Shown: positions 1 through 32,664 of the stretch, piece after piece
Numbering within the stretch: position 1 is the first letter of the stretch
Layout of the letters: each line of letters starts with the position of its first letter
UHGV virus genome: UHGV-2169520
Strand: one strand, 5' to 3'
From: a virus
Length of the DNA stretch: 32,664 nucleotides
Made by a program: the position numbers and the translations under genes
Notes under the pieces: generated by a model
What the model was told of the DNA's origin: nothing
What the model saw: only the letters and a program-made list of their open reading frames with translations
Databases searched by the model: none

Positions 1-222
1 ATGTTGTTTTCCCTTCGCACCAGCTTTAAAGCCACTCTTGTTAACGATGATGGTACGCCACGGATCACTGCCGAGGTGAGGAATGTGACACCTGATGATA
101 TCGGGAAGGTGGCGGAACTTGTCAGGGATGTTTTTGGTACTCCTTCCGGTACCTGCCGTTCAGACTCTGCGGCCAGGGTTGACAGGCAGGATGTTAACGC
201 CGGGTGGCTTACGCGCCTCTGA
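1..222 (+). CDS. 3' end of an ORF entering from the left edge; product unknown, possibly host gene flanking the prophage junction
   Basis: Frame open from position 1 to TGA 220-222, followed by hairpin 233-247; start not in window; no motif recognised. Confidence 0.25.
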   Translation: MLFSLRTSFKATLVNDDGTPRITAEVRNVTPDDIGKVAELVRDVFGTPSGTCRSDSAARVDRQDVNAGWLTRL

Positions 223-324
223 ATGATGATGCCCTCACTGGTGAGGGTGACAAAAAAGCCCTCTCAATGGCGGGCAAATCTGGTTTTTTGTTTTGTCTCT
301 ACAGGGAAAGGGCGCCATATCGGC

Positions 325-724
325 CCACCCCAACAACCGGATAGCGGGGAATTTCTCCCCCGCTGCGGTTTCTTACGGTTTACACTGCAAGAACGCCGCA
401 AAACGCGCTCCCCAGATATCAAAGCTGAATTCACATAACGAATCGTGGACCATCCAGATGACCAGGGTTATTGTCAGGCATCAAATGCCAACAATAATCG
501 TTTTTTGCGGTATAGCGCTTGCTCCTTTTACAAAGAGGCGCTAACCTTCCACTTGTCACGGTAGGAAGGGTCAGGCCTCGGTTAAACACAGATGTTTTCC
601 GGGGCCTTTCCACATCCGGCCTTCAGGTTTTCCCTCCGGCCATCAGCCGAAAGGCACCCGTTTCTTTTTGTTGCGGCAATATTTCAGGTGTCAGTTGGGG
701 TGGGCTGTATCTTGTCTGATGCAT
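325..724. repeat. Copy 1 of a ~400-bp structured non-coding element (copy 2 at 2333-2745)
   Basis: Alignable with 2333-2745; 3' ~230 bp nearly identical, 5' part diverged; hairpin 343-364 kept by compensatory changes; substitutions in embedded ORFs show no third-position bias. Confidence 0.6.
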
Positions 725-821
725 AAAAAAATGCCCGCGCTTTGGCGGGCAAAAGACAAGACTTTTCGTTTGTATATCATGGATAATGGACACCCTTCCT
801 GTTGTCAGGTGGCAGGCACCC
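725..821 (-). ncRNA. Candidate small RNA unit B1 (body class alpha)
   Basis: Minus-strand -35 TTGAGA (851-856), 17-bp spacer, -10 TAGATT (828-833); terminator GCCCGCC..GGCGGGC plus U7 (725-750); predicted ~95 nt; no credible ORF. Confidence 0.35.
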
Positions 822-925
822 GTGGTTAATCTACTGTTTTTGTGCTTTTGTCTCAACCCTGAAGTTTTCATGGAAAATCAGGGTTGCTTCATATGTGCCA
901 GGAAGGTGCGGCTATGATAACTGCC

Positions 926-1018
926 AAAAAAAGCCCGCTTTCCGGCGGGCAAAACAGCAATGTGAGTTGTCTGTCATTGATACTGGACAGCCTTCCTGTT
1001 GTCAGGTGGAAGGTACCC
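926..1018 (-). ncRNA. Candidate small RNA unit B2 (body class beta)
   Basis: -35 TTGAGA (1048-1053), 17-bp spacer, -10 TAGATT (1025-1030); terminator hairpin 933-950 plus U-run (926-932 on plus strand); 5' hairpin CCUUCC..GGAAGG. Confidence 0.35.
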
Positions 1019-1122
1019 GTGGTTAATCTACTGTCTTTGTGCTTTTGTCTCAACCCTGAAGTTTTCATGGAAAATCAGGGTTGCTTCATGTGAACCAGGA
1101 AGGTGAGGCGATGGTAACCGCC

Positions 1123-1148
1123 AAAAAAATGCCCGCTTTCCGGCGGGC
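1123..1148 (-). terminator. Intrinsic terminator, minus strand
   Basis: Hairpin GCCCGCTTTCCGGCGGGC 1131-1148 preceded on plus strand by A7 (U-tract on minus strand). Confidence 0.6.
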
Positions 1149-1369
1149 AAAACAAGGAAGTACGGATCATGTATTATTGATTACGAGGCATTCCACCATG
1201 CCCACGTTTAATTTAGCTAGTTTTCATTTTATTCACAATATAGTTACTTATCATATTTATGAACAAAACTGTAATTTCATCTATAGGTATAAGTGATTTG
1301 CATTAACATGTTTCTTCTGTATTGCTGTTGGTTTTCCGATGCTGATATTTATGATACATTCAAGGGCAA

Positions 1370-1575
1370 ATGAGGTTGTTCCACAGAAACGATGTTGAGA
1401 TATTTCTGCTCCAGAAAGGACAAGCTAAAAAAATAAAGTGATATTATGATATGTCAGGGATGTTCAGGCATGTCAGTGTCTTATTAATAAACTCGTTGCT
1501 GCTGTAATAACACCAAAAAAATCAAAGCATAATCTGCATGTTGTTCCTGATGACCCAATAACCACAAAAGAATAA
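1370..1575 (+). pseudogene. Decayed copy of the 71-codon ORF family (intact copy at 3197-3412)
   Basis: ATG 1370 opens MRLFHRNDVEI then frame breaks (stop after 23 codons); C-terminal homologous segment ..RDVQACQCLI..HVVPDDPITTKE present out of frame; same flanking AT-rich region and terminator as the intact copy. Confidence 0.55.
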
Positions 1576-1668
1576 AAAAAATGCCCGCTTTCCGGCGGGC
1601 AAAACAGCAATGTGAGTTGTCTGTCATTGATACTGGACACCCTTCCTGTTGTCAGGTGGAAGGCACCC
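1574..1668 (-). ncRNA. Candidate small RNA unit B3 (body class beta)
   Basis: -35 TTGAGC (1698-1703), 17-bp spacer, -10 TAGATT (1675-1680); terminator hairpin 1583-1600 plus U-run. Confidence 0.35.
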
Positions 1669-1772
1669 GTGGTTAATCTACTGTCTTTGTGCTTTTGGCT
1701 CAACCCTGAAGTTTTCATGGAAAATCAGGGCTGCTTTGTGTGCGCCAGGGAAGGCGCCTCGATGGCAGGCGC

Positions 1773-1799
1773 AAAAAAAATGCCCGTGCTTCGGCGGGC
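1773..1799 (-). terminator. Intrinsic terminator, minus strand
   Basis: Hairpin 1782-1799 (one mismatch) preceded on plus strand by A8. Confidence 0.5.
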
Positions 1800-2026
1800 A
1801 AAATAAGGAAGTACAGGTTACATGTTATTGATAAAGTAGCATTGCTCTGTCCGTCTTTAATCTAACGAGTTTTGAGTTTTTTCACAATATTGTTACCTGT
1901 CATGTTATAGATGAAACTGCAATTTCATCTATAGGTATAAATGATTTGTATTAATGTGTGTCCACTGTTTGTCTGCTTTCTGGTTTTCAGTTGACTGTGT
2001 TTCTGATGAATTCAGGAGGTTGTCTT

Positions 2027-2125
2027 ATGAGGCTGTTCCACAGAAACGATATTGAGATTGAACTGCATTTCTCCTCCGGTGAGGATAAGGTTAAATCATT
2101 GTTGATGAAAAAAACAAAGATTTAA
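2027..2125 (+). pseudogene. Truncated copy (32 codons) of the 71-codon ORF family
   Basis: Strong SD AGGAGG 8 nt before ATG 2027; first 24 codons near-identical to 3197-3268 (2 of 3 differences synonymous) then divergence and early stop. Confidence 0.5.
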
Positions 2126-2194
2126 TTTATTGATATAAAGGATTTGTATCAGCGTATGTCCACGCAGTGACCACATTTTCGAGAGGTAGAGTAA

Positions 2195-2220
2195 GCCCGC
2201 AACATTGCGGGCTTTGTCTT
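2195..2220 (+). terminator. Intrinsic terminator, plus strand
   Basis: Hairpin GCCCGCAACATTGCGGGC 2195-2212 followed by TTTGTCTT. Confidence 0.6.
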
Positions 2221-2264
2221 ATAGTCTGATCACTGTTTCAAGTCGGTGAGGACACCAAAAAGAA

Positions 2265-2298
2265 AACCCGCAGTTTTTATGCTGCGGGTTTGTTTGTT
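2265..2298. terminator. Bidirectional hairpin terminator
   Basis: AACCCGCAG..CTGCGGGTT hairpin 2265-2290 with T-rich tract after it on the plus strand and U-rich tract after it on the minus strand. Confidence 0.5.
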
Positions 2299-2332
2299 CA
2301 TGTCTGTGAGATAGGGTGCCTTATCGACCTTA

Positions 2333-2745
2333 CCCTGGCAACCGATTGACGGGGGATTGCTCCCCCGTCGCGGTTTCCTTACTTCTTACATTGTAAGAAC
2401 GCCGCAAACTCCGCTCCCCAGAAGCTCATCCGTATTTCGCACAGCGAACCGTGCAATATCCAGATGATGAGGATTGCCGTCACGCAGAACGTGATGGCCG
2501 TAAGCGATTTTTGCGACATAGCACTTGCTCCTTTTCCGGAGAGGCGCTAACCTTTCACTTGTCAAGGTAATGCGGTTAGGGCCTCGGTTAAACAGAAATG
2601 TTTTCCGGGGCCTTTCCACATCCGGCCTTCAGGTTTTCCCTCCGGCCATCAGCCGAAAGGCACCCGCGCGTAATTTAACTGTTTCTTTTTGTTGCGGCAA
2701 TATTTCAGGTGTCAGTTGGGGTGGGCTGTATCTTGTCTGATGCAT
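2333..2745. repeat. Copy 2 of the ~400-bp structured non-coding element
   Basis: Alignable with 325-724; hairpin 2348-2369 GACGGGGGA-TTGC-TCCCCCGTC; 15-bp insertion relative to copy 1. Confidence 0.6.
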
Positions 2746-2841
2746 AAAAAAATGCCCGCGCTTCGGCGGGCAAAAAACAAGACTTTTCGTTTGTATATCA
2801 TGGATAATGGACACCCTTCCTGTTGTCAGGGGGAGGTACCC
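2746..2841 (-). ncRNA. Candidate small RNA unit B4 (body class alpha)
   Basis: -35 TTGAGC (2871-2876), 17-bp spacer, -10 TAGATT (2848-2853); terminator hairpin 2754-2771 plus U-run. Confidence 0.35.
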
Positions 2842-2945
2842 GTAGCTAATCTACTCACTTTGTGCCCGCAGCTCAACCCTGAAGTTTTCATGGAAAATCA
2901 GGGCTGCTTTGTGTGCGCCAGGGAAGGCGCCTCGATGGCAGGCGC

Positions 2946-2972
2946 AAAAAAAATGCCCGCTCTCCGGCGGGC
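2946..2972 (-). terminator. Intrinsic terminator, minus strand
   Basis: Hairpin GCCCGCTCTCCGGCGGGC 2955-2972 preceded on plus strand by A8. Confidence 0.6.
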
Positions 2973-3196
2973 AAAACAATGATCTACGTCACATTATATT
3001 GATAACCGGGCATTCCTCCATGCCCATTTTTAATTTAGCCATTTTTCATTTTGTTCACAATATAGTTATCTATCATATTCATGAATGAAATTATAATTTC
3101 ATCTATAGGTATAAATGATTTGTGTTAATATGTTTCTCCTGTCTAACTGTTTTCTCATTTTTCGATACTAGTATTTCTGATATATTCAGGGGGCGT

Positions 3197-3412
3197 ATGA
3201 GATTGTTCCGAAGAAACGATATTGAGATTGAACTGCATTTCTCCTCCGGTGAGGATAAGGTTAAATCAATAAAGGTGAAACTAAGACATGCCCGGGATGT
3301 TCAGGCGTGTCAGTGTCTTATTGATGAACTCGTTGCTGCCGGAGGAACGCCAAAAAAACAAAAATATAATCTGCACGTGGTTCCTGATGACCCCATAACC
3401 ACAAAAGAATAA
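3197..3412 (+). CDS. Small hydrophilic protein (71 aa), function unknown; only intact member of a three-copy family
   Basis: ATG 3197 with G-rich SD; MRLFRRNDIEIELHFSSGEDKVKSIKVKL..; convergent with ogr; AT-rich upstream region with conserved hairpin 3008-3036. Confidence 0.6.
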   Translation: MRLFRRNDIEIELHFSSGEDKVKSIKVKLRHARDVQACQCLIDELVAAGGTPKKQKYNLHVVPDDPITTKE

Positions 3413-3505
3413 AAAAATGCCCGCTTTCCGGCGGGCAAAAAACAATTTAGGTCATATTTCATCATGGATAATTAAATACTTGCCCGTGGTTGCGGGAAAG
3501 TATCT
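3411..3505 (-). ncRNA. Candidate small RNA unit B5 (body class gamma), immediately downstream of ogr
   Basis: -35 TTGAGA (3535-3540) starts 15 bp after ogr stop; 17-bp spacer; -10 TAGATT (3512-3517); terminator hairpin 3419-3436 plus U7; also the likely terminator for ogr. Confidence 0.35.
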
Positions 3506-3554
3506 GCCGTTAATCTACTTGCCTTATGATGTCCTCTCAACCTGATTATTGTTC

Positions 3555-3806
3555 TTAAATATCAAGATTAATCTGAGTATTCCCCCTGTGAGATCCCGGA
3601 AAATCTTCCCACGGTATCCGCTCTGTACCCTGCGGCGACGGGGCGCGTTTTGATGTGAATTTGTTAAAACCCTCCAGTGTGGTAAAGCCGATCCCGCATT
3701 CGAGGTTATTGCACTGGTAGTACTTCAGGCGAACTGTGCCTGAATCATTTTCATTGCGACTGGTGCGGATACGTGCGGATGCACCGCATAGGGGACAACG
3801 GAACAT
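3555..3806 (-). CDS. ogr: Ogr/Delta-family zinc-finger late-gene activator
   Basis: MFRCPLCGASARIRTSR...YYQCNNLECG: C-x2-C...C-x4-C zinc finger matching P2 Ogr; SD AGGAGA 4 nt before ATG. Confidence 0.9.
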   Translation of the reverse strand: MFRCPLCGASARIRTSRNENDSGTVRLKYYQCNNLECGIGFTTLEGFNKFTSKRAPSPQGTERIPWEDFPGSHRGNTQINLDI

Positions 3807-3849
3807 GGCTTCTCCTTATCTGGCTGAGTGGAGATGGCTCATTTTAATT

Positions 3850-4941
3850 TTATCCGCCTGAATCTGCTATCCATTCGGGGATTTTCGCTTCCAGCTCCAG
3901 TTGTGTGGTGAAGCCGCTTTCATCTATGATGTGCTCCACCCTGGCAATAATCCAGTCCTGATTGTCCACCTCGCTTTTAAAACCTGTTACCCTGCCGTGC
4001 ATTTCGGGGTACAGGTCGGCACGACCCCGTGCCAGAGTGATGGAGAATGCCGCTGCTCCCCGCTGTAACTCCTGCCACTTTGCCGCAGCTGCACGTCGTG
4101 CGGTTTCTTCATTCTGGTAAGTCCTGCGCAGAACGTAGACGTTCCCTTCCGCGCCTTCCATGTAATCACCCTCCCGGCTGCTGCTCTTCTCCTGTTTCTG
4201 TTTCCCGGCTTCCCTGCGTCGCTTCACGTTCACTTTTTTCTTTTGCCCGAACTTCAGATCGAGCCAGTGCGCCCGGACCCCCGTATACGCATCACGGTCA
4301 GCAATGCGAAAGCGGTGACTGTCGCCGCTGCTGCGGGTAATGGCGAACGAAGGCAGGGCTCTTCCGTCCGGCCCGGTTCCGCCACCCGGCAGAATGAATA
4401 ACAGGCTGCCGTTTTTTACGGTGGCAATCGCACCCAGCATTTCAGCCATGCGGGTCAGGAAGGATATATCGCTCTCTTCGGTCTGGTCAGCGTGGTCAAT
4501 TTCGATATCCATGAGGATTTCGCTTATCTGTGTCTTCAGGCCGTAGCGGTGAGCGATGGCTGACACAACCTGTTTTACGGTCACGTCGTGCCAGGATACC
4601 TCCCGCCTCACGTTGAACTCTTCCCGAAAATCTGCGCTGCTGGCGGTGATGATCAGTTTATCTGGAGGTCCTTCCCACGCAACCTCATCAACGACGTAGG
4701 TGCCCTTGTTAACCAGTGATTCTCCTCGCCAGCCAATCATCACTCTCAGGCGTGCGCCACGTGGTGGCAACTGTAACTGCCCGTCCGTATCGTCAAGGGT
4801 GAGGGTGACGCGGTCTGCCTCAAAGGCCCGGTTATCCGTCAGGGTCAGCGTCATGAGTCGCTCTGTGAGGTTTGCCAGTGTGTTGTTGTTGATGGTGATG
4901 TCGATATCCGGTGACGGAACGGTAACTGACAGCTCTTTCAT
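3850..4941 (-). CDS. D: Tail protein D
   Basis: P2 gpD-like over full length; start set at ATG 4941 (SD AGGAGAG) rather than the ORF-track start 4977, which lacks an SD. Confidence 0.85.
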   Translation of the reverse strand: MKELSVTVPSPDIDITINNNTLANLTERLMTLTLTDNRAFEADRVTLTLDDTDGQLQLPPRGARLRVMIGWRGESLVNKGTYVVDEVAWEGPPDKLIITASSADFREEFNVRREVSWHDVTVKQVVSAIAHRYGLKTQISEILMDIEIDHADQTEESDISFLTRMAEMLGAIATVKNGSLLFILPGGGTGPDGRALPSFAITRSSGDSHRFRIADRDAYTGVRAHWLDLKFGQKKKVNVKRRREAGKQKQEKSSSREGDYMEGAEGNVYVLRRTYQNEETARRAAAAKWQELQRGAAAFSITLARGRADLYPEMHGRVTGFKSEVDNQDWIIARVEHIIDESGFTTQLELEAKIPEWIADSGG

Positions 4942-5005
4942 GGTGTTCTCTCCTGGTGCGTTCTGTAATGGTTTCATGCACCGTAGCGGCGTTGAATGGC
5001 TGTTT

Positions 5006-5029
5006 TGTTGTCGCTGTCAGGAGACAACA
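5006..5029. promoter_or_regulatory. Candidate Ogr-type activator site in the divergent D/FI intergenic region
   Basis: TGTTGTC-N10-GACAACA, containing TGT-N12-ACA (5009-5026), centred ~55 bp from plausible start sites on either side. Confidence 0.45.
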
Positions 5030-5102
5030 TCAAAGGGGTGAGATTACCGCGTGTGTGGGTAATGATTACGCAAAATCAACCAGCCAGACAAGGGTGAAAC
5101 AT

Positions 5103-6386
5103 ATGAGTGAAACACGCTTTCATGGTGCGCGCGTAAGGGAAAGTACCGGCCTTGCCACCGCCATTAATGATGTGGATTCCAGTGTTATTGGTATTGTGGC
5201 TACGGCAGATGACGCGGATGAAACTCTGTTCCCGCTGAACAAACCCACACTGCTGACCCGCGTCAGTGATGTGCTGGGTAAGGCCGGCACAAAGGGGACG
5301 CTTTACAAATCGCTTAAGGCTGTCGCCGACCAGGTGAGCACGAAGGTGATTGTGGTGCGCGTTCCTGATGCCAGTTCTCAGGGCGCCCCGGATACAGGAG
5401 TTACATCATTCGGTCATCTGGATCCTGAAGACAGGGCATTTTTTGGTATTGATGAGTCTGAAGATGCACATCCTGTATACCCACACAAAACGCAGGACCA
5501 GTATGTCATTGGTGGCACGGATGGCGACGGTAATTATACCGGTATGTATGCACTTCTGATAGCTGAACAGGATGATGCCATCGGTTACCGTCCGCGCATC
5601 ATCGCAGCTCCCGGACTGGATACTGAAGCTGTCACAAAATCCCTGTGTGTAATTGCAGAAAAACTTCGCGCATTTGTCTACGCGGGCTGTCACAACTGCA
5701 AGAAGCCCGCTGATGCAATCAGCTACCGCGCCAGATTTAACGAGCGCGAACTTATGCTGCTCTGGCCTGACTTCATCGCCTATAACCCGAAATCCGGCGC
5801 TAATGAGGTCTTCCCGGCTGCGGCGTACGCCTGCGGTTTACGTGCACGTATTGACCACGAACAGGGCTGGCATAAATCGCTGTCCAACGTGCCGGTAAGA
5901 AATGTGCTGGGTATTTCCAGCCCGGTGTTCTGGTCCCTTCAGTCCGAAGACAGCGATGCCAACAATCTCAACAACAAGGAAATCACTACCATCATTTGCC
6001 GTAACGGTTTCCGCTTCTGGGGCAACCGTACGCCGGAAACGAAGGCGTATATCTTTGAGGTGTACACGCGAACCGCTCAGGTGCTGGCTGATTCCATTGC
6101 GGAAGCGCAGTTTGAAACGATTGATGCCCCGCTGACCCCTGCTAATGTGAAAGACGTGTTAAGCGCAATTCGCGCAAAACTGGATGCGCTGGTTACGTCA
6201 GGACGTCTCATTGGTGCGGAGTGCTGGTATGACGTGGTGGATAACAGCACCACGGAACTTCGTCAGGGACGCGTGCGTATCCGCTACAAGTACACGCCCG
6301 TTCCGCCGCTTGAGGATATGGAACTTTACCAGACGTTTACTGATGAATTCTTTGGTCCTGCATTTGCGACGCTTGGAGGTGCTTAA
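5103..6386 (+). CDS. FI: Tail sheath protein FI
   Basis: MSETRFHGARV.. P2 gpFI-like; ATG 5103 preferred over upstream in-frame start. Confidence 0.9.
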   Translation: MSETRFHGARVRESTGLATAINDVDSSVIGIVATADDADETLFPLNKPTLLTRVSDVLGKAGTKGTLYKSLKAVADQVSTKVIVVRVPDASSQGAPDTGVTSFGHLDPEDRAFFGIDESEDAHPVYPHKTQDQYVIGGTDGDGNYTGMYALLIAEQDDAIGYRPRIIAAPGLDTEAVTKSLCVIAEKLRAFVYAGCHNCKKPADAISYRARFNERELMLLWPDFIAYNPKSGANEVFPAAAYACGLRARIDHEQGWHKSLSNVPVRNVLGISSPVFWSLQSEDSDANNLNNKEITTIICRNGFRFWGNRTPETKAYIFEVYTRTAQVLADSIAEAQFETIDAPLTPANVKDVLSAIRAKLDALVTSGRLIGAECWYDVVDNSTTELRQGRVRIRYKYTPVPPLEDMELYQTFTDEFFGPAFATLGGA

Positions 6387-6904
6387 TGGCCGTACCAAAA
6401 AATCTCAGGGTGTTCACGCTGTTTACTGACGGGGTGAACCAGATTGGCAGGGTGACCGGCTTCACGCCCCCCAAACTGACCCGTAAAACGGAAGCCTATC
6501 GCGGTGGTGGTATGGCCGGCGCGGTGAATATCGACCTTGGTCTGGATGACGGCGCGCTGGATGCGAGTTTCACCATGGGCGGGCCGACCCGCGAACTGTT
6601 CCTTAAGTACGGCGGCACGATCGACGGTACGCTGCTGCGCTTTGTCGGTGAGTACTACAACGATGAAGAGCAGAGCGACCTGTATGAAATTGAGCTTCGC
6701 GGCCGCGTGACGGAAATTGATACGGGGGAGGCAAAACAGGGTGAGGTCACGTCTCACACCTATGCGGTCAGGAGTACCTACTACAAACTCAGCATTAACG
6801 ACCGTCCGGTGCTGGAGATTGATTTACTGAACCACATCGAACGCAAGGACGGCAAAAACGTCTTCCCGGACCGCGTGCGCTCGGCGATTGGTCTTGGTGG
6901 TTAA
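6386..6904 (+). CDS. FII: Tail tube protein FII
   Basis: MAVPKNLRVFTLFTDGVNQIG.. P2 gpFII-like; start overlaps FI stop (TAATG). Confidence 0.9.
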   Translation: MAVPKNLRVFTLFTDGVNQIGRVTGFTPPKLTRKTEAYRGGGMAGAVNIDLGLDDGALDASFTMGGPTRELFLKYGGTIDGTLLRFVGEYYNDEEQSDLYEIELRGRVTEIDTGEAKQGEVTSHTYAVRSTYYKLSINDRPVLEIDLLNHIERKDGKNVFPDRVRSAIGLGG

Positions 6905-6954
6905 TGTTTCCCACGGCGGCGCGCGGCGTCGCCCCCTGATTTGAGGTTTTATGC

Positions 6955-7317
6955 ATGAAAGAAAATCCGGTTGTTGCCCCTGTTACTGACGGTGCTGATG
7001 CGGCGGACGTGACCAGTGAGCGCGGCGTGACGCTGAAAACGCCCCTTGTGCTCGGTAACAAAAAAATCACGTATGTGGAAATCACGCCTGCTGTACAGCA
7101 GGCCGGTTCACTGCGCGGGCTGTCACTGCTTGACGTGCTGAACATGAAAACGGACGCGATGTTTGAGTTACTCCCGCGCGTCACTTCGCCGCGACTGGAC
7201 GAGGTTCTGCTTAAGCGCATGGGGTCCGCTGATTTTATTCAGCTGTGCGGGGTGGCGGTTAATTTTTTGGCCGGTCAGGACTCTGGCGGGAAGAGCGGGG
7301 CGGCGACGGCAGGCTGA
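6955..7317 (+). CDS. E: Tail assembly chaperone E
   Basis: Position between tube and tape measure; ends 50 nt after the T6G slippery site. Confidence 0.8.
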   Translation: MKENPVVAPVTDGADAADVTSERGVTLKTPLVLGNKKITYVEITPAVQQAGSLRGLSLLDVLNMKTDAMFELLPRVTSPRLDEVLLKRMGSADFIQLCGVAVNFLAGQDSGGKSGAATAG

Positions 7318-7481
7318 TAACCGTCGTGCCCTTTGAGCACATTGAAGACTTTGTGGCGGATATCGCCGTTATTTTCAACTGGTCTCCCGCTGAAATCTTC
7401 CTGATGGATCCCGGCGAGGTGGTCGCCTGGCGTGAGCGGGCGGCCCTTCGCAGCGGGAACGCAGAGCATGAAAACGCTTGA
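6955..7481 (+). CDS. E+E-prime fusion made by -1 frameshift at TTTTTTG (7263-7269)
   Basis: The -1 frame after the slippery heptamer stays open to TGA 7479-7481, overlapping the start of T, as in P2. Confidence 0.6.
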
Positions 7482-10400
7482 TATACGGGTCGCCTTCAGC
7501 GCTGTTGACAGGCTGACCCGTCCCACCGAAAACGCCCGTCGCATGATGGGCCAGCTTGGCGACTCCATACAGAGAACGCAGGGTGCGATCAAAAACCTGG
7601 AACGCCACGCCCGTTCATTTGATCGCGCCCGCGAGGCTGCAAACAAGGCCGGAAACGGCATTGTCAGGGCGCAACGCCAGTTAAGCGCACTTCAGCAAAT
7701 TCAGCGCGCCGGAACCGTGCTGTCTGACAAACAGAAAAAGCTGATGAATGATTTGAGCCTCAAACTTGAGCGTCTCAATGAGGTCCGTGCGCGTGAAGTT
7801 CAGCGAATGCGCGAACTGGGTGGTGAGCTGCGGCGCCACGGTATTGCGCTTTCCGGCAGTGACAACACCATTCAACAGGCCATACGGCGAACACAGCAAT
7901 ACAACGACCAGCTGGAACGCGAACGGCAGGCGCTGGCACGTGTCACGCAGGCACGCCAGCAATATTCCCGTGCTCAGGAGACGGCGGGAAAACTTAAAAC
8001 GGTCGGACTTACGGCGGTTGGTACGGCGGCGGCAGGCGGCTATGCGGCCGGACGTTTCCTGCAACCGGCGGTCAGTTTTGGTAAGGAGATGTCGCGCGTC
8101 CAGGCGCTGACCCGTATTGACAAAAACAGTCCGCAGTTTAAGGCGCTGCGCGAACAGGCCATTAAGCTGGGCTCTGAAACGCAGTTTACCGCCGGTGATG
8201 CTGCCAGCGGTCAGGCGTTCCTTGCCATGGCCGGCTTCACACCACAGGCCATACAGGCGGCGCTACCCGGCGTGCTTGATCTGGCAATGGCTGCAGGGAT
8301 GGACCTGGGACAGACTGCCGATATCAGTTCGAATATCCTCACACAGTTTGGTCTGTCCGCTGACCAGATGGATCGCGTGGGTGACACGCTGGCCGCCACC
8401 TTCACACGAACCAATACGGATCTCCGTTCGCTGGGTGAAACCATGAAGTACACGGGGCCGGTTGCAGCTTCACTTGGCCTGTCCCTTGAACAGGCGGCAG
8501 CCATGACGGGTGTCCTTGGCAGTGTGGGGATCCGTGGAAGTGATGCAGGTACGGCGCTGCGTGCCAGTCTGTCACGTCTGGTTGATCCGCCGAAGGCCGC
8601 TGCAATGGCACTGAAAGAGCTTGGCGTGGAGACGCAGGATGCTTACGGGAACATGCGCCGGATGGAAAATATCCTGAATGAGCTGTACCAGGCCACCCGA
8701 AAATACGGTAATGCCGCGCAGGTCTCCTTTTTCAGGGCTATTGCCGGGCAGGAGTCCTATGTTTCCCTGATGAATCTTGTCACTGCGGCGGGGGAAAATA
8801 ATCTTCCCCGTCTTACGCAGGAGATTGAACTGGCCACCGGGGAACTTAATCAGACTGCCCGTGTTATGGCTGATAACCTGGACGGTGACCTGAAATCACT
8901 GAACAGCGCATGGGAAGGACTGCGTATCCGTGTCGCTGACCTCGTTGACGGGCCGCTGCGTTCTGTCACGCAGTCGTTCACCCGGGTTATTGCGAAAGTC
9001 ACCGCGCTGGCTCAGGCGCACCCTGAACTGACAAAACAACTGCTGATTGCCGGTGGTGTACTGCTGGCTGCGGTTGCGGCCATGGGGGCGCTGTCACTTG
9101 CCACTGGTGTGTTGATGGGGCCGCTGGCAAAACTGCGTCTTGGGTTTGCCCTGCTGACCGGCACATCCGGCCTCGGTCGTGCGCTGCCGTTACTGACGCA
9201 GCTGCGCGGCGTACTCGGTGGTCCGCTGGGCGGTATCGGTGGCTGGCGCGTGCTGTTTGTCGGTATCACCTCCGGTGCCGGACGGTTTGCTGCACTGCTG
9301 GGCGTAGTTGCGGGGCGGCTTCGTGGTGTGCAGGCGGGACTTGGCGCGCTGCGTGGTGGTCTGCTGGCTGCGTTCACTTCACCTGGCGGCGCACTGATTT
9401 CACTGGGGCGCGGTATCGGAATACTGGCGCTCAGACTGTCAGGTCTGCCCGCACTGTGGGGGATGGTGAGTGGTGCGGTGGGCGCACTTGGCGGGGCGCT
9501 GGGTTTTCTGTTAAGTCCGGTGGGCCTTGTGGTGGCGACACTGGTCGGTGCGGCAGTGCTTATCTGGCGGCACTGGGACCATTGTTTGAGTATGTCGGGC
9601 AGACAATCGGGCGTGTGTGGCAGTGGTTCGTGGATTTGTTCGCGCCGGTAAGCACAACAAAGGATGAGCTGGACAAGTGCACGGAAGCCGGGCGGACGTT
9701 CGGGCAGAAGGTCGGGGAGTTTATCAGCAATCTGGTGACCGGTCCGGTTACGCTGCTGATTGACTCATTAACCCGGGTGCTGGAAAAACTCGGGCTGATT
9801 CCGTCAGCGGTTGAGCGCGCCCGGAAAAAAGCGGAAGAACTAAAACAGAAGGAGTTGCTGAACGAGAAAGCTGCCATGCTTCTGGCGGATGTTAACGTCA
9901 TTAATCCGCCGAAAAAGGACGAGGATAAAAAAGACGGCGAAAAACCCAAAGGGGGGCAACCACCCCTGACGGGGGAGAATACCGGCACTATGCGCCGCCT
10001 GAACAAAATCGTCGATAACACCGGTGGTCTGCTGGATGAGGCGAAACAGGCGAAAAAACGCGCTGGTCCCGGCGATATTATCTTTAAAAACCTGCCGGAA
10101 GCGCTGGCCGTTCGTGGTGAGTGGAAGGAGGAACGCTTTAACCGCGCAGCTTCCCTGTTACCGGGTAGTGTCAGTGAGCCACCTGTCAGACTGCCGCAGG
10201 TGCCGTCGGTCAGTGTGCCTTCGTTGCCACCGCTGCCAGCGCCACCGCCTGTCAGTGTTTCGCCGCTGATATCCACCACGGCGAACGTGTCGCCGGTCGT
10301 GAAGCCGGTGGTGTCCGTGAATAATGTGCCGGTTATTCCTCCGGTCGTCCGTCCGGTACTGTCCGGTAATATTACGCCAGTGGTTCCGCCGGTGATCAAA

Positions 10401-10694
10401 CCGGTTATGACTCACGATGTCATGCCGACGTTCTCCCCGCTAATGACACCAGTGATGGCGGCAACATCCCGTCCGGTGGTTGAGGCTGTGCGCCAGCCCA
10501 TATCCCCCGCATCGCCCCGACCGCGCCAGAGTGAGGCGGCACCATGGGGATTAACTGGCGAACTGCATATTCACCTGCATGATGTTCACACGCAAAACCC
10601 GCGCGAACTGGCAAAAATGGTGGGTGATGCCGTCCGTGCGGAAATGGAACGCCGTATCCGCCAGACAGTCGGTAGTTTCCGTGACAGAGATTAG
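7468..10694 (+). CDS. T: Tail tape measure protein; reading frame broken near 9566-9572 (possible pseudogene or sequencing indel)
   Basis: P2 gpT-like coiled N-terminal half and Gly/Ala/Leu-rich segment; two overlapping ORFs (7432-9651 frame 1, 9456-10694 frame 3); protein sense switches at ..AAVLIW / ALGPLFEYVGQ. Confidence 0.85.
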
Positions 10695-10705
10695 GAGTAC
10701 CTCGC

Positions 10706-11194
10706 ATGATGATGATTTACGGCATGTTTGTTTTTGAGTTGCGTACGCTGCCTCATCAACAACTGCAACATAATAAAACCTGGCGCCACGTTAAAAATGA
10801 ACGCATCAATCGTTCGGCCAGCTGGCAGTATATCGGGGCGGGTGACGACCAGATCACGTTGTCCGGTGTGCTTTATCCCGAAATTACCGGCGGTGAGGTT
10901 TCCCTCAGCCTTTTAACGACGCAGGCTTACACTGGTCGCCCATGGCCGCTGATTGACGGTGTGGGGCAGATATACGGCATGTATGTGATAACGGCTGTCC
11001 GCACAACGCGAAGCGAACTTGACCGCCACGGTAAGGCCAAAAAAATTGAGTTCACTGTCAGTCTGGAACGCTGTGATGAGGATTTGCGGGAGAGTATGGC
11101 CTCGTCGCCGGTGTCTGATATGCTTTCGGGAATGAAAGGGAAGTTAAGTTCGGTCTGGAATACCACAGTAAGCGGCGTAAATGATCTGATGTGA
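10706..11194 (+). CDS. U: Tail protein U
   Basis: MMMIYGMFVFELRTLPHQQLQ.. matches P2 gpU; SD AGGAG upstream. Confidence 0.9.
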   Translation: MMMIYGMFVFELRTLPHQQLQHNKTWRHVKNERINRSASWQYIGAGDDQITLSGVLYPEITGGEVSLSLLTTQAYTGRPWPLIDGVGQIYGMYVITAVRTTRSELDRHGKAKKIEFTVSLERCDEDLRESMASSPVSDMLSGMKGKLSSVWNTTVSGVNDLM

Positions 11195-11264
11195 AGGTAA
11201 TGTGCCGCATTCTTGCGGCACCTGCATGATGAATTATTTATGAATGCCCGTTCCTTTTCCCCGC

Positions 11265-11876
11265 TCATTCCATTTCTGGTGGTGTTTCCGGCCAGCTTAT
11301 TTCAGGCTCCGTGCTGATATCCAGTGCGTTCAGCTCGTCGATATAATCCAGCACGGCATTCAGTTTTGCCGTTTCTTCTGGTGTCAGACTGCGACCTGCC
11401 CGCAACTTAAGGTTGATGAGGTCGATGGACTTCATCGCCTGATCCACCCGTTCCTTGCGTTGCTGTCTGGCAACCTCCAGCTCTTCGGCTTGCTGCCGTT
11501 CTGTATCGGTTACCCACGCCTCACCGTTCCAGGTATCCCATGGTGTGGCAGGCTGTTTTGTCGTTGTCCCTTCCGGGTAGTCACCTGGTTGGGTAATCTG
11601 GACCGGATTACCGTTCTCTGTGCTGTATACCGTCTCTCCACGATGATCGGGGACATACTCCCACCCGTCCAGCGTGGACGTCCGGCAAATCACGTAACCC
11701 GGCATTGCCTCTGGCGGGGCATCGGCGCATGAATGTGCCGGGGTACCCACCCCCAGGGCGAGATACTCCACAGAGGATGAGGTGTATTCCCGGGTTTCCT
11801 CATCATAGTGATATACAGTGATATCGCCTGCGAAAGTGGCGATACCGTTTTCATCCAGAACTGCAGTGTTACTCAT
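11265..11876 (-). CDS. G: Tail fibre assembly protein
   Basis: P2 gpG-like; start overlaps H stop (TAATG). Confidence 0.85.
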   Translation of the reverse strand: MSNTAVLDENGIATFAGDITVYHYDEETREYTSSSVEYLALGVGTPAHSCADAPPEAMPGYVICRTSTLDGWEYVPDHRGETVYSTENGNPVQITQPGDYPEGTTTKQPATPWDTWNGEAWVTDTERQQAEELEVARQQRKERVDQAMKSIDLINLKLRAGRSLTPEETAKLNAVLDYIDELNALDISTEPEISWPETPPEME

Positions 11877-14119
11877 TAAACTGCCCTCACAATATAATTA
11901 AAAGCGATATTGCGCGGTCTGATCGCTATCCATCTGTCTTTTTCATTACTCACCAGCTTACCGGCTCTGGCTATTGCCCATCTGTCAACTGGTTTTGTGC
12001 CGTACAGGATGCCGTTACCGGTTCTGGGTTGATCAGGGGTTATGTTTATGATGTCGTTATCATGTGATGCAAATGAAATCCCTGCCTGAATATCTGCACC
12101 TCCCGCTACGCCGTGGTACGCCTGTATGGCGGTACAAATATATGTTGCTTCCTGTGTGGATAACAATAAGCGTCCCCTGTCAATCATTCGCAGGNNNNNN
12201 NNNNCATCCCATCCACGAATAAATTCCCCGCGCAAATCTGGTAGCCTGAGGTCAGGGTAGGCCACCGCCAGTTTTGGGTATTTTGTACGCGTGAATGCGG
12301 CACCGTTGCACTGTAACCACCCCTCAGGTGGTCTTGACGAAGGCCACGGAACGGGTACGCCAACTGGCAGCGTCGAGCCTTCTCCTAAACCAAAGTAATC
12401 AAGAATATCTTTTATGCTTTGTTTACCCATGATGACGCGGGCAACAGACGAAAAAACAGGGGCGTCTGTGATCTGAGCCCAGCGATGAGTGTGGGCTGCC
12501 GAGGCTTTGCTGTTGGCAAGGTCATACGCAGCTTTAACAGCTTTTGGTGTGGCCGCCAGCGTTTCGGAATTGCTGTTTGTGGCGCTGCTTAGCTGTACGA
12601 TGCCTTTGCGTCCGGTGGTTGCATCCTGTCCTGTATACTTGCTCGTCAGCATATCGTGTAAGGCTTTAACCGCTTTGGGGGTGGCGGCCTCAGTCTCTGA
12701 CTCACTGTTTGTGGCACTGCTCAGCTGTACGGTGCCTTTTGCCGTCAGCGAGGCTGATGGCACNNNNNNNNNNNNNNNNNNNNNNNNNNNNNNNNNNNNN
12801 NNNNNNNNNNNNNNNNNNNNNNNNNNNNNNNNNNNNNNNNNNNNNNNTGTGGCCGCCAGCGTTTCGGAATTGCTGTTTGTATCGCTGCTCAGCTGTACGA
12901 TGCCTTTGCGTCCAGTTGTTGCATCTGTGTTTGTCACCTCCACCCACTCTGACCATGGGCCGTTACCGTTAAAGTTTCCGGTAACTGTCCTGATAAATTT
13001 TCGTGGCGGATCCCAGCTCGTGTATTCATGCTGGCAGAATCCCCATGCACCAACACGGATGCGTAACTCTCCTGCCTTCTCTACAGGATAGTTTCTGTCT
13101 GTTCTCGCACCTGAGTCACTCTGCTGGTAATAATCTCCCGCGTCTTCCTTACGCCCCAGAGTGTTCAGGTCTGTTTCCCCCAGGGATGTTGTTGGCTTCA
13201 CGAACGCCATGCTCAGTGCATCACTTACTGCCTTCGGTGTGGCCGCCAGTGTTTCGGAATTGCTGTTTGTGGCGCTGCTCAGCTGTACGATGCCTTTGCG
13301 TCCGGTGGTTGCATCCTGTCCTGTATACTTGCTCGTCACCATATCGTGTAAGGCTTTAACCGCTTTGGGGGTGGCCGCCTCAGTCTCTGACTCACTGTTT
13401 GTGGCACTGCTCAGCTGTACGGTGCCTTTTGCCGTCAGCGAGGCTGATGGCACACCAGTTATCTGATTCCACGGGTGGGTGTGGCTGGCGGGTGCTTTAC
13501 CGGCTGCAAGGTCATATGCAGCCTTGACGGCCTTCGGTGTGGCGGCCAGTGTTTCAGAGGTGCTGTTTGTGGCGCTGCTCAGTTGGGTGAATCCTTTTTC
13601 TGTCAGTGTCGCGTCAGGGTGGTTACGGGAACGTGCGTGTTCCGCTATTTTCTCATCAATGTAGTCCGTGGTCGGCAGAATTGTTGTTGTGTCCATGACC
13701 AGTTCCACCACGGCGTCGGAGGTGACGGTGATTACTGCACGGAATATCTGCGCCCGCCCTGAACCTTCCTCTCTGGTGGGCTTGTAACTTTCAGCGGTAT
13801 TTCCTACTGCAATCATTGTACCTGTATCATCAAACACACCAATTTCACGCACCCAGAATCCGCCGGTTTCAGGAGGAATGACCAGTTCGGCGATGAGGCG
13901 GTTCGGGTTCTCCGGGTCGGTGAAGACGCGGTTGACAGACTGGCGCCAAACCTCATTGTAAAGCGATGTCTGGTTTTTCTGCGGCTGACGAAGCTCTCCA
14001 TTGCCGTCCCCTACAGCCATGTGCGTAAGGCGTACAGGTCTACCGCCAGGCGCCGTTGTTGCGGCCAGCTTTGCCAGCCCGATGTCGGTGATAAGGGTTC
14101 TGAATTTTCTCGTGCTCAT
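11876..14119 (-). CDS. H: Tail fibre protein; interrupted by two N gaps, internal repeats
   Basis: N-terminus MSTRKFRTLITDIGLAKLAA.. matches P2 gpH; repeated ..ATTGRKGIVQLSSATNSNSETLAATPKAVK.. blocks; C-terminal PDLRGEFIRGWD motif; N runs 12195-12204 and 12764-12847. Confidence 0.85.
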   Translation of the reverse strand: MSTRKFRTLITDIGLAKLAATTAPGGRPVRLTHMAVGDGNGELRQPQKNQTSLYNEVWRQSVNRVFTDPENPNRLIAELVIPPETGGFWVREIGVFDDTGTMIAVGNTAESYKPTREEGSGRAQIFRAVITVTSDAVVELVMDTTTILPTTDYIDEKIAEHARSRNHPDATLTEKGFTQLSSATNSTSETLAATPKAVKAAYDLAAGKAPASHTHPWNQITGVPSASLTAKGTVQLSSATNSESETEAATPKAVKALHDMVTSKYTGQDATTGRKGIVQLSSATNSNSETLAATPKAVSDALSMAFVKPTTSLGETDLNTLGRKEDAGDYYQQSDSGARTDRNYPVEKAGELRIRVGAWGFCQHEYTSWDPPRKFIRTVTGNFNGNGPWSEWVEVTNTDATTGRKGIVQLSSDTNSNSETLAATXXXXXXXXXXXXXXXXXXXXXXXXXXXXVPSASLTAKGTVQLSSATNSESETEAATPKAVKALHDMLTSKYTGQDATTGRKGIVQLSSATNSNSETLAATPKAVKAAYDLANSKASAAHTHRWAQITDAPVFSSVARVIMGKQSIKDILDYFGLGEGSTLPVGVPVPWPSSRPPEGWLQCNGAAFTRTKYPKLAVAYPDLRLPDLRGEFIRGWDXXXXLRMIDRGRLLLSTQEATYICTAIQAYHGVAGGADIQAGISFASHDNDIINITPDQPRTGNGILYGTKPVDRWAIARAGKLVSNEKDRWIAIRPRNIAFNYIVRAV
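12195..12204. other. Assembly gap (10 N) inside tail fibre gene H
   Basis: Run of N. Confidence 0.95.
12764..12847. other. Assembly gap (84 N) inside tail fibre gene H, within the repeated block
   Basis: Run of N flanked by near-identical repeat copies. Confidence 0.95.
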
Positions 14120-14122
14120 GGT

Positions 14123-14686
14123 TCAGTCTTCCGGGTAAATGGTGATGATGTCGCCGTCGTAACCTGCGGCAGCGGCGTAAATGGCACCGTGTATTTCCTG
14201 GATGATACTAAGCCCCACGAGGTGGCGGCTGACGGGGCGCGCATCGGCAATCAGACGCTCCATTTCTTCATGCAGCTCTTCACTTACTCCGGTTTCAAGT
14301 GTGCCAATCTCAATGGTGAAGGTCCCGGGCGAGCCGTCAAACTCCCACCATTCTGATACACGGATGAGGTAGCCCAGTGGTTCAACGATGCGGCGGAGTG
14401 CACTGATGGTCCCTTTGTGGCGATGTATCATCCATGCGTCCCGAATCACCTGTCGCCTGGTCTCTTCCGGCCAGTTGCGGTCCCAGCTGTCAACGGAACA
14501 TGCCCATGCAAGGTAGGGCAGGAGGTGAGCAGGGCAGCGGTCCGGCGACCACAGGGTGTCGGCGTCCACCGGTATGGTACTGATGCGTACTCCTGTCGCC
14601 TCTGTGGCGCGCATGAATGGCCCTGCGGACGGTGGAAGCAGTGATGTACTGTGCTGTGCGCTGTCTGTTTTTTTCCTGTCACTCAT
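14123..14686 (-). CDS. I: Baseplate protein I
   Basis: P2 gpI-like; start set at ATG 14686 (SD GGAGG, overlaps J stop). Confidence 0.8.
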   Translation of the reverse strand: MSDRKKTDSAQHSTSLLPPSAGPFMRATEATGVRISTIPVDADTLWSPDRCPAHLLPYLAWACSVDSWDRNWPEETRRQVIRDAWMIHRHKGTISALRRIVEPLGYLIRVSEWWEFDGSPGTFTIEIGTLETGVSEELHEEMERLIADARPVSRHLVGLSIIQEIHGAIYAAAAGYDGDIITIYPED

Positions 14687-15575
14687 TGCGTCCTCCTTCG
14701 CTGATGCTGAATGTGGTACATCTGGCTGCCTGAGTGTCACTGATGGTGATGTTCTGCGTGGGTTTTATGACCTCAACGCGCTGGACACCGTGAACATGCA
14801 GCGCTGCAGTGATGGCTGACAGGGCCACGTCCTGACCGATACGGCCCTGGTCTGCCAGCCATGCACGGAAAGCGGCGTCAGCGGCCGCAAGCATGGGTTC
14901 AGACTCCGGCCCTGGATAAAAATACAGCTTCGCTTCCATTACCCAGTTCACGATGGTAGCACTCTGCACAGTCAGGCGGTCGGCAACCGGGCGCACGTTC
15001 TCGGCATTCAGGGCGGTGCGCACCGTGTTCAGTAACGCCTCACCGGCGGTGCCGTCACCGTCTGCTGACAGGATGGAGACGGTGACTGTGGCCGGTGACG
15101 GGCTGATGGCGCGCGCATCACGGACAAGACCGCTTGCGCTCCGGGCAAAATACTCATACGCGCCGGACGGTCCGGCCACACTCAGGCCGTCCCAGGCTGA
15201 CTGGGCACGCAGACGCAGCGATGTGTCGCTTTCCATCACTGCTTCCGTGGTATCAGTGGCCGGATGAATGACCAGGCGGCGGGTGTTGTTGTTGGCGGCC
15301 AGATTGTCCAGGTCACTGCCCCGGCTGTGGCTGAGCATGCAGGCGCGGGCGGCTTCATTGATGCGCTGGCGAAGCAGCATTTCACGAAAGGCCATGGCCT
15401 GGGAAATGATGTTCAATGGCTCGGATTCCAGAGTAAGGGCACGGGTGACGGCGGCGCGGTATTCTTCCGGGAAGGAGCTCACCATCATGGTTTTAATGTC
15501 TGCCAGGATGGACTCAAAATCCGGCTGCGCGATGATGGCCGGTTCCGGTAACTGTGACAGGTCAACGGAAGGCAT
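14679..15575 (-). CDS. J: Baseplate protein J
   Basis: P2 gpJ-like over full length; SD GAGGGAG. Confidence 0.9.
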   Translation of the reverse strand: MPSVDLSQLPEPAIIAQPDFESILADIKTMMVSSFPEEYRAAVTRALTLESEPLNIISQAMAFREMLLRQRINEAARACMLSHSRGSDLDNLAANNNTRRLVIHPATDTTEAVMESDTSLRLRAQSAWDGLSVAGPSGAYEYFARSASGLVRDARAISPSPATVTVSILSADGDGTAGEALLNTVRTALNAENVRPVADRLTVQSATIVNWVMEAKLYFYPGPESEPMLAAADAAFRAWLADQGRIGQDVALSAITAALHVHGVQRVEVIKPTQNITISDTQAARCTTFSISEGGRNE

Positions 15576-15578
15576 GAT

Positions 15579-15929
15579 TTACTCCCTCAGGGTGATACTG
15601 AATGTGATGTTCTGCATGGTTTCGGTGATGATGCCGGATAACGTCACCACGGCGCGTCCGCCAGCCCGCCAGTTCACATCGACGTTCTGCAGTGCTATAC
15701 GGGGTTCATGGCGCGCCAGCGCAGTCACCGTGGCGCTCATGCACTGTAAACGCGTGGTGTCGTTCATGGGCTCGTCGATGAGGTCCGGTAACAGGCTGCC
15801 GTATTCGCGGCGCATCACCCGGCTGCCTGGCGGTGTGGTCAGGATATCCCGCACGCTGTTTTTCAGGTGTTCGCTGTCGCTCAGCGTGCCGGTTCCCTGC
15901 GGGTTCATCCCCCTGTAAACAGCGGTCAT
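15579..15929 (-). CDS. W: Baseplate wedge protein W
   Basis: P2 gpW-like; start set at ATG 15929 (ATGA overlap with V stop; SD GGGAGG). Confidence 0.85.
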   Translation of the reverse strand: MTAVYRGMNPQGTGTLSDSEHLKNSVRDILTTPPGSRVMRREYGSLLPDLIDEPMNDTTRLQCMSATVTALARHEPRIALQNVDVNWRAGGRAVVTLSGIITETMQNITFSITLRE

Positions 15930-16507
15930 TGCGGGCCTCCCGTGGTGCCCGGGCCCGTCCTGACGCCACCGTGGGTGTGCGTATGAACGGTGATACCGTT
16001 GGATGTCAGGCTGCCGCCGCTGTGGGATATGCTGCCGCGCATCTCGCCGCCGTTCTGCACCTCCAGGGTGGCGGTGATAAGTTTGCGGGTACACACCACC
16101 TCCGACGTGTCCAGGGTGATGCGCGTGTCGGCCTGAATGCTGGCTGTTTTAATCCCCTTAACCTCCAGTGCACCGGCGTCTGCATCGTAGCGGAATACCG
16201 CACCGTCCGGTGCTGTCATGATGATTTCCTTCAGTGTGCTGCCCGGTGCCGGGATATCATCGCTCCAGAGGCTGCCGATGATTATCGCGGTTTCGGGATT
16301 ACCACCGATACAGACGAACGCCACCTGTTCACCGGTGGCTGGCGGCACCCAGACACTGAACGCGCCCGCCCGCGCGGTGCTCCAGCGAAGCCAGCCTGTC
16401 TCCAGTCCGCCACTGCGCACCCGGACCTCCCAGGTCTGCGGGTTCACGTCGAAAATCACGCCGGTTCTGATGATGTTGCTGATAAGGCGCATTAATTCCG
16501 CGTTCAT
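15926..16507 (-). CDS. V: Baseplate spike protein V
   Basis: P2 gpV-like; ATGA overlap with upstream S. Confidence 0.9.
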   Translation of the reverse strand: MNAELMRLISNIIRTGVIFDVNPQTWEVRVRSGGLETGWLRWSTARAGAFSVWVPPATGEQVAFVCIGGNPETAIIIGSLWSDDIPAPGSTLKEIIMTAPDGAVFRYDADAGALEVKGIKTASIQADTRITLDTSEVVCTRKLITATLEVQNGGEMRGSISHSGGSLTSNGITVHTHTHGGVRTGPGTTGGPQ

Positions 16508-17109
16508 GCCACAGCCCTCGCGATATTGTCCATAATGATACGCTGAATAAGTCGTTCATCTGCCGGTGTTATTCCAAGAAGTTCACGGGCCGGATAATCC
16601 GTATACATCCCTGCGGCCACCCGGTCGCGCTCCCCGAACTGGTGAACGCGGGCAATGCGTGCCGCCACGCCGCTGTAGCCCACCGTCACGCCTGATGCGT
16701 CCGCCTTCACTTTCAGATAACGGGCCGTGCGCAGCTTCGCAAACATCGGCACCGTTTTTGTGGTGTCACGGTTGATGCGGCGTGTCCTGATTTCAAGGAA
16801 ACGGAGGATATCACTCCGGTAAAAGGTACGTATGCCGCTCCGGTCTTCATCCCAGCCGGTGATGGTCTGGCCGTATTTTCCTGAACCGTGATGCCAGTTT
16901 TTCAGGGTGCGGTTCTGGTTTTGCCAGATAAAGCTGATGCGCTCCTGAAGGCGTGATATACGGCGTTTACGGCGTGTCCACACCGAACCGTCCGGCGCTT
17001 TCTGGGCGCGCATCCGGCTCTGGTTCACGCGCCGCAGCTCCTTACCCACATGCGCGGCAATGCGCTTCACTGCCTGCGGGCTGGTTGCCAGCCGGATATT
17101 GACAAACAT
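16504..17109 (-). CDS. S: Tail completion / virion morphogenesis protein S
   Basis: Position between R and V; start chosen at ATG 17109 with SD AAGGA; exact start uncertain. Confidence 0.7.
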   Translation of the reverse strand: MFVNIRLATSPQAVKRIAAHVGKELRRVNQSRMRAQKAPDGSVWTRRKRRISRLQERISFIWQNQNRTLKNWHHGSGKYGQTITGWDEDRSGIRTFYRSDILRFLEIRTRRINRDTTKTVPMFAKLRTARYLKVKADASGVTVGYSGVAARIARVHQFGERDRVAAGMYTDYPARELLGITPADERLIQRIIMDNIARAVA

Positions 17110-17175
17110 GTTACTCATTCCTTCAGCGGGAACGAGGTTACGGTATCTCAGTTTCCCCATAACATTCTCCGCGTG

Positions 17176-17640
17176 TTATCCGGTGACAATGTTCCACGTC
17201 ACATCCTCCAGAATGTGTGACCAGTCGCCGTCCTGCGGGATGCGTGATTTCGGCTCCGGTAGATGTTCTGTCATGAGGGTGCCGTCATCCCTGCGGGTGA
17301 CGCGCACGCGTTCACGTAACGGCAGCTCAAACAGCACGTCCGCGCTGTCGTCGTCGTTAATGGCCGCCGTGAACTGAATATCGTTGTTGCGCTCAGGATT
17401 AAGCAGCAACTGCGGCTGGTTCTCTGCCAGCCAGACAATCAGTGGAAGCGTCAGGTTGTCCAGATCGCCCGTGTAGTCCATCACGAACATCACCAGCCGG
17501 TAGTTGTACACGAACGTCGGCGTCTCGCCGGTGGTCTCTATCCCGCCACGTTCAATGAACACGGTGAACTTTTCCGGGTTGGCCCTGCACCACCGGCACG
17601 CTGTACTCATGTGTGTGCTCAGGGATTTACTTTTCAGCAT
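17176..17640 (-). CDS. R: Tail completion protein R
   Basis: MLKSKSLSTH.. resembles P2 gpR MLKPDSL..; start at ATG 17640. Confidence 0.8.
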   Translation of the reverse strand: MLKSKSLSTHMSTACRWCRANPEKFTVFIERGGIETTGETPTFVYNYRLVMFVMDYTGDLDNLTLPLIVWLAENQPQLLLNPERNNDIQFTAAINDDDSADVLFELPLRERVRVTRRDDGTLMTEHLPEPKSRIPQDGDWSHILEDVTWNIVTG

Positions 17641-17911
17641 GCGCCTCTCCGTTCTGTCGGTTGAGTCTCCGGCGCTCCATCGCCTCAATGGCCCGTTTGT
17701 CTGCGTTGCAGGTTTCCAGTGCATCCAGGAGGCTGTCGCTCCATATCCCGATATTTCCCCAGGTGGGGTGTTCAGGGAAGGGCGGGGGCCGTGTTCCCGT
17801 CGTCAGTCCCGCCGGAATGAACCGGAAGGAGGGCGCGGGCAGTGGCGCGTTTCGTGTGTTCGCGCAGCCGGTCAGTAAAACGGTGGTCAGGAAGAGTGCC
17901 GGCGCACTCAT
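17627..17911 (-). CDS. lysC: Outer-membrane spanin (Rz1/LysC-like lipoprotein)
   Basis: Lipobox LTGC after hydrophobic leader; Pro-rich; starts inside lysB in another frame and extends past it. Confidence 0.75.
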   Translation of the reverse strand: MSAPALFLTTVLLTGCANTRNAPLPAPSFRFIPAGLTTGTRPPPFPEHPTWGNIGIWSDSLLDALETCNADKRAIEAMERRRLNRQNGEAHAEK

Positions 17912-18179
17912 CCGTCGCAGCAATTTCGCGAAGCTGTTCACGTCTGACTTCTCCTTCCTGTGCCCTTTTCTGTCGCTGCGTCATCACCTCATGCAGTACG
18001 GCGGAGGCATCGCTGATAACGGCGGAGGACTCACGCAGCGCCCGGCTGTATTCGCCCAGCTGCTGCTCTGCGGCGTCACGTGCCTCACCGGCACGCCCCA
18101 GCCGGTATGACTGCCACATGGCCGCCGCCGTCAGGGTGGTCACCATGAGGGCAACAATCACGGCGTAAACCGGTCTCAT
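17772..18179 (-). CDS. lysB: Inner-membrane spanin (Rz/LysB-like)
   Basis: N-terminal TMD MRPVYAVIVALMVTTLTAAAMW then charged coiled region; ATGA overlap with endolysin stop; SD GGAGG. Confidence 0.75.
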   Translation of the reverse strand: MRPVYAVIVALMVTTLTAAAMWQSYRLGRAGEARDAAEQQLGEYSRALRESSAVISDASAVLHEVMTQRQKRAQEGEVRREQLREIAATDECAGTLPDHRFTDRLREHTKRATARALLPVHSGGTDDGNTAPALP

Positions 18180-18721
18180 GTGCTGCCTCCCGTGTCGCGA
18201 AGACACCACTGTCTGAACTCCTCCCGGCGGTTAACCAGCCCCTGTGAGCGGCGTCCGCCACTGTTGACAAAATCGGTCAGTCTCCCGCACATCGCCACCC
18301 AGCGGTGCGCCTGTGCGTGCTTCCAGATGGTGGTGCGCTGCCGGTTGCCGCTCCTGTCCCGGTACCACATCAGGCCGGTACAGCCGACGTTGAACGCCGC
18401 GTCGGTCATCGCCTCAAAGGCGGACTGGGGCATGGCGGCACCGCTGAAGTTCTGGTTGATACAGTTTTCCGCGTGCCGCAGGTCATTCACCCAGCGGCGG
18501 GCCACCTCCTTTTCTCCGTAAACCCGGTTCTCCACGCCCCCTGTTGAACCACATCCCACGGTCATTACTCCTGCAATATCACGGTACGGTGTCGCCCGGC
18601 ACTCTTCCCGGGTGGCGATTTTTATCTGTGCTTCCCGTGAGGTTCTCAGTTCACCGGGTGCCATGGAGACGCCCAGCGCCACAATGGCCGCCACCGCATA
18701 ACGTTTTACCGGCAGTTTCAC
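18176..18721 (-). CDS. SAR endolysin (lysozyme, P1 Lyz-like)
   Basis: Weakly hydrophobic Gly/Ala-rich N-terminus; E-x8-D-x5-T catalytic motif; CINQNFSG..AMTDAAFNVGC and FVNSGG..RREEFRQWCL blocks as in P1 Lyz. Confidence 0.85.
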   Translation of the reverse strand: MKLPVKRYAVAAIVALGVSMAPGELRTSREAQIKIATREECRATPYRDIAGVMTVGCGSTGGVENRVYGEKEVARRWVNDLRHAENCINQNFSGAAMPQSAFEAMTDAAFNVGCTGLMWYRDRSGNRQRTTIWKHAQAHRWVAMCGRLTDFVNSGGRRSQGLVNRREEFRQWCLRDTGGST

Positions 18722-19008
18722 CGCTCTTCTCCGTCCTGTCTCACGCTGTCCAGTGCCCGTCTCTCACCGTCGTGAAGCTCGCGGTTTTCTGAACGTGCCA
18801 GGATGCGGGCGATAAGGTCATTGCGGCGCTTCATTGCCTGCTCCGTACGCCTGCGGTGGCACCAGGCATGGATGGCGGAAAGTGACCCCAGAAGCAGCCC
18901 GGCCAGCGCAATTTTTTCGCTGATGGTCATAACACCAATGGTTGTTGCCGTCACTGACGCCCAGAAGGTGATCCAGTCACTGACGCGCTGAAAAAATCCC
19001 GTCACCAT
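18718..19008 (-). CDS. Holin, two predicted TMDs (pinholin-like)
   Basis: Two hydrophobic segments followed by highly charged C-terminus; immediately upstream of SAR endolysin. Confidence 0.7.
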   Translation of the reverse strand: MVTGFFQRVSDWITFWASVTATTIGVMTISEKIALAGLLLGSLSAIHAWCHRRRTEQAMKRRNDLIARILARSENRELHDGERRALDSVRQDGEER

Positions 19009-19199
19009 AGCTTTACCTTTTCGCGTTGCTGTTTCCTTTCCGGCTCCGGCATCTCCACCTCCTGTCCCGCTTCCAGAATTACCTGGCGGCAGAGCCCGGG
19101 ATTGGCATCAAGTACCTGTGCGGTCACCCCCTGCGTGGTGCCGTAGTGCCGGAAACAGAGTAAATCGACGGTATCCCCCTGGAGTGCCCTCACTTTCAT
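19002..19199 (-). CDS. X: Tail protein X
   Basis: MKVRALQGDTVDLLCFRHYG..ANPGL..LW resembles P2 gpX; start at ATG 19199. Confidence 0.8.
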   Translation of the reverse strand: MKVRALQGDTVDLLCFRHYGTTQGVTAQVLDANPGLCRQVILEAGQEVEMPEPERKQQREKVKLW

Positions 19200-19693
19200 C
19201 ACACCAGCTCCGCAAAAAGACGGGGGCGACCCAGAATATCTGCCACGGACCAGCGCACATCGCGCCATAAGTCTTCCATCTGCTCATCCAGTGCGTCAGC
19301 CCGGCGGTTCCCTTTATCAGTGGTGTCCACATCCCGCCAGCGTTCCAGAATCAGGGCGCGGGTGGCGCTGTAGACGGCGTTGCGGTAATGCCATACGTTG
19401 ACGCTCTCACCGTTGATGGTGGCGGCAGGCACTTCTGCGAGGATGCTGAACCCTGCGGCAGACTGCGTCTTCTGCCACTCTTCCAGCTCCCGCGTGACGT
19501 GAGCCACGGCTCCCGTGGCAACGTGCGCCAGACGTGTGGAGGTGATGCGGCCCGGCAGGCGTACTGCAAGGCGCAGCTCCCGCAGCACAATCTCCGGCCA
19601 GAATGCCCCGGCGGTGATGGTGGCGTCGCCGTCGTCGGTGTCGGGGATATCGTCCCGTGCAGGGGCGGCTTCCGGTCTTGCGACCATGCTCAT
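19199..19693 (-). CDS. L: Head completion protein L
   Basis: Position and size as P2 gpL; SD AAGGAG. Confidence 0.8.
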   Translation of the reverse strand: MSMVARPEAAPARDDIPDTDDGDATITAGAFWPEIVLRELRLAVRLPGRITSTRLAHVATGAVAHVTRELEEWQKTQSAAGFSILAEVPAATINGESVNVWHYRNAVYSATRALILERWRDVDTTDKGNRRADALDEQMEDLWRDVRWSVADILGRPRLFAELV

Positions 19694-19796
19694 AAATCGC
19701 TCCTTCAGAAAAAAAAGGCGGTGGGTGCCGGGTGTAAGGGGAACGGAAAACCGTAACCGGAACGCCCGGCACGCCGCCTTCTGACGGGGTCAGCCG

Positions 19797-20564
19797 TTAA
19801 CCACGTTTCGCCTTCGCTTTCGCCTTCGGCGTCGTGGTCTGTTCTCTGGTTGTATCTTTCTGTGCCGCAGGCTCCTGTGCGGCAGCGGCTTCATCCTGTC
19901 CGGCCTTTTTCAGGGCCCGTGAAAGCGTGGCAATCTCACGTTTTACCCCCGCATTCGGGTTAAGGTGCATTGCCTCACGGAACAGCTTCAGACTCACCGC
20001 CATGCTGTCGGCATCGGTCAGGCCACGACGGGCAAAGGCGCATGCCTTGCACAGCTTGGCGCGGACCTCATCGGGCATGTCCCGGTTCGCGACAATTTGC
20101 CAGAGGGTGTCCAGCGGTTCGATGTAGCCGGACAAATCGGCGTGTGCATCCGTTCCGGCCTGTGTCAGAACAGGGTTGCAGATTTCCTCGGTCAGTACCG
20201 TGGCTGCCGTACGCCCGAAGTTGTCAGGCATCGTGAGGTTGTGGCGAACCACATAATCCCCGATGCGCAGTGCAAGCGCCAGGTCGCCACAGTCCACGGC
20301 CCACACCATNNNNNNNNNNNCCTGCTGTCCGCCGTCGGCTTCCAGCGTGCCGTCTATCCAGCCTGCAAAACCCGGCAGCATTTCACGCTTGAGCGCGGCC
20401 TTTGCCGCTTTTGCCTGGACGCCCTTTATGCGTTGCTGTGCCAGGCGCAGACGGTGAAGGACCTGCTCATGAGCCGTGCGGGCCACGATATCCTCGTTTT
20501 CTGCTGCCGTTCCTGCCCGTAAAGCCATCACGTGCTGGAAATGAGCCTGTGCCGGTGTCAGCAT
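19797..20564 (-). CDS. M: Terminase small (endonuclease) subunit M; contains N gap
   Basis: P2 gpM-like; N run 20310-20320 inside the gene. Confidence 0.8.
   Translation of the reverse strand: MLTPAQAHFQHVMALRAGTAAENEDIVARTAHEQVLHRLRLAQQRIKGVQAKAAKAALKREMLPGFAGWIDGTLEADGGQQXXXXMVWAVDCGDLALALRIGDYVVRHNLTMPDNFGRTAATVLTEEICNPVLTQAGTDAHADLSGYIEPLDTLWQIVANRDMPDEVRAKLCKACAFARRGLTDADSMAVSLKLFREAMHLNPNAGVKREIATLSRALKKAGQDEAAAAQEPAAQKDTTREQTTTPKAKAKAKRG
20310..20320. other. Assembly gap (11 N) inside terminase gene M
   Basis: Run of N. Confidence 0.95.
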
Positions 20565-20566
20565 GG

Positions 20567-21706
20567 TTAATCCTCCTCTTCCCCTGCATCCTTGTCTTCA
20601 GCCTGCGCTGACAGTGCTTTTATGTCCTCCCGGTACCAGTCCGGCGCGTCATGGTCATATGTGGCAAAGCTGATATTCTCAATCAGTGCGCACTTACCAT
20701 GGTCCTCAACCACATAGCAGTCGTTAACGGACTGATAGATGGCGATACGGTTGTATTCGGGCTCATCCTTCATGAGACGACGCATGGACCCCTTCTGCCA
20801 GTAAACCGACAGGTTGCTGAATGAGGTGATGAGCATTGACTGAGCCGGGAAAAATGGCGCAAGGTACACATCAAGGCCGCCAATGGTCCGCGTTGACACA
20901 ATGAGCTGTCCGGCAAGCAGTTCGGCATTCGCATTCTGCATGCTGATACTGTTCAGGACCGGCAGGCGCAGGGAGTTAAAGAGGTTTCGCCCCATGATGA
21001 CAACGAGGTCGTCTGCGTCCTTGTGCCATTCGTCAAGCAGGGATGAGCGTGCATCCTGGACCAGTGCATCGGGATTGGCGTATCTGCCTGTGTATGCCAC
21101 CGAATTGTCCATATTGCGCGCAGTCAGCATCACGTCTTTCATGACGCGTTGCGGGGCCTGGTCCCTGATATCCTGCAGCCACCCCTTATTGACGTCCTCA
21201 AGTCGCGGGTGTTTTTTTATATCCGAGACTTCCGCATGGTGCGTACCGTTAAAACCTGTCATGATGCGATCAAGTGCCACCTGTCTGGCAATCTGGCGAC
21301 TCACACGCAGCTGGAAGTCAGGGTGTCCGGCCCACATGTCAAGCTGAGGGTAGGAGATGAAGGTGTCGTAGTTCACCTGCTCGCACTCATAGCGTCGCGC
21401 TTTCATGTCCACCACATTCAGCGGGTTACGACGATTTGTACCGTCATAACTGCTGTTCGTGCGCGCAACCGGCCCGGTGGTGTCCAGGAGTACCTTTTCA
21501 CCTTTCTGCTCTGTCACACCAATGCTGTTGGCTTTCTGAAGAAAATCATGGCTTTCCTTTGATGCGTTTTCAAATCTCTGCTGCACTGCCGGCTGTACCG
21601 AAAAGCGGGAGGAGAGCGCAGATATCGTGATGTTATTCATCTCCGCCTGTTGTGCCTGGTAAGCAAAAAGCTCGGCCCGCGCGGCATCGCTCATGATCAG
21701 ATTCAT
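20567..21706 (-). CDS. N: Major capsid protein N
   Basis: Aligns with P2 gpN (..GFNG.. and ..VVIMGRNLF.. blocks); SD AGAGGTGA. Confidence 0.9.
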   Translation of the reverse strand: MNLIMSDAARAELFAYQAQQAEMNNITISALSSRFSVQPAVQQRFENASKESHDFLQKANSIGVTEQKGEKVLLDTTGPVARTNSSYDGTNRRNPLNVVDMKARRYECEQVNYDTFISYPQLDMWAGHPDFQLRVSRQIARQVALDRIMTGFNGTHHAEVSDIKKHPRLEDVNKGWLQDIRDQAPQRVMKDVMLTARNMDNSVAYTGRYANPDALVQDARSSLLDEWHKDADDLVVIMGRNLFNSLRLPVLNSISMQNANAELLAGQLIVSTRTIGGLDVYLAPFFPAQSMLITSFSNLSVYWQKGSMRRLMKDEPEYNRIAIYQSVNDCYVVEDHGKCALIENISFATYDHDAPDWYREDIKALSAQAEDKDAGEEED

Positions 21707-21734
21707 CGGTTATCACCTCTTGTGGTTATTTCTG

Positions 21735-22571
21735 TCAGTAGTCAGCCAGTTGTCTGGACTGCCCGCCGGTTGCCGTAAAACGACTTTCCTGATCAGCGTC
21801 CAGTCCGCGCAGTCTGTTTTTCAGCTCTGCCAGCTCAGTGGACAGGGTGGCGATTTTCTGTCTGTCTGCCTGATGGCGCGATTCCAGTGCACTGAAGCGG
21901 TCGAGAAGGTCGGCATGCGATGAGGCTATCCCCTCAACGGCGTCATGAATGCGGGAGAACCGGGTGTCGTCAGCCCTGCGTCCTCGCCCAATCATGTTCA
22001 TCACGCGGTTAAGCCACTGCGCACCTTCCTCGCTGCGGCGCTCCGTCAGTTCGATCACTTCAGCCTCAATGGCGTCAGAGAACATCGGTGCTTCCGTCTG
22101 CTGATTATTGAAGGTCATGACCGAACGGCGCTGCTGCAGGGCGAACTGAAGACGCTCCGTGCCGATGCTTGCCGGGGTGTCTGTCATGGCAAGGCCAATA
22201 AGATACGGGGTGCCCGTAGGGGTGAAATTTCGTGCCAGCTCAATACTGGAGTAAATTTTCTTACCCCGGGAGACCAGATTTTTCATGCGGTCGGTGGGTT
22301 CGATTTCCGCATACAGCGCAGTACGACCGACCAGCGGACCTTCGGTGATTTCTTCTGTGCTCAGTGCCGTCACATCACCCATGGCGGAAAATTCACTGGA
22401 CGGAACCGGTGAAAGCCAGTGCTCCACGTTCACGCGTGCGCCGTAAATCTCAGGGTTGAAGTTACTGGCCGCCGCGCGCAAATCTGCGGCACTGATTTCG
22501 CGACCGTCTGCGGTGGGACCGGAAACGGCCACGCGGAATGTTTTACGGGATGTTTTTTTCTGTTCAGGCAT
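21735..22571 (-). CDS. O: Capsid scaffolding protein O
   Basis: P2 gpO-like; start set at ATG 22571 (MPEQKKTSRK) rather than ORF-track 22712. Confidence 0.85.
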   Translation of the reverse strand: MPEQKKTSRKTFRVAVSGPTADGREISAADLRAAASNFNPEIYGARVNVEHWLSPVPSSEFSAMGDVTALSTEEITEGPLVGRTALYAEIEPTDRMKNLVSRGKKIYSSIELARNFTPTGTPYLIGLAMTDTPASIGTERLQFALQQRRSVMTFNNQQTEAPMFSDAIEAEVIELTERRSEEGAQWLNRVMNMIGRGRRADDTRFSRIHDAVEGIASSHADLLDRFSALESRHQADRQKIATLSTELAELKNRLRGLDADQESRFTATGGQSRQLADY

Positions 22572-22639
22572 TGTCGGGCCCTCGTGATGATCGTTTGTCT
22601 CATGATGGCAAAACGGGGCAGGGACAGACAAAGTGCGTT

Positions 22640-22663
22640 TGTTGTAAGCGAATGCCGACAACA
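22640..22663. promoter_or_regulatory. Candidate Ogr-type activator site in the divergent O/P intergenic region
   Basis: TGTTGT-N12-ACAACA, containing TGT-N12-ACA (22643-22660); same extended arms as the site at 5006-5029. Confidence 0.45.
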
Positions 22664-22725
22664 CCGGGCATGGCAGGAGGCCTGTAAGGGGTGAGTAAAC
22701 TGCCTGAATCACATGAGGGGGAGAA

Positions 22726-24477
22726 ATGATTCAGGATACATTTGTTCGCCAGCGGGCACGCCAGCTGTACTGGCAGGGTTACCCTGTTGCGGAAATTTCC
22801 CGCCTTATGGGTATCAACCAGAACACGATCCATTCGTGGAAAAAACGCGACCAGTGGGATGAGACGCCCCCGGTTCAGCGTGTCACGCAGTCCATGGATG
22901 CGCGACTCATTCAGCTCACGGAAAAACAGAATAAAACAGGCGGGGACTTTAAGGAAATTGATTTGCTGACCCGTCAGCTTAAAAAGCTGCATGACGGTCT
23001 GCCGGATGAGACGGCAACAGGAAAGAAAGGCCGGGCGAAAAAACGCAAAAATCATTTCACGCCGGAACAGATCGCGGCGCTGCGGGAAAAAATTACCGAC
23101 AGGCTGGCCGGACACCAGCGCAAATGGCTTGATGCTATCGGTGCCTGTGAGCGTGCCGGAATTACTGACAGGATGATCCTGAAATCCCGCCAGATTGGGG
23201 CGACCTGGTATTTTGCGCAGGAAGCGCTGCTGATGGCGCTGCGTGACGATGTGGCACAACCTTACCAGCGTAACCAGATTTTTTTGTCTGCGTCTCGTCG
23301 TCAGGCGCTCCAGTTTAAAAGCATTATTCAGAAGGCTGCATCTGAAGTTGATGTGGAACTGAAAGGGGGCGATAAAGTCATCCTCTCCAACGGTGCAGAG
23401 CTGCATTTTCTCGGCACTTCTGCGGCCACCGCGCAAGCGTACACAGGGAATCTGTATTTTGATGAGTTTTTCTGGACGGGGCGTTTCGCAGAGCTGCGCA
23501 AGGTGGCTGCTGCTATGGCAACGCTGGATGGTTTGCGGTGTACCTATTTTTCCACGCCATCAAGTGAAACACATGAGGCGTATGCATACTGGAACGGCGA
23601 TCACTGGAATGAAGGGCTTCGTACTCATAAACGTCAGCATTTTGATGTGAGCTGGAATGCGCTTCATAACGGCCTTATCTGTCCTGACTATATCTGGCGG
23701 CAAATTGTGACGCTGGAAGATGTGGTCAGTCAGGGATGGACGTTAACCAACATTGACAAAATCCGGCGCAATAACACTGAAGACGAGTTCCGCAATCTCT
23801 ACATGTGTGAATTTGCTCGCGAAGGGGAATCGGCATTTAACCTGAATATCCTGATTGGCTGCGGTGTTGACGGATACGACGAGTGGCCGGACTGGAAGCC
23901 GTTTGCACCGCGTCCGATGGGGAACCGCCCTGTGTGGATTGGGTACGACGCCAACGGCAGTAGCGGGAACGGTGACAGCGGGGCGGTTGTCGTGGTGGTG
24001 CCGCCAGCCGTACCGGGCGGGCGTTTTCGCACCGTGGAGACGCGGCGGGTGCAGGGGCTGGAGTTTGAGGCGCAGGCGAAGGTGATTGAAGAGTTCACCT
24101 TTCGCTATAACGTTGAGCATATCGGTATTGACGTAACCGGCGGTCACGGGGATGCGGTGTATCAGATTGTGAAGCGCTTTTTTCCGGCAGCCATTCCCTA
24201 CACCTTCACCCTGTCATCAAAGCGCACGCTGGTTCTGAAGATGCTGCAGCTCATGCGCGCCGGGCGGTGGGAGTACGACCGCAGCGAGCGCGAACTGGTG
24301 AGCGCCTTTAACGCGGTACGCAAAACAAAAACGCAGGCCGGATTTATCACCTACGAAACAGATCGCGCAAGAGGCGTAAGCCATGGCGATCTTGCATGGG
24401 CCACCATGCTGGCCGTTATCAACGAACCTGTCGGCGGTGAACATGATGCCGCCCCCTTCAGTGTTACGGAGTTCTGA
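22726..24477 (+). CDS. P: Terminase large (ATPase) subunit P
   Basis: P2 gpP-like over full length. Confidence 0.9.
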   Translation: MIQDTFVRQRARQLYWQGYPVAEISRLMGINQNTIHSWKKRDQWDETPPVQRVTQSMDARLIQLTEKQNKTGGDFKEIDLLTRQLKKLHDGLPDETATGKKGRAKKRKNHFTPEQIAALREKITDRLAGHQRKWLDAIGACERAGITDRMILKSRQIGATWYFAQEALLMALRDDVAQPYQRNQIFLSASRRQALQFKSIIQKAASEVDVELKGGDKVILSNGAELHFLGTSAATAQAYTGNLYFDEFFWTGRFAELRKVAAAMATLDGLRCTYFSTPSSETHEAYAYWNGDHWNEGLRTHKRQHFDVSWNALHNGLICPDYIWRQIVTLEDVVSQGWTLTNIDKIRRNNTEDEFRNLYMCEFAREGESAFNLNILIGCGVDGYDEWPDWKPFAPRPMGNRPVWIGYDANGSSGNGDSGAVVVVVPPAVPGGRFRTVETRRVQGLEFEAQAKVIEEFTFRYNVEHIGIDVTGGHGDAVYQIVKRFFPAAIPYTFTLSSKRTLVLKMLQLMRAGRWEYDRSERELVSAFNAVRKTKTQAGFITYETDRARGVSHGDLAWATMLAVINEPVGGEHDAAPFSVTEF

Positions 24478-25532
24478 TGAGCAGAAAAAATAAACAACGA
24501 CGTACGAACGCCCGCGCAGCGCAGGGCAGCCTTGCGGATTCCCTGCGAAGCGACCCGACACTAAGTGCCTTCACGTTTGAAGGACCTTACCGGCTGTCAG
24601 GGGCCGACCTGCTGGACAGCATGTACTGCGCCGACAACGGGCGGTGGTTTGAAACGCCCGTTGACTGGTACGGACTGGCACGGGCTGCCCGCCAGACGTC
24701 CTGGCACCAGTCGGCGCTCAGCTTCAAACGTAATGTGCTGCTGGGCTGCTATATTCCACATCCTCTGCTGTCCCGCCAGGAGTTCGCCGGGGTGGCGATG
24801 GACTGGTTTGTGTTCGGTAATGCCTGTCTTGAGCTGCGGCGCAACATGCTTGGCGAACCGCTGGCCCTGCGCCGGGCGCTGGCGAAATACATGCGACGTG
24901 GCAGCGATATGAAATCATGGTGGTATATACAGGAAGGACAGGAAGAGTACCGCTTTCGTGAGGGGACGATATGCCACCTGATGAATCCTGATATCAACCA
25001 GGAGATTTACGGGATGCCGGATTACCTGGGCGGCCTGCTGTCTGCCAGCCTGTCACATTCCGCCGATATCTTCCGCAAGCTCTACTACGATAACGGCTCA
25101 CACGCGGGCTGTATTGTCTACATCGGTGCGGCGCAGGTTGACCGTGAAAGCATGGAAAAACTGCGGGAAACACTGCAAAGCGCGCGTGGTGGCGGGGCGT
25201 TTAAAAATCTGCTCATCCACGCGGCGGGAGGTGGTAAGGATGGCGTACAGATTTTGCCGTTTCAGCAAATCACCGCAAAGGATGAGTTCATGAACGTCAA
25301 GGCTGCATCGCGTGATGATGTGCTGTCCGTGCACCGTGTACCGCCGCAGCTGATGGGGGCCATGCCGGGTGAGAAGGGGTCATTCGGGGATGTGGAGAAG
25401 GCAGCCCGTGTGTTTGCCATTAACGAACTGATGCCCGTCATGGAAGCAATGAAACACGTCAACGACTGGCTGGGCGAAGAGGTGATCCGTTTTAACCCTT
25501 ACGCACTGTTAGACACCCAGCCCATATCCTGA
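24477..25532 (+). CDS. Q: Portal protein Q
   Basis: P2 gpQ-like; start overlaps P stop. Confidence 0.9.
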   Translation: MSRKNKQRRTNARAAQGSLADSLRSDPTLSAFTFEGPYRLSGADLLDSMYCADNGRWFETPVDWYGLARAARQTSWHQSALSFKRNVLLGCYIPHPLLSRQEFAGVAMDWFVFGNACLELRRNMLGEPLALRRALAKYMRRGSDMKSWWYIQEGQEEYRFREGTICHLMNPDINQEIYGMPDYLGGLLSASLSHSADIFRKLYYDNGSHAGCIVYIGAAQVDRESMEKLRETLQSARGGGAFKNLLIHAAGGGKDGVQILPFQQITAKDEFMNVKAASRDDVLSVHRVPPQLMGAMPGEKGSFGDVEKAARVFAINELMPVMEAMKHVNDWLGEEVIRFNPYALLDTQPIS

Positions 25533-25559
25533 CGCGCTTCGCTTGTCTGCTGCTTCGCC

Positions 25560-25582
25560 GGGGCATAAAAAATTTATGCCCC
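25560..25582. terminator. Hairpin between convergent Q and the 237-codon cargo gene
   Basis: GGGGCATAAA-aaa-TTTATGCCCC, 10-bp stem; no clear U-tract on either side. Confidence 0.3.
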
Positions 25583-25598
25583 GACTCTCCAGCTCTGC

Positions 25599-26312
25599 TT
25601 AACGAAGTGCTGATGGCGCTCGCTTTTTCAGGTGATTAGCGATGTGCTTTTTCATGTGCATAACAACATCGCCCCAGGCTTCTTCGCTGGGTTTATTGAT
25701 AAATACGCGAACAGAAATATCGTCTTCCACCCGGACTCTCAGAGACACCCGTTCCGCATCTACTGAATATAATTCAAGTGCAATAACCACGCTTACCGGG
25801 TAGCTGCTGTCAGATGACTTAACCCAGGTTCGCACGGCCATGCGGAAAATATTGTCTGGTGCAGATGCGATATTGTGGACTGAAAGAGGACTAAAATCCG
25901 CCGCTGTCTTACATGGCAAGCCTGTCTCCACGTAGCGGTGCAGGTCGCCATCATCGTCTTCCCAGTACATGGATGGAAGCCCCAGCCATTCTTCATAGAA
26001 ATCAATCAGCCTTGCCGCTTCATCCCGCAAAATTTGAGCTGCCTCAGCGCGTTTTTCTTCAGCTTCACGATTGATCTGGCATAAATCATTAAAGTGGCTC
26101 ATGACATTATCCTCTTTTGAGTTGATGCCTGCCGCTATTCTGACTTTGCCCGGGTTCTCCTGCAAGCTGGTTATTCCTTCAGATAATTTCACAACATCTC
26201 CAACCTTGTAGCCATCATCGCCGGGCGGATGCTTACGCAACCCCGCAACTCTGACGACATATTCTCGCTGCCTCAGTGCGATTTTGACGGCCTTATCTTT
26301 CACCCCCATCAA
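25599..26312 (-). CDS. Hypothetical cargo protein (237 aa, or 167 aa from ATG 26102), no recognisable domain
   Basis: Long ORF; internal ATG 26102 has strong SD AAGAGGA, first ATG has none; own transcription unit. Confidence 0.6.
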   Translation of the reverse strand: MMGVKDKAVKIALRQREYVVRVAGLRKHPPGDDGYKVGDVVKLSEGITSLQENPGKVRIAAGINSKEDNVMSHFNDLCQINREAEEKRAEAAQILRDEAARLIDFYEEWLGLPSMYWEDDDGDLHRYVETGLPCKTAADFSPLSVHNIASAPDNIFRMAVRTWVKSSDSSYPVSVVIALELYSVDAERVSLRVRVEDDISVRVFINKPSEEAWGDVVMHMKKHIANHLKKRAPSALR

Positions 26313-26528
26313 ATCAAGCTTTTACGTCTTTTTTACGCTCAGCGTGAGAAATACAGCCATTCTGTTGTGTCGCTGCAACATCGTTCAGGGAATGCTATTT
26401 ACCCCCTGAAACGCGGGCTGTTCCCCCGTCACCTGCGCGCAGAAAAAGGCCTTTTTTCGTGCACGCACGGATCCCCGACGGATCCAGACGCCACACGGGC
26501 CGGAAGGGCAAAAAGTCGTTCAAAAAAA

Positions 26529-26555
26529 TTGTGCAAATTTGTGCACTATTGTGCA
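26529..26555. repeat. Three direct TTGTGCA repeats at exact 10-bp spacing (candidate regulator binding sites)
   Basis: TTGTGCA at 26529, 26539, 26549, between the operon terminator and the 237-codon gene. Confidence 0.4.
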
Positions 26556-26564
26556 TTGAAATAA

Positions 26565-26587
26565 ACGCCCTGGAGGAGGGCGTTTTG
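26565..26587. terminator. Bidirectional intrinsic terminator ending the A-linked cargo operon
   Basis: ACGCCCT-GGAGG-AGGGCGT hairpin then TTTG on plus strand; U-rich tract after it on minus strand. Confidence 0.6.
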
Positions 26588-26592
26588 CTCAT

Positions 26593-26994
26593 CTATTTAT
26601 AGCCTTGCCCCTTACTGGCCAGCGCCCTGATGGCAGGGCGTGCCAACACCATATTTTGGCAATGATGAATTGCCCGGCAAAATTCATCTCTACCCATTGG
26701 ATGCTCAACTGGCAATGTAAAATACAGGTTCCATGCATCGCCTAAAAGTTGGGCTATCTTTTGTTCTTCAGATGTCAGCAAGCGGTACTCCCCATCCTTG
26801 ATGTAGTCACTTGTGCCATCGACCTGCTGTTCTGCAATGTGGAAAGCACCTATTGGTTTTGCTTCCAGCGATGCCAAAGCAATCCGTGCCAGTTTTTCCG
26901 CTTCTTCGGCTGGCAGTACAACGTTGCTACCAGGTCCGTATGTTTCGCGCCACTGCCTGATTGTCAGTAGTCGCTCTTTGGTTATAGTGGTCAT
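26593..26994 (-). CDS. Hypothetical cargo protein (133 aa)
   Basis: SD GAGGA 7 nt before ATG; ATGA overlap with upstream gene stop. Confidence 0.65.
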   Translation of the reverse strand: MTTITKERLLTIRQWRETYGPGSNVVLPAEEAEKLARIALASLEAKPIGAFHIAEQQVDGTSDYIKDGEYRLLTSEEQKIAQLLGDAWNLYFTLPVEHPMGRDEFCRAIHHCQNMVLARPAIRALASKGQGYK

Positions 26995-27200
26995 TTGTTA
27001 ATCCTCAAAACTTTATGCCCGGGCGCAAAAGCACGAGTTTTGTCTTTGCTTATTCGCCAGCCATCCTTACGCGCCTCTTTTGCACAGCCAGTCCATGACG
27101 TACCGATATATTCACCGAAGTCTGGCGTTTGATATTTACCATTTGTACACTGGCGACAATCACAATAGAGATGCATGGTGTAACTTGCGGCAATAGCCAT
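26991..27200 (-). CDS. Hypothetical Cys-cluster protein (69 aa), possible metal-binding
   Basis: SD AGGAGA 5 nt before ATG; ..HLYCDCRQC.. and ..TGCAKE.. Confidence 0.6.
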   Translation of the reverse strand: MAIAASYTMHLYCDCRQCTNGKYQTPDFGEYIGTSWTGCAKEARKDGWRISKDKTRAFAPGHKVLRINK

Positions 27201-27201
27201 A

Positions 27202-27516
27202 TCAGTCTCCTTTGATGCCAGTGTTTACAACCTGACAAGCCTCTTTGAGCACCCAGTCAACAGCGTCTTGCCATGCTCCGGTTTCGACTGGCGGATTCTC
27301 ACGCTTTACCAGTTCATAGAAACGTACTGCTCTAACCAGTCCATCTGACGGTTTTGCCTGTAGTGCAGCCTGAGCTATGCGGTATACCTGGAGCATACAG
27401 GCGTCGTTGATATCCATTCCGAATGGAATATCTGATGACTGAGATTCCACATCTTCCAGCCTGGCAATTTCTTTACGTAAGAAGCCTTTCAGTTCCTGCT
27501 TCTGTTTCCTGTTCAT
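27202..27516 (-). CDS. Hypothetical cargo protein (104 aa)
   Basis: ATG 27516 with SD AAGGA at 7 nt; the ORF-track start is a TTG five codons upstream. Confidence 0.6.
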   Translation of the reverse strand: MNRKQKQELKGFLRKEIARLEDVESQSSDIPFGMDINDACMLQVYRIAQAALQAKPSDGLVRAVRFYELVKRENPPVETGAWQDAVDWVLKEACQVVNTGIKGD

Positions 27517-27527
27517 ATATTTTTCCT

Positions 27528-27722
27528 TCAAAGTTCGGTTCGCTGACAGGGTTTCTCTTTACGGCAGACAATGACGCTGCCTTTGCTCGAGTCGGTGATT
27601 GTTACCGTGCCGTCATCACACTGGACAATGACAACGGTGTTGCTCTTTTTCGCTACGCAGTTCGGCGTGGCTGATTGTGCGAATGGCGCGAAAAACAGCA
27701 GAAAAAGTAATATTCTGCTCAC
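27528..27722 (-). CDS. Small secreted 4-Cys protein (64 aa; predicted signal peptide)
   Basis: GTG start 27722 with SD GGGAGG at 8 nt; VSRILLFLLFFAPFAQS-ATPNC.. signal-like leader; Cys-containing mature part of ~47 aa. Confidence 0.55.
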   Translation of the reverse strand: MSRILLFLLFFAPFAQSATPNCVAKKSNTVVIVQCDDGTVTITDSSKGSVIVCRKEKPCQRTEL

Positions 27723-28150
27723 TGTTGTTTCCTCCCGTTCTGTGCTGGTCTGGCGAATGAATTGCGTTGTGGTGAAAAGACCATTCGCGCCAGCGCGGCC
27801 TTGTGATTGACTGTGTTCAGTGTTCTGGCCAGTCCGCCGTTGTGCCTGCGTGTCCGCTCTTCGTGATATCTCTGCATGATTTTCCCGGCAGGCGTGCACG
27901 GCTCCGGTTCCTCCGGCGAACGGCGCGGACGAATGACGACAGTCCAGCTATGGCTCTCGCTGCCCGGCCGCCTGTTGAGTATGTCGGCGATGGTGGTCTC
28001 CGTGGTGCGATCGGGGCTGACTATCGTGATTTCCAGCTCGTCGCCCGGTTGTGGCCTTGTGGCAGGCCTGAACAGTGTCAGCACCGGCATACGCTGGCGC
28101 ATGATGGCCTCAAACTGTGGGCGCTGCATGGTGCAGCAAAATCGCGTCAT
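27719..28150 (-). CDS. Hypothetical basic cargo protein (143 aa), coupled to gene A
   Basis: ATGA overlap with A stop (28147-28150); SD GGAGG; Arg-rich C-terminus. Confidence 0.6.
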   Translation of the reverse strand: MTRFCCTMQRPQFEAIMRQRMPVLTLFRPATRPQPGDELEITIVSPDRTTETTIADILNRRPGSESHSWTVVIRPRRSPEEPEPCTPAGKIMQRYHEERTRRHNGGLARTLNTVNHKAALARMVFSPQRNSFARPAQNGRKQQ

Positions 28151-30657
28151 GCTCCCGCCTCCACTGGCTGCTCTGTGATGATGTGACGGGCTGACTCATC
28201 CCAGTACGCTGTTCCCCCGTTATCCAGACGCACACGGGCACCGTTACGCACGGAGATGATGGCCGCGTCAGGCAACTGCACACCCAGCGCATCAAGTTCG
28301 CGGGCGATTTGCGTGTCCGTCGCGGTATCCGCAGGCACGACAATCCCCACCCTTACAGGGGTGTCAGATGCCGGTGTGGTGTCGTTTTGTCCGGTTTTTG
28401 CGCCCGACGGCTGATTTTTAATCTGATTACGCAGTTTTCTCCGATCGCCCCTGCTTAACGTATTCAGCCAGCTTTCCAGGTTCTCTTCGGGAAGCGTCAG
28501 TCGTCCGGGGTCCTGCCTGTTTTCTGGTCCGTGATTGTCTGTTTTTTCATCCCGGGGACAGTTATTGCCACGAGTCCAAGGGGCGACGGGGTCGCCCTGA
28601 AGGTCAAAACCCTCGCCCGTGCGGTTGTCTGGTGTTGTTTCTTTTTTAACCAGTTTCCACTCGTCCGGATGGGTGCATATGGTGTACCGCTCTCCGAGCG
28701 ACGGGGCGCAGATTCCGTAGATACGTTGAGGGAACTCACCGTAGTCGTTGGCTTCGTCTGCGGTTTCGTATGCGGTGCGGACCAGATACTGGTTGCGCGG
28801 AATGAGCACACCACCCTGTTTCATGATGTAGGTGGCAAAACATCCCACATCTGCGGCAGCCATAATGGCGTCAATATCGTCATGATCGAGGTGCTTCGGT
28901 GATGCCGGGTTGCGCTCCATCTGGCTTGCAAGGCGGCGGAGTTCACGCCATACCTGGCGGGGCGGAATGCCGAAAAACTGGAACTGACGGATGCGGTGAA
29001 GGCTTGCCCAGGCAATGGCGTTCTCCACGGTTTCCGCCATGGTTTTCCCGGATTCCTCATCAACGTAAGGTTTTCCGGTTTTCGGATCATTGTTGTGGAA
29101 AGCGCTGGCGTCCAGGTTCTTACCGATATAGGTTGCGATATAGCTTGCCGGTGTGCCTTTTTCCGGGTCTATCTTCTCGCATTTAAAGCGCGGTGAAATA
29201 TCGTCCCCCAGTTCGTGGCGATCTGATTTAATTGCTGCTTCGCGCATAATTTCGATGATGCGCTCTGCGTTCTCCGGGGAAGTGAATACCAGCATATGCC
29301 AGTGTGGCGTGCCGTCATGGTGTGGCTCAGCGGTTCGCACGCCGTACCAGCCCAGCCCCTCTTTTTTTATTTTTTTTCTTACGGCTGCGAAGAAGTCGTA
29401 AACCAGATAATCACTGGCATCTCGTACTGTGGCACCGTTGTATTTCGGGTTCAGGCTGCCGTTCTCGTTCACGCTGTGAAAGCGGGAAGGGGTGGTTACT
29501 GTGATGAAGAATGCGACGTCAGCCCGTAATTCGGCCACCATCTCCATCCCTCTGACGCAGACCATCATTTCATTGCGGCGGTTGCGTGGATTACCCAGGC
29601 CAGCCCAGTACACGTCCTCCAGACTCAGGCGCTCGCCGTCTTCGTTTTCAATATCCCAGCTTTTGAGAAAGTCACGGGTGCGCTGGCGCTTCTCGCGGAA
29701 CTCCAGTAGTGACTCATGGCTGATATAGGGGGATTGTTTACGTGACACTCTGCCGGCGGCGCGCAGTAACTCCTCCCGCCAGAGATCGGCGACGTGGCGT
29801 AACTGGTTGTTCCACCAGGTCGCGCAGGTGATGCGCAGTACCGCACCCGGAACCCGTTCAGGGTCCGGCGGTGTGCGTCGGTTGTGCCTGATTTCGAGTT
29901 CCGGCCAGTATGGCGGGACCACGCCCAGAATTAAGGCTGTGCGTGCCACCTTCTGGTAGGCCAGCAGCCAGATAACCGGGCTGTCATTATCCTTGCCTGT
30001 CCGTTCAAGAACTTCATCACATATGCGTTCAAATTCTGCGGCGAATGCCTGGGCTGTCAGTGTGGCGATGCGCTGGATTTCGTCACGGGTGAGTTGCGGC
30101 AGTGTGAGCAGTTCTTCAAGGCGATGGCGCACGACGGTGGTTTTGAATGCCGGCGTTGCAAAGCGGTCGTTAACCCTTTCAATACGTTTCAGGCGCGCAC
30201 GCAGTCCACGGCGAACGAAATTATCGGCCACGTATGCGCTGTTGTTTTTTACACCTTCACTGCGGGCACTTTGCTGTTTCCGGTTCAGTCGTGCCAGATC
30301 ACGGATCAACACACTGGCAAGAAACGAGGGCAGGGTGCGAAGTTCGGCTATCGCCTCCGATACCGCCGTTGGCGGATTTTCGCGTCTGTGTCGTGCCAGC
30401 TTATCCAGCCTTATCTGCCGCTCTTCGTCCCGGTGAAGGTGTGAATTAATTTGCTTACCTTTGTCCGTGGTTGTCAGGAAGGCCACGGTTTCTTCATCCA
30501 GCCGGGCCTCAGTGCGAATGTCTTCGGTGAGGTAGTCACGGATTGCCCGTTGTAATGCGGTTGGCTTCTGCGGTAATGCTCTGCCGAATGTCTCAGGATC
30601 AATAACCGGCAGCGGGGCGTTCCACGGGTACGCCAGGTGCGTGTGGTGATGGCTCAT
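28147..30657 (-). CDS. A: Replication initiation endonuclease A
   Basis: ..YGVRTAEPHHDGTPHWHMLVF.., ..WASLHRIRQFQFFGIP.., ..YGICAP.. blocks as in P2 gpA. Confidence 0.9.
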   Translation of the reverse strand: MSHHHTHLAYPWNAPLPVIDPETFGRALPQKPTALQRAIRDYLTEDIRTEARLDEETVAFLTTTDKGKQINSHLHRDEERQIRLDKLARHRRENPPTAVSEAIAELRTLPSFLASVLIRDLARLNRKQQSARSEGVKNNSAYVADNFVRRGLRARLKRIERVNDRFATPAFKTTVVRHRLEELLTLPQLTRDEIQRIATLTAQAFAAEFERICDEVLERTGKDNDSPVIWLLAYQKVARTALILGVVPPYWPELEIRHNRRTPPDPERVPGAVLRITCATWWNNQLRHVADLWREELLRAAGRVSRKQSPYISHESLLEFREKRQRTRDFLKSWDIENEDGERLSLEDVYWAGLGNPRNRRNEMMVCVRGMEMVAELRADVAFFITVTTPSRFHSVNENGSLNPKYNGATVRDASDYLVYDFFAAVRKKIKKEGLGWYGVRTAEPHHDGTPHWHMLVFTSPENAERIIEIMREAAIKSDRHELGDDISPRFKCEKIDPEKGTPASYIATYIGKNLDASAFHNNDPKTGKPYVDEESGKTMAETVENAIAWASLHRIRQFQFFGIPPRQVWRELRRLASQMERNPASPKHLDHDDIDAIMAAADVGCFATYIMKQGGVLIPRNQYLVRTAYETADEANDYGEFPQRIYGICAPSLGERYTICTHPDEWKLVKKETTPDNRTGEGFDLQGDPVAPWTRGNNCPRDEKTDNHGPENRQDPGRLTLPEENLESWLNTLSRGDRRKLRNQIKNQPSGAKTGQNDTTPASDTPVRVGIVVPADTATDTQIARELDALGVQLPDAAIISVRNGARVRLDNGGTAYWDESARHIITEQPVEAGA

Positions 30658-30662
30658 TCCGC

Positions 30663-31076
30663 TTACTCCCCTGCTGTTGCCTTCTCAAATGCAGCCCGGT
30701 ACAGCACAAGAAGGCGCTGGTATTCAGCGATAAAGTCTTCTGCTGTTTTAATCCCTTTCACGACCACGCTGTGGGTGGTCATTTCCAGAACGAGCACCAT
30801 TTCTGACGATGACCAGCTGATAACGCTGCTGTCGCACCCGTTGATGTGGAACAGGCCCAGCACCATGCTGTGGTTCTGGTCTCTGACATCCACGCGGTAA
30901 CGGTCATCAACGGTGAAGGAAAAATTCCCGTATGTGGTGGCGCTGCTGGCGGCCTGTTTACAGGCGCGGCGGTAATAGTCATGCAGGTCATTGAGACGGG
31001 AAGCGAGGCGTGGATCCACCGCCCACATCCAGTTAAAAAAATCCTGAATATCTGAAAGTCCCTTAACGCTCTTCAT
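30663..31076 (-). CDS. Hypothetical early-operon protein (137 aa)
   Basis: SD GGAGG 5 nt before ATG; stop 5 nt before A start. Confidence 0.6.
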   Translation of the reverse strand: MKSVKGLSDIQDFFNWMWAVDPRLASRLNDLHDYYRRACKQAASSATTYGNFSFTVDDRYRVDVRDQNHSMVLGLFHINGCDSSVISWSSSEMVLVLEMTTHSVVVKGIKTAEDFIAEYQRLLVLYRAAFEKATAGE

Positions 31077-31144
31077 GAGAACCTCCGGAAACGGACGTGC
31101 GGAAGCCTCCCGCGTACGGGGGCGGGATGGCTCCGGGATGTTGA

Positions 31145-31372
31145 TTAGTGGTGGTAGTGCTGGTTAATGAGGTCCTGCAGCTTGCGCAGGTCATCCGCCA
31201 GGTAGCTGAATACAGCGGCGGAATACATGTTTGACAGTGCGTGGCTGCGCTCATGCAGCATATTGATGTGCATGATATGCGCGACGCGGAATGCGCGGGA
31301 AAGTCTGCGGTTGATTTCAGTCTGGATGTGACGACGCGCAGCGTATGCGCGCTGTTGTTTGCGGTTTGCCAT
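31145..31372 (-). CDS. Hypothetical small basic early protein (75 aa)
   Basis: SD AAGAGG upstream; first gene after the control region. Confidence 0.5.
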   Translation of the reverse strand: MANRKQQRAYAARRHIQTEINRRLSRAFRVAHIMHINMLHERSHALSNMYSAAVFSYLADDLRKLQDLINQHYHH

Positions 31373-31419
31373 GGTGTTTGGCCTCTTCGTTTGTGAGTTT
31401 TTGGATACTCACCATCCAG

Positions 31420-31459
31420 AGGTTGCAATTCTGGGTGGCGAGACGTACAGGGTTGCAAC
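31420..31459. promoter_or_regulatory. Palindromic GGTTGCAA motifs upstream of the early operon (candidate operators)
   Basis: CCAGA-GGTTGCAAT-TCTGG at 31415-31433 and perfect palindrome GGTTGCAACC at 31450-31459, 30 bp apart; third GGTTGCAA at 31597-31604. Confidence 0.4.
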
Positions 31460-31553
31460 CACCGGCAAACGAAGAAACCGGCCCGACCGAAGTCGGCCCC
31501 GTACGCCCCACCATAATTCTGGTGCGAAAAAGACGTGGCGATACGGTACGCAC

Positions 31554-31573
31554 AAAAAAACCGCTGGCGCGGT
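31554..31573 (-). terminator. Intrinsic terminator, minus strand, downstream of the HTH-protein gene
   Basis: Hairpin ACCGC-TGGC-GCGGT (31560-31573) preceded on plus strand by A7. Confidence 0.55.
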
Positions 31574-31695
31574 TGTGCGCTTCGTTTGTCAGCGGGGGTT
31601 GCAATCCCGGCACCCGTTTTATGAGGTGCAGCGGAAATGTAACCTGACTGATTGCGGCATGGCAAGCGGTTTTTTTGTGTGTGCATAGTGGTTAC

Positions 31696-32250
31696 TCAGT
31701 CCGGTAGCAGTTCGCAAAGCACGGTGTCAGCGGCGGTATATCGTGCGTAAAGCCGGGCGAGGACCCATCTTTTAAGGGATATCCCGGTCGTGTCCCGGAT
31801 GTACTTTCTGATTTCGCTGAATGTCATCCCCTGTTCATCGCGCAGTTCAGTTACCAACTCCACCAGGTGATCGCTGTATCTGGCTCTGTGGTGGAGTTCC
31901 CCGTATTTCCTGAACCGGTACCCTCTTTTTCTCAGGTTCAGTCCCACCGTGGATGTCGAGCGCCCCAGTTCATTCGCGAGTTCCCGGATGGTTTTTGTGT
32001 GGCGATTCCTGATGAGCGTGTTGAGTTCTTTTGTATTCAGGGGGGGTTGTTTGGTGTGGATAACCCCCTGAGAGAGCAAAAGACGGATGCGGCTTCGTAT
32101 TGCTGGCCCGGTTCTCTGAAAGTGTTTTGTCAGTTCTGGTACGGTGTGGGAGGGGTATAAACCGACCAGTAGAGCATCTTCCTGTTGTGTCCAGGCTCTG
32201 ACATGCTTCGGTGGTACACCTGATACACCCATAGGTTTAAGTGCGGGCAT
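31696..32250 (-). CDS. Putative DNA-binding protein with three helix-turn-helix-like repeats (184 aa)
   Basis: Start at ATG 32250 (SD GGAG at 7 nt); segments TVPELTKHFQRTGPAIRSRI, TIRELANELGRSTSTVGLNL, TFSEIRKYIRDTTGISLKRW. Confidence 0.55.
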   Translation of the reverse strand: MPALKPMGVSGVPPKHVRAWTQQEDALLVGLYPSHTVPELTKHFQRTGPAIRSRIRLLLSQGVIHTKQPPLNTKELNTLIRNRHTKTIRELANELGRSTSTVGLNLRKRGYRFRKYGELHHRARYSDHLVELVTELRDEQGMTFSEIRKYIRDTTGISLKRWVLARLYARYTAADTVLCELLPD

Positions 32251-32349
32251 AGTTGTTCTCCGTTGTTCTGTTTTGTGTCGGGGTAATGGTCCGGTTTTTT
32301 CGCCTTCAACCGGAAAAGAAGGGCGTGTTAGCATTGATGAATCCGCCGT

Positions 32350-32664
32350 TCAGTGGATCTGGCGGACACTTTGTTCAACACGCCCGGGGGTAAAGATGTC
32401 TGGCTGCAAAAATTCCACGAGCCAGGTTACCCTGCACTCTGCGCTGATTAGGGGCAGAGCGATGACGATGAGGGATAAAACACCATGCAAAACAACCAAC
32501 GTAAAAAATCGAGAGAACGGGATGAGGTCATGTTCCGTCTCTGGTACAGCTACTGGCTGGAGCGCATCGCGGCGGTGTTCAATCGTCGCCTTGATGCGAT
32601 CATCAACATTTTGATCCTTGCGGCGGGTGCGTTCATCGTAGCCGGCTGGCATTTCGGCTGGGTG
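32350..32664. other. Coding region of unresolved strand at the right edge
   Basis: Minus-strand ORF 32350-32652 (no SD visible, may start beyond window) overlaps a plus-strand frame from ATG 32485 (SD GAGGG) running off the window; both encode a hydrophobic segment. Confidence 0.3.

Follow-up and report, generated by a model that had tools for sequence, protein, structure and literature searches.

The analysed window, a 32,664-nt stretch of the virus genome UHGV-2169520, carries a duplicated element of about 400 bp, recognised as such in the first-pass annotation. Both copies belong to the cargo of a P2-like prophage integrated beside serS in E. coli, in the stretch from ogr to the end of the prophage. 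Pairwise alignment (295-724 versus 2300-2745) gives 78.9% identity over 437 columns, distributed unevenly. In one half (519-724 versus 2525-2745), 192 of 206 aligned bases are identical (~93%), apart from one 15-nt indel, and in the other (325-518 in copy 1) identity is 69%. Beyond positions 300 and 2300, homology between the copies falls to 39%. Both copies are very probably type I toxin-antitoxin cassettes of the hok/sok type, encoded on the minus strand, copy 2 intact and copy 1 with a dead toxin gene. Their features are collected in Table 1.

Homology of copy 2 to 38 other hok loci covers 2300-2701. The boundaries of copy 1 correspond exactly to the segment absent from a hok-less relative (L097). 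The 80 viral loci encode proteins that are all 96-100% identical, with about 50 of the loci ending 3 nt past the stop codon, and a scan of genome contigs gave 6 loci. Since these sets are too uniform or too few, diversity was supplied from E. coli genomes, where relatives of the locus occur in 1730 of 5426 complete sequences (roughly a third). The comparisons below use 39 distinct homologues, or 40 sequences in the alignment.

Table 1. Features of the two hok/sok copies in window coordinates.
Feature	Position	Strand	Details or basis
hok/sok locus, copy 2 (intact)	2257-2745	minus	Spacer shared with copy 1, promoter, ~400-nt hok mRNA, terminator
Predicted hok promoter, copy 2	2672-2700	minus	TTGCCG (2700-2695), 17-nt spacer, TAAATT (2677-2672)
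tac element, copy 2 (mRNA 5' end), GGGUGCCUUUCGGCU	2651-2665	minus	Nearly invariant in 39 homologues
ucb-like local tac partner, copy 2, AAAGGCCCCG	2606-2615	minus	RNAalifold helix; fold of truncated RNA
Predicted Sok2 antisense RNA, ~58 nt	2560-2617	plus	Fold; position relative to SokC
Predicted sok promoter, copy 2	2524-2552	plus	TTGCTC, 17-nt spacer, TAACCT
mok-like overlapping ORF (candidate only)	2386-2619	minus	GTG start, 77 codons
Shine-Dalgarno of copy 2 hok	2528-2531	minus	GGAG
hok toxin CDS, copy 2, 46 aa, MSQKSLTAITFCVTAILIIWILHGSLCEIRMSFWGAEFAAFLQCKK	2379-2519	minus	PF01848, PHROG 251, WP_000078913.1
3'-UTR hairpin, copy 2	2347-2370	minus	Just past hok stop; fold, covariation
fbi element, copy 2, GGUCGAUAAGGCACCC	2314-2329	minus	Complementary to tac; full-length fold, helix in homologues
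Intrinsic terminator, copy 2 hok mRNA	2257-2291	minus	Stem 2291-2264, 10 pairs, tail TCTTTTT
hok/sok locus, copy 1 (toxin-dead)	279-724	minus	Alignment with homologues
hok promoter remnant, copy 1	660-679	minus	-35 TTGCCG (674-679) kept; 15-nt deletion takes -10 box
tac element, copy 1	645-659	minus	Minimum-energy fold
sok1 promoter (intact), with Sok1	519-611	plus	TTGCTC (519-524), TAACCT (542-547)
Predicted Sok1 RNA	about 554-611	plus	5' tail differing from Sok2
hok pseudogene, copy 1	373-513	minus	ATA for ATG (513-511); in-frame TGA at codon 11 (483-481)
3'-UTR hairpin, copy 1	342-365	minus	Fold
fbi element, copy 1, GCCGAUAUGGCGCCC	310-325	minus	Closes 5'-3' helix in minimum-energy fold

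Toxin genes of the two copies

The first-pass annotation had described the element as non-coding, but its diverged half carries, on the minus strand, the gene for a Hok/Gef membrane toxin. The copy 2 protein gives a modest match to PF01848 (HOK_GEF; 29.0 bits, cut-off 22, covering profile positions 5-42 of 42) and matches PHROG 251, 'MokW-like host killing', over its whole length (E 8.5e-22, 77.9 bits, residues 1-46, profile 2-49 of 50). It is identical in sequence to RefSeq WP_000078913.1, a "Hok/Gef family protein", and homologues from P88, Xuanwuvirus and Stx phages bear the same annotation. The system is a known one, and its copy 2 toxin gene is already annotated in RefSeq and phage databases. 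The 46-codon ORF, with its ATG and Shine-Dalgarno sequence, is undamaged in all 39 homologues, and its variable columns show a coding pattern (27/17/34 at codon positions 1/2/3). The NCBIfam models for Hok proteins score far below their cut-offs (NF007290, HokA equivalog, 30.7 versus 89 bits; NF007279, Hok subfamily, 21.3 versus 73), which indicates a divergent 46-aa subfamily. These scores set the copy 2 toxin apart from the canonical Hok subfamily and argue against orthology with K-12 HokA.

The mok-like frame of copy 2 would have 59 codons if translated from an alternative UUG start. A long frame overlapping hok is missing from about half of the homologues, so a canonical mok is not conserved; a conserved AUG at alignment columns 98-100 opens frames of varying length. 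Because the canonical frame is inconsistently present in the subfamily, translational coupling may work differently here.

In copy 1, each of the three lesions (loss of the -10 box through the 15-nt promoter gap, ATA, TGA) is unique among the 40 sequences. PF01848 scores 21.6 bits, under its cut-off of 22, even with the stop masked, and no feature is annotated at the pseudogene in any of the 27 genomes that carry it; toxin-dead copies of this kind go entirely unannotated. In the favoured reading, copy 1 is a paralogue that has diverged and lost its toxin through three separate lesions, with the sok promoter and Sok hairpin untouched.

Predicted RNA structure, promoters and Sok RNAs

The near-identical half corresponds, on sequence grounds, to the leader/Sok region, which appears to be conserved subfamily-wide by RNA constraints; conservation of this leader reaches 95-98% throughout the subfamily. 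The earlier suggestion that selection acts here on RNA structure or binding sites is borne out, this half comprising the leader of the hok mRNA, tac and the antisense RNA Sok. It had been argued from embedded plus-strand ORFs, whose substitutions do spread evenly over codon positions (6/4/4). As a coding test, however, these ORFs are spurious: they lie on the wrong strand, inside the RNA leader.

The Rfam family sok (RF01794) matches both leaders over its full length (1-157) on the hok-sense strand, with E-values of 7e-9 and 2e-8. The Rfam search proposed in the first-pass annotation thus yields sok by E-value; at gathering thresholds it returns no match in 1-3900, the leaders scoring 48.1 and 46.2 bits against a threshold of 59. 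K-12 hokC reaches 118 bits, sister loci 33-50 bits. The homology is significant, yet the whole 46-aa subfamily appears to fall under the curated threshold. As a consequence, Sok and tac/fbi are left unannotated, and the region can pass for a novel structured RNA. Calibration on K-12 hokC/sokC indicated that RF01794 spans the leader of hok and that sokC falls within this span on the opposite strand.

The minimum-energy folds of the full-length RNAs are closed by a helix between tac at the 5' end and fbi at the 3' end (z -9.0 for copy 2, -5.7 for copy 1). In the 39 homologues, this helix comprises 15 pairs with 97.2% of cells paired; nine pairs vary on one side and yet stay paired, and one shows a double change. 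When fbi is left out (fold of 2332-2665), the 5' end pairs locally with GGAAAGGCCCC. The corresponding consensus helix between tac and the local box (RNAalifold, columns 53-63 with 104-113) is paired in 38-39 of 40 sequences, with both sides invariant and hence without covariation. Since the tac side is almost invariant, what supports both alternative helices is that pairing is preserved and that changes are one-sided and G-U-compatible, not double compensation. For the structure as a whole, 92.5% of cells are paired in the 39 distinct homologues, compared to 35-44% with the partners slid, and 18 pairs change on both sides, compared to 6.0 +/- 1.8 in shuffles.

The 3'-UTR hairpin has an identical 9-bp stem form in both copies (-21.5 and -24.2 kcal/mol, z -4.1 and -5.0). 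Between them, two-sided changes exchange two of the base pairs (A-U/G-C versus G-C/A-U). The compensatory changes noted earlier in this stem extend to the 39 homologues, in which 4 of 9 pairs change on both sides and 99.1% of cells are paired.

The predicted hok start site, G2665, coincides with position 1 of RF01794, and a -10 box (TAGATT, TAAATT, TACATT or TAGAAT) is present at the site in 38 of 39 homologues. On the opposite strand, a cis-encoded antisense RNA, Sok, with its own promoter is predicted to overlap the hok leader. The sok -35 box of copy 2 and the hok Shine-Dalgarno sequence of the opposite strand overlap, neither sok hexamer varies in any of the 40 sequences, and the arrangement matches that of the annotated K-12 sokC. 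Neither the hok nor the sok promoters are strong enough to pass a consensus promoter scan. The predicted Sok2 consists of a 14-nt single-stranded 5' tail, a GC-rich hairpin and a UUUCC tail (-24.1 kcal/mol, z -3.6), an architecture like that of the annotated K-12 SokC; carrying the sokC position over through RF01794 places Sok2 at 2564-2622.

Comparison with known systems and possible function

The hok/sok system of plasmid R1, from the Gerdes laboratory, is the canonical type I toxin-antitoxin system. The locus described here shares with it a small Hok membrane toxin; a cis-antisense Sok with its own promoter within the leader; a -35 box of sok overlapping the hok Shine-Dalgarno sequence; an mRNA of ~400 nt whose 5' tac pairs with a 3' fbi or a local box; and the order of hairpin past the stop codon, fbi and terminator. 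The toxins differ in length (52 aa in R1, 46 aa here) and at the C-terminus (AYES in R1, FLQCK here), and are ~35% identical by MAFFT, an approximate figure. R1 hok/sok is plasmid-borne, whereas the present locus belongs to a prophage and its mok frame is inconsistently conserved.

The K-12 hokC(gef)/mokC/sokC locus agrees with the present one in gene order and spacing: sokC occupies the stretch 49-107 nt upstream of the ATG of hokC, and the predicted Sok the stretch 41-98 nt upstream of that of hok, the two RNAs sharing their architecture. K-12 HokC is 26% identical to the copy 2 toxin. Pedersen and Gerdes reportedly described, in 1999, K-12 hok loci disabled through mutation or by IS elements, and copy 1 resembles such loci.

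Close counterparts are the 'MokW-like host killing' genes of P2-like phages, namely Escherichia phages P88, Chuche and PhiR44_2 and Xuanwuvirus P884B11, with 90-95% nucleotide identity to copy 2 over the whole 400-nt locus. As here, the locus lies between an ogr-like regulator and the integrase/att end. These phages have one copy, without sRNA-like units, and their annotation covers the protein only, not the RNA elements. Given a textbook system, an annotated copy 2 toxin and relatives common in E. coli, the locus carries little discovery weight.

Among prophage systems, hokW-sokW resides in the Stx2 prophage Sp5 of E. coli O157:H7 Sakai; SokW vanishes upon induction, and HokW aids phage release (PMC8621323, which also summarises the R1 system). 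HokW has 51 aa and is 44% identical to R1 Hok (PMC8621323). It belongs to a lambdoid host element, while the toxin described here has 46 aa and its host element is P2-like. PHROG 251 takes its name from mokW, and the likeness to HokW is at the family level.

The R1 and hokW-sokW systems suggest a sequence of events for copy 2, toward which the locus itself contributes sequence features alone. A stable hok mRNA of ~400 nt would be transcribed from the weak promoter. With tac clamped to fbi, it would be untranslatable and refractory to Sok. Slow 3' trimming would remove fbi, upon which the freed 5' end would snap to the local box and the leader refold. The refolded mRNA would be bound by the abundant, short-lived ~58-nt plus-strand Sok and destroyed. 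Should Sok synthesis stop, it would instead be translated into the 46-aa Hok, which would enter the inner membrane and kill the cell. The prophage might benefit through stabilisation of the element, abortion of infections or aid to lysis on induction; help in phage release, as by HokW, would be the most plausible role for a phage-carried copy.

Role and origin of copy 1 and the neighbouring sRNA-like units

Copy 1 could have been retained as an 'orphan antitoxin' making Sok alone, which would dampen copy 2 or counteract hok elements of its own lineage that enter the cell (anti-addiction or immunity). Despite the three toxin lesions, its sok promoter hexamers and Sok hairpin do not differ from those of functional homologues, and the locus is 99-100% conserved across 27 genomes. 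However, what these genomes carry is in essence a single recent element, and their identity is thus hardly informative on selection. The 5' tail of Sok1 pairs poorly with hok2 (-23 kcal/mol, compared to -48 to -53 kcal/mol for cognate pairs), and a full-length Sok1 target above ~85% is found in no complete E. coli genome beyond the same 27. We consider such a role unlikely.

A recent tandem or segmental duplication, with the diverged half reflecting relaxed constraint afterwards, is less probable still. It would account for two sequences that are identical in the two copies and absent from every other homologue, namely 44 nt preceding the hok promoter and the terminator of the adjacent unit, and for the 3' variant common to units Ua and Ud. 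The toxin halves, however, have other relatives. The CDS and 3' UTR of copy 2 are 97-100% identical to other phage-borne loci; the CDS of copy 1 is nearest (72-73%) to the lineage of homologues L091 and L096, with copy 2 ranking 37th of 39, and its hairpin type (AGCGGGG..CCCCGCU) is common to that lineage. CDS similarity and hairpin type thus indicate that the diverged half, toxin gene plus 3' UTR, derives from two different lineages, whereas a recent duplication or conversion is suggested for the upstream flank alone.

In plus-strand sense, copy 1 is followed by two sRNA-like units (724-1122) and copy 2 by a single one (2745-2946); an sRNA-unit array next to each copy, as first proposed, is thus borne out only in part. 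The units resemble the hok promoter in their -10/+1/5'-end motif. Several identities were considered for them. Pas sRNAs were rejected, as these map to lambdoid lysis regions (bioRxiv 10.64898/2026.05.13.724894). Also rejected were AgvB and other known prophage sRNAs, with AgvB/RyhB matches at E of at least 0.2 and confined to the terminator, and Sok decoys, since duplex energies were no better than those of shuffles (z -1.1 to +1.0). It is very unlikely, taken as one proposal, that copy 1 is retained to produce Sok without a toxin and with a tail specificity of its own (as an orphan antitoxin or for immunity) and that the ~95-nt units, with a hok motif and a Sok-target-like hairpin, are internally deleted hok leaders recruited as a prophage sRNA family. 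The unannotated units are less well explained than the rest of the region.

A purely non-coding duplicated RNA or cis-regulatory element tied to the sRNA-unit arrays, encoding no protein, can hardly be maintained: the frame-independent conservation of the leader half, the strong RNA structure and the promoter-like motif of the units would fit it, but the intact 46-codon ORF with its coding pattern and HOK_GEF and PHROG 251 matches does not. The first-pass annotation had named identity with a known repeat or gene fragment as evidence against its reading, and the element is a known one, hok/sok. Nor are the units tied to it: their association with hok is local, with none at the 88 other hok loci, and the hok-less relative L097 retains them.

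Identity of the repeated element

The repeated element is a minus-strand hok/sok locus, a system that is already known. The first-pass annotation had considered it non-coding, which fails on the minus strand of copy 2, where the ORF matches Pfam HOK_GEF (29 bits, cut-off 22) and PHROG 251, 'MokW-like host killing' (E 8.5e-22). Identical RefSeq records label this ORF WP_000078913.1, 'Hok/Gef family protein'. An Rfam search in E-value mode matched the sok model RF01794 at full length to the minus strand of both copies (copy 1, 502–659, 48.1 bits, E 7e-9; copy 2, 2506–2665, 46.2 bits, E 2e-8), each under the gathering score of 59. The model, calibrated on K-12 hokC/mokC/sokC, spans there the leader in hok sense, starting at the mRNA 5' end and stopping at the hok AUG, with annotated sokC inside it on the opposite strand. 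No sok RNA is annotated here because the whole subfamily scores low on RF01794, with sister loci reaching merely 33–50 bits.

A repeat search of the window recovered the reported two-copy repeat, pairing 430–660 with 2436–2666 (81%) and 346–416 with 2352–2422 (72%). The minus strands align in MAFFT as a single co-linear block; by BLAST they are 78.9% identical over 437 columns and are the only two copies in the 32.6 kb.

Judged by its sequence, copy 1 is toxin-dead. It lacks 15 nt, including the −10 box, its start codon is ATA rather than ATG, and codon 11 is TGA where relatives have TTA or TTC; each lesion is unique among 40 sequences. PGAP calls no gene at the copy 1 toxin in any of the 27 carrier genomes. 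The sok promoter and Sok hairpin of copy 1 are intact. All 39 other sequences retain an intact ORF of 46–47 codons, with 27/17/34 variable columns at codon positions 1/2/3. For the plus-strand ORF at 519–719, the count of substitutions by codon position (6/4/4) agrees with the even spread described previously.

Coordinates of features of the two copies and the neighboring units
Feature	Position	Strand	Remarks
First-pass "3' half"	519–724		192/206 aligned bases identical, plus one 15-nt indel
First-pass "5' half"	325–518		69% identity
Past 300/2300			39% identity
hok ORF, copy 2	2379–2519	-	46 codons; GGAG just upstream
Predicted Sok RNA, copy 1	554–611	+	SokC-like fold
Predicted Sok RNA, copy 2	2560–2617	+	SokC-like fold
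fbi, copy 1	310–325	-	pairs with tac in fold
fbi, copy 2	2314–2329	-	pairs with tac in fold
Five sRNA-like units	724–925, 923–1122, 1574–1773, 2745–2946, 3410–~3545	-	conserved promoter-like motif and terminator

Promoters, antisense RNAs and mRNA folding

Promoters were predicted from an alignment of 40 loci (A5), comprising copies 1 and 2, 30 viral contigs, phages Chuche and 75/02 Stx, Salmonella, E. albertii and six E. coli chromosomal loci. The predicted hok promoter consists of TTGCCG, a 17-nt spacer and TA(G/A/C)A(T/A)T, with GGGUGCC 6 nt further on. The predicted sok promoter on the opposite strand (TTGCTC, 17-nt spacer, TAACCT) lies entirely in invariant columns, and its −35 box overlaps the hok Shine-Dalgarno sequence. 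The predicted Sok RNAs have a free 5' tail of 14–18 nt, a GC-rich hairpin and a U-rich tail, which is exactly the architecture of annotated K-12 SokC.

The full-length minus-strand RNAs fold far more stably than shuffles (z −9.0 for copy 2, −5.7 for copy 1). In both, the closing helix joins the first 15 nt (tac, the 5' element of hok mRNA) to its 3' partner, fbi. When fbi is omitted, the 5' end switches to GGAAAGGCCCC, which lies ~50 nt further along, and the leader adopts another fold; the local tac helix is also the consensus choice of RNAalifold. Pairing was counted in 39 distinct sequences against a reference structure derived from copy 2, of which 92.5% is paired, versus 35–44% with partners slid, and 18 pairs show double changes, versus 6.0 ± 1.8 in shuffles. 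Within the tac-fbi helix, pairing stands at 97.2%, and nine of its pairs vary on one side only with pairing kept. The hairpin proposed earlier is borne out: both copies form a common 9-bp stem enclosed by a 5-bp outer stem, and two pairs are swapped through changes on both sides. Its two versions fold at −21.5 and −24.2 kcal/mol (z −4.1 and −5.0); across the 39 sequences it is 99.1% paired, with four of nine pairs covarying.

These predicted RNA features match the known hok mRNA design, as in R1, of a 5' element with two alternative partners, a leader antisense RNA and a hairpin-fbi-terminator tail (summarized in PMC8621323). What the sequences themselves show is these features and the conserved alternative pairings. 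By extension from R1 hok/sok and hokW-sokW (PMC8621323), the hok mRNA would be stable and locked, with slow activation by 3' trimming, and the activated mRNA would be neutralized by the labile Sok RNA; once Sok synthesis stops, Hok would kill through membrane damage. By analogy, a prophage-borne hok/sok likely serves in stabilization, abortive infection or as an aid to lysis. The overlapping mok coupling frame is present inconsistently among homologues.

Origin and genomic setting of the two copies

Any two subfamily members share 95–98% of the leader; the similarity of copies 1 and 2 is therefore mostly attributable to RNA constraint and not to recent duplication. Other phage loci match copy 2 at 97–100% identity in the coding sequence and 3' UTR. 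For copy 1, the coding sequence is closest to the lineage of two homologous loci, L091 and L096 (72–73%), and the hairpin variant is also that of this lineage. The toxin halves thus come from different lineages. What copies 1 and 2 alone share is limited to the 44 nt preceding the promoter plus the unit terminator beside them, a stretch that points to a flank that was duplicated locally or gene-converted. The sole hypervariable leader stretch among the 40 homologues is the Sok 5'-tail/target (A5 columns 141–168; window 555–579 and 2561–2585). Cognate tail-target duplexes are predicted at −48 to −53 kcal/mol and non-cognate pairs at −23, so the predicted specificities of the two loci differ. 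This hypervariability is compatible with hok loci that reside together having diverged in antitoxin specificity.

E. coli chromosomes, mainly from chicken isolates, match the window at 100% identity. In them, the copy 2 hok ORF has serS on one side and an ogr/Delta zinc-finger gene on the other, beyond which come P2-type tail genes. A 90–95% identical locus occupies the corresponding position in P2-like phages (Chuche, P88, PhiR44_2, Xuanwuvirus), and Stx phages have one of ~82% identity; among 5426 complete E. coli genomes, 1730 contain a hok relative. A hok-less relative, in a prophage adjoining copA in strain CS5L, has the order ogr, unit, ORF71, unit, unit, ORF73. Its homology to the window ends precisely at 2746/2745 and 725/724 and restarts at 278. 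The hok cassettes (279–724 and ~2257–2745) are therefore discrete insertions within an array of sRNA-like units and one small ORF.

Two intact 46-codon hok paralogues annotated Hok/Gef (546–686 and 1268–1408) occur in L091, the same serS-adjacent prophage end in another strain, E. coli strain 48; tandem hok pairs therefore recur, and a dead copy is not obligatory. About 50 viral contigs (IMG/VR loci of length 2641, e.g. L009, L011, L015, L017) stop exactly 3 nt past the hok stop codon, so IMG/VR prophage-border calls drop the hok 3' UTR, including fbi. Near-identical enterobacterial-type hok loci (70–93% at the amino acid level) in assemblies of unrelated taxa, namely a Planococcaceae MAG (L085), Vagococcus sp. 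(L086) and Xanthomonas pisi (L089), are probably contamination; L085 and L089 are on short contigs, and the L085 leader is masked by a run of Ns.

Neighboring units and other features

The copy 2 gene of this known system is already annotated; the neighboring unannotated units are less explained. The placement of the copies upstream of a unit array, as the first-pass annotation put it, is a local accident, units being present at 0 of 88 other hok loci. Every unit shows a conserved promoter-like arrangement of TTGAGA and TAGATT at a 17-nt spacing, and its predicted RNA of ~95 nt runs from a 5' stem-loop through an A/C-rich linker to a GCCCGCC..GGCGGGC-U7 terminator. The units matched no Rfam family, and none was found in the phage collection; of 5426 complete E. 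coli genomes, 31 have them, at 2–8 copies each, and they are never annotated. In the −10/+1/5' end and first hairpin, the units bear a weak resemblance to the hok promoter, tac and Sok-target region (z 4–6.7). A role as Sok decoys was unsupported by duplex comparison.

Interleaved with the units is a 71-aa ORF (3197–3412, plus strand; identical to RefSeq WP_001236182.1, hypothetical protein), for which phrog_14142 (unknown function) is a match and Pfam and NCBIfam give none; two further copies (1370–1575 and 2027–2125) are truncated or degraded. At the prophage/host edge, a 73-aa ORF (1–222, plus strand), without a family match and unannotated in the window-identical RefSeq record, is 91% identical in DNA to the annotated WP_029490443.1 of CS5L. 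At the far end of the window, adjacent minus-strand C4 antisense RNA (31431–31518, 79.3 bits) and isrK (31554–31629, 61.9 bits), both above their Rfam gathering scores, suggest a P1/P7-type antisense immunity module.

Follow-up and report, generated by a model that had tools for sequence, protein, structure and literature searches.

Several short RNAs carried as cargo by temperate phages, among them AgvB and AsxR of EHEC, IsrK, DicF and IpeX, possess their own promoter and a Rho-independent terminator. Clustered or tandem paralogues are found among the chromosomal small RNAs OmrA/OmrB, Qrr1-5 and LhrC1-5 of Listeria, in which promoter region, ends, terminator and seed are kept and an internal segment differs. 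In E. coli K-12 a P2-type prophage end has an sRNA gene, cyaR, directly next to ogr; cyaR belongs to the host, runs convergently to ogrK and contains the att core in its terminator. The cargo otherwise known from the region between ogr and att of P2-like phages includes hok, methyltransferases and the like.

Within the stretch of DNA analysed here (32,664 nucleotides, hereafter the window), the whole 3.5 kb between ogr and attR is cargo of a P2-like E. coli prophage, and positions 725-3540 harbor what appear to be eight self-contained non-coding RNA genes of about 80-100 nt each, falling into four classes. Like the phage RNAs named above, these units would be short, with their own promoter and Rho-independent terminator on a temperate phage, but they match none of the five in sequence or structure (AgvB reaches 23 bits against a cut-off of 56) and are packed as eight copies of four classes into one 3-kb block with one promoter type and one terminator. 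They resemble OmrA/OmrB, Qrr1-5 and LhrC1-5 in architecture, whereas their bodies are the part that differs most, sharing no more than a stretch of 9 nt behind the 5′ hairpin. Contrary to cyaR, the units belong to the phage DNA and share the strand of ogr, with the att core located elsewhere, on the serS terminator. On present sequence evidence we tentatively favor, at a little short of an even chance, the view that the units are genes of Hfq-type small RNAs forming a new prophage-borne family, cargo of a P2-like phage and acting in trans in the lysogen; some units may double as terminators for cargo genes nearby or as antisense RNAs convergent with them. No account of the units emerged from searches of the literature.

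The promoter TTG(A/T)G(A/C)-17 bp-TA(G/A)ATT occurs eight times between 828 and 3540, on the minus strand only. Written as TTGWGM-N17-TARATT it gives eight matches versus 0.04 by chance, one upstream of each of eight terminators, at a promoter-to-terminator distance of about 105-115 nt in all eight units. The eight minus-strand terminators were recovered by a terminator scan, for which 4.8 terminator-like sites on both strands were expected, in agreement with the original prediction that the same terminator is present eight times. The combined pattern GGTTGAG-N18-TAGATT-N60-90-TGCCCGCC has exactly five matches, all on the minus strand (744-858, 944-1055, 1594-1705, 2765-2878 and 3430-3542), and none in the shuffled window. 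All five units originally described recur in their three body classes, alpha (B1 and B4), beta (B2 and B3) and gamma (B5), but the total is eight, since a fourth class, delta, had been overlooked with its three units at 1124-1238, 1774-1887 and 2946-3060 (-35 TTGTGA, -10 TAAATT or TAGATT). The set therefore comprises two alpha, two beta, one gamma and three delta units. Since the pattern that revealed the delta promoters was built on B1-B5, their detection entails a mild ascertainment bias. A generic promoter scan picks up the three TTGAGA-17-TAGATT copies, the two TTGAGC copies scoring 8/12 and thus falling under its cut-off.

Each unit is predicted to begin with a sigma-70 promoter of hok type, followed by a 5′ hairpin at or next to +1 and an open A/U-rich stretch starting with UAUC(C/A)AU(G/A)A, a sequence found after the 5′ hairpin in every class; a U-rich tract, a GC hairpin and 7-8 U would form the 3′ part. 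In B1 (alpha, 725-856, minus strand as are all units) the -35 hexamer TTGAGA (851-856) and the -10 hexamer TAGATT (828-833) precede a predicted +1 G near 821, and the 5′ hairpin is followed by the UUAUCCAUGAU stretch, the terminator stem at 732-751 and the U-tail at 725-731. B4 (alpha′, 2746-2876), positioned directly upstream of the intact hok locus, has TTGAGC and TAGATT with a different spacer, a predicted +1 near 2841 and its terminator at 2753-2772. The beta units are B2 (926-1053; -35 TTGAGA 1048-1053, -10 TAGATT 1025-1030, predicted +1 near 1018, terminator 933-950) and B3 (1574-1703; TTGAGC, TAGATT, predicted +1 near 1668, terminator 1582-1601). Gamma is represented by B5 (3411-3540), whose -35 TTGAGA starts 14 nt past the stop codon of ogr and which has -10 TAGATT, a predicted +1 near 3505 and its terminator at 3418-3437; 22 of 24 copies fetched are identical, the remaining two differing by one U in the tail.

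In two of the delta units the predicted +1 G coincides with the first base of the 5′ hairpin, namely G1203 and hairpin GGGCAUGGUGGAAUGCC in delta3 (1124-1238; -35 TTGTGA 1233-1238, -10 TAAATT 1210-1215, terminator 1130-1149) and G3025 and hairpin GGGCAUGGAGGAAUGCCC in delta1 (2946-3060; -35 TTGTGA 3055-3060, -10 TAAATT 3032-3037, terminator 2954-2973). Delta2 (1774-1887; TTGTGA, TAGATT, predicted +1 G 1852, terminator 1781-1800) has lost the 5′ hairpin and is therefore probably a decaying copy.

The promoters are the best-conserved part of the units. In all eight, only 8-9 of the 12 consensus positions are matched, with the hexamers spaced by 17 bp. Across six promoter lineages, mean pairwise identity is 0.88 in the hexamers versus 0.46 in spacer and discriminator, a hexamer value reached by 3 of 20000 random column sets; selection on the promoter hexamers is therefore supported, as had been argued originally from conserved hexamers and variable spacers. 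The terminator of all eight units reads (U)UUUUGCCCGC-loop-GCGGGC(A) followed by 7-8 U, so that the stem is not GCCCGCC/GGCGGGC as first given but (U)GCCCGC/GCGGGC(A), with 6-7 bp and a 6-nt loop. It is invariant across units apart from a single change of G-C to G-U, while the loop exists in six forms. The description as self-contained sRNA-like transcription units is borne out by the conserved hexamers, variable spacers and Rho-independent terminators, and the 5′ hairpin and open A/U-rich middle are likewise seen in the predicted folds, whose z-scores are modest (-1.3 to -2.7). The predicted hairpin is kept despite differing sequences in alpha, beta, beta′, gamma, delta1 and delta3; beta′, from strain CM2, retains the fold with five stem substitutions (z = -2.5). 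Compensatory double changes are found in only 2 of 19 predicted pairs.

Enterobacterial sRNAs bind Hfq through a module made up of a U-rich tract and a terminator hairpin ending in at least 7 U. The units contain the sequence elements of such a module, i.e. a Rho-independent terminator, a tail of at least 6-7 U and a preceding U-rich tract. Rfam searches of the window and sub-regions in gathering and E-value modes gave only sub-threshold, terminator-driven matches to the units, with none at gathering level within 1-4200; thus, as the original prediction implied, they are not assigned to a known repeat family. The best partial scores, mostly contributed by the terminator, are those of RyhB (RF00057, 24.4 versus 55), AgvB (RF02702, 23.2 versus 56) and rseX (RF01401, 26.1 versus 50). 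An isrK-like RNA and a C4 RNA are detected in the same prophage at Rfam gathering scores. Protein-coding units were considered and rejected, because the ORFs read the shared terminator in different frames; they also extend beyond the RNA 3′ end, and no ORF is conserved in the units.

The family is shallow. About 13 sequence variants are known, from E. coli only, in 31 of 5426 complete genomes, none of which carries an annotation at the unit positions. More divergent relatives were sought by pattern in IMG/VR, GTDB representative genomes and metagenomes, with the terminator alone and through ORF71-based locus searches; apart from unrelated chance matches, these brought up nothing but near-identical E. 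coli copies, and when E. coli genomes were searched by BLAST with an alpha antisense 31-mer, the units were the sole matches. In a family this shallow, recency could account for much of the conservation.

The unit promoters are of the hok type (TTGnGn, 17 bp, TA(G/A)ATT, 6 nt, +1 G). The intact hok/sok locus (2257-2700, minus strand; Hok CDS 2379-2519) has the promoter TTGCCG-17-TAAATT-acgcgc-G at 2665-2700, and the architecture TTGnnn-17-TA(A/G)ATT-6-G is common to hok and the units. The decayed hok copy (258-660, minus strand, leader 502-659) has lost its -10 by deletion and has a broken ORF; behind it comes a ninth terminator of the family type, in degenerate form (258-275, minus strand). 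In phages P88 and Chuche a hok promoter, TTGCCG-17-TAGATT, directly follows ogr, the position occupied here by gamma. Alpha and beta begin with GGGUGCCUU like the hok mRNA, and B1 and B3 align to the hok promoter and 5′ end with z of about 4.8; by contrast, gamma and delta do not contain the hok 5′ sequence, and the units differ from hok in having neither a Hok reading frame nor a Sok-complementary leader and in their terminator. The likeness is limited to the promoter and the first 10-20 nt, and the 3′ halves of the units show no significant similarity to the hok 3′ end. Since only the 5′ similarity is significant, only the term hok-type promoter is retained, and internally deleted hok mRNAs ("mini-hok") were rejected. 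Membership in the hok/sok family was rejected as well: the two genuine hok loci are separate, and sok pairing is not above chance.

The array grew by stacking and recombination of the right ends of related phages, which partly accounts for the multiplicity of the units. A single phage right end carries three to four units, and the minimal single-phage version, in strain CM2, has four units of four classes. An internal relic of a phage right end lies at 2093-2176 (minus strand), with integrase arm-type repeats ATGTGGTCActgcGTGGACA at 2157-2176 and a junction with a truncated ORF71 copy at about 2093-2110. Decay has affected the protein genes of the array's older part, leaving the hok relic and two ORF71 relics (1370-1580 and 2027-2105), while all five units there retain promoter and terminator. 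Such a history raises the unlikely alternative that the units are non-functional debris, i.e. fragments of hok-type promoter and terminator which were duplicated, partly deleted and piled up by stacking phages and seem conserved only because the copies are young. The relics themselves, the promoter architecture common to units and hok, the restriction of a shallow family to one phage lineage and the missing hairpin of delta2 fit this. However, the hexamers, the exact 17 bp, the +1 G, the 5′ hairpin and the terminator stem persist in classes whose spacers share only about 46% identity; the CM2 version already has all four classes; the units are intact in the same DNA where protein genes decayed; and their 3′ halves are not derived from hok.

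The block from ogr (Ogr/Delta zinc finger, 3555-3806, minus strand), the last conserved gene of the prophage right end, to attR is found with its units at three chromosomal sites, serS, zapB and copA, in different strains. The original prediction took one copy, B5 beside ogr, as probably phage-borne; its position stands, but the whole block is phage-borne. The repeated terminator had further been proposed as an att core in the manner of P2 and cyaR, its copies marking successive integrations. The K-12 precedent is accurate, as the 3′ end of cyaR (2167114-2167200) overlaps the P2-like cryptic prophage PR-X, which carries ogrK and yegZ, and other P2-like IMG/VR contigs have a similar terminator at both ends. 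Comparison of genomes with and without the prophage, as originally suggested, places the att core at AAAGCGCCCGCAGG instead, the sequence common to both prophage ends, which lies on the serS terminator and is flanked by integrase arm repeats. The zapB site has the same core and arm. When the outer flanks are joined in silico, at least 5074 of 5426 E. coli genomes contain the resulting sequence without interruption, and this empty site lacks the GCCCGC-N6-GCGGGC terminator of the unit family. The AAAGCGCCCGCAGG core is not found within the array, and the only internal junction, that of the relic, is a flk-type site differing from AAAGCGCCCGCAGG. Because the true core is AAAGCGCCCGCAGG, the terminator is refuted as att core, and successive integrations at it are extremely improbable. 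Terminator repeats should not be called att sites before both prophage ends have been compared.

ORF71 (3197-3412, plus strand; WP_001236182.1) encodes a 71-aa near-orphan protein, divergent from delta1 and convergent with gamma, whose U-tail lies over the ORF71 stop codon. None of the eight unit hairpins scores as a plus-strand terminator, and past ORF71 no terminator-like site is encountered on the plus strand until 3724. This geometry suggests that the units might act locally and not in trans, as convergent antisense RNAs and transcriptional insulators for ORF71, p73 and hok, which we regard as rather unlikely. The unit terminator would halt late-operon or upstream transcription before it enters the cargo genes in antisense, and the ORF71 and p73 mRNAs, being without their own terminator, would run into a fully complementary unit, similar to the 3′ overlap of type I toxin-antitoxin pairs. 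In like manner, the U-tail of B3 adjoins the 3′ end of a decayed ORF71 copy; in strain CM2 an alpha unit abuts the stop codon of the convergent p73 (1-222, plus strand), a 73-aa hypothetical protein adjoining attR; both hok copies have an alpha unit directly upstream; and delta and ORF71 diverge around a perfect 18-bp palindrome ATGAAATTATAATTTCAT (3085-3102), located between the delta1 and ORF71 promoters and present in a 28-bp version at 1906-1933. Against a purely local role, B1, B2, B4 and the delta units are convergent with no intact gene in the window, and a pure insulator needs no promoter, yet the promoters are best conserved. Furthermore, ORF71, a soluble, charged protein, lacks any toxin signature, has no match in PADLOC, Pfam or NCBIfam and, for its AlphaFold model (pLDDT 76), none in the PDB at E below 0.001; its only PHROG match is phrog_14142, of unknown function. 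Nor is pairing of the units with hok, sok, ORF71 or p73, leaders included, any better than that of shuffled RNAs.

According to the favored trans-acting reading, the units would be RNA "morons" of a P2-like phage. The RNAs would be made from the prophage in the lysogen and bind Hfq via the U-rich tract and terminator, their open middles pairing with host or rival-phage transcripts, so that different bodies would have different target sets; units head-on to ORF71 or p73 could in addition be antisense RNAs and terminator shields. Pairing of the units with the rest of the prophage is no better than that of shuffled RNAs. A further possibility, considered very doubtful, is that of modular small-RNA cassettes with a fixed hok-derived promoter, a fixed terminator and interchangeable bodies, in which the shared ends are recombination joints and would thereby allow related P2-like phages to swap, stack and diversify regulatory RNAs. 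The bodies would then mimic seeds of host sRNAs and rewire the lysogen or interfere with rival phages, for example by the 11-nt CUCACAUUGCU which beta has in common with the RyhB core. As a RyhB mimic beta was rejected, its duplex with the sodB leader being matched by 148 of 300 shuffles; in the control, RyhB itself beats shuffles with the sodB leader (9 of 300).

If transcribed, the units would constitute an undescribed prophage-encoded small RNA family in poultry- and human-associated E. coli, unusually packed with eight genes of four classes in 3 kb of a P2-like ogr-att cargo region. RNA genes would join the list of gifts of temperate phages to their hosts, and the locus would offer a tractable case of sRNA gene birth from a toxin-gene promoter and a common terminator, and of sRNA genes multiplying via recombination between phages.

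A 33-bp palindrome, CAACCCTGA-N15-TCAGGGTTG, is absent from the gamma and delta units. It overlaps the -35 of B1 (854-886), recurs at B2 (1051-1083), B3 (1701-1733) and B4 (2874-2906), and looks like an operator.

A combined pattern search (GGTTGAG, 18 nt, TAGATT, 60-90 nt and TGCCCGCC) gives exactly five matches in the window, all on the minus strand, and none in window shuffles, which bears out the positions of the five promoter-body-terminator units of the original prediction (B1 to B5). A generic scan recovers the TTGAGA-17-TAGATT promoters and eight minus-strand terminators. The three terminators that had been left promoterless each possess TTGTGA, 17 bp and TAAATT or TAGATT, and the relaxed pattern TTGWGM-N17-TARATT, for which chance predicts 0.04 matches in 32.6 kb, has eight; each belongs to a different terminator, and all are minus-strand sites within 828-3540. 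The architecture of the supposed five-unit family is thus retained, but its true number is eight. Alignment agrees with the division of the first five units into three body classes, namely alpha (B1 and B4, the latter denoted alpha'), beta (B2 and B3) and gamma (B5), while the three extra units form a fourth class, delta. In the delta promoters the -10 element is followed by 6 nt and then by a G opening the 5' hairpin (GGGCAUGGAGGAAUGCCC); one delta copy (1774-1887) has lost the hairpin. The predicted 5' hairpin, open A/U-rich middle and terminator are seen on folding, with modest z-scores. Directly 3' of the hairpin all four classes share UAUC(C/A)AU(G/A)A, and the open middles include UUAUCCAUGAU and CUCACAUUGCU. 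The terminator hairpin is present in the eight copies claimed, but with the stem (U)GCCCGC/GCGGGC(A) and a 6-nt loop instead of the slightly different stem originally written.

Pairwise identity across six promoter lineages is 88% for the two hexamers versus 46% for spacer and discriminator, and the hexamer identity is reached by only 3 of 20000 random 12-column sets. The terminator stem is constant, its sole change being G-C to G-U, with the loop occurring in six forms (CGGAAA, CAAAGC, CGAAGC, CGTTGC, CGGAGA and CAGAAG). The beta variant of E. coli strain CM2, beta', folds well despite five substitutions in its 5' hairpin. Both hairpin and terminator are recovered by RNAalifold. Given the shallowness of the family, double changes occur in no more than 2 of the 19 pairs. 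ORFs across the units differ in their reading frame through the shared terminator, and they extend beyond the RNA end; the units therefore encode no conserved peptide, and an identity as conserved-peptide genes is ruled out.

The window represents a P2-like prophage that lies in the serS-dmsA interval, and its first 4 kb match several E. coli chromosomes, chiefly of chicken origin, at 100% identity. The array lies in the interval from ogr (Pfam Ogr_Delta; 3555-3806 on the minus strand), which is the final conserved gene of the phage, to the right attachment site (attR), immediately beyond window position 1. Common to both prophage ends is AAAGCGCCCGCAGG, positioned on the serS terminator and flanked at both ends by integrase arm-type repeats (ATGGACAnnnTnTGGACAC). 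The junction obtained by placing the outer flanks end to end in silico exists uninterrupted, with 100% identity, in thousands of E. coli genomes and is covered by at least 5074 of the 5426. The array contains no further copy of this core, and the repeated terminator, which had been proposed as att core, is therefore not the core. In other P2-like contigs from IMG/VR (L048/L067, L052/L056 and L053/L059) AACAAGGAACTTTTGCCCGCAGACTTGCGGGCTTTTTTT is found at both ends beside integrase arm repeats, and in these phages a terminator of similar shape is probably the att core.

In strain SCU-115 the ogr-to-attR block with its units adjoins zapB, with arm and core unchanged, and in CM2 it adjoins copA with a different arm; DG341-1 and F11 are further lysogens. 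Given these different chromosomal sites, the units move with the phage; the suggestion that one copy, B5, is probably phage-borne was correct for B5 but too narrow, as it applies to all units. The CM2 array is minimal, with four units of four classes (gamma, delta, beta' and alpha), the 71-aa ORF71 and p73, a 73-aa hypothetical protein near attR, but without hok. The block is rare in complete genomes (31 of 5426, without annotation beneath the units) and common in raw E. coli assemblies, the exact ORF71 protein being indexed in 2495 blocks; it was not found in deposited phage genomes or in representative genomes of other species. Six soil-metagenome contigs (L019, L020, L023, L025, L027 and L029) match the pattern and have in common a conserved ~180-nt stretch unrelated to the units; this match is chance within some conserved soil-bacterial element. 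Insertion sequences are present inside the array of two related contigs, L010 (1-100) and L021 (13750-13981): the end of an IS10 closely precedes a beta promoter, and the truncated ORF71 copy contains IS1.

In other strains, P2-like prophages beside flk have as their canonical right end the DNA of window positions 2100-2300, with hok terminator and arm repeats (ATGTGGTCActgcGTGGACA). Fusion of this flk-type end with a truncated ORF71 copy occurs at ~2093-2110, where the sequence resembles the flk-type core; internal arm relic and junction together span 2093-2176 (minus strand). As the relic DNA is the right end of flk-adjoining prophages, the cargo gene of one phage seems to have served as a secondary integration site for another. 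The array is therefore two stacked right ends, that of one phage (gamma, ORF71, delta1, alpha' and hok) on the truncated one of another (delta2, beta, ORF71 relic, delta3, beta, alpha, hok relic and p73). All five units of the older part retain promoter and terminator, whereas its protein genes are decayed. The shorter SCU-115 array is one recombination apart, between identical ~90-bp stretches upstream of B4 and B3. A second, decayed hok/sok copy (258-660, minus strand), with its -10 element deleted and its reading frame broken, terminates in a degenerate ninth member of the terminator family.

The hok promoter of the window (TTGCCG-17-TAAATT-acgcgc-G) has the architecture of the units, and in phages P88 and Chuche the hok promoter, TTGCCG-17-TAGATT, directly follows ogr, precisely the position of gamma here. 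Alpha and beta start with GGGUGCCUU as does hok mRNA, and align with hok in register (z ~4.8 over shuffles). From these likenesses we conclude that a hok-type promoter has been re-used by the units. The 3' halves, compared with hok, are not hok-like, which rules out the units as whole hok relics. Enrichment of hok in prophages is the sole relevant point of a recent survey (10.1101/2025.08.07.668861).

No Rfam family fits the units. Enterobacterial Hfq-binding sRNAs combine their own promoter with a 5' hairpin, an open middle, a U-rich tract, a GC hairpin and 7-8 U. The units display the same anatomy, and this match to established knowledge favours prophage-expressed, Hfq-type base-pairing RNAs, an assignment by analogy to which we would give slightly less than an even chance. 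The expected transcripts would be minus-strand RNAs of 80-100 nt that start near 821, 1018, 1203, 1668, 1852, 2841, 3025 and 3505 and finish in the U-tails. A strong competitor to this assignment, or a function in addition to it, is local action as antisense or insulator at the neighbouring ORF71 and p73: the U-tail of gamma overlaps the ORF71 stop codon, B3 abuts an ORF71 relic in the same way, and the p73 stop of CM2 directly adjoins an alpha unit. Furthermore, none of the unit hairpins is a predicted plus-strand terminator, so ORF71 and p73 mRNAs would read antisense through the units. Regarding base-pairing of the Hfq type, target searches in the prophage, hok, sok, ORF71 and p73 gave nothing above chance. 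The beta body (B3, 1604-1614, minus strand; also B2) holds CUCACAUUGCU, equal to 11 nt of the RyhB core; the RyhB likeness of beta scores a sub-threshold 24 bits in Rfam, and predicted pairing of beta with sodB is not better than in shuffles.

A 33-bp palindrome, CAACCCTGA-N15-TCAGGGTTG, overlaps the -35 element in all four alpha and beta promoters (854-886, 1051-1083, 1701-1733 and 2874-2906), has no copy elsewhere in the window and looks like a putative operator of a regulator. A perfect 18-bp palindrome (ATGAAATTATAATTTCAT, 3085-3102) is situated between the divergent delta1 and ORF71 promoters, with a second, imperfect copy of 28 bp at 1906-1933. Both palindromes suggest regulation by putative DNA-binding proteins.

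No description of the units was found in the literature, and they most likely constitute a new family of prophage-encoded small RNA genes, a known kind. The original interpretation survives in part, as to sRNA-like genes, shorn of the att core and with all units phage-borne.

ORF71 (3197-3412, plus strand) encodes a near-orphan 71-aa protein with relatives only in the C-terminal half of ~130-aa proteins (phrog_14142). Its predicted fold comprises three strands, a helix and a strand; fold and family searches were uninformative, the predicted structure having no PDB match. In the early region, upstream of a 'derepression protein' gene, a C4 antisense RNA (79 bits) lies beside an isrK-like RNA (62 bits) at 31431-31629 (minus strand), both at Rfam gathering scores, and the pair resembles a module for antirepressor control, here in a P2-like phage.

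Follow-up and report, generated by a model that had tools for sequence, protein, structure and literature searches.

In Escherichia coli K-12, the ogrK–yegZ region beside cyaR is a P2 remnant, a relic kept from the end of a P2-like phage on the ogr side, and integrases of the P2 type, which act on terminator-like cores, are also able to recombine at secondary sites. The locus described here departs from these cases in that its relics lie within a complete prophage and in that the secondary site would be a gene of another prophage. Phages P88 and Chuche (Xuanwuvirus) resemble it in having ogr, the D backbone and hok/sok in the same slot between att and ogr; theirs holds hok/sok with or without a methyltransferase, and neither the small open reading frame (ORF) nor the putative small RNA (sRNA) units, called U units below, whereas the slot here is 3.7 kb long and layered. 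The hok/sok type I toxin–antitoxin system is represented here by two loci, which are neighbouring cargo and stand outside the small-ORF family. That family, phrog_14142, occurs in enterobacterial P2-like prophages and P4-like satellites, and the present locus differs in its three copies and flanking U units, the relatives being without U units. Prophage-encoded sRNAs of the Hfq type (AgvB/AsxR of O157, IsrK and DicF) are similar to the U units in having a sigma-70-like promoter, a 5′ stem–loop, a single-stranded stretch of ~35 nt, a U-rich stretch and a terminator with a U tail, but the U units, unlike these, form an array with three seed types. A literature search found no paper on this locus.

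The window, that is, the whole stretch of DNA analysed, comprises 32,664 nt of the viral genome UHGV-2169520, and sequence comparison shows that its positions 1–3550 are an accessory cargo slot inside one P2-like (P88/Xuanwuvirus-type) prophage of E. coli, bounded by an attachment arm near serS and by ogr. The prophage carrying the small ORFs is inserted in the serS terminator, and when the empty site of K-12 is compared with the lysogen the core cctgcgggcgctttt is duplicated at the serS and dmsA junctions only, the att core lying ~190 nt to the left of window position 1. The small ORF and the backbone both fall between these duplicated cores, as cargo of a P2-like (Peduoviridae) prophage should, and all three small-ORF copies are inside the present prophage, between a functional-looking arm and ogr. 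A 73-aa ORF (WP_089623492.1; 1–222, plus strand) comes first within the serS-type arm; it is 93% conserved in the copA-site prophage and has no match in Pfam, NCBIfam or PADLOC. At the other end, the phage backbone starts with the late-gene activator ogr (3555–3806, minus strand), followed by the tail gene D (3850–4977, minus strand). Two hok/sok loci lie between them on the minus strand: copy 1 (334–660) is degenerate, with an in-frame stop in hok, and resembles Rfam sok (RF01794) at 502–659, while copy 2 (2320–2670) is intact, with a sok-like leader and a 46-aa hok coding sequence (2379–2519) annotated as Hok/Gef and matching PF01848 (E 8e-7). Nothing in positions 1–4000 reached an Rfam gathering threshold, the best scores being those of sok (48 bits for copy 1 and 46 bits for copy 2, threshold 59).

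The three paralogous small-ORF copies differ in their state of preservation. Copy 3 (3197–3412, plus strand) is the intact 71-codon ORF and encodes a protein of 71 aa (WP_001236182.1). Copy 1 (1370–1575, plus strand) is a frame-broken pseudogene that has lost 8 nt at one point and a single nt at each of two others and contains an in-frame TGA, and copy 2 (2027–2097, plus strand), of which an intact counterpart exists in contig L056, retains only the first 24 codons, its reading frame continuing to 2125 through foreign sequence (LLMKKTKI, then a stop). That two broken paralogues lie upstream of the intact ORF had been proposed in a sequence-only reading of this DNA, and both repeat searches and alignment bear this out: the N-terminal repeats lie at 1364–1401, 2021–2058 and 3191–3228, positions 2026–2110 are 89% identical to 3196–3280 and positions 1435–1580 are 85% identical to 3272–3417, and a MAFFT alignment of the three modules has a mean column identity of 81%. 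Copy 2 parallels copy 3 over 24 codons and diverges thereafter; three of these codons differ and, as that reading had it, two of the differences are synonymous (AGA/AGG and TTG/CTG), the third (CGA/CAC) replacing arginine with histidine. The common context proposed for the copies holds in part. The regions upstream of all three are AT-rich (29.7% GC vs 54.7% for the window), and the hairpin GGGCAT-N6-ATGCCC is found at copies 1 and 3 and is degenerate at copy 2. A putative sRNA unit follows copy 1 and copy 3 (1573–1673 and 3409–3510, respectively), whereas 3′ of copy 2, where a unit had likewise been claimed, there is an attachment-arm relic and then a hok/sok locus, with no sRNA unit.

Copy 2 is cut at nt 72, and the att core (TTGTTGATGAAAA) and P arm of a second, pdxB/flk-type P2-like phage begin at precisely that point (2098–2238). 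Over 125 nt this segment matches the end of a strain M9 prophage at 98.4% identity (window 2099–2222); that prophage resides at flk/pdxB, and its host/phage boundary was set by comparison with 5423 empty sites. The target within the small ORF and the pdxB site have 16 of 28 positions in common, including AAATC and TGAAA. Alternative alleles exist: the contigs L056 (metagenome, at serS) and L050 have the degenerate unit V2 followed by an intact ORF and are without window positions 2098–3268 (1171 bp), and contig L008, at zapB, is without ~1.17 kb between two identical flanking stretches. As to polarity, the L056 arrangement could instead have come from the window arrangement by precise deletion between the 72-bp repeats at 2027–2098 and 3197–3268. 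Neither a right-hand junction to match nor an intermediate containing two complete prophages in tandem turned up, so the involvement of an integrase is deduced solely from where the junction lies; joining through microhomology at AAATC would have the same appearance.

An origin of the array inside a single phage genome, through tandem duplication and unequal crossing-over at its repeated terminators and with no second phage, is unlikely. There are nine near-identical terminator hairpins and identical flanks (for example, 1715–1800 and 2888–2975) on which such a process could act, and recombination of this very kind accounts for the L008 variant, but duplication cannot yield nt 72 of an ORF joined to a foreign att core and arm 98% identical to the end of another phage, and the att-type junction excludes it for the pair of copies 2 and 3. 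The modules, moreover, have diverged (76–85%) and are not recent duplicates, and the two hok/sok copies are just 79% identical.

The preferred reading, in which the end modules of related phages were joined serially onto a resident prophage while the older copies decayed, is the best explanation of the locus as a whole, and we give it a probability of roughly 0.7. There would be three copies because such end modules, each consisting of core-like sequence, arm and small ORF, were gained in succession, and the reading draws support from the cut in copy 2 at a foreign core and arm, from the allele with an intact gene, and from the presence of an arm relic before each copy. Each AT-rich upstream region contains 44–59 nt homologous to the pdxB/flk-type core and arm, with a score reached in none of 2000 shuffles. 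Upstream of copy 1 the relic comprises att core and P arm (1256–1314, an ungapped local alignment of 59 nt), upstream of copy 2 the P arm (1922–1965), at which the palindrome ATAGATGAAACTGCAATTTCATCTAT is located (1907–1932), and upstream of copy 3 again att core and P arm (3078–3123). For copy 1 it is only these diverged arm-like relics that would point to an origin, and its history we infer.

Serial acquisition from the ends of related P2-like phages, with decay of the older copies, is thus the part of the sequence-only reading that stands; its suggestion that one host site was used repeatedly does not. That suggestion, by which related P2-like phages integrated again and again at the host serS site and left their ogr-side ends outside the present prophage, is improbable and largely refuted. 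The modules do resemble phage-end relics, and decay does follow a gradient from the host side towards the prophage, but serS-type cores are confined to the outer junctions: a sequence search found no serS-type att core inside positions 1–3600, and between the small-ORF modules there is neither a serS-type core nor an arm of that type. Furthermore, the outermost arm, which adjoins serS, is the one that matches the signature near int, the single clear internal arm is of the pdxB/flk and not the serS type, and the composite array with the same backbone also occurs at zapB. The event that can be resolved is a join into the small ORF of the resident prophage itself rather than re-use of a host site, and no copy is a relic left outside the prophage.

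Serial joining could have proceeded as follows; the integrase-mediated mechanism and the order of events we infer, while architecture, junction, alternative alleles, phage linkage and family relationship are counted as shown. In the youngest event, a pdxB-targeting P2-like phage would have joined its att core and arm to nt 72 of the resident small ORF. The normal target of the incoming phage would be the 5′ end of pdxB, and the join would have been made at a sequence resembling that target, most likely by the phage integrase acting on it as a secondary site. The two backbones may then have recombined through their homology, leaving a single one with both sets of cargo. The incoming set, which adjoins ogr and is intact, would consist of hok/sok copy 2, units Ud and V3, the intact ORF and unit Ue, and the older, att-proximal set would have decayed, as seen in the stop in hok copy 1, the frameshifts in ORF copy 1 and the interruption of ORF copy 2. 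It is plausible that the repeated terminators (~30 bp) of the minus-strand units provide homology for further stacking or deletion, as in the zapB-site variant. On this reading the locus is a sequence-level record of accessory cargo accumulating at one end of a temperate phage, that is, ordinary prophage mosaicism preserved in unusual detail, and it leaves the current view of prophage evolution unchanged.

The cargo appears to travel with phage, since it lies next to ogr also at copA and zapB. In every context read the small ORF adjoins ogr, whether at serS (the window), copA (L006 and L007) or zapB (L008). The cargo accompanies the same backbone at these three sites, and at zapB it is the composite form. 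Of 5426 complete E. coli genomes, 31 carry the small ORF, and the U units occur in precisely those 31. The intact ORF always adjoined the ogr of a prophage and was in no case met without a prophage; its presence in prophage-free hosts would have spoken against the sequence-only reading. Among 50,697 GenBank phage records, tblastn gave no match to either the 71-aa or the 128-aa form.

The 71-aa protein, which the sequence-only reading did not recognize, can now be placed, although in an uncharacterised family. Its residues 1–56 match positions 72–127 of the 128-position profile phrog_14142 (E 4.9e-12, 46.9 bits), and it is the C-terminal domain of that ~128-aa family. A profile search returned 28 relatives at E≤0.01, with 35–54% identity, in Salmonella, Klebsiella, Yersinia, Sodalis and others, among which the motif M-x-L...E-x-E...K-L-R...D...C...L is conserved; a protein profile scan of species-representative genomes yielded six. 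The 71-aa protein starts at the conserved internal Met of the family and is missing the N-terminal domain of ~71 aa, the domain kept is a beta-hairpin plus helix, and the 15-aa C-terminal tail is not common to the relatives. The N-terminal domain can be detected, in part or more, beside the C-terminal one in 24 of 31 related loci (near full length in 17), and in 13 of the 31 the family gene is convergent with ogr or hok. The usual position of the family in enterobacterial P2-like prophages is between att and ogr, reading inward, and the small ORF likewise reads inward from between the att arm and ogr/hok. The upstream frame of the small ORF, read as a 96-aa ORF from a GTG, does not resemble the N-terminal domain of the family, and the 73-aa ORF was rejected as the missing domain (hhalign probability 0.1%). 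Scans of Pfam, NCBIfam and PADLOC with the 71-aa protein and the long forms gave no match, a sequence-profile search of the PDB with the 71-aa protein gave a best E of 0.058, to a mitoribosomal protein, which we take as noise, and a fold search with structure models of moderate confidence (pLDDT 67 and 72) gave no match. The small ORF was also considered as a Hok-like type I toxin and rejected, the protein being hydrophilic and without a Pfam match, and PF01848 being confined to the neighbouring 46-aa ORF. Our best guess is that the prophage expresses the small protein as a dispensable accessory product, and the truncated 71-aa form is possibly already non-functional. A small family that holds the att–ogr position in P2-like prophages across the Enterobacterales is worth a bench test.

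The minus strand of the slot carries five full U units, which together with their terminators are convergent with the small ORFs, and three degenerate, U-like V units. The full units are Ua (723–826, 116.8 bits), a putative sRNA of ~100 nt with seed type 1 and the promoter TTGAGA-N17-TAGATT at 856–828; Ub (923–1023), also a putative sRNA, with seed type 2 and a promoter at 1053–1025; Uc (1573–1673, seed type 2); Ud (2744–2846, seed type 1); and Ue (3409–3510), with a seed of its own and a promoter at 3540–3512. The degenerate units lie upstream of the small-ORF copies. V1 (1121–1208), before copy 1, has a terminator and the 5′ hairpin GGGCATGGTGGAATGCC, which is the conserved hairpin that the sequence-only reading had remarked on at that copy, and scores 39.7 bits against the U model R1; V2 (1772–1850), before copy 2, scores 30.5 bits; and V3 (2945–3031), with the hairpin GGGCATTCCTCCATGCCC, is divergent from the intact ORF and scores 42.4 bits. 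Eight minus-strand terminators, with the promoter TTGAGA-N17-TAGATT, are present, and the sequence AUUAUCCAUGAU is shared among the seeds. As in sRNAs of the Hfq type, the U units have a promoter, a Rho-independent terminator with a U tail and an invariant UUUU before the hairpin. The U units have 19 predicted pairs, one with a double-sided change, among seven closely related sequences. Ue follows ogr immediately and no terminator separates the two, so it could be the ogr 3′ UTR instead.

No Rfam family matched the U or V units at threshold, and AgvB and RyhB, considered as known sRNAs to which the U units might belong, were rejected, their scores of 18–24 bits being driven by the terminator and falling below thresholds of 55–56. 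Pairing of U units with the small ORF, hok or ogr was dropped, as complementarity outside the units nowhere extends beyond 12 nt, and no complementary stretch falls at a start codon; nor does the window contain any U-unit target of at least 10 nt near a start codon. It is highly improbable that the small protein and its flanking small RNAs are a functional unit selected in multiple copies, that is, a maintained paralogous family. The small ORF and U units do always occur together, the stop codon of the ORF abuts the terminator of the convergent unit, and pN/pS between copies 3 and 1 is 0.46, a value that points to past constraint on the small ORF. Against this, two of the three copies are broken, the further database alleles (P0003–P0006) are truncated or frameshifted, one copy suffices in the copA-site prophages, the unit seeds have no complementarity of at least 10 nt to the ORF start region, and the relatives of the protein in other genera are without U units, a search of the loci of the six species-representative relatives with the U model having found none.

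Tentatively, and as a possibility that we consider less probable than otherwise, the five full and three degenerate units may represent an undescribed family of phage-borne Hfq-type sRNAs, organized as an array of cassettes in which promoter and terminator are invariant and the seed is one of three interchangeable types, through which the prophage might retune the expression of the host, of rival phages or of satellites, the terminator repeats doubling as recombination joints for the stacking and shedding of cargo. An RNA array bounded by promoters and terminators, restricted to one lineage and without an Rfam match would in any case merit a bench test. The promoter-to-terminator pattern was found on three viral and five metagenome contigs, all of the same lineage.

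In this window, a single mobile prophage contains all three small-ORF copies as layered relics; at least one layer was added when a second phage joined into an accessory gene of the resident itself. The setting is an E. coli chromosome: bases 1-3900 match several isolates from chicken and human at 100% identity, and the annotation of one of these places the serS stop codon ~205 nt before window position 1. Minus-strand ogr (3555-3806) and gene D (3850-4977) are followed by a complete P2-type tail, head and replication gene set, with the integrase ~4.5 kb past the window end, beside dmsA. The K-12 serS-dmsA spacer is only 240 nt, and comparison of this spacer with both junctions shows that the duplicated core, cctgcgggcgctttt, is the serS terminator, present once immediately left of the window and once beside int; paired TGTCCA-type repeats occur in both phage arms. 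Since the window's first 3600 bases contain no further copy of this core, which is doubled only at the junctions, all features described in the sequence-only reading lie inside the insertion, between attachment arm and ogr. The same genome carries a second P2-like prophage (B, cox, C, int) beside pflA, ~9 kb beyond dmsABC (contig L002, 1-2633), so that dmsABC-ycaC-ycaD-ycaM is bracketed by two P2-type prophages.

Repeat finding and alignment delimit three homologous modules (~1100-1610, 1750-2230 and 2925-3445) with 81% mean column identity, and the proposed three-copy family is thus real. In copy 3 (3197-3412) the ORF is intact, with 71 codons, and its annotation is hypothetical protein WP_001236182.1. 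Copy 1 (1370-1575) is frame-broken, as first suspected, through the loss of 8+1+1 nt and an in-frame TGA, and its comparison with copy 3 gives pN/pS = 0.46. Copy 2 (2027-2125) is truncated, matching copy 3 for 24 codons before continuing into unrelated sequence; the shared N-terminal codons of these two copies differ, as reported, by two synonymous changes and one R>H. Each copy had also been assigned the same context, and here the AT-rich upstream regions hold (30% GC versus 55% window-wide), but copy 2 lacks the downstream unit. Nine copies of the hairpin AAAAAAATGCCCGCTTTCCGGCGGGCAAAA are minus-strand terminators, and the units that they close are likewise on the minus strand.

The interruption of copy 2 coincides with a phage end. 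Positions 2099-2222 share 98.4% identity with the very end of a P2-like prophage located between flk and pdxB in strain M9, whose host/phage boundary, set against 5423 genomes without the prophage, falls within ...GTGAAAATCCTTGTTGATGAAAA, in the first codons of pdxB. The insertion point of such M9-type phages directly follows GTG AAA ATC CTT GTT GAT GAA AA (L020, 3490-3512; L057, 390-412), and these phages must therefore bring a replacement 5′ end for the gene on the int side. For an overlapping stretch, 2123-2345, there is an 87% match to the end of a prophage next to ihfA, in which hok and ogr come immediately after the arm. The core-plus-arm sequence starts exactly where copy 2 departs from copy 3 (...GGTTAAATCA joined to TTGTTGATGAAAAAAAC), so that the last eight ‘codons’ of copy 2 are attachment-site sequence. 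At the junction point the uninterrupted ORF (AGGTTAAATCAATAAAGGTGAAACTAAG) is identical to the pdxB site at 16 of 28 positions, including AAATC and TGAAA. Two further loci, L050 and L056 (a metagenome contig with the serS site), carry a copy-2-type upstream region followed by intact ORF, the unit Ue described below, and ogr; they lack window 2098-3268, a 1171-bp block comprising the core and arm, an intact hok/sok, a single unit, the region upstream of copy 3 and nucleotides 1-72 of that copy.

The simplest history is that a second P2-like phage would have integrated at a secondary site within the small ORF of the resident prophage, after which the homologous backbones would have recombined with loss of one genome equivalent, leaving a single backbone with both cargo sets. 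A microhomology join at the shared AAATC, instead of integration at a secondary site, is a possible alternative, and L056, rather than being ancestral, might have arisen by precise deletion between the 72-bp repeats. Repeats do drive loss as well, as the variant at the zapB site (L008) equals the window minus ~1.17 kb between two identical stretches (1715-1800 and 2888-2975); this variant also shows that the composite reached a new site after forming. Whichever history holds, the joining of ORF nucleotide 72 to a phage end stands.

Older layers can be traced in the AT-rich region before each copy, where 44-59 nt (1256-1314, 1922-1965 and 3078-3123) are homologous to the same core-plus-arm, with a score reached by none of 2000 shuffles. 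In relatives, the small ORF's gene family lies directly after the arm, and on these two grounds the modules look like successive phage-end relics, although for copy 1 we can only infer such a history. Decay tracks the age of the layers: the hok nearer the att site carries an in-frame stop, copy 1 has a shifted reading frame and copy 2 is interrupted, while the ogr-proximal hok and ORF are intact. Serial acquisition of a terminal module, as originally proposed, is therefore supported by the arm relics before each copy, but its placement fails, as the layers lie within one mobile prophage; the evolutionary reading was largely right in spirit and wrong in geography. We regard this as a well-resolved case of known prophage mosaicism rather than a new kind of system, in which the protein family and the unit array might repay experiments.

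The cargo moves with the phage. Of 5426 complete E. coli genomes, the same 31 carry both the small ORF and the repeated units, and in every context read the ORF adjoins ogr of a P2-like prophage, at three chromosomal positions; hence it is not a gene absent from prophage ends and present in prophage-free hosts. The window's full region is found at the serS-dmsA site at ≥99% identity in 26 genomes, the copA site (L006, L007) has one module without hok, and the zapB site has the window's core and arm with broken copy 1 and intact copy 3. The isolated phages Chuche and P88 of the same group carry hok/sok in the equivalent att-to-ogr slot, with or without a methyltransferase. A 73-aa ORF (1-222, plus strand) is the first gene inside both serS-type and copA-type attachment arms and is 93-100% conserved; it matches no family and does not resemble the small-ORF proteins.

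Five INTERSPERSED units, Ua to Ue (723-826, 923-1023, 1573-1673, 2744-2846 and 3409-3510), all on the minus strand, share the promoter TTGAG(A/C)-N17-TAGATT, a 5′ stem-loop (whose pairing is preserved in Ue by a different sequence), ~35 nt of single-stranded sequence that comes in three versions, an invariant UUUU and a U-tailed terminator. By these features they look like putative Hfq-type sRNA genes; no Rfam family reaches threshold. Ue follows ogr with no intervening terminator and so could also come from the ogr transcript. A 12-nt stretch, AUUAUCCAUGAU, common to seed type 1 and Ue (776-787, 2797-2808 and 3461-3472, complement of the unit seeds), is predicted to pair with AUCAUGGAUAAU, which resembles the context of a start codon; none of the gene starts in the window has such a site, and no unit target was found within it. 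The units were found in this phage lineage alone: in the 31 genomes, on 3 contigs of IMG/VR and on 5 from metagenomes. With a covariance model based on the five, the ‘conserved hairpin’ regions upstream of the ORF copies (1121-1208, 1772-1850 and 2945-3031) score 30-42 bits; they are thus degenerate versions of such units, oriented divergently to the ORFs. Between such a unit and the small ORF lies a 26-nt palindrome, ATAGATGAAACTGCAATTTCATCTAT (1907-1932), which has degenerate counterparts near 1258-1283 and 3080-3105; related prophages have TGAAATAAA-AGGA-TTTATTTCA-type palindromes at the equivalent place in their attachment arms.

The 71-aa product has no match in Pfam, NCBIfam or PADLOC, and matches only the second half of the phrog_14142 profile (E 5e-12). 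An exhaustive HMMER search and a profile search yielded ~30 relatives (35-54% identity) in Salmonella, Klebsiella, Yersinia, Citrobacter, Kosakonia, Pantoea, Sodalis and Symbiopectobacterium. Of 31 related loci, 24 show at least part of a ~71-aa N-terminal domain adjoining the C-terminal one; the usual family protein is therefore ~128 aa, and some gene callers begin it at the internal Met or overlook a GTG start. The window ORF consists of the C-terminal domain alone: it begins at the Met conserved in the family, is preceded by a GGGGG Shine-Dalgarno sequence of its own, and has 15 extra residues that the relatives do not share. In P2/HP1-type prophages at raiA, zapB, prpB and ytfP, the family genes lie immediately inside the att arm, convergent with hok and/or ogr, and one group lies downstream of the primase gene of a P4-like satellite. 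AlphaFold2 predicts a beta-hairpin followed by a helix for the 71-aa form (pLDDT 67; long form 72), and neither form has a meaningful structural neighbour or any match among 50,697 GenBank phage records. Databases also hold truncated and frameshifted alleles of the small ORF. We conclude that this is a real, uncharacterised accessory protein family, of which the window copy is a shortened derivative of doubtful function. Beside small-ORF relatives we also note AT-rich short-iteron arrays (GTGAYGG in L009, 7360-7720; TGTAAT in L011, 7430-7700), flanked by inverted CGGAAAACC/GGTTTTCCG. One of them is located at the end of a prophage, the other downstream of a P4-like primase gene, and they may be satellite replication (crr/ori-like) regions.

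Elsewhere in the prophage, two overlapping plus-strand ORFs (7432-9651 and 9456-10694) divide the tail tape-measure gene between them, and it is annotated as an incomplete pseudogene in all related prophages examined (serS, copA and zapB sites); the cause could be a defect that they share, or a frameshift or insertion that has gone unrecognised. The early region contains, side by side on the minus strand, a C4 antisense RNA (RF01695, 31431-31518, 79 bits) and isrK (RF01394, 31554-31629, 62 bits), ~0.5 kb from an annotated ‘derepression protein’ gene, and here a P2-type backbone carries an antisense immunity element of the P1/P4 type.

Follow-up and report, generated by a model that had tools for sequence, protein, structure and literature searches.

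The window analyzed here, a stretch of 32,664 nucleotides from virus genome UHGV-2169520, is a P88-like Escherichia coli prophage of the P2 family (Peduoviridae), about 74% identical to phage P88 and to other Xuanwuvirus members. Positions 3500-5700 match, at 100% identity, the chromosomes of several E. coli isolates from chickens and humans, and this stretch is present in 31 of 5426 complete genomes. In the late region (Table 1), the minus-strand genes ogr and D, the former adjoining D on its downstream side, diverge from the plus-strand genes FI, FII, E, T and U, an order that is the same in the complete genomes of phiT5282H, 3LV2017 and P88. The sole late-region rearrangement with respect to P2 is the inversion in place of the FI-U block, and the position and orientation of D and ogr relative to the O-to-G genes are those of P2. 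Two extra ORFs, both on the plus strand, are absent from P2: one of unknown function between T and U (9456-10694; phrog_17114/5431), which overlaps the end of T, and a 162-aa ORF without a family match after U (11244-11732). Beside U, P88 has a gene for a DNA invertase together with tail-fibre genes in inverted orientation (positions 25416-27564 of P88), whereas the corresponding place in the window is arranged differently, with G at 11265-11876 next to the 162-aa ORF. A run of N (masked or unresolved bases) lies within the tail-fibre gene H, at about 12764-12847.

Table 1. Late genes of the prophage and predicted elements of their control.
Feature	Position	Strand	Basis
Terminator-like hairpin and T run after ogr, likely end of the D-ogr unit	3418..3437	-	Terminator scan
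ogr homologue, predicted late activator, Cys4 zinc finger, 83 aa	3555..3806	-	PF04606 Ogr_Delta, E = 4.9e-14
Probable own promoter of ogr, -10 TAAAAT(G), 3846 to 3840 with the G	3841..3846	-	Similarity to P2
Gene D, tail/baseplate hub protein, 363 aa	3850..4941	-	phrog_52, E = 7e-148; PF05954 Phage_GPD
Predicted D transcription start, within about 1 nt	~4961	-	-10 and P2 promoters
Predicted D promoter, extended -10 TGAAACCAT, hexamer AACCAT (4973 to 4968)	4968..4976	-	Conserved TGnnAnnnT, read 4976 to 4968
Predicted Ogr-type activator site, 24-bp dyad TGTTGTC-N10-GACAACA, centre 5017.5	5006..5029		Sequence, conservation, P2 register
-35-like GTGAGA of the predicted FI promoter, 17 bp upstream of the -10	5038..5043	+	Spacing read from sequence
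Predicted FI promoter, -10 AATGAT	5061..5066	+	A5062, A5065 and T5066 invariant; xAxxAT form
Predicted FI transcription start, within about 1 nt	~5073	+	-10 and P2 promoters
Gene FI, tail sheath, first gene of the FI-FII-E-T-U unit	5103..6386	+	phrog_23, E = 7e-119; sheath Pfam domains
After FI: FII, E, T, unknown ORF, U	U 10706-11194	+	Family searches
G back to O	11265 to 22571	-	Family searches
Predicted O start	about 22595	-	Geometry compared with P2
Predicted O promoter, extended -10 TGCCATCAT, read 22610 to 22602	22602..22610	-	Conserved in relatives; centre offsets as for the D element
Second predicted Ogr-type site, TGTTGT-AAGCGAATGCCG-ACAACA	22640..22663		Between O (ATG 22571, minus) and P (ATG 22726, plus)
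Predicted P promoter, -10 TAAACT	22696..22701	+	Offset 45-50 from the centre; TAAACT/TAATCT kept in relatives
Predicted P start	about 22708	+	Geometry compared with P2
P and Q	22726-25532	+	Family searches

The predicted product of the ogr homologue scores 52.4 bits against PF04606 (cut-off 26.3), shares 42% identity with P2 Ogr over 53 aa and presents CxxC and CxxxxC motifs. The 43-bp gap between D and ogr contains TAAAATG, the annotated -10 signal of P2 ogr (TAAAATG, 23996-24002), and it is probable that ogr keeps a promoter of its own, as in P2. The terminator scan detected no minus-strand terminator between D and ogr; a promoter serving D would probably read on into ogr too, and such read-through would make a positive feedback loop. 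Beyond ogr, positions 1-3440 are ORF-poor and made up of repeated modules, with eight direct-repeat families (for example, a 174-nt unit present four times) and an ORF for a Hok-like peptide (2379-2519, minus), at the place where relatives annotate a 'MokW-like host killing' gene. At the other end of the window, the early/immunity region gives two minus-strand Rfam matches at gathering level, to C4 antisense RNA (31431-31518, 79 bits) and to isrK (31554-31629, 62 bits), which suggest that this P2-like prophage has a control element based on RNA, of the P1/P7 c4 type.

The gap between D and FI occupies exactly 4942-5102 (161 bp), from the D ATG at 4941, preceded by a GGAGAG ribosome-binding site, to the FI ATG at 5103. 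Small ORFs have been annotated within this gap in P88 and Chuche, and we regard them as spurious, given how many indels the gap contains. A single motif match lies in the gap, and it is the palindrome reported in the earlier note, which can be read directly as TGTTGTC (5006-5012), GCTGTCAGGA (5013-5022) and GACAACA (5023-5029). Its core half-sites are GTTGT (5007-5011) and ACAAC (5024-5028), the TGT-N12-ACA motif lies inside it as described (TGT 5009-5011, ACA 5024-5026), and it stands in the same register as the annotated activator sites of P2 and 186. A scan of 4942-5102 for consensus sigma-70 promoters found none, as expected for activator-dependent promoters.

The search for further TGT-N12-ACA sites had a divided outcome. 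The short motif is not enriched in the window (8 found versus 8.6 expected) and, since it carries no signal, it was dropped as a lone search motif for a longer one. The 12-base motif TGTTGT-N12-ACAACA, on the other hand, has exactly two perfect matches, 5006-5029 and 22640-22663, where about 0.002 would be expected, and both fall in divergent late-gene gaps, the second in that between O and P, which is the only other such gap of the window. The family-derived pattern GTTGT-N12-ASAVC, that is, GTTGT-N12-A[C/G]A[A/C/G]C, matches just these two sites in the window, with 4 strand matches against 0.41 expected, a count reached by none of 100 shuffles. A relaxed-motif match at 25645-25668 was dismissed, as it falls within the 3' end of an ORF and between genes that converge, and matches with three mismatches at 17385 and 17472 were rejected as candidates for a pV-type site because they are inside an R-like gene and far from gene starts; the motif search of the window found no third site of the pV type.

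These counts bear on whether the dyad might be no regulatory protein site at all, and instead a chance palindrome or an RNA or DNA hairpin acting as a terminator or attenuator. Inverted repeats of 7 bp with a 10-bp spacer are indeed not rare in general (4 in the window versus 2.0 expected), and the terminator scan picks up a weak hairpin beside a T run at 4985-5004. However, the recurrence of the exact 12-base motif between O and P argues against chance, and, the flanking genes being divergent, no transcript enters the site, the stem of which is neither G+C-rich nor followed by a proper T run. Relatives, moreover, keep the half-sites and lose their complementarity (AGAAC or AGACC opposite GTTGT), and we consider an origin of this kind hardly credible. 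The palindrome might also be the operator of another phage or host regulator, such as the immunity repressor, a Cox-like protein or a host factor, given that many dimeric regulators typically use palindromes. This we judge very improbable: the half-sites and their 12-bp spacing match the annotated Ogr and B sites of P2 and 186 in register, a cognate Ogr/Delta gene is present, and the motif appears at two late-gene junctions only, the early/immunity region of the window matching neither TGTTGT-N12-ACAACA nor the consensus.

For the comparative analysis, 91 loci were collected: 80 from IMG/VR with D relatives, 10 GenBank phage loci and the window. D and FI are divergent in all 91, and this shared arrangement is hence the norm in P88-like phages and related genera rather than a peculiarity of the prophage in the window. 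The gaps between the two genes comprise 60 distinct sequences, from which 16 representatives with less than 93% identity were drawn, spanning phages from several genera that belong with Escherichia, Citrobacter, Enterobacter, Klebsiella and Serratia. Of the 161 gap columns, 19 are invariant in the 16 representatives, the remaining gap being poorly alignable, and these consist of eight columns in the site, four in a D-side TGnnAnnnT element, G5040, three in the FI -10, two in the FI ribosome-binding site (GG) and A5079. Within the site, the invariant columns are GTTGT (5007-5011), A5024, A5026 and C5028, and the 12-bp spacer is free of indels. The D-proximal half-site, TTTTGTTGT, is invariant in the relatives, and the FI-proximal one is weaker in most of them (AGAAC, AGAAT or AGACC), so that symmetric binding and equal activation in the two directions are not assured.

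On the D side, the earlier note had taken TACGGT (4985 to 4980) as the -10, an assignment that the comparison does not sustain. With this hexamer, transcription would begin near 4973, at a distance of just about 44.5 bp from the dyad centre; neither P88-type nor Klebsiella relatives conserve the hexamer, and in the closest relative its key A is a G. The conserved -10 is TGAAACCAT, of which T4976, G4975, A4972 and T4968, the minus-strand TGnnAnnnT, are invariant in the 16 representatives; a -35 is absent on this side. The start predicted from this element would leave a 20-nt leader that includes the GGAGAG sequence. An ATG at 4977 was rejected as the D start, since its reading frame agrees with that of D in the window and P88 but not in Klebsiella relatives; the conserved 'CATG' corresponds to the TG of the -10 element, and the predicted transcription start lies downstream of this ATG.

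The FI-side -10, which had previously seemed less clear, becomes evident as AATGAT once the relatives are aligned. The associated -35 is weak: in the -35-like element G5040 is invariant and T5039 and A5041 are mostly conserved (xTGAxx). Transcription from the predicted FI start would yield a 30-nt leader containing the ribosome-binding site. The string AAGGGGTGAG is found at both 5034-5043 and 22686-22695, downstream of the two sites at differing distances (5 and 23 nt), overlapping the FI -35 in one case and abutting the P -10 in the other, and its recurrence is probably a coincidence.

The spacing of these elements is more constant than the sequence around them. With offsets counted away from the dyad centre, 58 of the 60 distinct regions have the D-side TGnnAnnnT beginning at offset 41; the two others, both window-type sequences, have it at 42, and the D-side -10 in the lineage of the window lies 1 bp further from the centre than in those 58. 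For the FI -10, the starting offset is 44 in 59 regions, the exception having 45. By contrast, the D start codon lies anywhere from 76 to 135 bp from the site across the 60 regions, with diverged sequence in between. The D-side -10 is thus tied to the site and not to the gene, as would be expected if the promoter depended on an activator bound there.

For the comparison with known promoters, P2 and 186 data were taken from the GenBank feature tables (NC_001895 and NC_001317), and the window was compared with P2 by offset from the site centre, the O-P region being too diverged for MAFFT alignment. The A(-11) and T(-7) of the P2 promoters lie at offsets 45/49 in PO and PP, with the start at 56, and at 46/50 in PF, with the start at 57-59, and the annotated P2 starts lie 7 nt after T(-7). 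In the window, the corresponding offsets are 46/50 for D, O and P and 45/49 for FI. The predicted starts are 112 bp apart for D and FI and 113 bp apart for O and P, and the annotated starts of P2 pP and pO are separated by 111 bp. Likewise, the site centre would be placed at about -56.5 for D and -55.5 for FI, the annotated P2 values being -55.5 for pO and pP and -57.5 for pF.

The main competing account of these data is that the site activates the FI promoter only, and that D, together with ogr by read-through, is transcribed from an activator-independent extended -10 promoter that adjoins the site by chance. Promoters with an extended -10 can function with neither a -35 nor an activator, and the TG of the D-side element is invariant, which could confer such activity. 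Furthermore, the well-conserved half, TGTTGT, is distal to FI, in the orientation seen in P2 PF, PV and PO, and basal expression of D and ogr could help to begin the late programme. Against this stand the spacings described above, in which the D-side -10 keeps its distance to the site within 1 bp in 60 relatives while its distance to the D start codon shifts by some 60 bp, and the symmetry of the two -10 elements, which at offsets 45/49 on both sides mirror each other exactly about the dyad centre in 58 of these 60. In addition, TGnnAnnnT recurs with an unchanged offset in the O promoter, which in P2 has a counterpart annotated as activator-dependent, and the hexamers AACCAT and GCGACCAT match the consensus poorly. 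We hold a site acting on FI only to be unlikely.

A further line of evidence for a site read by the prophage's own activator comes from comparing the two junctions within genomes. In each of five complete or near-complete genomes, the sites between D and FI and between O and P are the only ones at gene junctions, other matches to the relaxed pattern being few and isolated, and a pV-type site was found in none of them. Within each genome the weaker half-site is identical at both loci, although it differs between lineages and the spacers are unrelated: it is ACAAC in the window and in 3LV2017, AGAAC in P88, and AGACC in phiT5282H and Kp4845-1. This co-variation, seen in five genomes with partly shared ancestry, probably reflects a single lineage-specific protein that reads both sites. 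In one IMG/VR relative, L014, the D gene of which is 93% identical, the site between D and FI is TGTTGTAAGCGAACGGTGAGAAC; it carries the left spacer AAGCGAA of the O-P site of the window instead of that of the window's D-FI site. The two sites may have exchanged sequence, or spacer positions 7-9 may be subject to a preference (types CGC and AAG).

Late promoters of the Ogr/Delta/B-dependent class require both the activator and the alpha subunit of RNA polymerase (they are rpoA109-sensitive), and P2 Ogr is established to act from about -55 on the sigma-70 RNA polymerase via this subunit. Taken together, the results lend support to the proposal of the earlier note that one Ogr-type dyad, lying about 55 bp from both start points, serves D and FI; the support comes from the presence of the ogr gene, the conservation of the site and of both -10 elements, the P2-like geometry and the precedents annotated in P2 and 186. 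It seems reasonable to postulate, with a probability of roughly three in four, that the dyad is a site of the Ogr homologue shared by two divergent late promoters, and on the present sequence comparison we regard this as the best explanation. According to this model, the prophage's own Ogr-family zinc-finger activator would bind the dyad and from there, as a single upstream site common to both, would activate two late promoters placed back to back. One of them, PD, would use the extended -10 TGAAACCAT to transcribe D from near 4961 and probably on into ogr, and the other, PFI, would use the -35-like GTGAGA and the -10 AATGAT to transcribe FI-FII-E-T-U from near 5073, the site centre being located some 56 bp upstream of each predicted start, which is the position of Ogr activation in P2. 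The sequence of the site, its rarity, conservation and geometry, and the presence of a cognate activator gene are what the analysis shows, whereas binding of the activator, both start points and the dependence of both promoters on the activator are what we infer here. The genes O and P would be run by the same design from 22640-22663, and the phage thus appears to run four late units from two palindromic sites.

The earlier note had also suggested that the dyad would let D keep its late expression after the inversion. The shared site on which this idea is based is upheld, but the inverted part is the FI-U block and not D. The dyad symmetry of the upstream element could have allowed the whole FI-U operon to invert without loss of control. 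We may then tentatively envisage, as a possibility falling somewhat short of a firm proposal, that in P88-like phages and related Peduoviridae the late regulon has collapsed to two palindromic two-way sites governing four late units (P-Q, O to G, FI to U and D, with ogr), that their symmetry let FI-U invert under control, that D gained a promoter feeding back on ogr, and that, as the in-step changes of the weaker half-site at both loci (ACAAC, AGAAC, AGACC) would imply, the specificity of the activator co-evolves with its two sites.

If it holds, the model would show how the essential tail gene D stays under late control in the many P2-family phages with an inverted FI-U block, and it would constitute a clean natural example of a symmetric activator site that tolerates the inversion of an operon. 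It also provides concrete predictions of promoters and start points for a prophage group that is common in E. coli, Klebsiella, Enterobacter, Citrobacter and Serratia, which may be of practical use in annotation and in the engineering of P2-like phages, tailocins and satellite-helper systems. Our literature search found no published promoter analysis of P88-like phages or their relatives, and neither the P88 paper nor a 2026 paper on the diversity of P2-like phages contains anything on promoters, ogr or the inversion.

Sharing of one activator site by divergent promoters has several precedents. When two promoters stand back to back, the symmetric dimer of CRP can reportedly activate both from a single upstream site, according to work of the Busby laboratory; CRP belongs to an unrelated protein family, and the parallel is a mechanistic analogy only. 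Much closer is P2 itself (NC_001895, 3057-3087), where one site is annotated as 'activator binding site; pO, pP promoters'. This site is a partly dyad-symmetric TGTTGT-N12-xCAxC centred 55.5 bp from each of two back-to-back starts, and each promoter has its -10 at 45/49 and a poor -35, a geometry that the D-FI region copies. The O-P site of the window is its direct counterpart. The D-FI site differs from it in lying at the junction of the tail genes D and FI and not of the head genes P and O, in being a perfect 7+7 palindrome where the P2 site is only partly symmetric (TGTTGT / CCATCC), and in that its starts are predicted whereas those of P2 are annotated. In P2, moreover, D comes last in the pF operon and lacks a separate promoter. 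In phage 186 (NC_001317, 3798-3817), one site for the Ogr homologue B, TGTTGT-N12-CCAGTC, is annotated for 'activation of pV and p12 promoters', which are divergent, but again at a head-gene junction, and the P2 order J(FI)...F(U) D B is retained there on one strand. In Smp131, one TGT-N12-ACA site read on both strands has been assigned to PP' and PO' (PMC3931495).

As regards the operon served, the nearest counterpart is P2 pF (activator site 17555-17583), which drives the same operon head, FI, from a site GGTTGT-N12-CCAACC centred at about -57.5, with GAAAAT as the -10. This promoter is unidirectional and has fun(Z), not D, upstream, whereas in the window the inversion of FI-U makes the control region abut D. 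A shared dyad for two back-to-back late promoters is hence an established feature of the P2 family at the head-gene junction. The D-FI site leaves the current understanding of Ogr-type activation unchanged and would represent a second instance of this known mechanism, at the junction created by the FI-U inversion.

Follow-up and report, generated by a model that had tools for sequence, protein, structure and literature searches.

An inverted FI-U tail block is the fixed late-gene order of a large enterobacterial lineage of P2-like phages

Introduction

In phage P2, the F operon (FI-FII-E-E'-T-U-D) runs in the same direction as the V-G operon and ends with D, which overlaps U. The E/E' pair is annotated as frameshifting at a TTTTTTG heptamer just upstream of T, a trait of the Peduoviridae (T TTT TTG, -1 frame). 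Late promoters dependent on Ogr or Delta have a weak -35 element and are preceded by the partial dyad TGT-N12-ACA, which is centred about 55 nt before the transcription start; their activation requires Ogr. In P2, the mapped sites read GTTGT-N12-CCAAC at PF, some 83 nt ahead of the FI start codon, and GTTGT-N12-CCATC at PP/PO; this second site, a symmetric dyad, serves a divergent pair whose starts map 111 bp apart, each about 55 nt from its centre. The canonical late order was seen in P2, RE-2010 and Kp4845-2, and the Burkholderia P2-likes KS5, KS14 and KL3 carry D-U-T on one strand (PMC3091744).

In P88/Xuanwuvirus (NC_026014, NC_049391 and CP025923), ogr and D read leftward, FI-FII-E-E'-T-U rightward and G-H-I-J-W-V leftward again. 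Between U and G, phages of the P88 type have alternative fibre genes together with a DNA invertase. P88 can be induced and is lytic, and spontaneous activity is described for phiSM (PMC5285337, PMC6456863). Here, a prophage locus with an FI-U block inverted relative to P2 is compared with these systems.

Results

The window, i.e. the whole stretch of 32,664 nucleotides analyzed (UHGV-2169520), is a P2-like (Peduoviridae) prophage of E. coli adjoining serS. Gene identities and strands were as stated in the original prediction when P2 proteins were searched against the window by tblastn and the ORFs were compared with Pfam (Table 1). Homologues of P2 FI, FII, E, T, U, D and ogr were present at 33-50% identity (E from 1e-10 to 1e-107), and the tail module contained sheath, tube, tape-measure, GpU, GPD and Ogr_Delta domains. 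The plus-strand genes FI-FII-E/E'-T-U fill positions 5103-11194 and are flanked by D/ogr and G/H, both on the minus strand. G and H (PF02413, PF12571, PF03406 and PF07484) form the end of a long minus-strand late operon, and I, J, W, V, S, R, X, L, M, N and O lie on the minus strand beyond H. Pfam searches with the early-region ORFs (25.6-32.6 kb) gave almost no matches. The canonical P2/186/Fels-2 order, with FI-U-D-ogr co-directional with V-G and D in the F operon, was absent from the window. Compared with P2, the FI-U block is reversed, and D, which keeps the orientation of the V-G operon, forms a transcription unit of its own, detached from FI-U. The predicted inversion was thus borne out by tblastn, Pfam and the P2 reference annotation, which also agrees with the accompanying description of V-W-J-I-H-G, FI-FII-E-T-U-D and ogr as reading in one direction in P2.

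The D start matches the PGAP start and has GGAGA 7 nt upstream as ribosome binding site. The ogr-like CDS in locus L100 is annotated by PGAP as "Ogr/Delta-like zinc finger protein". In the E/E' pair, the TTTTTTG heptamer is identical to that of P2 and in the correct phase, and the -1 frame of E' stays open until it overlaps the start of T. The T gene itself is split in the window (7432-9651 in frame 1 and 9456-10694 in frame 3), whereas closed genomes have a single ORF of 1103-1115 amino acids. Compared with these genomes, the window carries an 85-bp frameshifting deletion at 9565-9581, and the missing 85 bp lie between 17-bp direct repeats. FI of the window has a 31-residue insertion relative to other E. 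coli alleles; 396- and 427-residue alleles both exist.

Table 1. Genes and control elements of the inverted block and its surroundings (window coordinates)
Feature	Position	Strand	Basis
ogr-like late-gene activator (Ogr/Delta zinc finger)	3555-3806	-	Pfam PF04606, E = 4.9e-14; 36% identity to P2 Ogr
D (baseplate hub / late control D)	3850-4941	-	48% identity to P2 D, E = 2e-100; PF05954
Divergent D/FI control region, 161 bp	4942-5102		Sequence; proposed bidirectional Ogr-dependent late promoter
Predicted D-promoter extended -10, TGaAACCAT	4968-4976	-	Predicted
Perfect dyad GTTGT-N12-ACAAC, Ogr-type activator site	5007-5028		GTTGTCGCTGTCAGGAGACAAC, includes TGT-N12-ACA
Predicted FI-promoter -10, AATGAT	5061-5066	+	Predicted; -35-like GTGAGA at 5038-5043
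FI, tail sheath, 427 aa	5103-6386	+	43% identity to P2 FI, E = 2e-107; three sheath Pfam domains
FII, tail tube	6386-6904	+	Pfam PF04985, E = 1.8e-44
E	6955-7317	+	tblastn with P2; PGAP "GpE family" CDS
E+E', tail chaperone	6955-7481	+	-1 frameshift at TTTTTTG, 7263-7269
T, tape measure	7468-10694, two frames	+	Pfam PF10145; tblastn with P2
U, tail protein, final gene of the inverted block	10706-11194	+	PF06995, E = 2.8e-41; 50% identity to P2 U
8-bp GC-rich hairpin in the U/G spacer	11202-11221		GTGCCGCA-TTCT-TGCGGCAC
G, tail fibre assembly	11265-11876	-	Pfam
H, tail fibre	11876-14119	-	Pfam; P2 H matches
Second GTTGT-N12-ACAAC dyad	22641-22662		Divergent O/P spacer, counterpart of P2 PP/PO

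The gene order of the window is that of P88/Xuanwuvirus. As in P88-like blocks, D diverges from FI across a spacer within 160-220 bp, and U converges with the fibre genes. FII and D are 78-79% and 79% identical to their P88/Xuanwuvirus counterparts, and the dyad has the same position in the D/FI spacer. The two differ in the spacer itself, which has 161 bp and a right dyad half of ACAAC in the window but 181-204 bp and AGAAC in P88, and at the U/G junction, where the window has only 70 bp in place of the invertase and fibre genes. Membership of an ICTV genus requires a whole-genome nucleotide identity of roughly 70% or more to one of its members. Megablast with a 10.7-kb segment of the window as query matched P88 over about 13% of positions 3500-14200, at 78% identity. 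In the tree described below, the window group is sister to the P88 group. FI-U also reads in the flipped direction, with D on one side and the fibre genes on the other, in Novemvirus phiT5282H, Reipivirus Kp4867-1 and Reginaelenavirus Kp4860-2. These phages are more distant from the window (FII 58-62% and D 68-74% identical), have Enterobacter/Klebsiella hosts and differ from it in the content of the U/fibre junction.

With Xuanwuvirus, the flipped order is thus found in four ICTV genera. It was further seen in P884B11, in phage 520873 and in prophages of Salmonella, Citrobacter and Edwardsiella. Contrary to an expectation that Fels-2/SopE-phi would share the inversion, the Felsduovirus RE-2010 has the canonical order. 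Among 66 IMG/VR loci (FII at least 58% identical), a sample picked by similarity to the window in which the inverted clade is over-represented, all loci with both D and FI found were flipped. A contiguous D/FI junction was detected in 1389 of 5426 complete E. coli genomes (~26%), and the exact FII protein is listed in 2512 blocks of the assembly collection; a scan of genome contigs with FI as query returned only 4 loci. The flipped order proved to be real, contiguous in closed genomes, clade-specific and carried by viable phages. It is the fixed norm of a large enterobacterial P2-like lineage, neither an error nor a rarity. Of the original prediction, the inversion relative to P2, the Ogr-type dyad and the hairpin held. 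The implied unusualness of the order did not: synteny comparison found it to be the norm in this P2-like subgroup, shared by annotated relatives, IMG/VR loci and the E. coli genomes counted above.

The N gaps had been described as lying away from the block junctions, and the three N runs (12195-12204, 12764-12847 and 20310-20320) are indeed at least 1 kb from both. On that basis a scaffolding artefact, in which draft construction would have turned the block round, had been called not the obvious explanation, though not an excluded one; the presence of three N runs speaks for it, as would the 85-bp deletion in T if this were an assembly error. However, the 84-N run matches real sequence in length, and both junctions are present in closed chromosomes 100% identical to the window, among them NZ_CM144243. 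The region recurs at 95% identity or more in 28 complete genomes, two independent IMG/VR contigs span the junctions, and identical junctions are present in dozens of independent assemblies and phage genomes. The flipped order is not an assembly artefact, and we assign a negligible probability to this explanation. A programmed, reversible inversion by a site-specific invertase, as in the tail-fibre segments of Mu, P1 and P88, has a precedent in the invertase and alternative fibre genes at the U/G junction of P88-type relatives. In the window, though, this junction lacks an invertase gene, and a search around the block found no inverted repeats joining both junctions, for which reason the idea of an invertible segment was dropped. 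That FI-U faces the same way with respect to D and H in all 70-plus clade loci likewise speaks against a segment of the Gin/Cin/Hin type, and flipping would part FI from its promoter arrangement. Programmed inversion is extremely improbable.

Simple neighbor-joining trees were built from HSP-derived sequences. With FI, FII, U and D combined and a canonical Novispirillum outgroup, inverted and canonical loci were split in 100/100 bootstraps, and the window fell inside the inverted clade, also at 100/100. FI and D each gave this split on their own (100/100). FII and U are too short as proteins for trees of either one to separate the clades (17 and 28 of 100 bootstraps). The split in the FI and D trees together with the canonical outgroups points to one ancient inversion as the most likely origin of the order, one breakpoint lying at the U-D boundary and the other upstream of PF. 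Given the mosaic nature of phage genomes, and with the U/G junction known as a hotspot for cargo (PMC3573123), an FI-U cassette from another phage lineage might have been inserted backwards. Such a module replacement is unlikely, given that identity to P2 is broadly alike inside the block (FI 43, FII 40, E 36, T 33 and U 50%) and outside it (35-57%; D 48, J 55, I 57, V 46, N 40 and P 46%), and that FI, from inside, and D, from outside, yield the same split. What speaks for an ancestral window order and a derived P2 order is that, among the enterobacterial loci sampled, each clade is sister to the other, which leaves the decision to the root. This polarity is nevertheless very unlikely: U and D are co-directional in the alphaproteobacterial Novispirillum outgroup and in the Burkholderia P2-likes (PMC3091744), and in P2 they overlap by one base, as expected of an old operon.

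FI had been predicted to diverge from D across about 160 bp containing an Ogr-type dyad. Using the D start supported by PGAP and the ribosome binding site, the spacer is 161 bp long, and its dyad is perfect and matches the trait of Ogr/Delta promoters. The mapped P2 sites are of like form, and PF shares with the window the GTTGT-N12 site at about 83 nt from the FI start codon. The exact GTTGT-N12-ACAAC sequence occurs twice in the window, only in the D/FI and O/P spacers (0.09 by chance; at least two in 0 of 100 shuffles). Plain TGT-N12-ACA is at chance level in the window (8 versus 8.6 expected), so only the extended form is informative. Further late promoters were sought with a looser dyad (2 mismatches), which gave chance-level matches only. 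One match of this search is a palindrome inside R at 17384-17409. A sigma-70 promoter scan flagged none in the D/FI spacer.

Alignment of D/FI spacers from 21 diverse loci revealed conserved blocks, among them -10-like blocks about 44-50 nt to each side of the dyad centre. From dyad centre to FI ATG, nearly all inverted spacers with a located dyad measure 80-89 nt; of the 11 canonical PF regions examined, 10 measure 79-84 nt. To the right of the centre, inverted-clade loci keep nATnAT at bases 44-49; P2 PF has GAAAAT at bases 45-50, one base off, and a mapped start at about -57. To the left, an extended -10 motif at bases 42-50, TGn(A/G)A(C/T)(C/T/G)AT, was defined after the alignment had been viewed; it is present in 31 of 44 distinct inverted-clade spacers, the strict pattern missing 13 variants, and in none of the 11 canonical PF regions. 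This left -10 is weak in the P88 subgroup (TGcGACCAT), and the right dyad half is degenerate in many relatives (AGAAC, AGACC). From conservation and spacing, we infer a D promoter and its dependence on Ogr. Like the PP/PO site of P2, the symmetric Ogr site appears to be shared by a divergent pair of late promoters, predicted to start near 5073 (+) and about 4961 (-), some 112 bp apart and each about 55 nt from the centre; compared with PP/PO, the leftward unit would be short (D, perhaps ogr).

At the other end of the block, U converges with G across the predicted hairpin, which lies in a 70-bp spacer and for which a stable fold was computed (-16.4 and -15.0 kcal/mol; z = -2.9 and -3.5). Of the two traits of an intrinsic terminator, a GC-rich stem-loop and a U-tract after it, the first is present; no T-run follows on either strand, and a terminator scan did not flag the hairpin. 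Relatives have unrelated hairpins or terminators at the U/G junction. The hairpin is probably a two-way transcription stop or RNA end.

Discussion

We consider it highly probable that a lineage-fixed order, a single inversion, the detachment of D, a two-way Ogr site and the U/G hairpin jointly explain the locus. The more specific proposal, that a single ancient inversion separated D from the F operon and was tolerated via the symmetric Ogr site, D needing only a new extended -10, is favoured by a little over even chances. Tolerance would follow from the ability of a symmetric Ogr site to activate both directions. In the overall explanation, the inversion would have cut D out of the F operon, and the dyad-symmetric site would have moved with PF, so as to lie now about 55 nt upstream of two back-to-back promoters. 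The rightward promoter would drive FI-U, and the leftward one, with its own extended -10, would drive D and perhaps read into ogr. The resulting D/FI layout would copy the PP/PO architecture of P2, and the hairpin between U and G would keep the two converging late transcripts apart.

In the literature searched, no explicit description of the inversion was found, and neither a bidirectional D/FI Ogr promoter nor the D/FI junction as a lineage marker was found stated. The current understanding of P2 late-gene control is unchanged by the marker or by the spacer. As a marker, the D/FI junction is simple and robust: it is very common in E. coli and tells the P88-like lineage apart from that of P2/186/Fels-2 (100/100 bootstraps). 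If the proposed history is true, the rearranged junction would cleanly mark a Peduoviridae lineage that roughly a quarter of complete E. coli genomes contain, and the spacer would be a second, evolutionarily recent bidirectional Ogr promoter. The spacer also offers a natural experiment on how the symmetry of an activator site allows an operon to be divided by an inversion and given a new promoter. P2 is not representative of gene order in all P2-like phages, and deviation from its order should therefore not count as a sign of anomaly or misassembly.

Gene Order of the Tail Region

Genes were placed by tblastn of P2 proteins (translated from NC_001895) against the window, together with Pfam. 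The window has a G+C content of 54.8% and holds a P2-like prophage. Beyond H, the genes I, J, W, V, S, R, X, L, M, N, and O lie on the minus strand, as does A; P and Q lie on the plus strand. No separate V-operon spacer is present, because S and V overlap. In P2, V-W-J-I-H-G, FI-FII-E-E'-T-U-D, and ogr are all co-directional, and the block from FI to U is therefore inverted in the window. D and ogr share the strand of the remaining late genes, and only FI-U is turned round. All factual elements of the original prediction were confirmed: the inverted block by the P2 protein matches, Pfam, and the P2 reference order; the divergence of D and FI over about 160 bp holding a dyad of the type used by the late-gene activator Ogr; and, from the sequence and fold energies, the convergence of U and G across a hairpin.

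Late genes in and around the inverted block (tblastn with P2 proteins and Pfam)
Gene	Position	Strand
ogr	3555-3806	-
D	3850-4941	-
FI	5103-6386	+
FII	6386-6904	+
E	6955-7317	+
T	7468-10694	+
U	10706-11194	+
G	11265-11876	-
H	11876-14119	-

Within the block, the FI/FII overlap is kept, the T start is intact, and so is the E/E' -1 frameshift site (TTTTTTG, 7263-7269); the site is in phase, and the -1 frame runs open as far as 7481. At 5369-5504, FI contains a 93-bp (31-aa) insertion or divergent stretch when set against the other alleles of this prophage in E. coli; the 427-aa tail sheath allele of the window and one of 396 aa are each found among complete genomes.

The tape-measure gene T is broken in the window. 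Relative to otherwise 100% identical closed E. coli chromosomes, 85 bp that lie between a pair of 17-bp direct repeats are absent (9565-9581), which shifts the frame: the first ORF ends at 9651, and the remainder continues in frame 3 to 10694. This loss is either a real deletion, making the prophage defective, or a draft consensus error. Elsewhere T is a single ORF of 1103-1115 aa (comparison loci L096 and L100) or 1185 aa (IMG/VR contig L009). In L100, from the closed chromosome NZ_CM144243, PGAP in RefSeq calls T (9969-12164) a partial pseudogene "missing C-terminus," despite a single 1115-aa ORF at 9933-13280; the call looks like an annotation quirk.

Distribution of the Inverted Order

The closest named phages, Escherichia phages P88 and P88_4B11 (Xuanwuvirus), match the window exactly in their annotated gene order. 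When order was classified by local tblastn over 100 fetched loci, the inverted form was found in Xuanwuvirus (P88, P884B11, and 520873), in Novemvirus phiT5282H, Reipivirus Kp4867-1, and Reginaelenavirus Kp4860-2, and in prophages of Salmonella, Citrobacter youngae, and Edwardsiella piscicida. Every IMG/VR locus (L008-L073) with a tube protein at least 58% identical to that of the window and with both D and FI found was inverted. Canonical order occurred only among more distant loci, namely P2, Felsduovirus RE-2010, Kp4845-2, Novispirillum, and several IMG/VR contigs. With a 761-bp D-spacer-FI query, counting contiguous matches over at least 80% of its length, the junction was present in 1389 of 5426 complete E. 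coli genomes, O157:H7 among them. P88 can be induced and is lytic, and phiSM shows spontaneous activity (PMC5285337, PMC6456863), so the flipped order is fully functional.

Assembly and Origin of the Inverted Block

A scaffolding artefact had been left possible, but the closed chromosome NZ_CM144243 (strain DG341-1), 100% identical to window positions 1-9581 and 12848-17909, carries both junctions contiguously. Positions 3500-11900 are present at 95% identity or more in 28 complete E. coli genomes, and the junctions are crossed by two further, independent IMG/VR contigs, L008 and L009 (93-98% identical); an assembly artefact was thus rejected. The prophage is from E. coli and adjoins serS. The N runs (12195-12204, 12764-12847, and 20310-20320) are located in M and in the tail-fibre repeats of H. 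Where the window has the 84-N run, an identical closed genome has exactly 84 bp of real H repeat sequence. The runs thus behave like masks and not like scaffold joins or gaps of unknown size. A segment that flips back and forth was rejected as well, since a search for inverted repeats flanking the block found none and the U/G junction of the window has no invertase gene.

Neighbor-joining of concatenated FI, FII, U, and D from 31 dereplicated taxa separated inverted from canonical loci at 100/100 bootstrap. The same split was obtained at 100/100 from FI alone, inside the block, and from D alone, outside it; the FII and U trees did not resolve it, both proteins being too short. Identity to P2 is broadly alike within (33-50%) and outside the block (35-57%), which argues against a foreign cassette acquired from elsewhere. 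The outgroup locus, Novispirillum, has canonical order, and D, U, and T are listed on one strand in Burkholderia phages KS5, KS14, and KL3 (PMC3091744). The simplest reading is one inversion in the ancestor of the enterobacterial lineage holding the window. Its first breakpoint would lie at the U/D boundary, where the two genes share one base in P2, and its second upstream of the activator site of the P2 late promoter PF.

The D/FI Spacer

The 161-bp D/FI spacer holds the dyad GTTGTCGCTGTCAGGAGACAAC at 5007-5028. The D start at 4941 has a GGAGA ribosome-binding site, and PGAP uses it in an identical genome. Exact GTTGT-N12-ACAAC occurs twice in 32.6 kb, here and in the O/P spacer (22641-22662), against 0.09 expected by chance; none of 100 shuffles reached two. 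The mapped activator sites of P2 PF (GTTGT-N12-CCAAC, 17559-17580) and PP/PO (GTTGT-N12-CCATC) have the same form. Inside R, a degenerate palindrome in coding sequence (17384-17409, TTGTTGCGCTCAGGATTAAGCAGCAA) resembles the late-promoter dyad at two mismatches on both strands.

In a 21-locus alignment of the inverted clade, TTGT, the left half-site, does not vary. Where the dyad could be placed in this clade, its centre is nearly always 80-89 nt from the FI ATG; for canonical PF regions the distance is 79-84 nt in 10 of 11. To the right of the centre, nATnAT is conserved at bases 44-49 (5061-5066), with a -35-like GTGAGA placed 17 nt upstream; in P2 PF, GAAAAT stands one base further out (bases 45-50), and mapped starts lie about 57 nt from the site centre. 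FI transcription is predicted to start near 5073. To the left, nearly mirror-symmetric at bases 42-50, most inverted-clade spacers have an extended -10, TGn(A/G)A(C/T)(C/T/G)AT (4976-4968, minus strand, in the window), from which D transcription is predicted to start near 4961, about 20 nt upstream of its ATG. The motif was found in 31 of 44 distinct inverted spacers and 0 of 11 canonical PF regions, which speaks to specificity and not function because it was defined after the alignment had been seen. About 112 bp separate the two predicted starts, which lie on either side of one symmetric site; P2 PP/PO has this geometry, its mapped starts (3016 and 3127) being placed around a site with its centre near 3072. 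The site could thus act as a bidirectional Ogr promoter, driving FI-U rightward and D leftward. The inversion may have been tolerated because such a site would work in both directions, leaving D in need of only a -10.

The U/G Junction

The 70-bp U/G spacer contains the hairpin GTGCCGCA-TTCT-TGCGGCAC at 11202-11221, with folding energies of -16.4 (plus strand) and -15.0 kcal/mol (minus strand; z = -2.9 and -3.5, respectively). It has no U-tract. In relatives the junction is occupied by 0.8-2.9 kb of cargo or by unrelated GC-rich hairpins, among them several classical terminators. The junction is the counterpart of P2 "moron position 2" between G and FI (PMC3573123). This cargo hotspot, equivalent to the P2 Z/fun position, is empty in the window (11195-11264); P88 and P884B11 have a fibre shufflon there, made up of a DNA invertase and a second pair of genes, for an alternative tail fibre and its assembly (L001 8251-10955 and L002 17282-19749).

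Other Features of the Prophage

The 3.5 kb from serS to ogr (1-3500) has few ORFs and is made up of diverged direct repeats, 80-87% identical. A hok-like unit (306-956 and 2310-2978) includes an intact Hok/Gef gene (2379-2519, minus strand) and a pseudogene with a stop (376-513, minus strand); a second unit (926-1611, 1575-2098, and 2746-3446) bears 71-aa ORFs. These repeats may be stacked remnants of prophage ends at one attachment site. In the early region, C4 antisense RNA (31431-31518, minus strand, 79 bits) adjoins isrK (31554-31629, minus strand, 62 bits), both Rfam matches above the gathering score, which points to a module for immunity or antirepressor function under antisense control, in the style of P1/P7, within a P2-like prophage.

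Significance of the Inverted Order

The original prediction implied that the order was unusual. Synteny with other P2-like genomes instead showed it to be the lineage norm, in four ICTV genera and throughout L008-L073, which is an outcome that the prediction itself had named as refuting. An explicit description of the inversion was not found in the literature searched; it is nonetheless evident from the annotated genomes deposited for several ICTV genera and from the RefSeq annotation of identical E. coli prophages. The inverted arrangement is real but ordinary; only mildly new are the use of the junction to mark the lineage and the putative Ogr promoter acting in both directions.

Follow-up and report, generated by a model that had tools for sequence, protein, structure and literature searches.

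Results

The prophage and its tail operon

The window – the whole stretch of 32,664 nucleotides that was analysed, UHGV virus genome UHGV-2169520 – carries a P2-like E. coli prophage (Peduoviridae, related to Xuanwuvirus) that adjoins serS. Its structural genes make up a Xuanwuvirus-like set, as judged from the map of open reading frames, from Pfam hits on identical contigs, from the map of phage P88 and from the annotation of E. coli DG341-1; the assignment to the genus itself is approximate. The genes of the tail operon (Table 1) follow the order sheath – tube – E/E′ – T – U, which places T, the tape measure gene, where a contractile-tail operon has it. The E′ frame ends at 7479-7481, overlapping the start of the tape measure gene, and an in-phase T TTT TTG, the canonical P2-type -1 slippery site, gives a fusion resembling gpE+E′; at the matching place in the DG341-1 genome RefSeq lists a 'GpE family phage tail protein'.

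The identity of the gene is given by PF10145 (PhageMin_Tail, TP901-type), which matches residues 240-439 of the open reading frame, counted from GTG 7432, over the full profile (1-201) with E = 3.1e-53 and 181 bits against a cut-off of 33.2. This match, together with the position between the gpE/E′ chaperone genes and gpU, bears out the initial annotation, which had named the gene as a tape measure gene. Judged by its sequence, the copy in the window is a disrupted member (a pseudogene) of the PF10145 / P2 gpT-like family.

A comparison of 3555-11194 with 11265-17724 shows the block from sheath to U on the plus strand and the genes on both sides of it on the minus strand: D/ogr on the left, and on the right those for the fibre, the baseplate and R-S. 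Relative to the classical P2 gene order the block is inverted, and the same layout is found in P88 (Xuanwuvirus).

Several further features of the window deserve record. Between serS and ogr (306-3446) a unit of ~650 bp is present in several copies that have diverged to 80-87% identity, together with a small Hok/Gef-family ORF; a tandem repeat of 197 bp is reported by TRF at 770-1154, and one public contig (L003, see below) carries a different copy number of the repeat left of the prophage. Two RNAs score above the Rfam gathering threshold side by side on the minus strand of the early region: C4 antisense RNA (31431-31518, 79 bits) and the Hfq-binding RNA isrK (31554-31629, 62 bits). The initial annotation noted that the assembly has N gaps, and there are three (12195-12204, 12764-12847 and 20310-20320), situated in the tail fibre gene and the small terminase gene. 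The fibre gene is internally repetitive, 12848-12928 and 13227-13582 being 93-95% identical to stretches elsewhere in it. Since DG341-1 has 20 bp in place of the 11 N at 20310-20320, the lengths of the gaps must be taken as estimates.

Table 1. Features of the tail operon and of the interrupted tape measure gene, in window coordinates (L numbers denote loci from complete E. coli genomes).
Feature	Position	Strand	Detail
Tail sheath (FI) and tail tube (FII) genes	4956-6904	+	PF04984, PF17482, PF04985; upstream, same operon
Tail chaperone genes, gpE / gpE+E′ type	6955-7481	+	gene 6955-7317; -1 site T TTT TTG at 7263-7269
Tape measure gene, 5′ fragment	7468-9651	+	product of 727 aa, of which 704 are authentic and the last 23, from 9580, are out of frame
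Pseudogene as annotated by RefSeq in intact loci	7468 to ~9581		L001 1469-3664; L002 1469-3664; L017 458-2269 and 2435-2653; L018 458-2653
Heptamer G GGT TTT	9501-9507	+	phase X XXY YYZ for a -1 slip from frame A into frame B
Deletion junction	9571-9581	+	sole kept copy of the 11-bp direct repeat CACTGGGACCA
Tape measure gene, 3′ fragment	9573-10694	+	-1 frame, LGPLFEYVGQ... to stop 10692-10694; 373 codons; open upstream to 9456
gpU-like tail protein gene	10706-11194	+	PF06995, E = 2.8e-41; directly downstream of the tape measure gene

The tape measure gene is broken between two frames

The 5′ part of the gene is read in frame A, an open reading frame spanning 7432-9651 on the plus strand for which ATG 7468 is the likely start and GTG 7432 an alternative. 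Its authentic protein ends ...LVVATLVGAAVLIWRHWD; 23 aberrant residues, HCLSMSGRQSGVCGSGSWICSRR, follow before the TAA at 9649-9651. Frame B, which is -1 relative to frame A, is open from 9456; it encodes nonsense to begin with, then LGPLFEYVGQTIGRVWQWFVDLFAPV..., and gene callers put the start of this 3′ fragment at GTG 9615. The one continuous frame that would run through the C-terminal, hub-binding end of the protein is absent from the window, the break being at 9571-9581. In other E. coli genomes the two halves are found at 100% identity as parts of one intact tape measure gene, and the switch of frame is therefore not a matter of chance.

That the gene is split by a frame change had been claimed before, and the two frames, with halves that match one intact gene, confirm it. 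The nature of the lesion proved to be different: it had been taken for a single-nucleotide change and is in fact a deletion of 85 bp with a net shift of -1. The junction had been placed at 9566-9572; the frame does switch in this region, but the true junction, the repeat copy at 9571-9581, lies a few bases to the right. The residues WRHWD, previously read as the start of the nonsense, belong to the authentic protein.

An 85-bp deletion flanked by short direct repeats

Direct comparison with the intact locus of E. coli DG341-1 (NZ_CM144243.1; L001) defines the lesion. Positions 6000-9581 of the window equal 1-3582 of this locus and positions 9565-12000 equal 3651-6086, a difference of 85 bp. 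Loss of a single G from the GGG run at 9575-9577 was considered as an alternative and set aside in view of the 85-bp difference seen in the E. coli genomes.

The intact locus holds two copies of CACTGGGACCA, at 3572-3582 and 3657-3667, whose starts are 85 bp apart. These are the exact 11-bp core of a longer pair – TGGCGGCACTGGGACCA at 3566-3582 and TGGCACCACTGGGACCA at 3651-3667 – that extends over 17 nt with 2 mismatches at the same spacing of 85. Throughout the gene there are only two direct repeats of at least 11 nt with starts no more than 300 nt apart, and the CACTGGGACCA pair is one of them. The DNA that was lost amounts to one repeat copy plus the 74 bp between the copies; since 85 bp is 28 codons and one nucleotide, the downstream part of the gene falls into the -1 frame. 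The intact gene reads the two copies in different frames (HWDQ and PLGP), which marks them as chance nucleotide microhomology and not as a repeat of the protein.

The footprint is that of a deletion between short direct repeats, by replication slippage or by a microhomology-mediated route, a mechanism that we infer from the repeat footprint itself. The parental allele carries CACTGGGACCA twice, and the derived allele has kept exactly one copy. No unusual hairpin that might bring the repeat copies together was found in the intervening DNA (DNA fold z = -0.27).

The long form is ancestral

The region was found in 30 complete E. coli genomes at 94-100% identity, and each matches the window in two pieces that together span 85 bp more. 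All 30 have 215 bp where the window has 130 bp; the deletion is in none of them. Single intact open reading frames are of 1115 codons in L001 and L017 and of 1192 codons in L018, while the intact product measures 1103 aa in DG341-1 and ~1180 aa in strain 24A16CRGN010; the 1103-aa product is held by NCBI under many accessions and bears the name 'phage tail tape measure protein'. Of the two alleles the long one prevails, both in the complete E. coli genomes and among IMG/VR and JGI metagenome contigs. A comparison with orthologous tape measure genes, proposed in the initial annotation as a check, thus finds relatives with the extra 85 bp and, where checked, with one open reading frame.

Nucleotide searches of phage records, near and distant, with 9200-9950 as query gave no match, and relatives among phages were found by protein-level search only. 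The closest cultured phages are members of Xuanwuvirus (Peduoviridae), among them P88, 503458 and P884B11, with tape measure proteins ~67% identical; those of Klebsiella Reipivirus phages are ~51% identical. The tape measure genes of P88 and of the Klebsiella phage are single-frame, and in a protein alignment the lost residues QLKAVVGGFLSGLWQGLTPLREAVAP align without gaps to PIRAFFAGVFSGIMERLTPLRETFERF of P88 and PIKAFFSGFFTGVIQGLAPVYNAFSRL of Klebsiella phage Kp4845-1. Conservation of the 28 lost codons in both phages makes the long form ancestral and the deletion derived.

The length of the protein varies elsewhere. A Pro/Val-rich stretch in the C-terminal part (window ~10150-10560) differs in length among relatives, whose proteins are of 1103, ~1180 and 935 aa.

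The annotation of the intact gene in public genomes is itself anomalous. RefSeq/PGAP labels the intact 1115- or 1192-codon open reading frames of complete E. coli genomes as pseudogenes ('incomplete; missing C-terminus'). The annotated pseudogene (Table 1) stops precisely where the 85-bp segment does, at codon 732; the 3′ third of these uninterrupted open reading frames carries no annotation. The annotation of the intact gene may have been guided by the truncated allele.

The deletion allele in public data

The exact 727-aa product is encoded on eight public contigs held by NCBI, ENA and Logan. Carriers include the E. coli assembly GCA_034686825.1 in NCBI, the ENA metagenomes ERZ918297 (run ERR912185), ERZ28664786 and ERZ27256597, and the Logan accessions DRR387408 and ERR912185; the NCBI protein records are HEP0787789.1 and HEP0803433.1. 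The six contigs that were fetched all carry the exact 80-nt junction and contain no N, and four of the six are identical to the window. Two deletion contigs (L003 and L007) share a SNP, C>A at 10253, that is absent from all ten intact loci; its restriction to deletion contigs fits a single origin followed by descent. The pattern indicates, as far as the available sequences go, one deletion event and then descent and spread of the carrier lineage.

Scans of IMG/VR and JGI metagenomes, made with one degenerate pattern that matches both alleles, returned five contigs, every one intact and single-frame; among the GTDB representative genomes the junction pattern of neither allele was matched. Going by these surveys, the deletion allele is rare in comparison with the intact allele and belongs to a minority E. 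coli lineage.

The consistency of these contigs bears directly on whether the lesion is real. Under the artefact reading the true gene is intact, and one base, or the 85 bp, dropped out when a gapped draft was assembled. In its favour, the window is a scaffold interrupted by three runs of N, and the deletion appears in none of the 30 complete E. coli genomes and in none of the five IMG/VR or JGI metagenome contigs. Against this, the identical junction and product recur on contigs that are free of N, were built with different assemblers and stem from no fewer than three independent datasets, which also disposes of the sequencing or assembly indel that the initial annotation had offered as one of two options. 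Contig names such as k127 and k119 (MEGAHIT-style) imply k-mers far above the length of the 11-bp repeat, so assembly collapse at this place is not credible; the deletion allele exists as two sub-haplotypes; and the N gaps are more than 2.5 kb from the junction. We consider an artefact to be largely refuted, and give it next to no weight. Within a single sample both alleles may nevertheless coexist.

The lesion is recent

Compared along 32.6 kb with the intact DG341-1 prophage (L011), the window shows no differences other than the deletion of 85 bp, a single SNP at 21366 and the N gaps. The SNP is nonsynonymous and falls in the major capsid gene, where the window encodes Asp114 and DG341-1 encodes Gly. 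A single SNP over this length, measured against an intact prophage, argues that the lesion is recent. In the annotated DG341-1 relative, which lies next to serS, the P2-type gene set is complete from integrase to ogr. In the window the tape measure lesion is the only visible defect: the head, lysis, replication and other tail genes look intact.

Discussion

The evidence that the frame break is the product of a genuine 85-bp deletion between 11-bp repeats, one that splits the tape measure gene, comes from the comparison with intact alleles, from the repeat copies that flank the lost DNA and from the recurrence of the junction in independent datasets. We regard this, with a tail-defective prophage as the probable outcome, as the best explanation and put its probability at roughly 0.88. 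Of the options given in the initial annotation an inactivating mutation is the one that the evidence favours, and that suggestion was right in substance.

A central issue is the consequence for the phage. The truncated product is without the last 399 of 1103 residues – 28 deleted and ~371 out of frame – and thus without its C-terminal third. In contractile-tailed phages the tape measure protein forms part of the central baseplate hub, and the tube polymerises around it to its end (PMC10457771); through the helices at its C-terminus the protein attaches to the central spike and hub (PMC10966104). A tape measure protein deprived of its C-terminal end would be expected neither to seed the tail nor to measure it. 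The prophage would still excise, replicate, package and lyse, and would release tailless, non-infectious heads. Relatives of the P88 type are inducible, functional and infectious (PMC5285337), and the intact form is therefore expected to be active. The prophage of the window is probably tail-defective, producing no normal tails or infectious particles.

It is conceivable that the break is bridged during translation. Only a few copies of the tape measure protein are needed per tail, and low-level -1 slippage within the overlap at 9456-9648, for example at G GGT TTT, could yield a near-full-length protein with 28 residues deleted and ~24 replaced, and so keep the prophage weakly viable. Such rescue has certain points in its favour: over the 195 nt before the frame A stop, frame B is open as well, and the heptamer has the phase that a -1 slip requires; mammalian ribosomes shift at G_GGU_UUU, and cases of compensatory frameshifting across indels are known (PMC5009743); and the allele has persisted for long enough to acquire one SNP and is present in several samples. 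If true, tails built in this way would lose about one tube ring in length and the prophage would be naturally attenuated yet transmissible; a structural gene of a bacteriophage would then offer an example of compensatory frameshifting across an indel. But the same heptamer is present in intact alleles; it has therefore not been selected for rescue and its occurrence is probably coincidental. It is also not the heptamer that was most shift-prone of those tested in E. coli, which is A_AAA_AAG (PMC5009743), and the fold predicted downstream, in 9508-9600, is not significant (z = -1.02; 32 of 200 shuffled sequences fold at least as well). All relatives encode the protein in one frame, a conserved hydrophobic segment would be lost with the ~24 replaced residues, and persistence is explained equally by vertical inheritance of a dead prophage. 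We think rescue of this kind very unlikely. A programmed -1 frameshift is not supported: the two-frame layout occurs in no relative, the junction (9566-9581) holds no slippery heptamer – G GGT TTT, 64 nt further upstream, is alone in having the right phase – and deletion of DNA explains the arrangement fully.

A different way to retain function would be a tape measure in two pieces, in which the 3′ fragment re-initiates at GTG 9615, coupled to the stop at 9649, and both chains assemble the tail. Gene callers do predict a 359-aa open reading frame from 9615 that overlaps the upstream one by 37 nt, and the later SNP at 10253 is synonymous in frame B (GTC>GTA); one site is too little to tell whether selection still acts on the 3′ part. 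Yet no Shine-Dalgarno-like motif precedes any in-frame start in 9456-9700, and we know of no precedent for a tape measure protein that works as two chains. From the account of contractile tails cited above (PMC10457771) a ruler would need an unbroken polypeptide that reaches from the hub up to the tail terminator. We find a two-chain tape measure scarcely plausible.

Viewed as an 85-bp deletion, the event is an ordinary early pseudogenisation of a prophage structural gene, of a kind already known, and matters little beyond correct annotation. What it provides is a clean, datable first step of prophage decay: one microhomology deletion, a single SNP away from a working copy. For annotation, the split should be recorded as one disrupted tape measure gene and not as two genes; in surveys, a prophage such as this should not be counted as inducible or functional without a test.

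Several known systems invite comparison. With respect to the gene itself, the intact allele is 67% identical to the tape measure protein of P88 over its length, and the segment that the window lacks is no exception. It shares its domain and gene position with the genes of P2-like phages, and the orientation of the module with P88. At 1103-1180 aa it is longer than the P88 protein (935 aa), mainly because it has additional stretches rich in Gly/Ala/Leu and in Pro/Val.

Deletion between short direct repeats, by replication slippage or by RecA-independent microhomology-mediated events, was classically described for deletions in lacI. The allele studied here has the same hallmarks: an 11-bp exact repeat flanks the lost segment in the parental allele, its copies are 85 bp apart and exactly one is kept. 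It departs from the lacI type in that hairpin-prone intervening sequence was not detected between the copies, and the mechanism is read from the footprint.

There is a resemblance, too, to the frameshifted chaperone genes E/E+E′ of P2 and G/GT of lambda, with which the window shares a -1 frame change in a tail operon; the true chaperone site is 2.3 kb upstream (PMC5009743). Unlike the chaperone frameshift, the frame change in the tape measure gene is absent from relatives.

A further parallel is with defective or cryptic prophages that arise from point inactivation: one structural gene is hit, and a prophage that is otherwise complete is inherited with the host chromosome. It differs from typical cryptic prophages in that decay is at a very early stage, with a single lesion and one SNP over 32.6 kb separating it from an intact copy.

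Follow-up and report, generated by a model that had tools for sequence, protein, structure and literature searches.

The accessory insert and its gene

The window, that is, the whole 32,664-nucleotide stretch of DNA analysed here, is by sequence comparison an E. coli prophage of the P88-like kind (P2 family, Xuanwuvirus type). Its closest phages in megablast searches were P88-like Peduoviridae, and the RefSeq annotation of an identical locus lists portal, terminase, P2-type capsid and GPA replication genes. The small terminase subunit gpM is encoded at 19797-20564, and the large terminase gene P (22726-24477) precedes the portal gene Q (24477-25532, plus strand, 351 aa), which was assigned from its match to Pfam Phage_portal (E 3.4e-18) and the RefSeq annotation of the identical locus. 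An open frame on the minus strand, convergent with Q, occupies 25599-26312, and an earlier note had described the interval 25599-26592 as a separate 237-codon cargo gene with its own upstream region of about 280 bp. All the elements listed in that note exist where it placed them, yet they form no single unit: the interval probably consists of two unrelated neighbours, a cos packaging site (26412-26555) and an accessory-gene insert (25596-26179).

The insert, on the minus strand, is about 584 bp long and occupies a place where P88 has 10 bp (CTGTATCAGT). The interval was skipped in megablast matches to P88-like phages, and its junctions were read base by base against two related loci (L001 and L002). 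The gene is indeed cargo, since it is present in some and absent from other phages that are otherwise collinear (83 of 96 loci are empty), with precise junctions of 584 bp against 10 bp in P88. Because of the insert, the distance from Q to cos is about 890 bp in the window, compared with about 170 bp in P2. Between Q and the cargo gene lies a hairpin, GGGGCATAAAAAATTTATGCCCC (25560-25582, no strand assigned), which was read from the sequence and is conserved in P88; it has no clear T-run, accompanies the cargo gene into an unrelated phage lineage (L150), and is a probable shared two-way transcription stop.

The length of 237 codons did not hold up. Only residues 70-236 of the long frame matched the family phrog_5091, end to end (profile positions 1-163 of 164, E 3.5e-52), and the corresponding 167-aa protein matched over residues 1-166 (profile positions 2-163 of 164, E 3.1e-52). 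The cargo gene is therefore placed at 25599-26102 (minus strand, 167 aa) from the full-length profile match, the lengths of homologues (158-183 aa, starting MSHF/M..TY) and the PGAP annotation of a divergent, 87% identical copy, which is also 167 aa; the gene ends 3 bp from the insert junction. The 70 codons before residue 70 are phage backbone DNA, present also in P88, which has no cargo gene. They include the remnant of a small backbone ORF (26180-26303, minus strand; P88 gp22 homologue, 42 aa, GTG start), which ends with ...VVKLSD and a stop codon in most P88-like loci and is frameshifted in several. The insertion removed the stop codon of this ORF, and an in-frame fusion with the cargo gene, the apparent 237-codon ORF, was thereby created. 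The 237-codon gene is an annotation artefact, and the 236/237-aa product in RefSeq genomes is likewise a read-through artefact of a gene of 167 codons.

The note had also offered an N-terminally extended or a two-part frame. The two-part view stands and the downstream start at 26102 is real: its Shine-Dalgarno sequence AAGAGGA was found at 26110-26116 (minus strand), 7 nt before the ATG, with GAGGATAA / GAGGTGAG in homologous loci, while the upstream starts have none. The extended form does not stand, as the family profile begins at residue 70. Translation of the entire frame as a genuine fusion protein is very unlikely, even though the frame is open from TTG 26312, PGAP calls products of 236 aa in an identical genome and of 197 aa in a different one, and the identical protein cluster is represented by a 234-aa form. 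All other homologues begin at MSHF, as does the profile; the backbone ORF to which the extension is homologous closes with a stop codon whether or not a phage has a family member; the 87% identical copy was called at 167 aa; and both the Shine-Dalgarno sequence and a conserved promoter-like motif lie inside the extension, in addition to the lack of Shine-Dalgarno sequences at the upstream starts.

This motif is a predicted, weak sigma-70-type promoter at 26137-26165 (minus strand), with -35 TTGCAG (26165-26160), a 17-nt spacer and -10 CAGAAT (26142-26137), matching the consensus at 3/6 and 4/6 positions. Of 18 distinct family upstream regions, 11 have the pattern TTGNNN-(16-18)-[CT]ANAAT at 59-66 nt before the start codon, compared with 1% of shuffles. 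It was absent at the locus of a close homologue (L006) and on short metagenomic contigs, and a scan with a stricter consensus gave no minus-strand promoter upstream of the cargo gene.

Layout of the cos region

The cos region (26412-26555) comprises a homologue of a 19-nt cohesive end, a palindrome with a T-run, one proximal GTGCA copy and three distal TTGTGCA copies. Its GC-rich segment (26415-26440) had been thought to resemble P2-family cos ends loosely, and the comparison strengthened this likeness. The predicted cohesive end (cosN equivalent), 5'-GGTGACGGGGGAACAGCCC (26415-26433, minus strand), is identical to P2 GGCGAGGCGGGGAAAGCAC, the annotated cosL/cosR 19-mer, at 13 of 19 positions and, seen from Q, lies at the same place and points the same way. 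It begins with the same GGTGA as the experimentally determined end of phiRSA1, GGTGAGGCGGGGTCCAAC (PMC5694545). The 19-mer is at least 90% conserved in 86 distinct related sequences, for which 26424-26438 served as the search anchor, and cos cleavage is predicted at 26415-26433. Another register, in which CCCGTCACCTGCGCGCAG was aligned with the P2 Q-side flank CACCGTCAGCGCGCAG, was rejected because the cohesive end would fall in a non-conserved AT-rich palindrome; it is also opposed by three loci (L153-155) in which a P2-type 19-mer is flanked by GCGCGC on either side. For one relative, P88_4B11, there is a linear record; its first base corresponds to about 26510 of the window, some 75 bp rightward of the predicted 19-mer, and this start may be arbitrary.

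The perfect 14-bp palindrome AAAAAGGCCTTTTT (26443-26456, no strand assigned) is present and is followed by a T-run. Together they take the place of the GC hairpin and TTTT found after cos in P2, 186 and P4; the relatives have AAAAA(A)CGCG/GCGCGTTTTTT(T) at this position. The proximal repeat copy TTCGTGCAC (26456-26464, plus strand) is at least 90% conserved, and its core lies at +35 from the CCCC anchor and at +36 in relatives, an offset that is the same in P2, 186, P4, an Edwardsiella tarda prophage and phiT5282H. Two copies of ACGGATCC, 11 bp apart (26467-26485, plus strand), lie in the spacer that separates the proximal copy from the distal array, and this pair is conserved only within the P88-like lineage. 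An A-run and the three phased TTGTGCA copies (26529, 26539 and 26549; 26522-26555, plus strand) form the right edge of the conserved region. Their spacing is exactly 10 bp, as the earlier note had it, and they are the only copies in the window (3 in 32.6 kb, where about 8 scattered copies were expected); none of 100 shuffles had the triple pattern. Past the third repeat, whose last base is 26555, homology to other phages is lost. Next to it, a hairpin, AAACGCCCT-ggagg-AGGGCGTTT (26563-26585, no strand assigned), is the terminator of leftward accessory genes ending at 26593 and is not conserved beyond this cargo variant. An Rfam search of 25000-28200 gave no matches, and single-strand folding of the cos region showed nothing unusual (z = -1.8).

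The cos layout was kept in 83 of the 96 related loci, which have no gene between portal and cos and a portal-to-cos distance of 188-322 bp, compared with 784-935 bp in loci carrying a phrog_5091 gene. In the set of 86 related sequences, conservation was 90-100% for cos core, proximal copy and distal array alike and dropped to 20-40% directly past 26555. The motif cores lie at +36/+108/+118/+128 from cos in P88-like phages, phiT5282H and the E. tarda prophage. In P2, 186 and P4 they lie at +36/+108/+118 with a third distal core at +127 to +131, so that the third repeat is less strictly phased there (spacing 9-13 bp). The spacers of these lineages are unrelated in sequence. The gap from +36 to +108 corresponds to about 7 helical turns. 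The motif itself varies by lineage, in proximal and distal copies alike, being ATGCA in P2/186/P4, GTGCA in P88-like phages and GTTCA in E. tarda.

Satellites share this arrangement. A 55-bp cos core of P2/186/P4 was reportedly described by Ziermann and Calendar in 1990. In the conserved flank common to helpers and satellites (the 55-bp core ending in TTTTAATGCA), the window has a T-run and GTGCA at +35/+36. The cos core is the only general homology between P4 and P2 (PMC9594776), and the satellite P4 is packaged with the P2 terminase (PMC9122126). All four motif copies are present in P4, and a satellite-like element with a P4-type primase (L061) has the GTGCA-type layout.

Role of the phased repeats

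In bacteriophage lambda, direct repeats near the nicking site position terminase; the cosB sites R3-I1-R2-R1 lie beside cosN and are bound by the small terminase subunit gpNu1. To our knowledge, the binding sites of the P2-family small terminase (gpM) have not been defined. The TTGTGCA repeats are most likely packaging-site elements, putative terminase docking sites, because their layout is kept in gene-less loci and in P2, 186 and P4 at the same cos offsets. As expected of a cosB-like element, they are short motifs near the predicted nicking site, at fixed distance and phase, across lineages with unrelated spacers. The terminase (small subunit gpM and large subunit gpP) would dock on the same-face array and nick the 19-mer, analogous to lambda gpNu1 at cosB/cosN. 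Virion DNA would then carry the repeats at its right end and the cargo gene at its left.

The earlier note had taken the repeats for the binding site of a dedicated regulator, in an upstream region belonging to the cargo gene. What such an operator, built from the phased TTGTGCA and the palindrome, has in its favour is that the repeats are real, non-random and helically phased, that their place is upstream of the gene, and that a standard scan gave no strong consensus promoter closer to it. Nevertheless, the stretch in question is the conserved cos region, which phages have whether they carry the gene or not. An operator array would be absent where the gene is absent, and the repeats were found in gene-less loci, being 90-100% conserved where the slot is empty (83 of 96 related loci), as well as in P2, 186 and P4. 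Conservation in related loci, which that note had proposed to check, was thus confirmed for the repeats, although it tracks cos and not the gene, and the distance of the repeats is fixed to cos and not to any gene. They also stand about 430 bp from the ATG at 26102 with the predicted cos cleavage site between, and the family keeps its own promoter-like motif about 60 nt from the ATG in other lineages, whatever stands upstream. On these comparative data the operator is largely refuted, and we regard it as extremely improbable.

A promoter or operator for the variable cargo to the right of cos, instead of a packaging signal, is a further reading of the repeats, suggested by the old-tin promoter of P2. 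The P2 old-tin mRNA starts at 33424/33426, about 35 nt past the third repeat; TTGAATGCA can supply the old-tin -35, and in our own reading the third distal repeat overlaps the old -35 region. In many relatives, cargo that begins just past the third repeat is read rightward. Against this, the neighbouring genes in the window converge on the repeats and end at the terminator at 26563-26585 while the array is still intact, the P4 array lies downstream of psu at the genome end, and the array keeps its offset from cos as cargo and cargo orientation change. We therefore hold a purely transcriptional role to be quite unlikely. A dual role, in packaging and occasionally as a -35 element, is possible, with a transcriptional function in some phages.

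The repeats were also compared with the Ogr/delta-type late-promoter dyad (TGT-N12-ACA). A single near match (TGT-N12-ACT) was found, and the dyad was ruled out since TGT is missing from the P2/186/P4 versions and the site is not the start of a late operon.

The phrog_5091 family and comparison with known systems

Family members with as little as 31% identity sit between cos and a convergent portal gene in 10 of 11 contigs with a portal match, as counted on viral contigs where both cos and portal could be located; in L150 the family member does not adjoin the portal gene. A member accompanies about 37% of the P88-type cos regions (32 + 397 of 1151) counted in complete E. coli genomes, and either variant is found in about 8% of complete E. 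coli genomes. Four sequenced P88-like phages of E. coli encode a 174-aa variant of phrog_5091, in each case under the annotation hypothetical. No match to the window protein was found in phage records by tblastn, and no relative in a scan of species-representative genomes. The insert sits in the cosL-Q slot, which has been described as a hotspot for foreign genes (PMC5694545), and anti-phage systems have been described as having a hotspot in the cos-proximal gpA-gpQ region (PMC9122126). None of three protein accessions searched was present in the supplementary tables of Rousset et al. 2022.

The AlphaFold2 model of the 167-aa protein (pLDDT 91, pTM 0.85) is an alpha/beta sandwich, and the protein is a soluble helix-sheet-helix sandwich that lacks conserved catalytic residues. 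No matches came from Pfam, NCBIfam or PADLOC for the 167-aa form, the 237-aa form or 28 family members, and the defence models of PADLOC-DB 2.0 matched neither the window protein nor six divergent members. No PDB sequence scored below E 0.4 in a profile search, and Foldseek against viral predicted structures gave nothing at E <= 0.001. The end-to-end match in PHROGs, phrog_5091, is annotated without functional information. Net charge, examined as an indication of DNA mimicry, showed no more than mild acidity (pI about 5-6).

As a best guess, this would be a binding or inhibitor protein that the prophage expresses and that serves in conflict between phages or between phage and host. It is less probable, though worth weighing, that the protein is no conflict factor and has a positional role (a packaging or portal aid) or is a neutral passenger kept by flank recombination. 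In favour of this, the position beside portal and cos is strictly kept down to 31% identity, about 37% of P88-type cos regions have a member, and no known defence system was matched. The gene is nonetheless dispensable, as most relatives, including plaque-forming ones such as P88, do without it; its promoter motif is of sigma-70 type and not of late type, and the L150 member is not beside a portal gene.

Two bolder readings, one of the repeats and one of the gene, are tentative, and we hold them to be somewhat less likely than not. The four RYGCA copies may be a gpM docking platform common to the whole P2 family and its satellites, and phrog_5091 may be a position-locked gene, the first inward from the left cohesive end and read inward. 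With the same reserve, such a left-end gene might work soon after DNA entry, or from the prophage, through a small factor of the binding type that serves counter-defence or exclusion. If the platform is real, the motif variants ATGCA/GTGCA/GTTCA would set which helper packages which satellite or cosmid. The comparison extends the P2-family cos picture beyond the classical 55-bp core to a four-site array with invariant geometry in helpers and satellites, which bears on the design of P2/P4 cosmids and transducing particles and on helper-satellite specificity. For annotation, the "intergenic regulatory region" is the packaging site. Taken as a whole, the interval shows a usual phage layout in which two details are of modest interest, and little here would surprise a P2 specialist. 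phrog_5091 is a common uncharacterised accessory family at a place where conflict genes tend to accumulate.

As a model, the lambda cosB is similar in having several short direct repeats beside the nicking site over about 100 bp. It differs in that it has no sequence relationship with the window array, which would lie at the right genome end and not beside the terminase genes.

The cos of P2/186/P4 is closer. It also sits between Q and a right-end accessory region in the same orientation, with a GC-rich 19-mer (13/19 identical), a hairpin or palindrome with a T-run, RTGCA at +36 and three phased RYGCA at +108/+118/~+128. In contrast to these phages, whose motif is ATGCA, the window has GTGCA, its GCGCGC element is on the other side of the 19-mer, an AT-rich palindrome replaces the hairpin, and the spacer is unrelated; P2/186/P4 have 19-nt cohesive ends, and those of the window are predicted from homology.

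The insert is comparable to the cargo of the cosL-Q 'moron' slot (ctx in phiCTX, ORF1-4 in phiRSY1, and a retron replacement beside cos in 186-related prophages), which is cos-adjacent as here. Like the genes of this slot and of the gpA-gpQ hotspot (Rousset et al. 2022), the cargo gene is small and self-contained, has its own promoter-like motif and is variably present or absent. Unlike the varied assortment found there, the window cargo belongs to one uncharacterised family, phrog_5091, which recurs in divergent forms.

Boundaries of the cargo gene

The region at 25599-26592 resolves into features of known kinds, namely the cos site of a P2-family phage and, in the cos-proximal hotspot, an accessory gene, plus an annotation artefact. 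It lies in a P2-family prophage, in which rightward genes for the large terminase (22726-24477) and the portal protein Q (24477-25532; Pfam Phage_portal, E 3.4e-18) are followed by a leftward GPA-type replication gene (28147-30657). An E. coli chromosomal prophage was 100% identical to the 1.3 kb surrounding the finding, and its RefSeq neighbours are gpM, P2-family capsid, GPO scaffold, terminase, portal and replication endonuclease. Among sequenced phages, P88-like Peduoviridae (Xuanwuvirus and relatives) come closest, with ~89% identity.

All sequence elements listed in an earlier note were found in the window, including an exact 14-bp palindrome and an open minus-strand frame at 25599-26312 with AAGAGGA 7 nt 5' of the ATG at 26102. 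However, the elements do not add up to a single 237-codon gene and a dedicated control region: the gene has 167 codons, and its supposed upstream region appears to be a cos site. In Megablast comparison, P88 and a dozen relatives matched the Q end and the sequence from ~26180 onward but not the interval between. Read base by base, the junction is CCAGCTC-CTGTATCAGT-CAGATAATTTCAC in P88 and CCAGCTC-[25596-26179]-CAGATAATTTCAC in the window. The ~584-bp cargo insert (25596-26179), absent at the P88 junction, contains the minus-strand gene from ATG 26102 to its stop at 25599, with 77 bp 5' of the ATG and 3 bp 3' of the stop. The PHROGs family phrog_5091 (164 profile positions) matched residues 70-236 of the long frame, thereby covering the whole 167-aa form (E 3e-52), and all homologues found were 158-183 aa, each starting at the equivalent methionine.

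The 70 codons upstream of ATG 26102 are backbone DNA, corresponding to a small ORF annotated as gp22 in P88, which starts at GTG and in most P88-like loci terminates in ...VVKLSD*. In the window its stop codon was lost at the junction and the frame by chance runs into the cargo gene; PGAP calls therefore vary by genome (236, 197 or 167 aa). This ORF (~42 aa, VKGKAVKIALRR...VVKLSD) sits between the Q hairpin and cos, at 26180-26303 (minus strand) in the window and 3183-3311 in the comparison sequence L001. Most P88-like loci keep it whole, several have it frameshifted or truncated, and it is doubtful as a real gene.

Distribution and possible role of the phrog_5091 family

The slot is shared by differing forms of phrog_5091. 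Of 5426 complete E. coli genomes, 32 had the 167-aa type of the window and 397 had a 174-aa type, likewise assigned to phrog_5091 (E 1e-67), while 1151 carry the P88-type cos backbone. Among 11 viral contigs with a portal match, the 10 in which cos and portal were both located have the gene 170-400 bp inward from cos and convergent with the portal gene, including 31%-identical members next to the P2-type cos GGCGAGGCGGGGGAGCAAGC and an E. tarda prophage. One exception is contig L150, where an Ogr-like gene separates the phrog_5091 gene from a distant portal gene. phrog_5091 is a common, uncharacterised and position-faithful gene family, the second by-product worth noting beside the repeat geometry near cos. 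It has been reported that the cosL-Q position is a foreign-gene pick-up site of P2-like phages (PMC5694545, citing Dodd & Egan 1996; Nakayama et al. 1999), and that the wider gpA-gpQ region is a hotspot where anti-phage systems abound (PMC9122126).

A TTGNNN-17-CANAAT motif 59-66 nt 5' of the start codon was found in 11 of 18 distinct upstream regions and in 1% of shuffles, in regions spanning subfamilies of ~31% identity. The window copy (TTGCAG 26165-26160, CAGAAT 26142-26137, minus strand) lies inside the insert; these genes seem to bring their own promoter-like signal. The Q-terminator hairpin region (GCTGCTTCGCCGGGGCATAAA...TTTATGCCCC) also travels with phrog_5091 genes to other contexts (L157 ~4830-4900; L150 ~4860-4950), where it lies upstream of the 174-aa variant and recurs in a lineage with just 29% portal-protein identity. 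The hairpin may hence belong to the mobile module or mark the recombination point.

The AlphaFold2 model of the 167-aa protein, built with 28 aligned family members, was confident (pLDDT 91, pTM 0.85) and comprises an N-terminal helix of 38 residues, an antiparallel sheet and a C-terminal helix of 21 residues. Invariant positions in the alignment are hydrophobic or structural (L40, W47, Y57, G61), with no catalytic signature among them; no membrane segment was found in the family's proteins, which are only mildly acidic. As a leading but low-confidence guess, it may be a small inhibitor or binding protein that the prophage expresses to compete with other phages, satellites or host defences; alternatively, it may be a position-linked packaging accessory or a neutral passenger.

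The predicted cos site

The annotated cohesive ends of P2 were oriented as the window (Q, then cos) before comparison. P2 reads ...GCGCGCA-GTGCTTTCCCCGCCTCGCC-hairpin-TTTTAATGCAC-(~70 bp)-TTAATGCAatcTCATGCAcccttGAATGCA and the window GGGCTGTTCCCCCGTCACC-TGCGCGCAG-palindrome-TTTTTTCGTGCAC-(~65 bp)-ATTGTGCAaatTTGTGCActaTTGTGCA, with 13 of 19 positions identical between the 19-mers. The minus-strand 19-mer of the window, GGTGACGGGGGAACAGCCC, begins like the experimentally determined phiRSA1 end, GGTGAGGCGGGGTCCAAC (quoted in PMC5694545). These likenesses point to a cos site with a predicted cleavage position. The linear record of P88_4B11 (Xuanwuvirus; NC_049391, L002/L007) starts in the cos spacer, at about window position 26510 and ~75 bp right of the predicted 19-mer, a start that may have been chosen arbitrarily when the record was linearised or may hint at an error in the cleavage assignment.

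Scanning viral contigs for exact matches to CCCCGTCACCTGCGC gathered ~100 true cos regions, and conservation was computed over 86 distinct sequences. It was 90-100% in the cos core (which includes the search anchor, 26424-26438), in the T-run with the proximal GTGCA, and in the A-run with the three distal repeats, and 20-40% directly past 26555, where BLAST homology to other phages likewise ends and variable cargo starts. This right-side cargo differs among relatives (L005 4238-6766, L006 4385-4981, L009 1996-2514, L012 4684-5482), examples being a cassette of three genes (459, 114 and 269 aa), genes for a DUF4760 protein and for a membrane protein, and a toxin-antitoxin-like Gp49/HTH pair. 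Such variety is consistent with the published gpA-gpQ hotspot. In the window, the 133-aa ORF directly right of cos (26593-26994, minus strand) appears composite, with matches to phrog_60/3323/660 over residues 1-76 and to phrog_13916 (labelled DNA ligase) over residues 72-133; RefSeq annotates 26860-26994 alone, as an incomplete pseudogene. Within the spacer between proximal and distal repeats, ACGGATCC occurs twice, 11 bp apart, at 26467-26485; the pair is conserved in P88-like phages only (ACGGATCCTTGACGGATCC) and could be a host-factor or bending site.

Repeat array in helpers and satellites

The TTGTGCA copies at 26529, 26539 and 26549 are the sole ones in 32.6 kb, against ~8 scattered copies expected, and shuffles never produced the triple pattern. 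They had been read as a regulatory site for the gene. This model fails because, among 96 loci that combine a portal gene with the window's cos type, 83 keep the array with a gene-free portal-to-cos gap of 188-322 bp, because the predicted cleavage site would fall between gene and repeats, placing the two at opposite ends of the virion DNA molecule, and because the family seems to have its own promoter-like signal.

Counted from the CCCC of the cos core, the proximal copy lies at +36 and the first two distal copies at +108 and +118 in all lineages compared, the third being at +128 in P88-like phages, Enterobacter phage phiT5282H and the Edwardsiella tarda prophage, +130 in P2, +127 in 186 and +131 in P4. 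In the window, whose T-run is shorter by 1 bp, the offsets are +35, +107, +117 and +127. Spacer sequences are unrelated between these lineages, and the 72 bp from the proximal to the first distal copy is near seven helical turns. The motif changes in the same way at proximal and distal sites (ATGCA in P2, 186 and P4; GTGCA in P88-like phages; GTTCA in the E. tarda prophage). P4 has essentially only the cos region in common with P2 (PMC9594776) and is packaged with P2 terminase (PMC9122126); it carries the whole array despite sharing little else. The array is also present in L061, a satellite-like element with P4-type primase and integrase and no portal gene beside cos. Since the geometry is fixed, the motif co-varies at both sites and P4 and L061 carry the array, the repeats are best read as belonging to the packaging signal, their most likely role being that of docking sites for the small terminase subunit.

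L061 (2198-11841 of IMGVR_UViG_3300011919_000061) encodes a P4-type primase-helicase (Zn ribbon, Toprim, DUF927), integrase, Ash, a metallo-beta-lactamase-fold cargo gene and a P2-family major capsid gene; its cos core and array are the same as the P88 type, and it looks like a satellite mimicking the P88-type packaging signal. In another viral contig, L108, the cos region reads ...CGCGTTTTTTGTGCACTATTGTGCAGC..., and lacks the stretch separating the proximal TTTGTGCAC from the second distal TTTGTGCAC, a deletion of the kind that recombination between repeats would leave; the prophage may be defective in packaging.

The four-site geometry, apparently invariant and common to helpers and satellites, is a by-product worth noting. 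Neither it nor the phrog_5091 family alters the picture of P2 biology, and in their proposed way of working the P2-family repeats would resemble lambda cosB.

Follow-up and report, generated by a model that had tools for sequence, protein, structure and literature searches.

Gene organisation of the locus

The window analysed here, a stretch of 32,664 nucleotides from the virus genome UHGV-2169520, carries behind replication gene A a chain of five minus-strand open reading frames, g1 to g5, tied to A by overlapping or abutting stops and starts (Table 1). Reading the sequence directly, we found ATGA at 28150-28147 between A and g1, GTGA at 27722-27719 between g1 and g2, a gap of 11 nt between g2 and g3, TGA-t-ATG at 27204-27198 between g3 and g4, and ATGA at 26994-26991 between g4 and g5. 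A Shine-Dalgarno motif (GGAGG, GGGAGGA, AAGGA, AAGGAG or GAGGA) precedes every one of the five starts by 8-10 nt. The five genes, their sizes and junctions and a ribosome-binding site for each had been described in a first-pass annotation made from the sequence alone, and all of this was confirmed. The same annotation placed a bidirectional terminator at 26565-26587; the hairpin is present, 2 nt away from that position, with a folding energy of -15.2 kcal/mol in its 51-nt context (z = -3.5 versus shuffled sequences), while the case for action in both directions is weak and the T-tract is only moderate.

Table 1. Features of the interval between gene A and the portal gene, with positions in the window
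Feature	Position	Strand	Basis
Gene A, replication endonuclease, 836 aa	28147..30657	-	ORF; PGAP product 'replication endonuclease'; stop overlaps g1 start
g1, 143 aa	27719..28150	-	ORF; residues 1-75 predicted ASCH/PUA-like beta-barrel, 87-124 predicted long basic helix
g2, 64 aa, GTG start	27528..27722	-	ORF; predicted signal peptide and 47-aa mature part
g3, 104 aa, ATG start	27202..27516	-	ORF; N-module and Ea22-type C-terminal domain
g4, 69 aa	26991..27200	-	ORF; invariant YCDCxxC motif
g5, 133 aa, in-frame chimera	26593..26994	-	ORF; 'DUF551-family' N-module and separate 62-aa module
Mosaic variable insert, g2-g5 and terminator	26556..27718		Breaks in flank identity and GC content
Intrinsic-terminator-like hairpin closing the gene chain	26563..26585	-	9-bp stem, 5-nt loop; then UUUAUUUC
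Conserved cos-proximal flank, three TTGTGCA repeats in 10-bp phase	26511..26555		98% identity to the terminal sequence of the linear P884B11 record
g6, 236 aa (PGAP call), hotspot ORF between cos and portal	25599..26309	-	ORF; beyond the coordinates of the first-pass annotation

PGAP annotates g1 to g4 as coding sequences, and of g5 only the first 45 codons, as a pseudogene fragment. The exact protein sequences of all five genes are present on public contigs (from 360 to more than 1000 contigs each), and comparison with homologues indicates purifying selection on all of them (dN/dS 0.09-0.40). Profile searches with the six proteins g1 to g6 against Pfam, NCBIfam and PADLOC gave nothing above noise, the best PADLOC match being a weak one of g3 (E = 0.016), and PDB sequence searches with g1, g3, g4, g5 and g6 returned no match. 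PHROGs matches of the block proteins were to families of 'unknown function', save for one 'DNA ligase' label (PHROG 13916, the C-terminal module of g5), which we judged an unreliable annotation of a family just 67 aa long. All members of the exact-protein clusters are named "hypothetical", and four RefSeq protein accessions of the block are not mentioned in the main texts of the literature searched. The earlier statement that the block holds no recognisable motif is thus accurate at the level of sequence searches, but it overlooked an obvious signal peptide in g2 and an ASCH-like fold predicted for g1.

g1, a putative resident gene coupled to A

The A protein shares 72% amino acid identity with A of the relatives L010-L013, 51% with A of P88-like phages and 32-33% with A of P2 and 186. 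All the relatives that we examined from this A lineage have g1 after A with the identical 4-nt overlap, and the divergence of g1 is in step with that of A. The composition of g1 (60% GC, GC3 69%) also resembles that of A; the description of the whole block as AT-richer than its surroundings therefore holds for g2-g5 (45-50% GC) and fails for g1. We conclude from these sequence comparisons that g1 is a lineage-conserved resident gene coupled to A and lies outside the variable cargo, so that what had been proposed as a single cargo of five genes is reduced to g2-g5.

In P2 (L015), A (1535-3820) and orf91 (3817-4146) overlap by 4 nt, just as the stop of A and the start of g1 share ATGA here. P2 Orf91 matches the Pfam models DUF3850 (1e-16) and ASCH (2e-10), whereas g1 matches no Pfam model at E<=1, these two included. 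Likewise, BLASTP found nothing between g1 and Orf91, hhalign gave a probability of 0.2%, and direct reading of both sequences showed that the GxKxxExR-type motif of Orf91 is absent from g1. In the predicted structure, nevertheless, g1 has the PUA-like/ASCH beta-barrel that is also predicted for Orf91, and so g1 is probably the counterpart, in position and in fold, of P2 Orf91 (DUF3850/ASCH). As no sequence match was detected, the relation is one of fold and position only, and two differences accompany it: an additional helix, long and basic, lies in the C-terminal part of g1, and the g1 family is restricted to E. coli. Homology to a characterised orf91 had been named in advance as evidence against a cargo reading; g1 supplies it in part, through fold and position, orf91 itself being uncharacterised. 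We suggest that translation of g1 is coupled to that of A through the ATGA overlap and that the protein may be a nucleic-acid-binding accessory of replication or of the early programme.

A variable slot filled by a mosaic insert

Beyond g1 the relatives diverge in content, and its stop forms the right edge of the insert. The left edge lies where identity with the end of the P884B11 genome breaks, at 26555, and the genes of the insert are set off by their GC content from the window as a whole (55%). The window contains TTGTGCA only three times, and all three copies (26529, 26539 and 26549) are in the adjoining flank. Searching for cos with the P2 sequence gave no match, and we deduced the position of cos from where the linear P884B11 record ends. 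On the far side of cos lies g6, of which only residues 70-236 are matched by PHROG 5091 and which has a 52% homologue in L013/L014; Pfam, PADLOC and PDB searches with g6 found no match.

The interval lies between gpA and cos/gpQ, the position of orf91, tin and old in P2, as the first-pass annotation had proposed. Its prediction of a hypervariable slot also stood when the A-to-Q interval was compared across relatives: within this A lineage we found four different contents after A and g1, and in P88-like phages six or more after A and parMR. Variable content located between gpA and the portal gene and adjoining cos comprises g2-g5 and g6, and not g1. At the gpA-gpQ locus 1,650 arrangements have been counted (Rousset et al. 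2022, PMC9122126), many of which are defence systems, with old, tin, retrons and others as characterised members (PMC9122126). The arrangement described here is not new, since this exact protein set appears in Table S5A of PMC9122126 as six hypothetical proteins and the hotspot itself is already catalogued. The locus and its high variability among relatives are those of the old/tin hotspot, but in place of the defence systems that are its characterised members we see no defence signatures, and the genes extend the A operon.

The protein encoded by g2 starts with a predicted signal peptide (MSRILLFLLFFAPFAQS, cleaved before A), and direct reading shows four cysteines in the 47-aa mature part. 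It belongs to PHROG 20764/11462, families without assigned function. Members of its family are proteins of 66-90 aa, all with an N-terminal hydrophobic leader, in which the QCDDGTV motif is invariant; homologues occupy the same slot in P88-like prophages, and pN/pS is 0.24-0.30. A HMMER search against all proteins retrieved six small relatives only, all lacking Pfam domains, besides some long proteins of repetitive sequence whose scores were treated as spurious. By these features g2 is a predicted exported four-cysteine miniprotein, which would act in the periplasm.

The product of g3 is closest to P88 gp20 (93% identity) and has an 89% identical homologue in PhiR44_2. Its N-module (residues 1-56) ends in AQAALQAKP, and the Ea22-type domain follows at about residues 57-104. 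A PF13935 Ead_Ea22 protein of 242 aa aligns through its C-terminal region with residues 32-104 of g3 at 67% identity (E = 3e-29), and g3 thus shares with Ea22 proteins their exchangeable C-terminal domain. The PF13935 model of the N-terminal, coiled-coil part matches neither g3 nor g5, although it does match proteins in the neighbouring slots of relatives. Among 5426 E. coli genomes, 737 (14%) have DNA of the g3 C-module and 94 the full gene, while in P0197 and L018 the N-module is joined to other C-modules. In one genome an IS21 element lies within g3.

The product of g4 is a CxCxxC miniprotein; a Stx phage has an ORF with 93% identity to it in its ea22/exo-xis region, and among complete E. 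coli genomes 12% carry g4. No structural match was found for it; it may act as a small cysteine-cluster protein.

In g5 an N-module ending at about residue 69 to 72 precedes a C-module (residues ~72-133) assigned to PHROG 13916. Over 3,000 proteins share the N-module, at 92-93% identity, and it is joined to no fewer than 10 different tails. It is that of 'DUF551-family' prophage proteins, with which g5 has this part alone in common, its C-terminal part being a different module; DUF551 itself (PF04448) finds no match in g5. Of 5426 genomes, 113 carry the C-module, which is also fused to the N-module of g3 in P0197, with 97% nucleotide identity and a pN/pS of 0.19 that rests on 5 substitutions only. 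A reading of g5 as a frameshifted pseudogene was rejected, as the frame is unbroken and each of the two modules recurs in other in-frame combinations. A broader form of this idea, in which part of the block and g5 above all is a decaying, functionless remnant of recombination, draws on the PGAP call of an incomplete pseudogene, on an N-module that stops short of the ...DGEWPIDNG... with which the canonical form goes on, and on the IS21 insertion in g3. We consider it highly improbable, given that the frame is open across 133 codons, that the exact protein is present on 360 contigs, that the C-module is so similar to the differently fused copy under the low pN/pS just cited, and that dN/dS of the remaining genes is 0.09-0.30.

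Taken together, g2-g5 are a patchwork of uncharacterised early-gene modules that lambda-like phages also carry. The stretch comprising g4 and the N-module of g5 is 93-96% identical at the nucleotide level to Stx-phage DNA in the ea22 region, where the ATGA junction is kept. The exo-xis/ead-Ea22 region of lambda and Stx phages and the present slot share g4, the g5 N-module and the g3 C-module, both lie at the distal end of an early operon, and both show mosaicism of a constant N-terminal part with swapped C-terminal domains. They differ in that the element here is a P2-like myovirus and that g3 and g5 match neither the PF13935 nor the DUF551 model; moreover, none of the studied exo-xis genes (ea22, orf60a, orf61, orf63, orf73 and ea8.5) is among g2-g5. 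P88-like phages (Xuanwuvirus), which have the order A-parM-parR-accessory genes, carry homologues of g2 and g3 and the hybrid of g3 N-module and g5 C-module in the same slot and orientation, whereas this prophage has the more distant A described above and, instead of parMR, g1.

Transcription and proposed role

A consensus scan of the minus strand from 26593 to 28150 found no sigma-70-like promoter, although a weak promoter, or read-through in the lysogen, could escape such a scan. Together with the overlapping and abutting genes and with the location of the g4 and g5 homologues of Stx phages in the early-left operon region, this makes co-expression of g1-g5 with A, as the first-pass annotation suggested, the most economical reading. 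There is no room for promoters between g2-g5, so these genes would be transcribed with A; their translation would proceed by coupling or re-initiation, and the transcript would stop at the hairpin just ahead of the cos flank. In P2, old and tin stand on the strand opposite to A and have their own promoter with a mapped transcript start.

This difference bears on whether the block could be a defence or exclusion cassette that is expressed from the prophage like P2 tin/old and in which g2 would serve in the periplasm as a factor for superinfection exclusion. The gpA-gpQ hotspot contains many arrangements that are defence systems, and a location in it is in keeping with such a role, as are the predicted export of g2 and a 2026 study of P2 and P4 in which machine-learning predictors scored 15-32% of unknown P2-element proteins as antiviral. 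However, the genes are chained on the strand of A with no promoter-like site, none of the proteins has an enzymatic or NTPase domain in Pfam or NCBIfam searches, PADLOC yielded only the single weak match of g3, and homologues of g4 and g5 belong to the lytic early operon of Stx phages. We therefore regard a tin/old-type cassette as very unlikely, and the exclusion function raised earlier as one option was not borne out, nothing having been found that ties the block to defence.

The explanation that we favour for the locus as a whole, at a probability of about 0.6, is a resident g1 followed by a mosaic g2-g5 of early-acting accessory genes. The interval would be the distal end of the gene-A operon in the gpA-cos-gpQ variable hotspot of a P2-like, P88-related E. 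coli prophage, and g2-g5 an AT-richer insert of 1.16 kb, built by recombination from a pool of small modules that may circulate between two places, this slot in P2-like and P88-like phages and, in lambdoid (Stx) phages, the early-left region with ea22/exo-xis. If transcribed with A, g2-g5 would therefore have their time of action in early lytic growth or following induction. The mosaicism of Ea22 and an early, lysogeny-modulating role of exo-xis genes have been described in the literature, and ligand binding has been proposed for the C-terminal domain of Ea22; g3 and g5 may likewise be two-module proteins that combine a constant N-module with an exchangeable ligand-binding C-terminal domain. 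By analogy with the exo-xis genes, drawn from the common gene pool and the genomic context, g2-g5 could tune host physiology or the outcome of the lysis-lysogeny decision. An early-lytic accessory function, rather than a prophage-expressed defence of the tin/old type, is on this analogy the most likely one.

An early role could also take the form of counter-defence, with g2-g5 or a subset of them encoding anti-restriction or anti-abortive-infection proteins that act in induction or infection. The small size of the proteins (64-133 aa), the hypervariable gene content at the end of an early operon, the pool shared with the accessory early-left regions of lambdoid phages and the architecture of constant N-terminal and variable C-terminal parts, which suits adaptors with changing targets, would all agree with this. 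PHROGs, Pfam and PDB searches, on the other hand, revealed no similarity to characterised anti-defence proteins, and the sole studied relatives, the Ea22 proteins, are tied to the lysogeny decision; we hold counter-defence to be unlikely. A more specific version, which we consider speculative and quite unlikely, is that proteins of the g3 and g5 type are polymorphic adaptor-effectors that make up, with g2 and g4, a new early cassette for counter-defence or host takeover exchanged between lambdoid and P2-like phages. The constant N-module would then dock onto one partner, of phage or host origin, that all these proteins share, and the target bound would change with the shuffled C-module.

None of these findings overturns current views. 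They would sharpen the start of the P2-type gpA-gpQ hotspot, in that the ASCH-fold gene coupled to A (Orf91 in P2 and, by its predicted structure, g1 here) is not cargo. They also suggest that the hotspot of P88-related phages is partly filled by early-operon modules of the lambdoid ea22/exo-xis pool and not by stand-alone defence systems, and a distinction between two kinds of hotspot content is relevant to the search for new immune systems at loci of this kind. Since g4 and the C-module of g3 are both common in E. coli and uncharacterised, we believe that they are reasonable targets for experiments.

Five genes behind replication gene A

The first-pass annotation had described five minus-strand ORFs (g1-g5) chained to the replication endonuclease gene A, and reading the sequence bore out the ORFs, their lengths and their four junction motifs; every start is preceded, at 8-10 nt, by a purine-rich Shine-Dalgarno sequence. 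Neighbouring genes in the chain either overlap by 4 nt or stand 1 or 11 nt apart, leaving no intergenic space, and the closing hairpin (9-bp stem, 5-nt loop) lies in a 51-nt context with a folding energy of -15.2 kcal/mol (z = -3.5 against shuffles). PGAP annotates g1-g4 as CDS and reduces g5 to a pseudogene fragment made up of its first 45 codons; the exact proteins of all five genes occur on 360 to >1000 public contigs, always labelled hypothetical. Together with the dN/dS (or pN/pS) values computed pairwise against homologues, these observations indicate that g1-g5 are real genes and not a chance pattern. The block had also been called AT-richer than its flanks, which holds for g2-g5 (45-50% GC) but not for g1 (60% GC, GC3 69%), which resembles A and the portal gene.

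Features of the window and of the comparison loci (L013, L014, L017, L024)
Feature	Position	Strand	Size or score	dN/dS or pN/pS
Portal gene	24477-25532	+		
g6	25599-26312	-	236 aa	
TTGTGCA repeats	26529-26555		three copies	
Closing hairpin	26563-26585			
g5	26593-26994	-	133 aa	N-module 0.23; C-module 0.19 (only 5 substitutions)
g4	26991-27200	-	69 aa	0.14
g3	27202-27516	-	104 aa	0.14-0.27
IKG(E/D)-stop end of g3	27202-27220	-		
g2	27528-27722	-	64 aa	0.24-0.30 (mature part)
g1	27719-28150	-	143 aa	0.09-0.40
A	28147-30657	-		
End of A	28147-28522	-	~125 codons	
ORF overlapping C4/isrK	31063-31686		207 aa	
'Derepression protein' gene	31145-31372		75 aa	
C4 antisense RNA (Rfam)	31431-31518	-	79 bits	
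isrK Hfq-binding RNA (Rfam)	31554-31629	-	62 bits	
TumE/HVO_A0114 pair	L013 7191-7939; L014 1909-2657			
g2 homologue, UMNF18	L017 5004-5198	-		
IS21-family element, E. coli GF60	L024 1862-4169			

The A-to-portal interval (25500-28300) is present as 99.9-100% identical copies in 22 of 5,426 complete E. coli genomes, where PGAP places it within a P2-family prophage that has terminase, portal and replication endonuclease genes. Since A lies on the minus strand of the window, the order is portal, g6, cos, g5, g4, g3, g2, g1, A. The late genes are ~88-90% identical at the nucleotide level to P88-like phages (Xuanwuvirus, Peduoviridae), and the A protein shares 51% identity with P88-like A and 32-33% with A of P2 and 186. 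No P88-like phage matches the end of A at the nucleotide level, and the remainder of the gene is ~71% identical to P88-like A, so the early and late regions differ in history.

A resident partner of A and a variable slot

The g1 family is found in E. coli only (17 clusters, 65-99% identity). In all fetched relatives of the same A lineage (L010-L014, L018, L019) the g1 homologue begins 4 nt before the A stop, and g1 identity tracks that of A (73% vs 72% in L010, 65% vs 73% in L013). Of the first-pass reading, the P2 orf91/tin/old position holds and the single five-gene cargo does not, as g1 is coupled to A in each of these relatives and the contents behind it vary. P2 Orf91 has the same 4-nt overlap with the A stop and matches Pfam DUF3850 (1e-16) and ASCH (2e-10), so that g1, in position and predicted fold, is the counterpart of orf91; at the sequence level the two share no similarity. 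Judging by the ASCH family, g1 would bind nucleic acid and assist A or the replication programme.

The proposed variable slot was borne out, its content differing from genome to genome: g1 is followed by a 163-aa Ead_Ea22 protein in L010, by a MarR-like gene, TumE and HVO_A0114 in L013 and L014, by a 55-aa gene, a 75-aa gene, DUF7446 and an Ea22 fragment in L018, and by three small ORFs in L019. The first-pass observation was confirmed and its interpretation upheld in part. All P88-like phages carry parM-parR behind A, then differing genes. On the left the variable part has a sharp boundary: the last stretch of the linear P884B11 record is 98% identical to window 26511-26555, and similarity ceases at 26556, 7 bp before the hairpin.

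The TumE (PF20126) and HVO_A0114 (PF25212) pair, with the MarR-like gene ahead, may represent a cassette of toxin-antitoxin or defence type, unlike the content of the window. The TTGTGCA repeats, at exact 10-bp spacing, are the sole copies in the window, lie inside the 45-bp block shared with the end of the linear P884B11 genome and may form a terminase or cos-binding array. In GF60, g3 is interrupted close to its 5' end by the IS21-family element (istA/istB), the locus being identical in all other respects.

Patchwork origins of g2-g5

Judged by sequence similarity, g2-g5 are a patchwork, the nearest relatives of each gene lying in different places. Gene g2 has a 72%-identical homologue after parMR in a P88-like prophage of E. 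coli UMNF18 and another, 67% identical, followed by SSB, a ClpX-zinc-finger protein and Ea22. It encodes a classical signal peptide (MSRILLFLLFFAPFAQS followed by A) and a mature part of 47 residues with four cysteines; leader, cysteines and an invariant QCDDGTV motif are retained in its six small relatives. The UMNF18 homologue, which keeps signal peptide and cysteines, is unannotated, PGAP placing a 64-aa ORF on the opposite strand instead.

The g3 protein, 93% identical to P88 gp20, consists of a short N-module ending AQAALQAKP and a C-module that a bona fide Ea22 protein (PF13935) has as its C-terminal domain (E = 3e-29, 67% identity where the two align). DNA for this C-module is present in 737 of the 5,426 genomes, full-length g3 in 94. 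Gene g4 and the first 48 codons of g5 are 93-96% identical at the nucleotide level to Stx-converting lambdoid phages; there the pair keeps its ATGA junction and lies in the early-left region, between an ea22 homologue and the integrase end. Residues 1-69 of g5 are the N-module of >3,000 prophage proteins (92-93% identity), mostly named DUF551 domain-containing, in which it continues WPIDNGTIEVYAAPP and then at least 10 different tails; in g5 it breaks off at ...DGE and runs on in frame into a 62-residue module (PHROG 13916). This C-module is 97% identical at the nucleotide level to the C-terminal part of P0197, a comparison protein whose N-terminal part is the g3 N-module and whose gene sits after parMR in a P88-like element.

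Many genes of the module pool end in ...IKG(E/D)-stop: g3, P88 gp20, some g4 variants, Ea22 gp47 of Stx2 phage 86 and the PhiR44_2 163-aa protein. In the gene ends compared (g3 and homologous ends in L002-L004) the underlying DNA (AAAGGAGAnTGA) also serves as the next gene's Shine-Dalgarno, and it is likely a recombination linker between modules.

Neighbouring features

The C4 and isrK RNAs lie just upstream of the 'derepression protein' gene and the A operon, an arrangement suggestive of an RNA-based immunity module of the P1/P4 type within a P2-like prophage; the overlapping 207-aa ORF is probably spurious. The ORF between cos and portal, g6 (49% GC), has a 52% homologue at the same place in L013/L014 and no Pfam, PADLOC or PDB match. 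As PHROG 5091 matches residues 70-236 only and P88-like phages keep the first ~44 codons, either as a tiny ORF or as cos-flank DNA, its true start may be Met70.

Expression and role

A consensus scan of the block for sigma-70-like sites was negative on the minus strand. Genes g1-g5 would share a transcript with A that stops at the hairpin, immediately ahead of the cos flank, and would be translated by coupling or re-initiation. In P2, by contrast, tin and old occupy the other strand and have a mapped transcript start of their own. Lambdoid homologues of g4 and g5 lie in the early-left operon region; genes of this exo-xis region come on very early and alter the balance between lysis and lysogeny, and Ea22 proteins are known mosaics of a constant N-part and swapped C-terminal domains. 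On these grounds we favour, by analogy, early-lytic accessory functions for g1-g5, where the first-pass annotation had proposed an early-acting or exclusion role; g2 would act in the periplasm, and g3 and g5 would each combine two modules in the manner of Ea22. A counter-defence role is a live alternative to early-lytic functions, and a defence cassette expressed from the prophage a less likely one. The proteins g2, g3, g4 and g5 have no match in Pfam, NCBIfam, PADLOC or PDB.

Rousset et al. 2022 (PMC9122126) counted 1,650 arrangements among 18,150 occurrences of the gpA-gpQ locus, which they described as a hotspot; about a quarter of these carry a partition system. The supplementary table of that study holds exactly this set (WP_000196517, WP_001080487, WP_072668117, WP_024211219, WP_000951718, WP_000086827; example NZ_CP033635), every protein marked hypothetical, so locus type and arrangement are already on record with the proteins uncharacterised. 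According to a 2026 follow-up, many unknown P2/P4-element proteins score as antiviral by machine-learning predictors. New here are the domain anatomy of g2, g3 and g5, the division of the locus into a resident partner of A with a predicted ASCH fold and a mosaic insert, and the tie between this insert and the lambdoid Ea22/DUF551 module pool.

Follow-up and report, generated by a model that had tools for sequence, protein, structure and literature searches.

A 69-codon open reading frame (ORF) in the cargo region of a P2-type prophage was found to be a genuine gene of phrog_926, a large, catalogued and uncharacterised family without a detectable structural relative. Comparison of homologous sequences suggested with high probability that its product is a domain stapled by zinc. 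Four Cys/His ligand positions were conserved across the family, and one of the four ligands was exchanged between two alternative positions in a compensatory manner. On the same comparative grounds, the protein would be one of the small zinc-binding phage accessory proteins, an already known sort of gene. The window referred to below is the whole stretch of DNA that was analysed, i.e., 32,664 nucleotides of the viral genome UHGV-2169520.

Identification of the gene and its family

The ORF begins with ATG, follows a Shine-Dalgarno sequence and is translated as MAIAASYTMHLYCDCRQCTNGKYQTPDFGEYIGTSWTGCAKEARKDGWRISKDKTRAFAPGHKVLRINK (Table 1). A single base (27201) lies between its ATG (27198-27200) and the TGA of the upstream ORF (27202-27204), and its stop codon overlaps the ATG of the downstream ORF as ATGA (26991-26994). 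An earlier sequence-only reading of this DNA had described the 69-aa ORF, the 1-nt gap and the ATGA overlap, and every coordinate detail was correct. Across 29 distinct variants of the DNA taken from related viral contigs, dN averaged 0.022 and dS averaged 0.216; the dN/dS of approximately 0.10 indicated that the gene is real and under purifying selection. Residues 1-69 of the protein aligned to profile positions 1-69 of the 69 in phrog_926 (E=6.6e-37, 126.7 bits). The ribosome-binding site, the low dN/dS and this full-length match establish the ORF as a genuine gene.

The same profile was matched by all 137 of the diverse homologues collected. Searching 1.84 billion cluster representatives with a profile yielded 401 clusters (50% identity) at E<=1e-3, the members of which were nearly all stand-alone proteins of 60-85 aa. 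A Pfam scan of the 137 members revealed one homologue with a C-terminal HTH_17 DNA-binding domain, which could be a gene-calling artefact. Another homologue (P0088) carried a separate Lar-like C-terminal domain, represented by one phrog_599 hit that was assigned to this protein from its sequence. A tandem duplication fused in one ORF was observed in a 134-aa homologue (P0048), in which the first copy was cut off just before the P-G-H knuckle and was followed by a complete second copy.

Homologues were detected by tblastn in 427 deposited phage genomes. Identity was 90-99% in Stx and other lambdoid phages and 35-48% in virulent Ackermannviridae of Salmonella, Klebsiella, Dickeya and Serratia; matches were also found in Klebsiella siphoviruses and, at 31% identity, in Rogunavirus. 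At the DNA level, 666 of the 5426 complete E. coli genomes (about 12%) carried the gene, and 177 of the places were on plasmids, mostly non-mobilisable, phage-like plasmids of 90-110 kb such as pO111_2. Distant copies were located on Klebsiella plasmids of 200-370 kb and on a Vibrio replicon. The family occurs in temperate phages, virulent phages and phage-plasmids. Its surroundings in the P2-like prophage, the Stx lambdoid phages, a Kosakonia prophage, a phage-plasmid, Kuttervirus, Rogunavirus and a Klebsiella siphovirus are gene arrays of the early, replication or nin type.

Profile searching, a check proposed with the sequence-only reading, matched phrog_926 only, and the entry for this family in PHROGs v4 carries no assigned function; a clear match to a known family with an assigned function, which would have spoken against that reading, was thus not found. 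Every source named the homologues 'hypothetical protein', including a second large homologue search covering source names and domain architectures. A literature search (phrog_926, WP_000951718, CxCxxC bacteriophage, exo-xis zinc) found no paper on the gene, and a modelling paper on the exo-xis region (PMC8614690) does not cover it.

Table 1. Positions of the gene, its inferred functional elements and the surrounding features in the window.
Feature	Position	Strand	Basis or remark
Gene of the putative zinc-stapled mini-protein family phrog_926	26991..27200	-	ORF: ATG start, 69 aa
Shine-Dalgarno sequence AAGGAG	27207-27212	-	Sequence reading; 6 nt 5' of the ATG, within the DNA block common to Stx phages
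N-terminal metal knuckle C13-D-C15-x2-C18 (three of four inferred Zn ligands)	27147..27164	-	Alignment counts
Codons of Cys13, Cys15, Cys18	27162-27164, 27156-27158, 27147-27149	-
Codon of Cys39	27084-27086	-
C-terminal knuckle A59-P60-G61-H62 (His62, fourth inferred ligand; position 59 is Cys in the sister subtype)	27015..27026	-	Alignment counts
Codon of His62	27015-27017	-
Basic face: predicted helix 36-45 and hairpin 48-58 (residues 36-60), consensus AR.DGW[RK]I..[DK]	27021..27095	-	Column composition
Mobile DNA block, ~360 bp: RBS, whole gene, first ~45 codons of the downstream gene	26855..27213	-	Megablast
Downstream ATGA-coupled ORF, 133 aa, truncated chimera: Ea22-like N-terminal module and unrelated C-terminus	26593..26994	-	PHROG, PGAP
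Upstream ORF, 109 aa (104 aa per PGAP), mosaic, Ea22-region type	27202..27531	-	phrog_26213 and phrog_660 match the C-terminal half
Small ORF, 64 aa per PGAP	27528-27722	-	PHROGs 20764, 11462
Replication protein A	28147-30657	-	Pfam Phage_GPA, E=2.3e-104
Terminator-like hairpin	26531-26546	-	After the downstream remnant ORF
Non-coding gap, 280 bp	26313-26592
Last cargo gene before the portal gene, 237 aa	25599-26312	-	phrog_5091
Counterparts of the P88 terminase ATPase subunit and portal	22726-24477, 24477-25532	+
Ogr/Delta late activator of the prophage	3555-3806	-	PF04606, E=4.9e-14

Conserved positions of the putative metal ligands

Ligand residues were counted in a MAFFT alignment of 137 diverse phrog_926 members. 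Position 13 was an invariant Cys (137/137), followed by an acidic residue in 93% of the members (D14 in the present protein). Position 18 was Cys in 111 members and His in 7, i.e., C/H in 118/137, and position 62 was His in 93 and Cys in 44, so that all 137 had a ligand-capable residue there. Cys was less frequent at position 15 (76/137) and at position 59 (66/137), the latter being followed by P60 in 127/137. These two positions were complementary: 71 members had only C15, 61 had only C59, five had both and none had neither (Fisher p=1.7e-33, uncorrected for phylogeny). One or the other was thus present in 137/137, and the ligands of a generic four-ligand Cys/His zinc site were conserved family-wide. 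The exchange was replicated in 60 further distinct IMG/VR sequences, with 28 C15-only, 31 C59-only, one both and none neither. Each of the two characters needed at least 26 state changes on a neighbour-joining tree, a rough and noisy tree built from only about 40 non-ligand columns, which indicated that the pattern is not one ancestral split. Loss of Cys15 only where Cys59 has been gained, with rare intermediates carrying both, is what a four-ligand metal site demands.

The conservation of the ligands and the C15/C59 exchange strongly support C13, C15, C18 and H62 as the putative site in the present protein. The ligands of the sister subtype would be C13, a C/H near position 18 and those of a C-P-x-C/H knuckle. 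Cys39 was replaced by A/T/V/I in 57/137 members, which placed it outside the metal site. The sequence-only reading had called the Cys cluster, together with a distal Cys and a His, compatible with a small metal-binding fold. The fold was upheld by the four conserved ligand positions and the exchange, but the distal Cys, which is Cys39, had to be dropped as it is not conserved. Conservation of the Cys residues in homologues, the check suggested at that time, showed through positions 13, 18 and 62 that the cluster is not a product of chance.

A Cys3His or Cys4 ligand composition suggested that the bound metal is most likely zinc. The Cys residues might instead form a redox-active cluster, such as a rubredoxin-like iron centre, a small Fe-S cluster or a thiol/disulfide switch responding to oxidative stress, given that a CxCxxC motif is able to bind iron or to form disulfides. 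In favour of such a centre, one study links the exo-xis region of Stx phages to oxidative-stress-dependent induction, but that work concerns other genes of the region (PMC4699033). In the present family, the site always comprised exactly four Cys/His ligands, with His in 93/137 members and Cys/His exchange at two positions. Such exchange and a His ligand are the signature of structural zinc sites, not of Fe-S clusters, and we consider a redox centre highly improbable.

Predicted fold and charge distribution

The pLDDT of the AlphaFold2 models was 81.7 when 12 sequences were supplied and 83.9 when 137 were, and the secondary structure was identical in both: a beta strand at residues 7-13, a helix at 16-19, a strand at 28-33, a helix at 36-45 and short strands at 48-49 and 57-58. 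The predicted fold can be described as a beta-beta-alpha-beta-beta unit. A Foldseek search against the PDB found no solved relative (best E 1.9), and fold matches in BFVD were only uncharacterised phage proteins, some of them from actinobacteriophages.

Lys or Arg occupied columns 41, 44, 45, 49, 52, 54 and 56 in 50-90% of the members, and A43, G47 and W48 were nearly invariant across the aligned members. The mean net charge was -2.5 in the N-terminal half, +3.4 in residues 36-62 and +1.8 in the tail. Most members are electrostatically polar, with an acidic N-terminal half opposed to a basic helix, hairpin and tail. The median pI of the members was 8.45 (9.4 for the query protein), and about 9% of them had a pI of <6.

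Genomic location and shared DNA block

The window belongs to the P2-type prophages, more precisely to the P88/Xuanwuvirus kind, and the gene is placed in the variable cargo region, the stretch that runs from the replication gene A to the portal gene. Just 31% of this stretch is shared by P88, the closest phage, and the cargo content differs even from that of P88. The whole 2.7-kb arrangement was present in only 22 of the 5426 complete E. coli genomes. Within it, megablast (query positions 1356-1714 of the segment 25500-28200) aligned a mobile DNA block (Table 1) to Stx and other lambdoid phages at 93-96% identity. The matching region in the Stx phages is the exo-xis region. In VT2-Sakai, the gene corresponds to orf7 and lies between an ea22-like gene and xis/int, the position held in lambda by ea8.5, which lies between ea22 and xis.

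The gene is located 3' of gene A and three small ORFs, all in the same orientation and with overlapping or abutting stops and starts. Given this shared orientation, the packed ORFs and the terminator-like hairpin that follows the downstream remnant ORF, transcriptional read-through from the early operon is plausible, and the gene is probably read through from gene A. An Rfam scan of 25400-28400 detected no RNA family.

Two other cargo genes deserve mention. The last one before the portal gene encodes a 237-aa protein and is parted from the other cargo ORFs by a non-coding gap. Given this gap and the terminator-like hairpin ahead of it, the gene may be an independently expressed moron, perhaps one expressed in the lysogen. 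The product of the small ORF at 27528-27722 has a hydrophobic, signal-peptide-like N-terminus (ILLFLLFFAPFAQS) and four Cys residues; its only matches were to PHROGs of unknown function, and it could be a cargo gene for a predicted secreted protein or lipoprotein.

Neighbouring genes

The tight spacing had led to the proposal, in the sequence-only reading, that the protein acts with its neighbours. On this view it would be a subunit or co-factor of the coupled 109-aa upstream ORF and of the Ea22-like/DUF551-type downstream ORF. Besides the 1-nt gap and the ATGA overlap themselves, two observations among close relatives agree with such a partnership. In roughly 66 of 77 IMG/VR loci, an ATGA overlap joins the gene to a downstream gene that starts with the N-terminal module MTTIT...LASLEAEP, and in the nin region of a Kosakonia prophage a 62%-identical homologue is likewise followed by a DUF551 gene. 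However, the Ea22-like/DUF551 gene downstream is hyper-mosaic in close enterobacterial relatives: its product ranges from 86 to 449 aa, its modules are shuffled, and this N-terminal module is all that is shared. In the loci L006-L085, the intragenic mosaicism of the Ea22-like/DUF551 genes was striking, with shuffled modules joined by linkers of the 'AAPPVPVVPE' type.

In the present window, the downstream ORF is itself a truncated chimera. Its residues 1-76 match the Ea22-region families phrog_60, 3323 and 660, and residues 72-133 match phrog_13916, a family with the dubious label 'DNA ligase'. PGAP annotates only about 26860-26994 (the first ~45 codons) as 'incomplete, missing C-terminus', a pseudogene remnant, and plasmid pO111_2 carries the same stub behind the gene. 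In other phages, e.g., at locus L029, the downstream gene ends in the module that makes up the C-terminal part of the upstream ORF (...AVRFYE.VKRENPPVETGAW.DAVDWVLKEACQ...), implying that the upstream ORF was drawn from the same shuffling gene pool.

Beyond the close relatives, no recurrent neighbour family was found in 43 non-redundant diverse loci, save for inherited synteny within Kuttervirus, and no Pfam family occurred in >2 of the 138 neighbours at these loci. The neighbours that matched Pfam included DnaB, replication protein O, DNA methylase, HNH, Lar, NinX, DUF551 and Prim-Pol, and the genes beside the homologues in Kuttervirus, Rogunavirus and the Klebsiella phage were unrelated. The junction that the close relatives share lies within one inherited DNA block, so the adjacency reflects common descent. 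The tight spacing can be ascribed to ordinary phage operon packing and shared descent, and it gave no evidence of a functional complex. Judged from these comparisons of gene order and sequence, the proposed partnership, whose ATGA-coupled member occurs only in close enterobacterial relatives, appears largely refuted and is very unlikely.

Putative function and significance

In the explanation that we favour, the gene would be an autonomous accessory gene of the phage early region encoding a mini-domain of about 65 residues. A domain of this size would be too small for a stable hydrophobic core and would rely on a single metal ion, bound tetrahedrally, to hold its fold. This ion, most likely Zn2+, would be ligated by Cys13, Cys15 and Cys18 in the knuckle after strand 1 and by His62 in the A-P-G-H knuckle, and would link the loop of the first hairpin with the C-terminal end of the beta-beta-alpha-beta-beta unit. 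The basic face would then bind a polyanion, with DNA or RNA as the most probable partner, in the early phase of infection or following induction, and no dedicated phage-encoded partner would be needed. Taken as a whole, this explanation has about an even chance of being correct. The step of nucleic-acid binding is put forward more tentatively, at slightly worse than even, and the basic face would suit an acidic protein surface equally well.

In the main rival reading, the protein would not be a nucleic-acid binder. The zinc-stapled domain would dock on a host protein and inhibit or redirect it, acting as a counter-defence or host-takeover factor; candidate targets are a component of a defence system, a subunit of RNA polymerase or the replisome, or a nuclease. 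Core regulators are less typically spread so sporadically through accessory regions than genes for host interaction or counter-defence, and the present gene, small and stand-alone, is scattered over the accessory arrays of unrelated phages, both temperate and virulent, and of phage-plasmids. In P2-type phages, the slot between gene A and the portal gene is a hotspot for defence and anti-defence cargo, and it is this slot, with a content differing even from P88, that holds the present gene. Lar-like restriction-alleviation domains adjoin or are fused to two phrog_926 members, and the lack of a conserved neighbour is as expected for a host-targeted factor. Even so, we rate an effector of this type as rather unlikely.

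A more far-reaching version appears improbable, namely that a structurally new zinc-stapled fold has spread horizontally by neutralising or hijacking a broadly conserved host component, for example, one of nucleic-acid-based defence, a replication factor or a transcription factor. If it were true, the family would represent an undescribed class of phage host-interaction effector, carried by about 12% of complete E. coli genomes and by the Stx phages of EHEC.

Small zinc-binding accessory proteins are already known in phages, but for phrog_926 no name, Pfam model, NCBIfam model, structure or paper was found. The compensatory Cys15/Cys59 exchange defines the metal site. The protein is stand-alone, tiny and apparently independent of a partner, and its structure and target could therefore be determined quickly. 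Doing so would annotate thousands of 'hypothetical protein' entries, and the annotation would reach the poorly understood exo-xis region, which influences the induction of Stx prophages. Its abundance, including in the Shiga-toxin phages of EHEC and in the virulent Kuttervirus and Rogunavirus, makes the family a cheap and worthwhile target, although nothing in the present findings is startling.

Comparison with known families

The protein had no Pfam match at E<=0.1 and no NCBIfam match, and none of the 137 members matched the Ogr or DksA/TraR families in Pfam at E<=0.01. No family of the defence-system collection PADLOC-DB v2 was matched at E<=0.1. Four of the five flanking ORFs were likewise without a match in PADLOC-DB v2, and the upstream 109-aa ORF had only a weak match to PDC-M28C (E=0.01, 12.7 bits).

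A resemblance to fibronectin type II repeats (MMP-2, MMP-9) was noted in residues 29-49 (family eyiGkswtecakeaRkdGwRi; query FGEYIGTSWTGCAKEARKDGWRI), which recall the pattern G-x-S-Y-x-x-C-T-x-x-G-R-x-D-G-Y-R-W. It caused the family profile to hit metazoan gelatinases, including a 697-aa protein with nine stretches; the look-alikes comprised the PDB chains 1l6j_A, 1eak_A and 1cxw_A and protein P0079. The E value of each stretch was no lower than 2.2 when full-length chains were the target, and it was 0.099 for an isolated 60-residue FN2 domain. As the similarity was non-significant per repeat and maps onto a predicted helix in the present protein, it was rejected as chance or convergence, and probably reflects chance. 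The beta-beta-alpha-beta-beta units of protein G B1 and protein L were also set aside, with noise-level scores and no relation in sequence (6-12% identity), and these units bind no metal.

Among zinc-binding folds, SWIM domains have the motif CxCxnCxH and THAP domains have C-x2-4-C-x35-53-C-x2-H. Both, together with the Ada N-terminal domain and primase CHC2 fingers, were absent from the fold searches, and their ligand spacing is unfit. The Lar restriction-alleviation zinc ribbon (PF14354) was not matched by the query at the profile level; one neighbour in a diverse locus was Lar-like.

Three small zinc-binding phage proteins offer closer parallels. Lambda Ea8.5 (PDB 2M7A) has an equivalent genome position and is likewise small and zinc-binding, whereas its fold is a hybrid of homeodomain and zinc finger, and hhalign showed it to be unrelated to the present protein (probability 0.8%). 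Proteins of the TraR/DksA type, which include lambda Orf73, share small size and the exo-xis neighbourhood of lambdoid phages, as well as the zinc binding and early expression proposed for the present protein. The C4 finger of this type (PF01258) was not detected in the query at E<=0.1 or in the 137 members at E<=0.01, and no sequence or fold match to TraR or DksA was obtained in the PDB. The predicted beta-beta-alpha-beta-beta fold also differs from the helical hairpin of TraR/DksA, and the acidic DxxDxA tip described for lambda Orf73 is absent from the present protein (PMC8614690).

The Ogr/Delta proteins (PF04606) resemble it as small zinc-binding proteins of P2-type phages. The remark in the sequence-only reading that the Cys spacing fits neither Ogr nor DksA/TraR was borne out: neither the query nor the 137 members had a Pfam hit to these families, and the hhalign probability against the Ogr homologue of the same prophage was 0.16%. 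That homologue shows that the Ogr of this prophage is already encoded elsewhere (Table 1). Ogr has four Cys ligands in two knuckles, spaced C-x2-C-x22-C-x4-C, whereas the protein described here has the spacing C-x-C-x2-C...x43...H.
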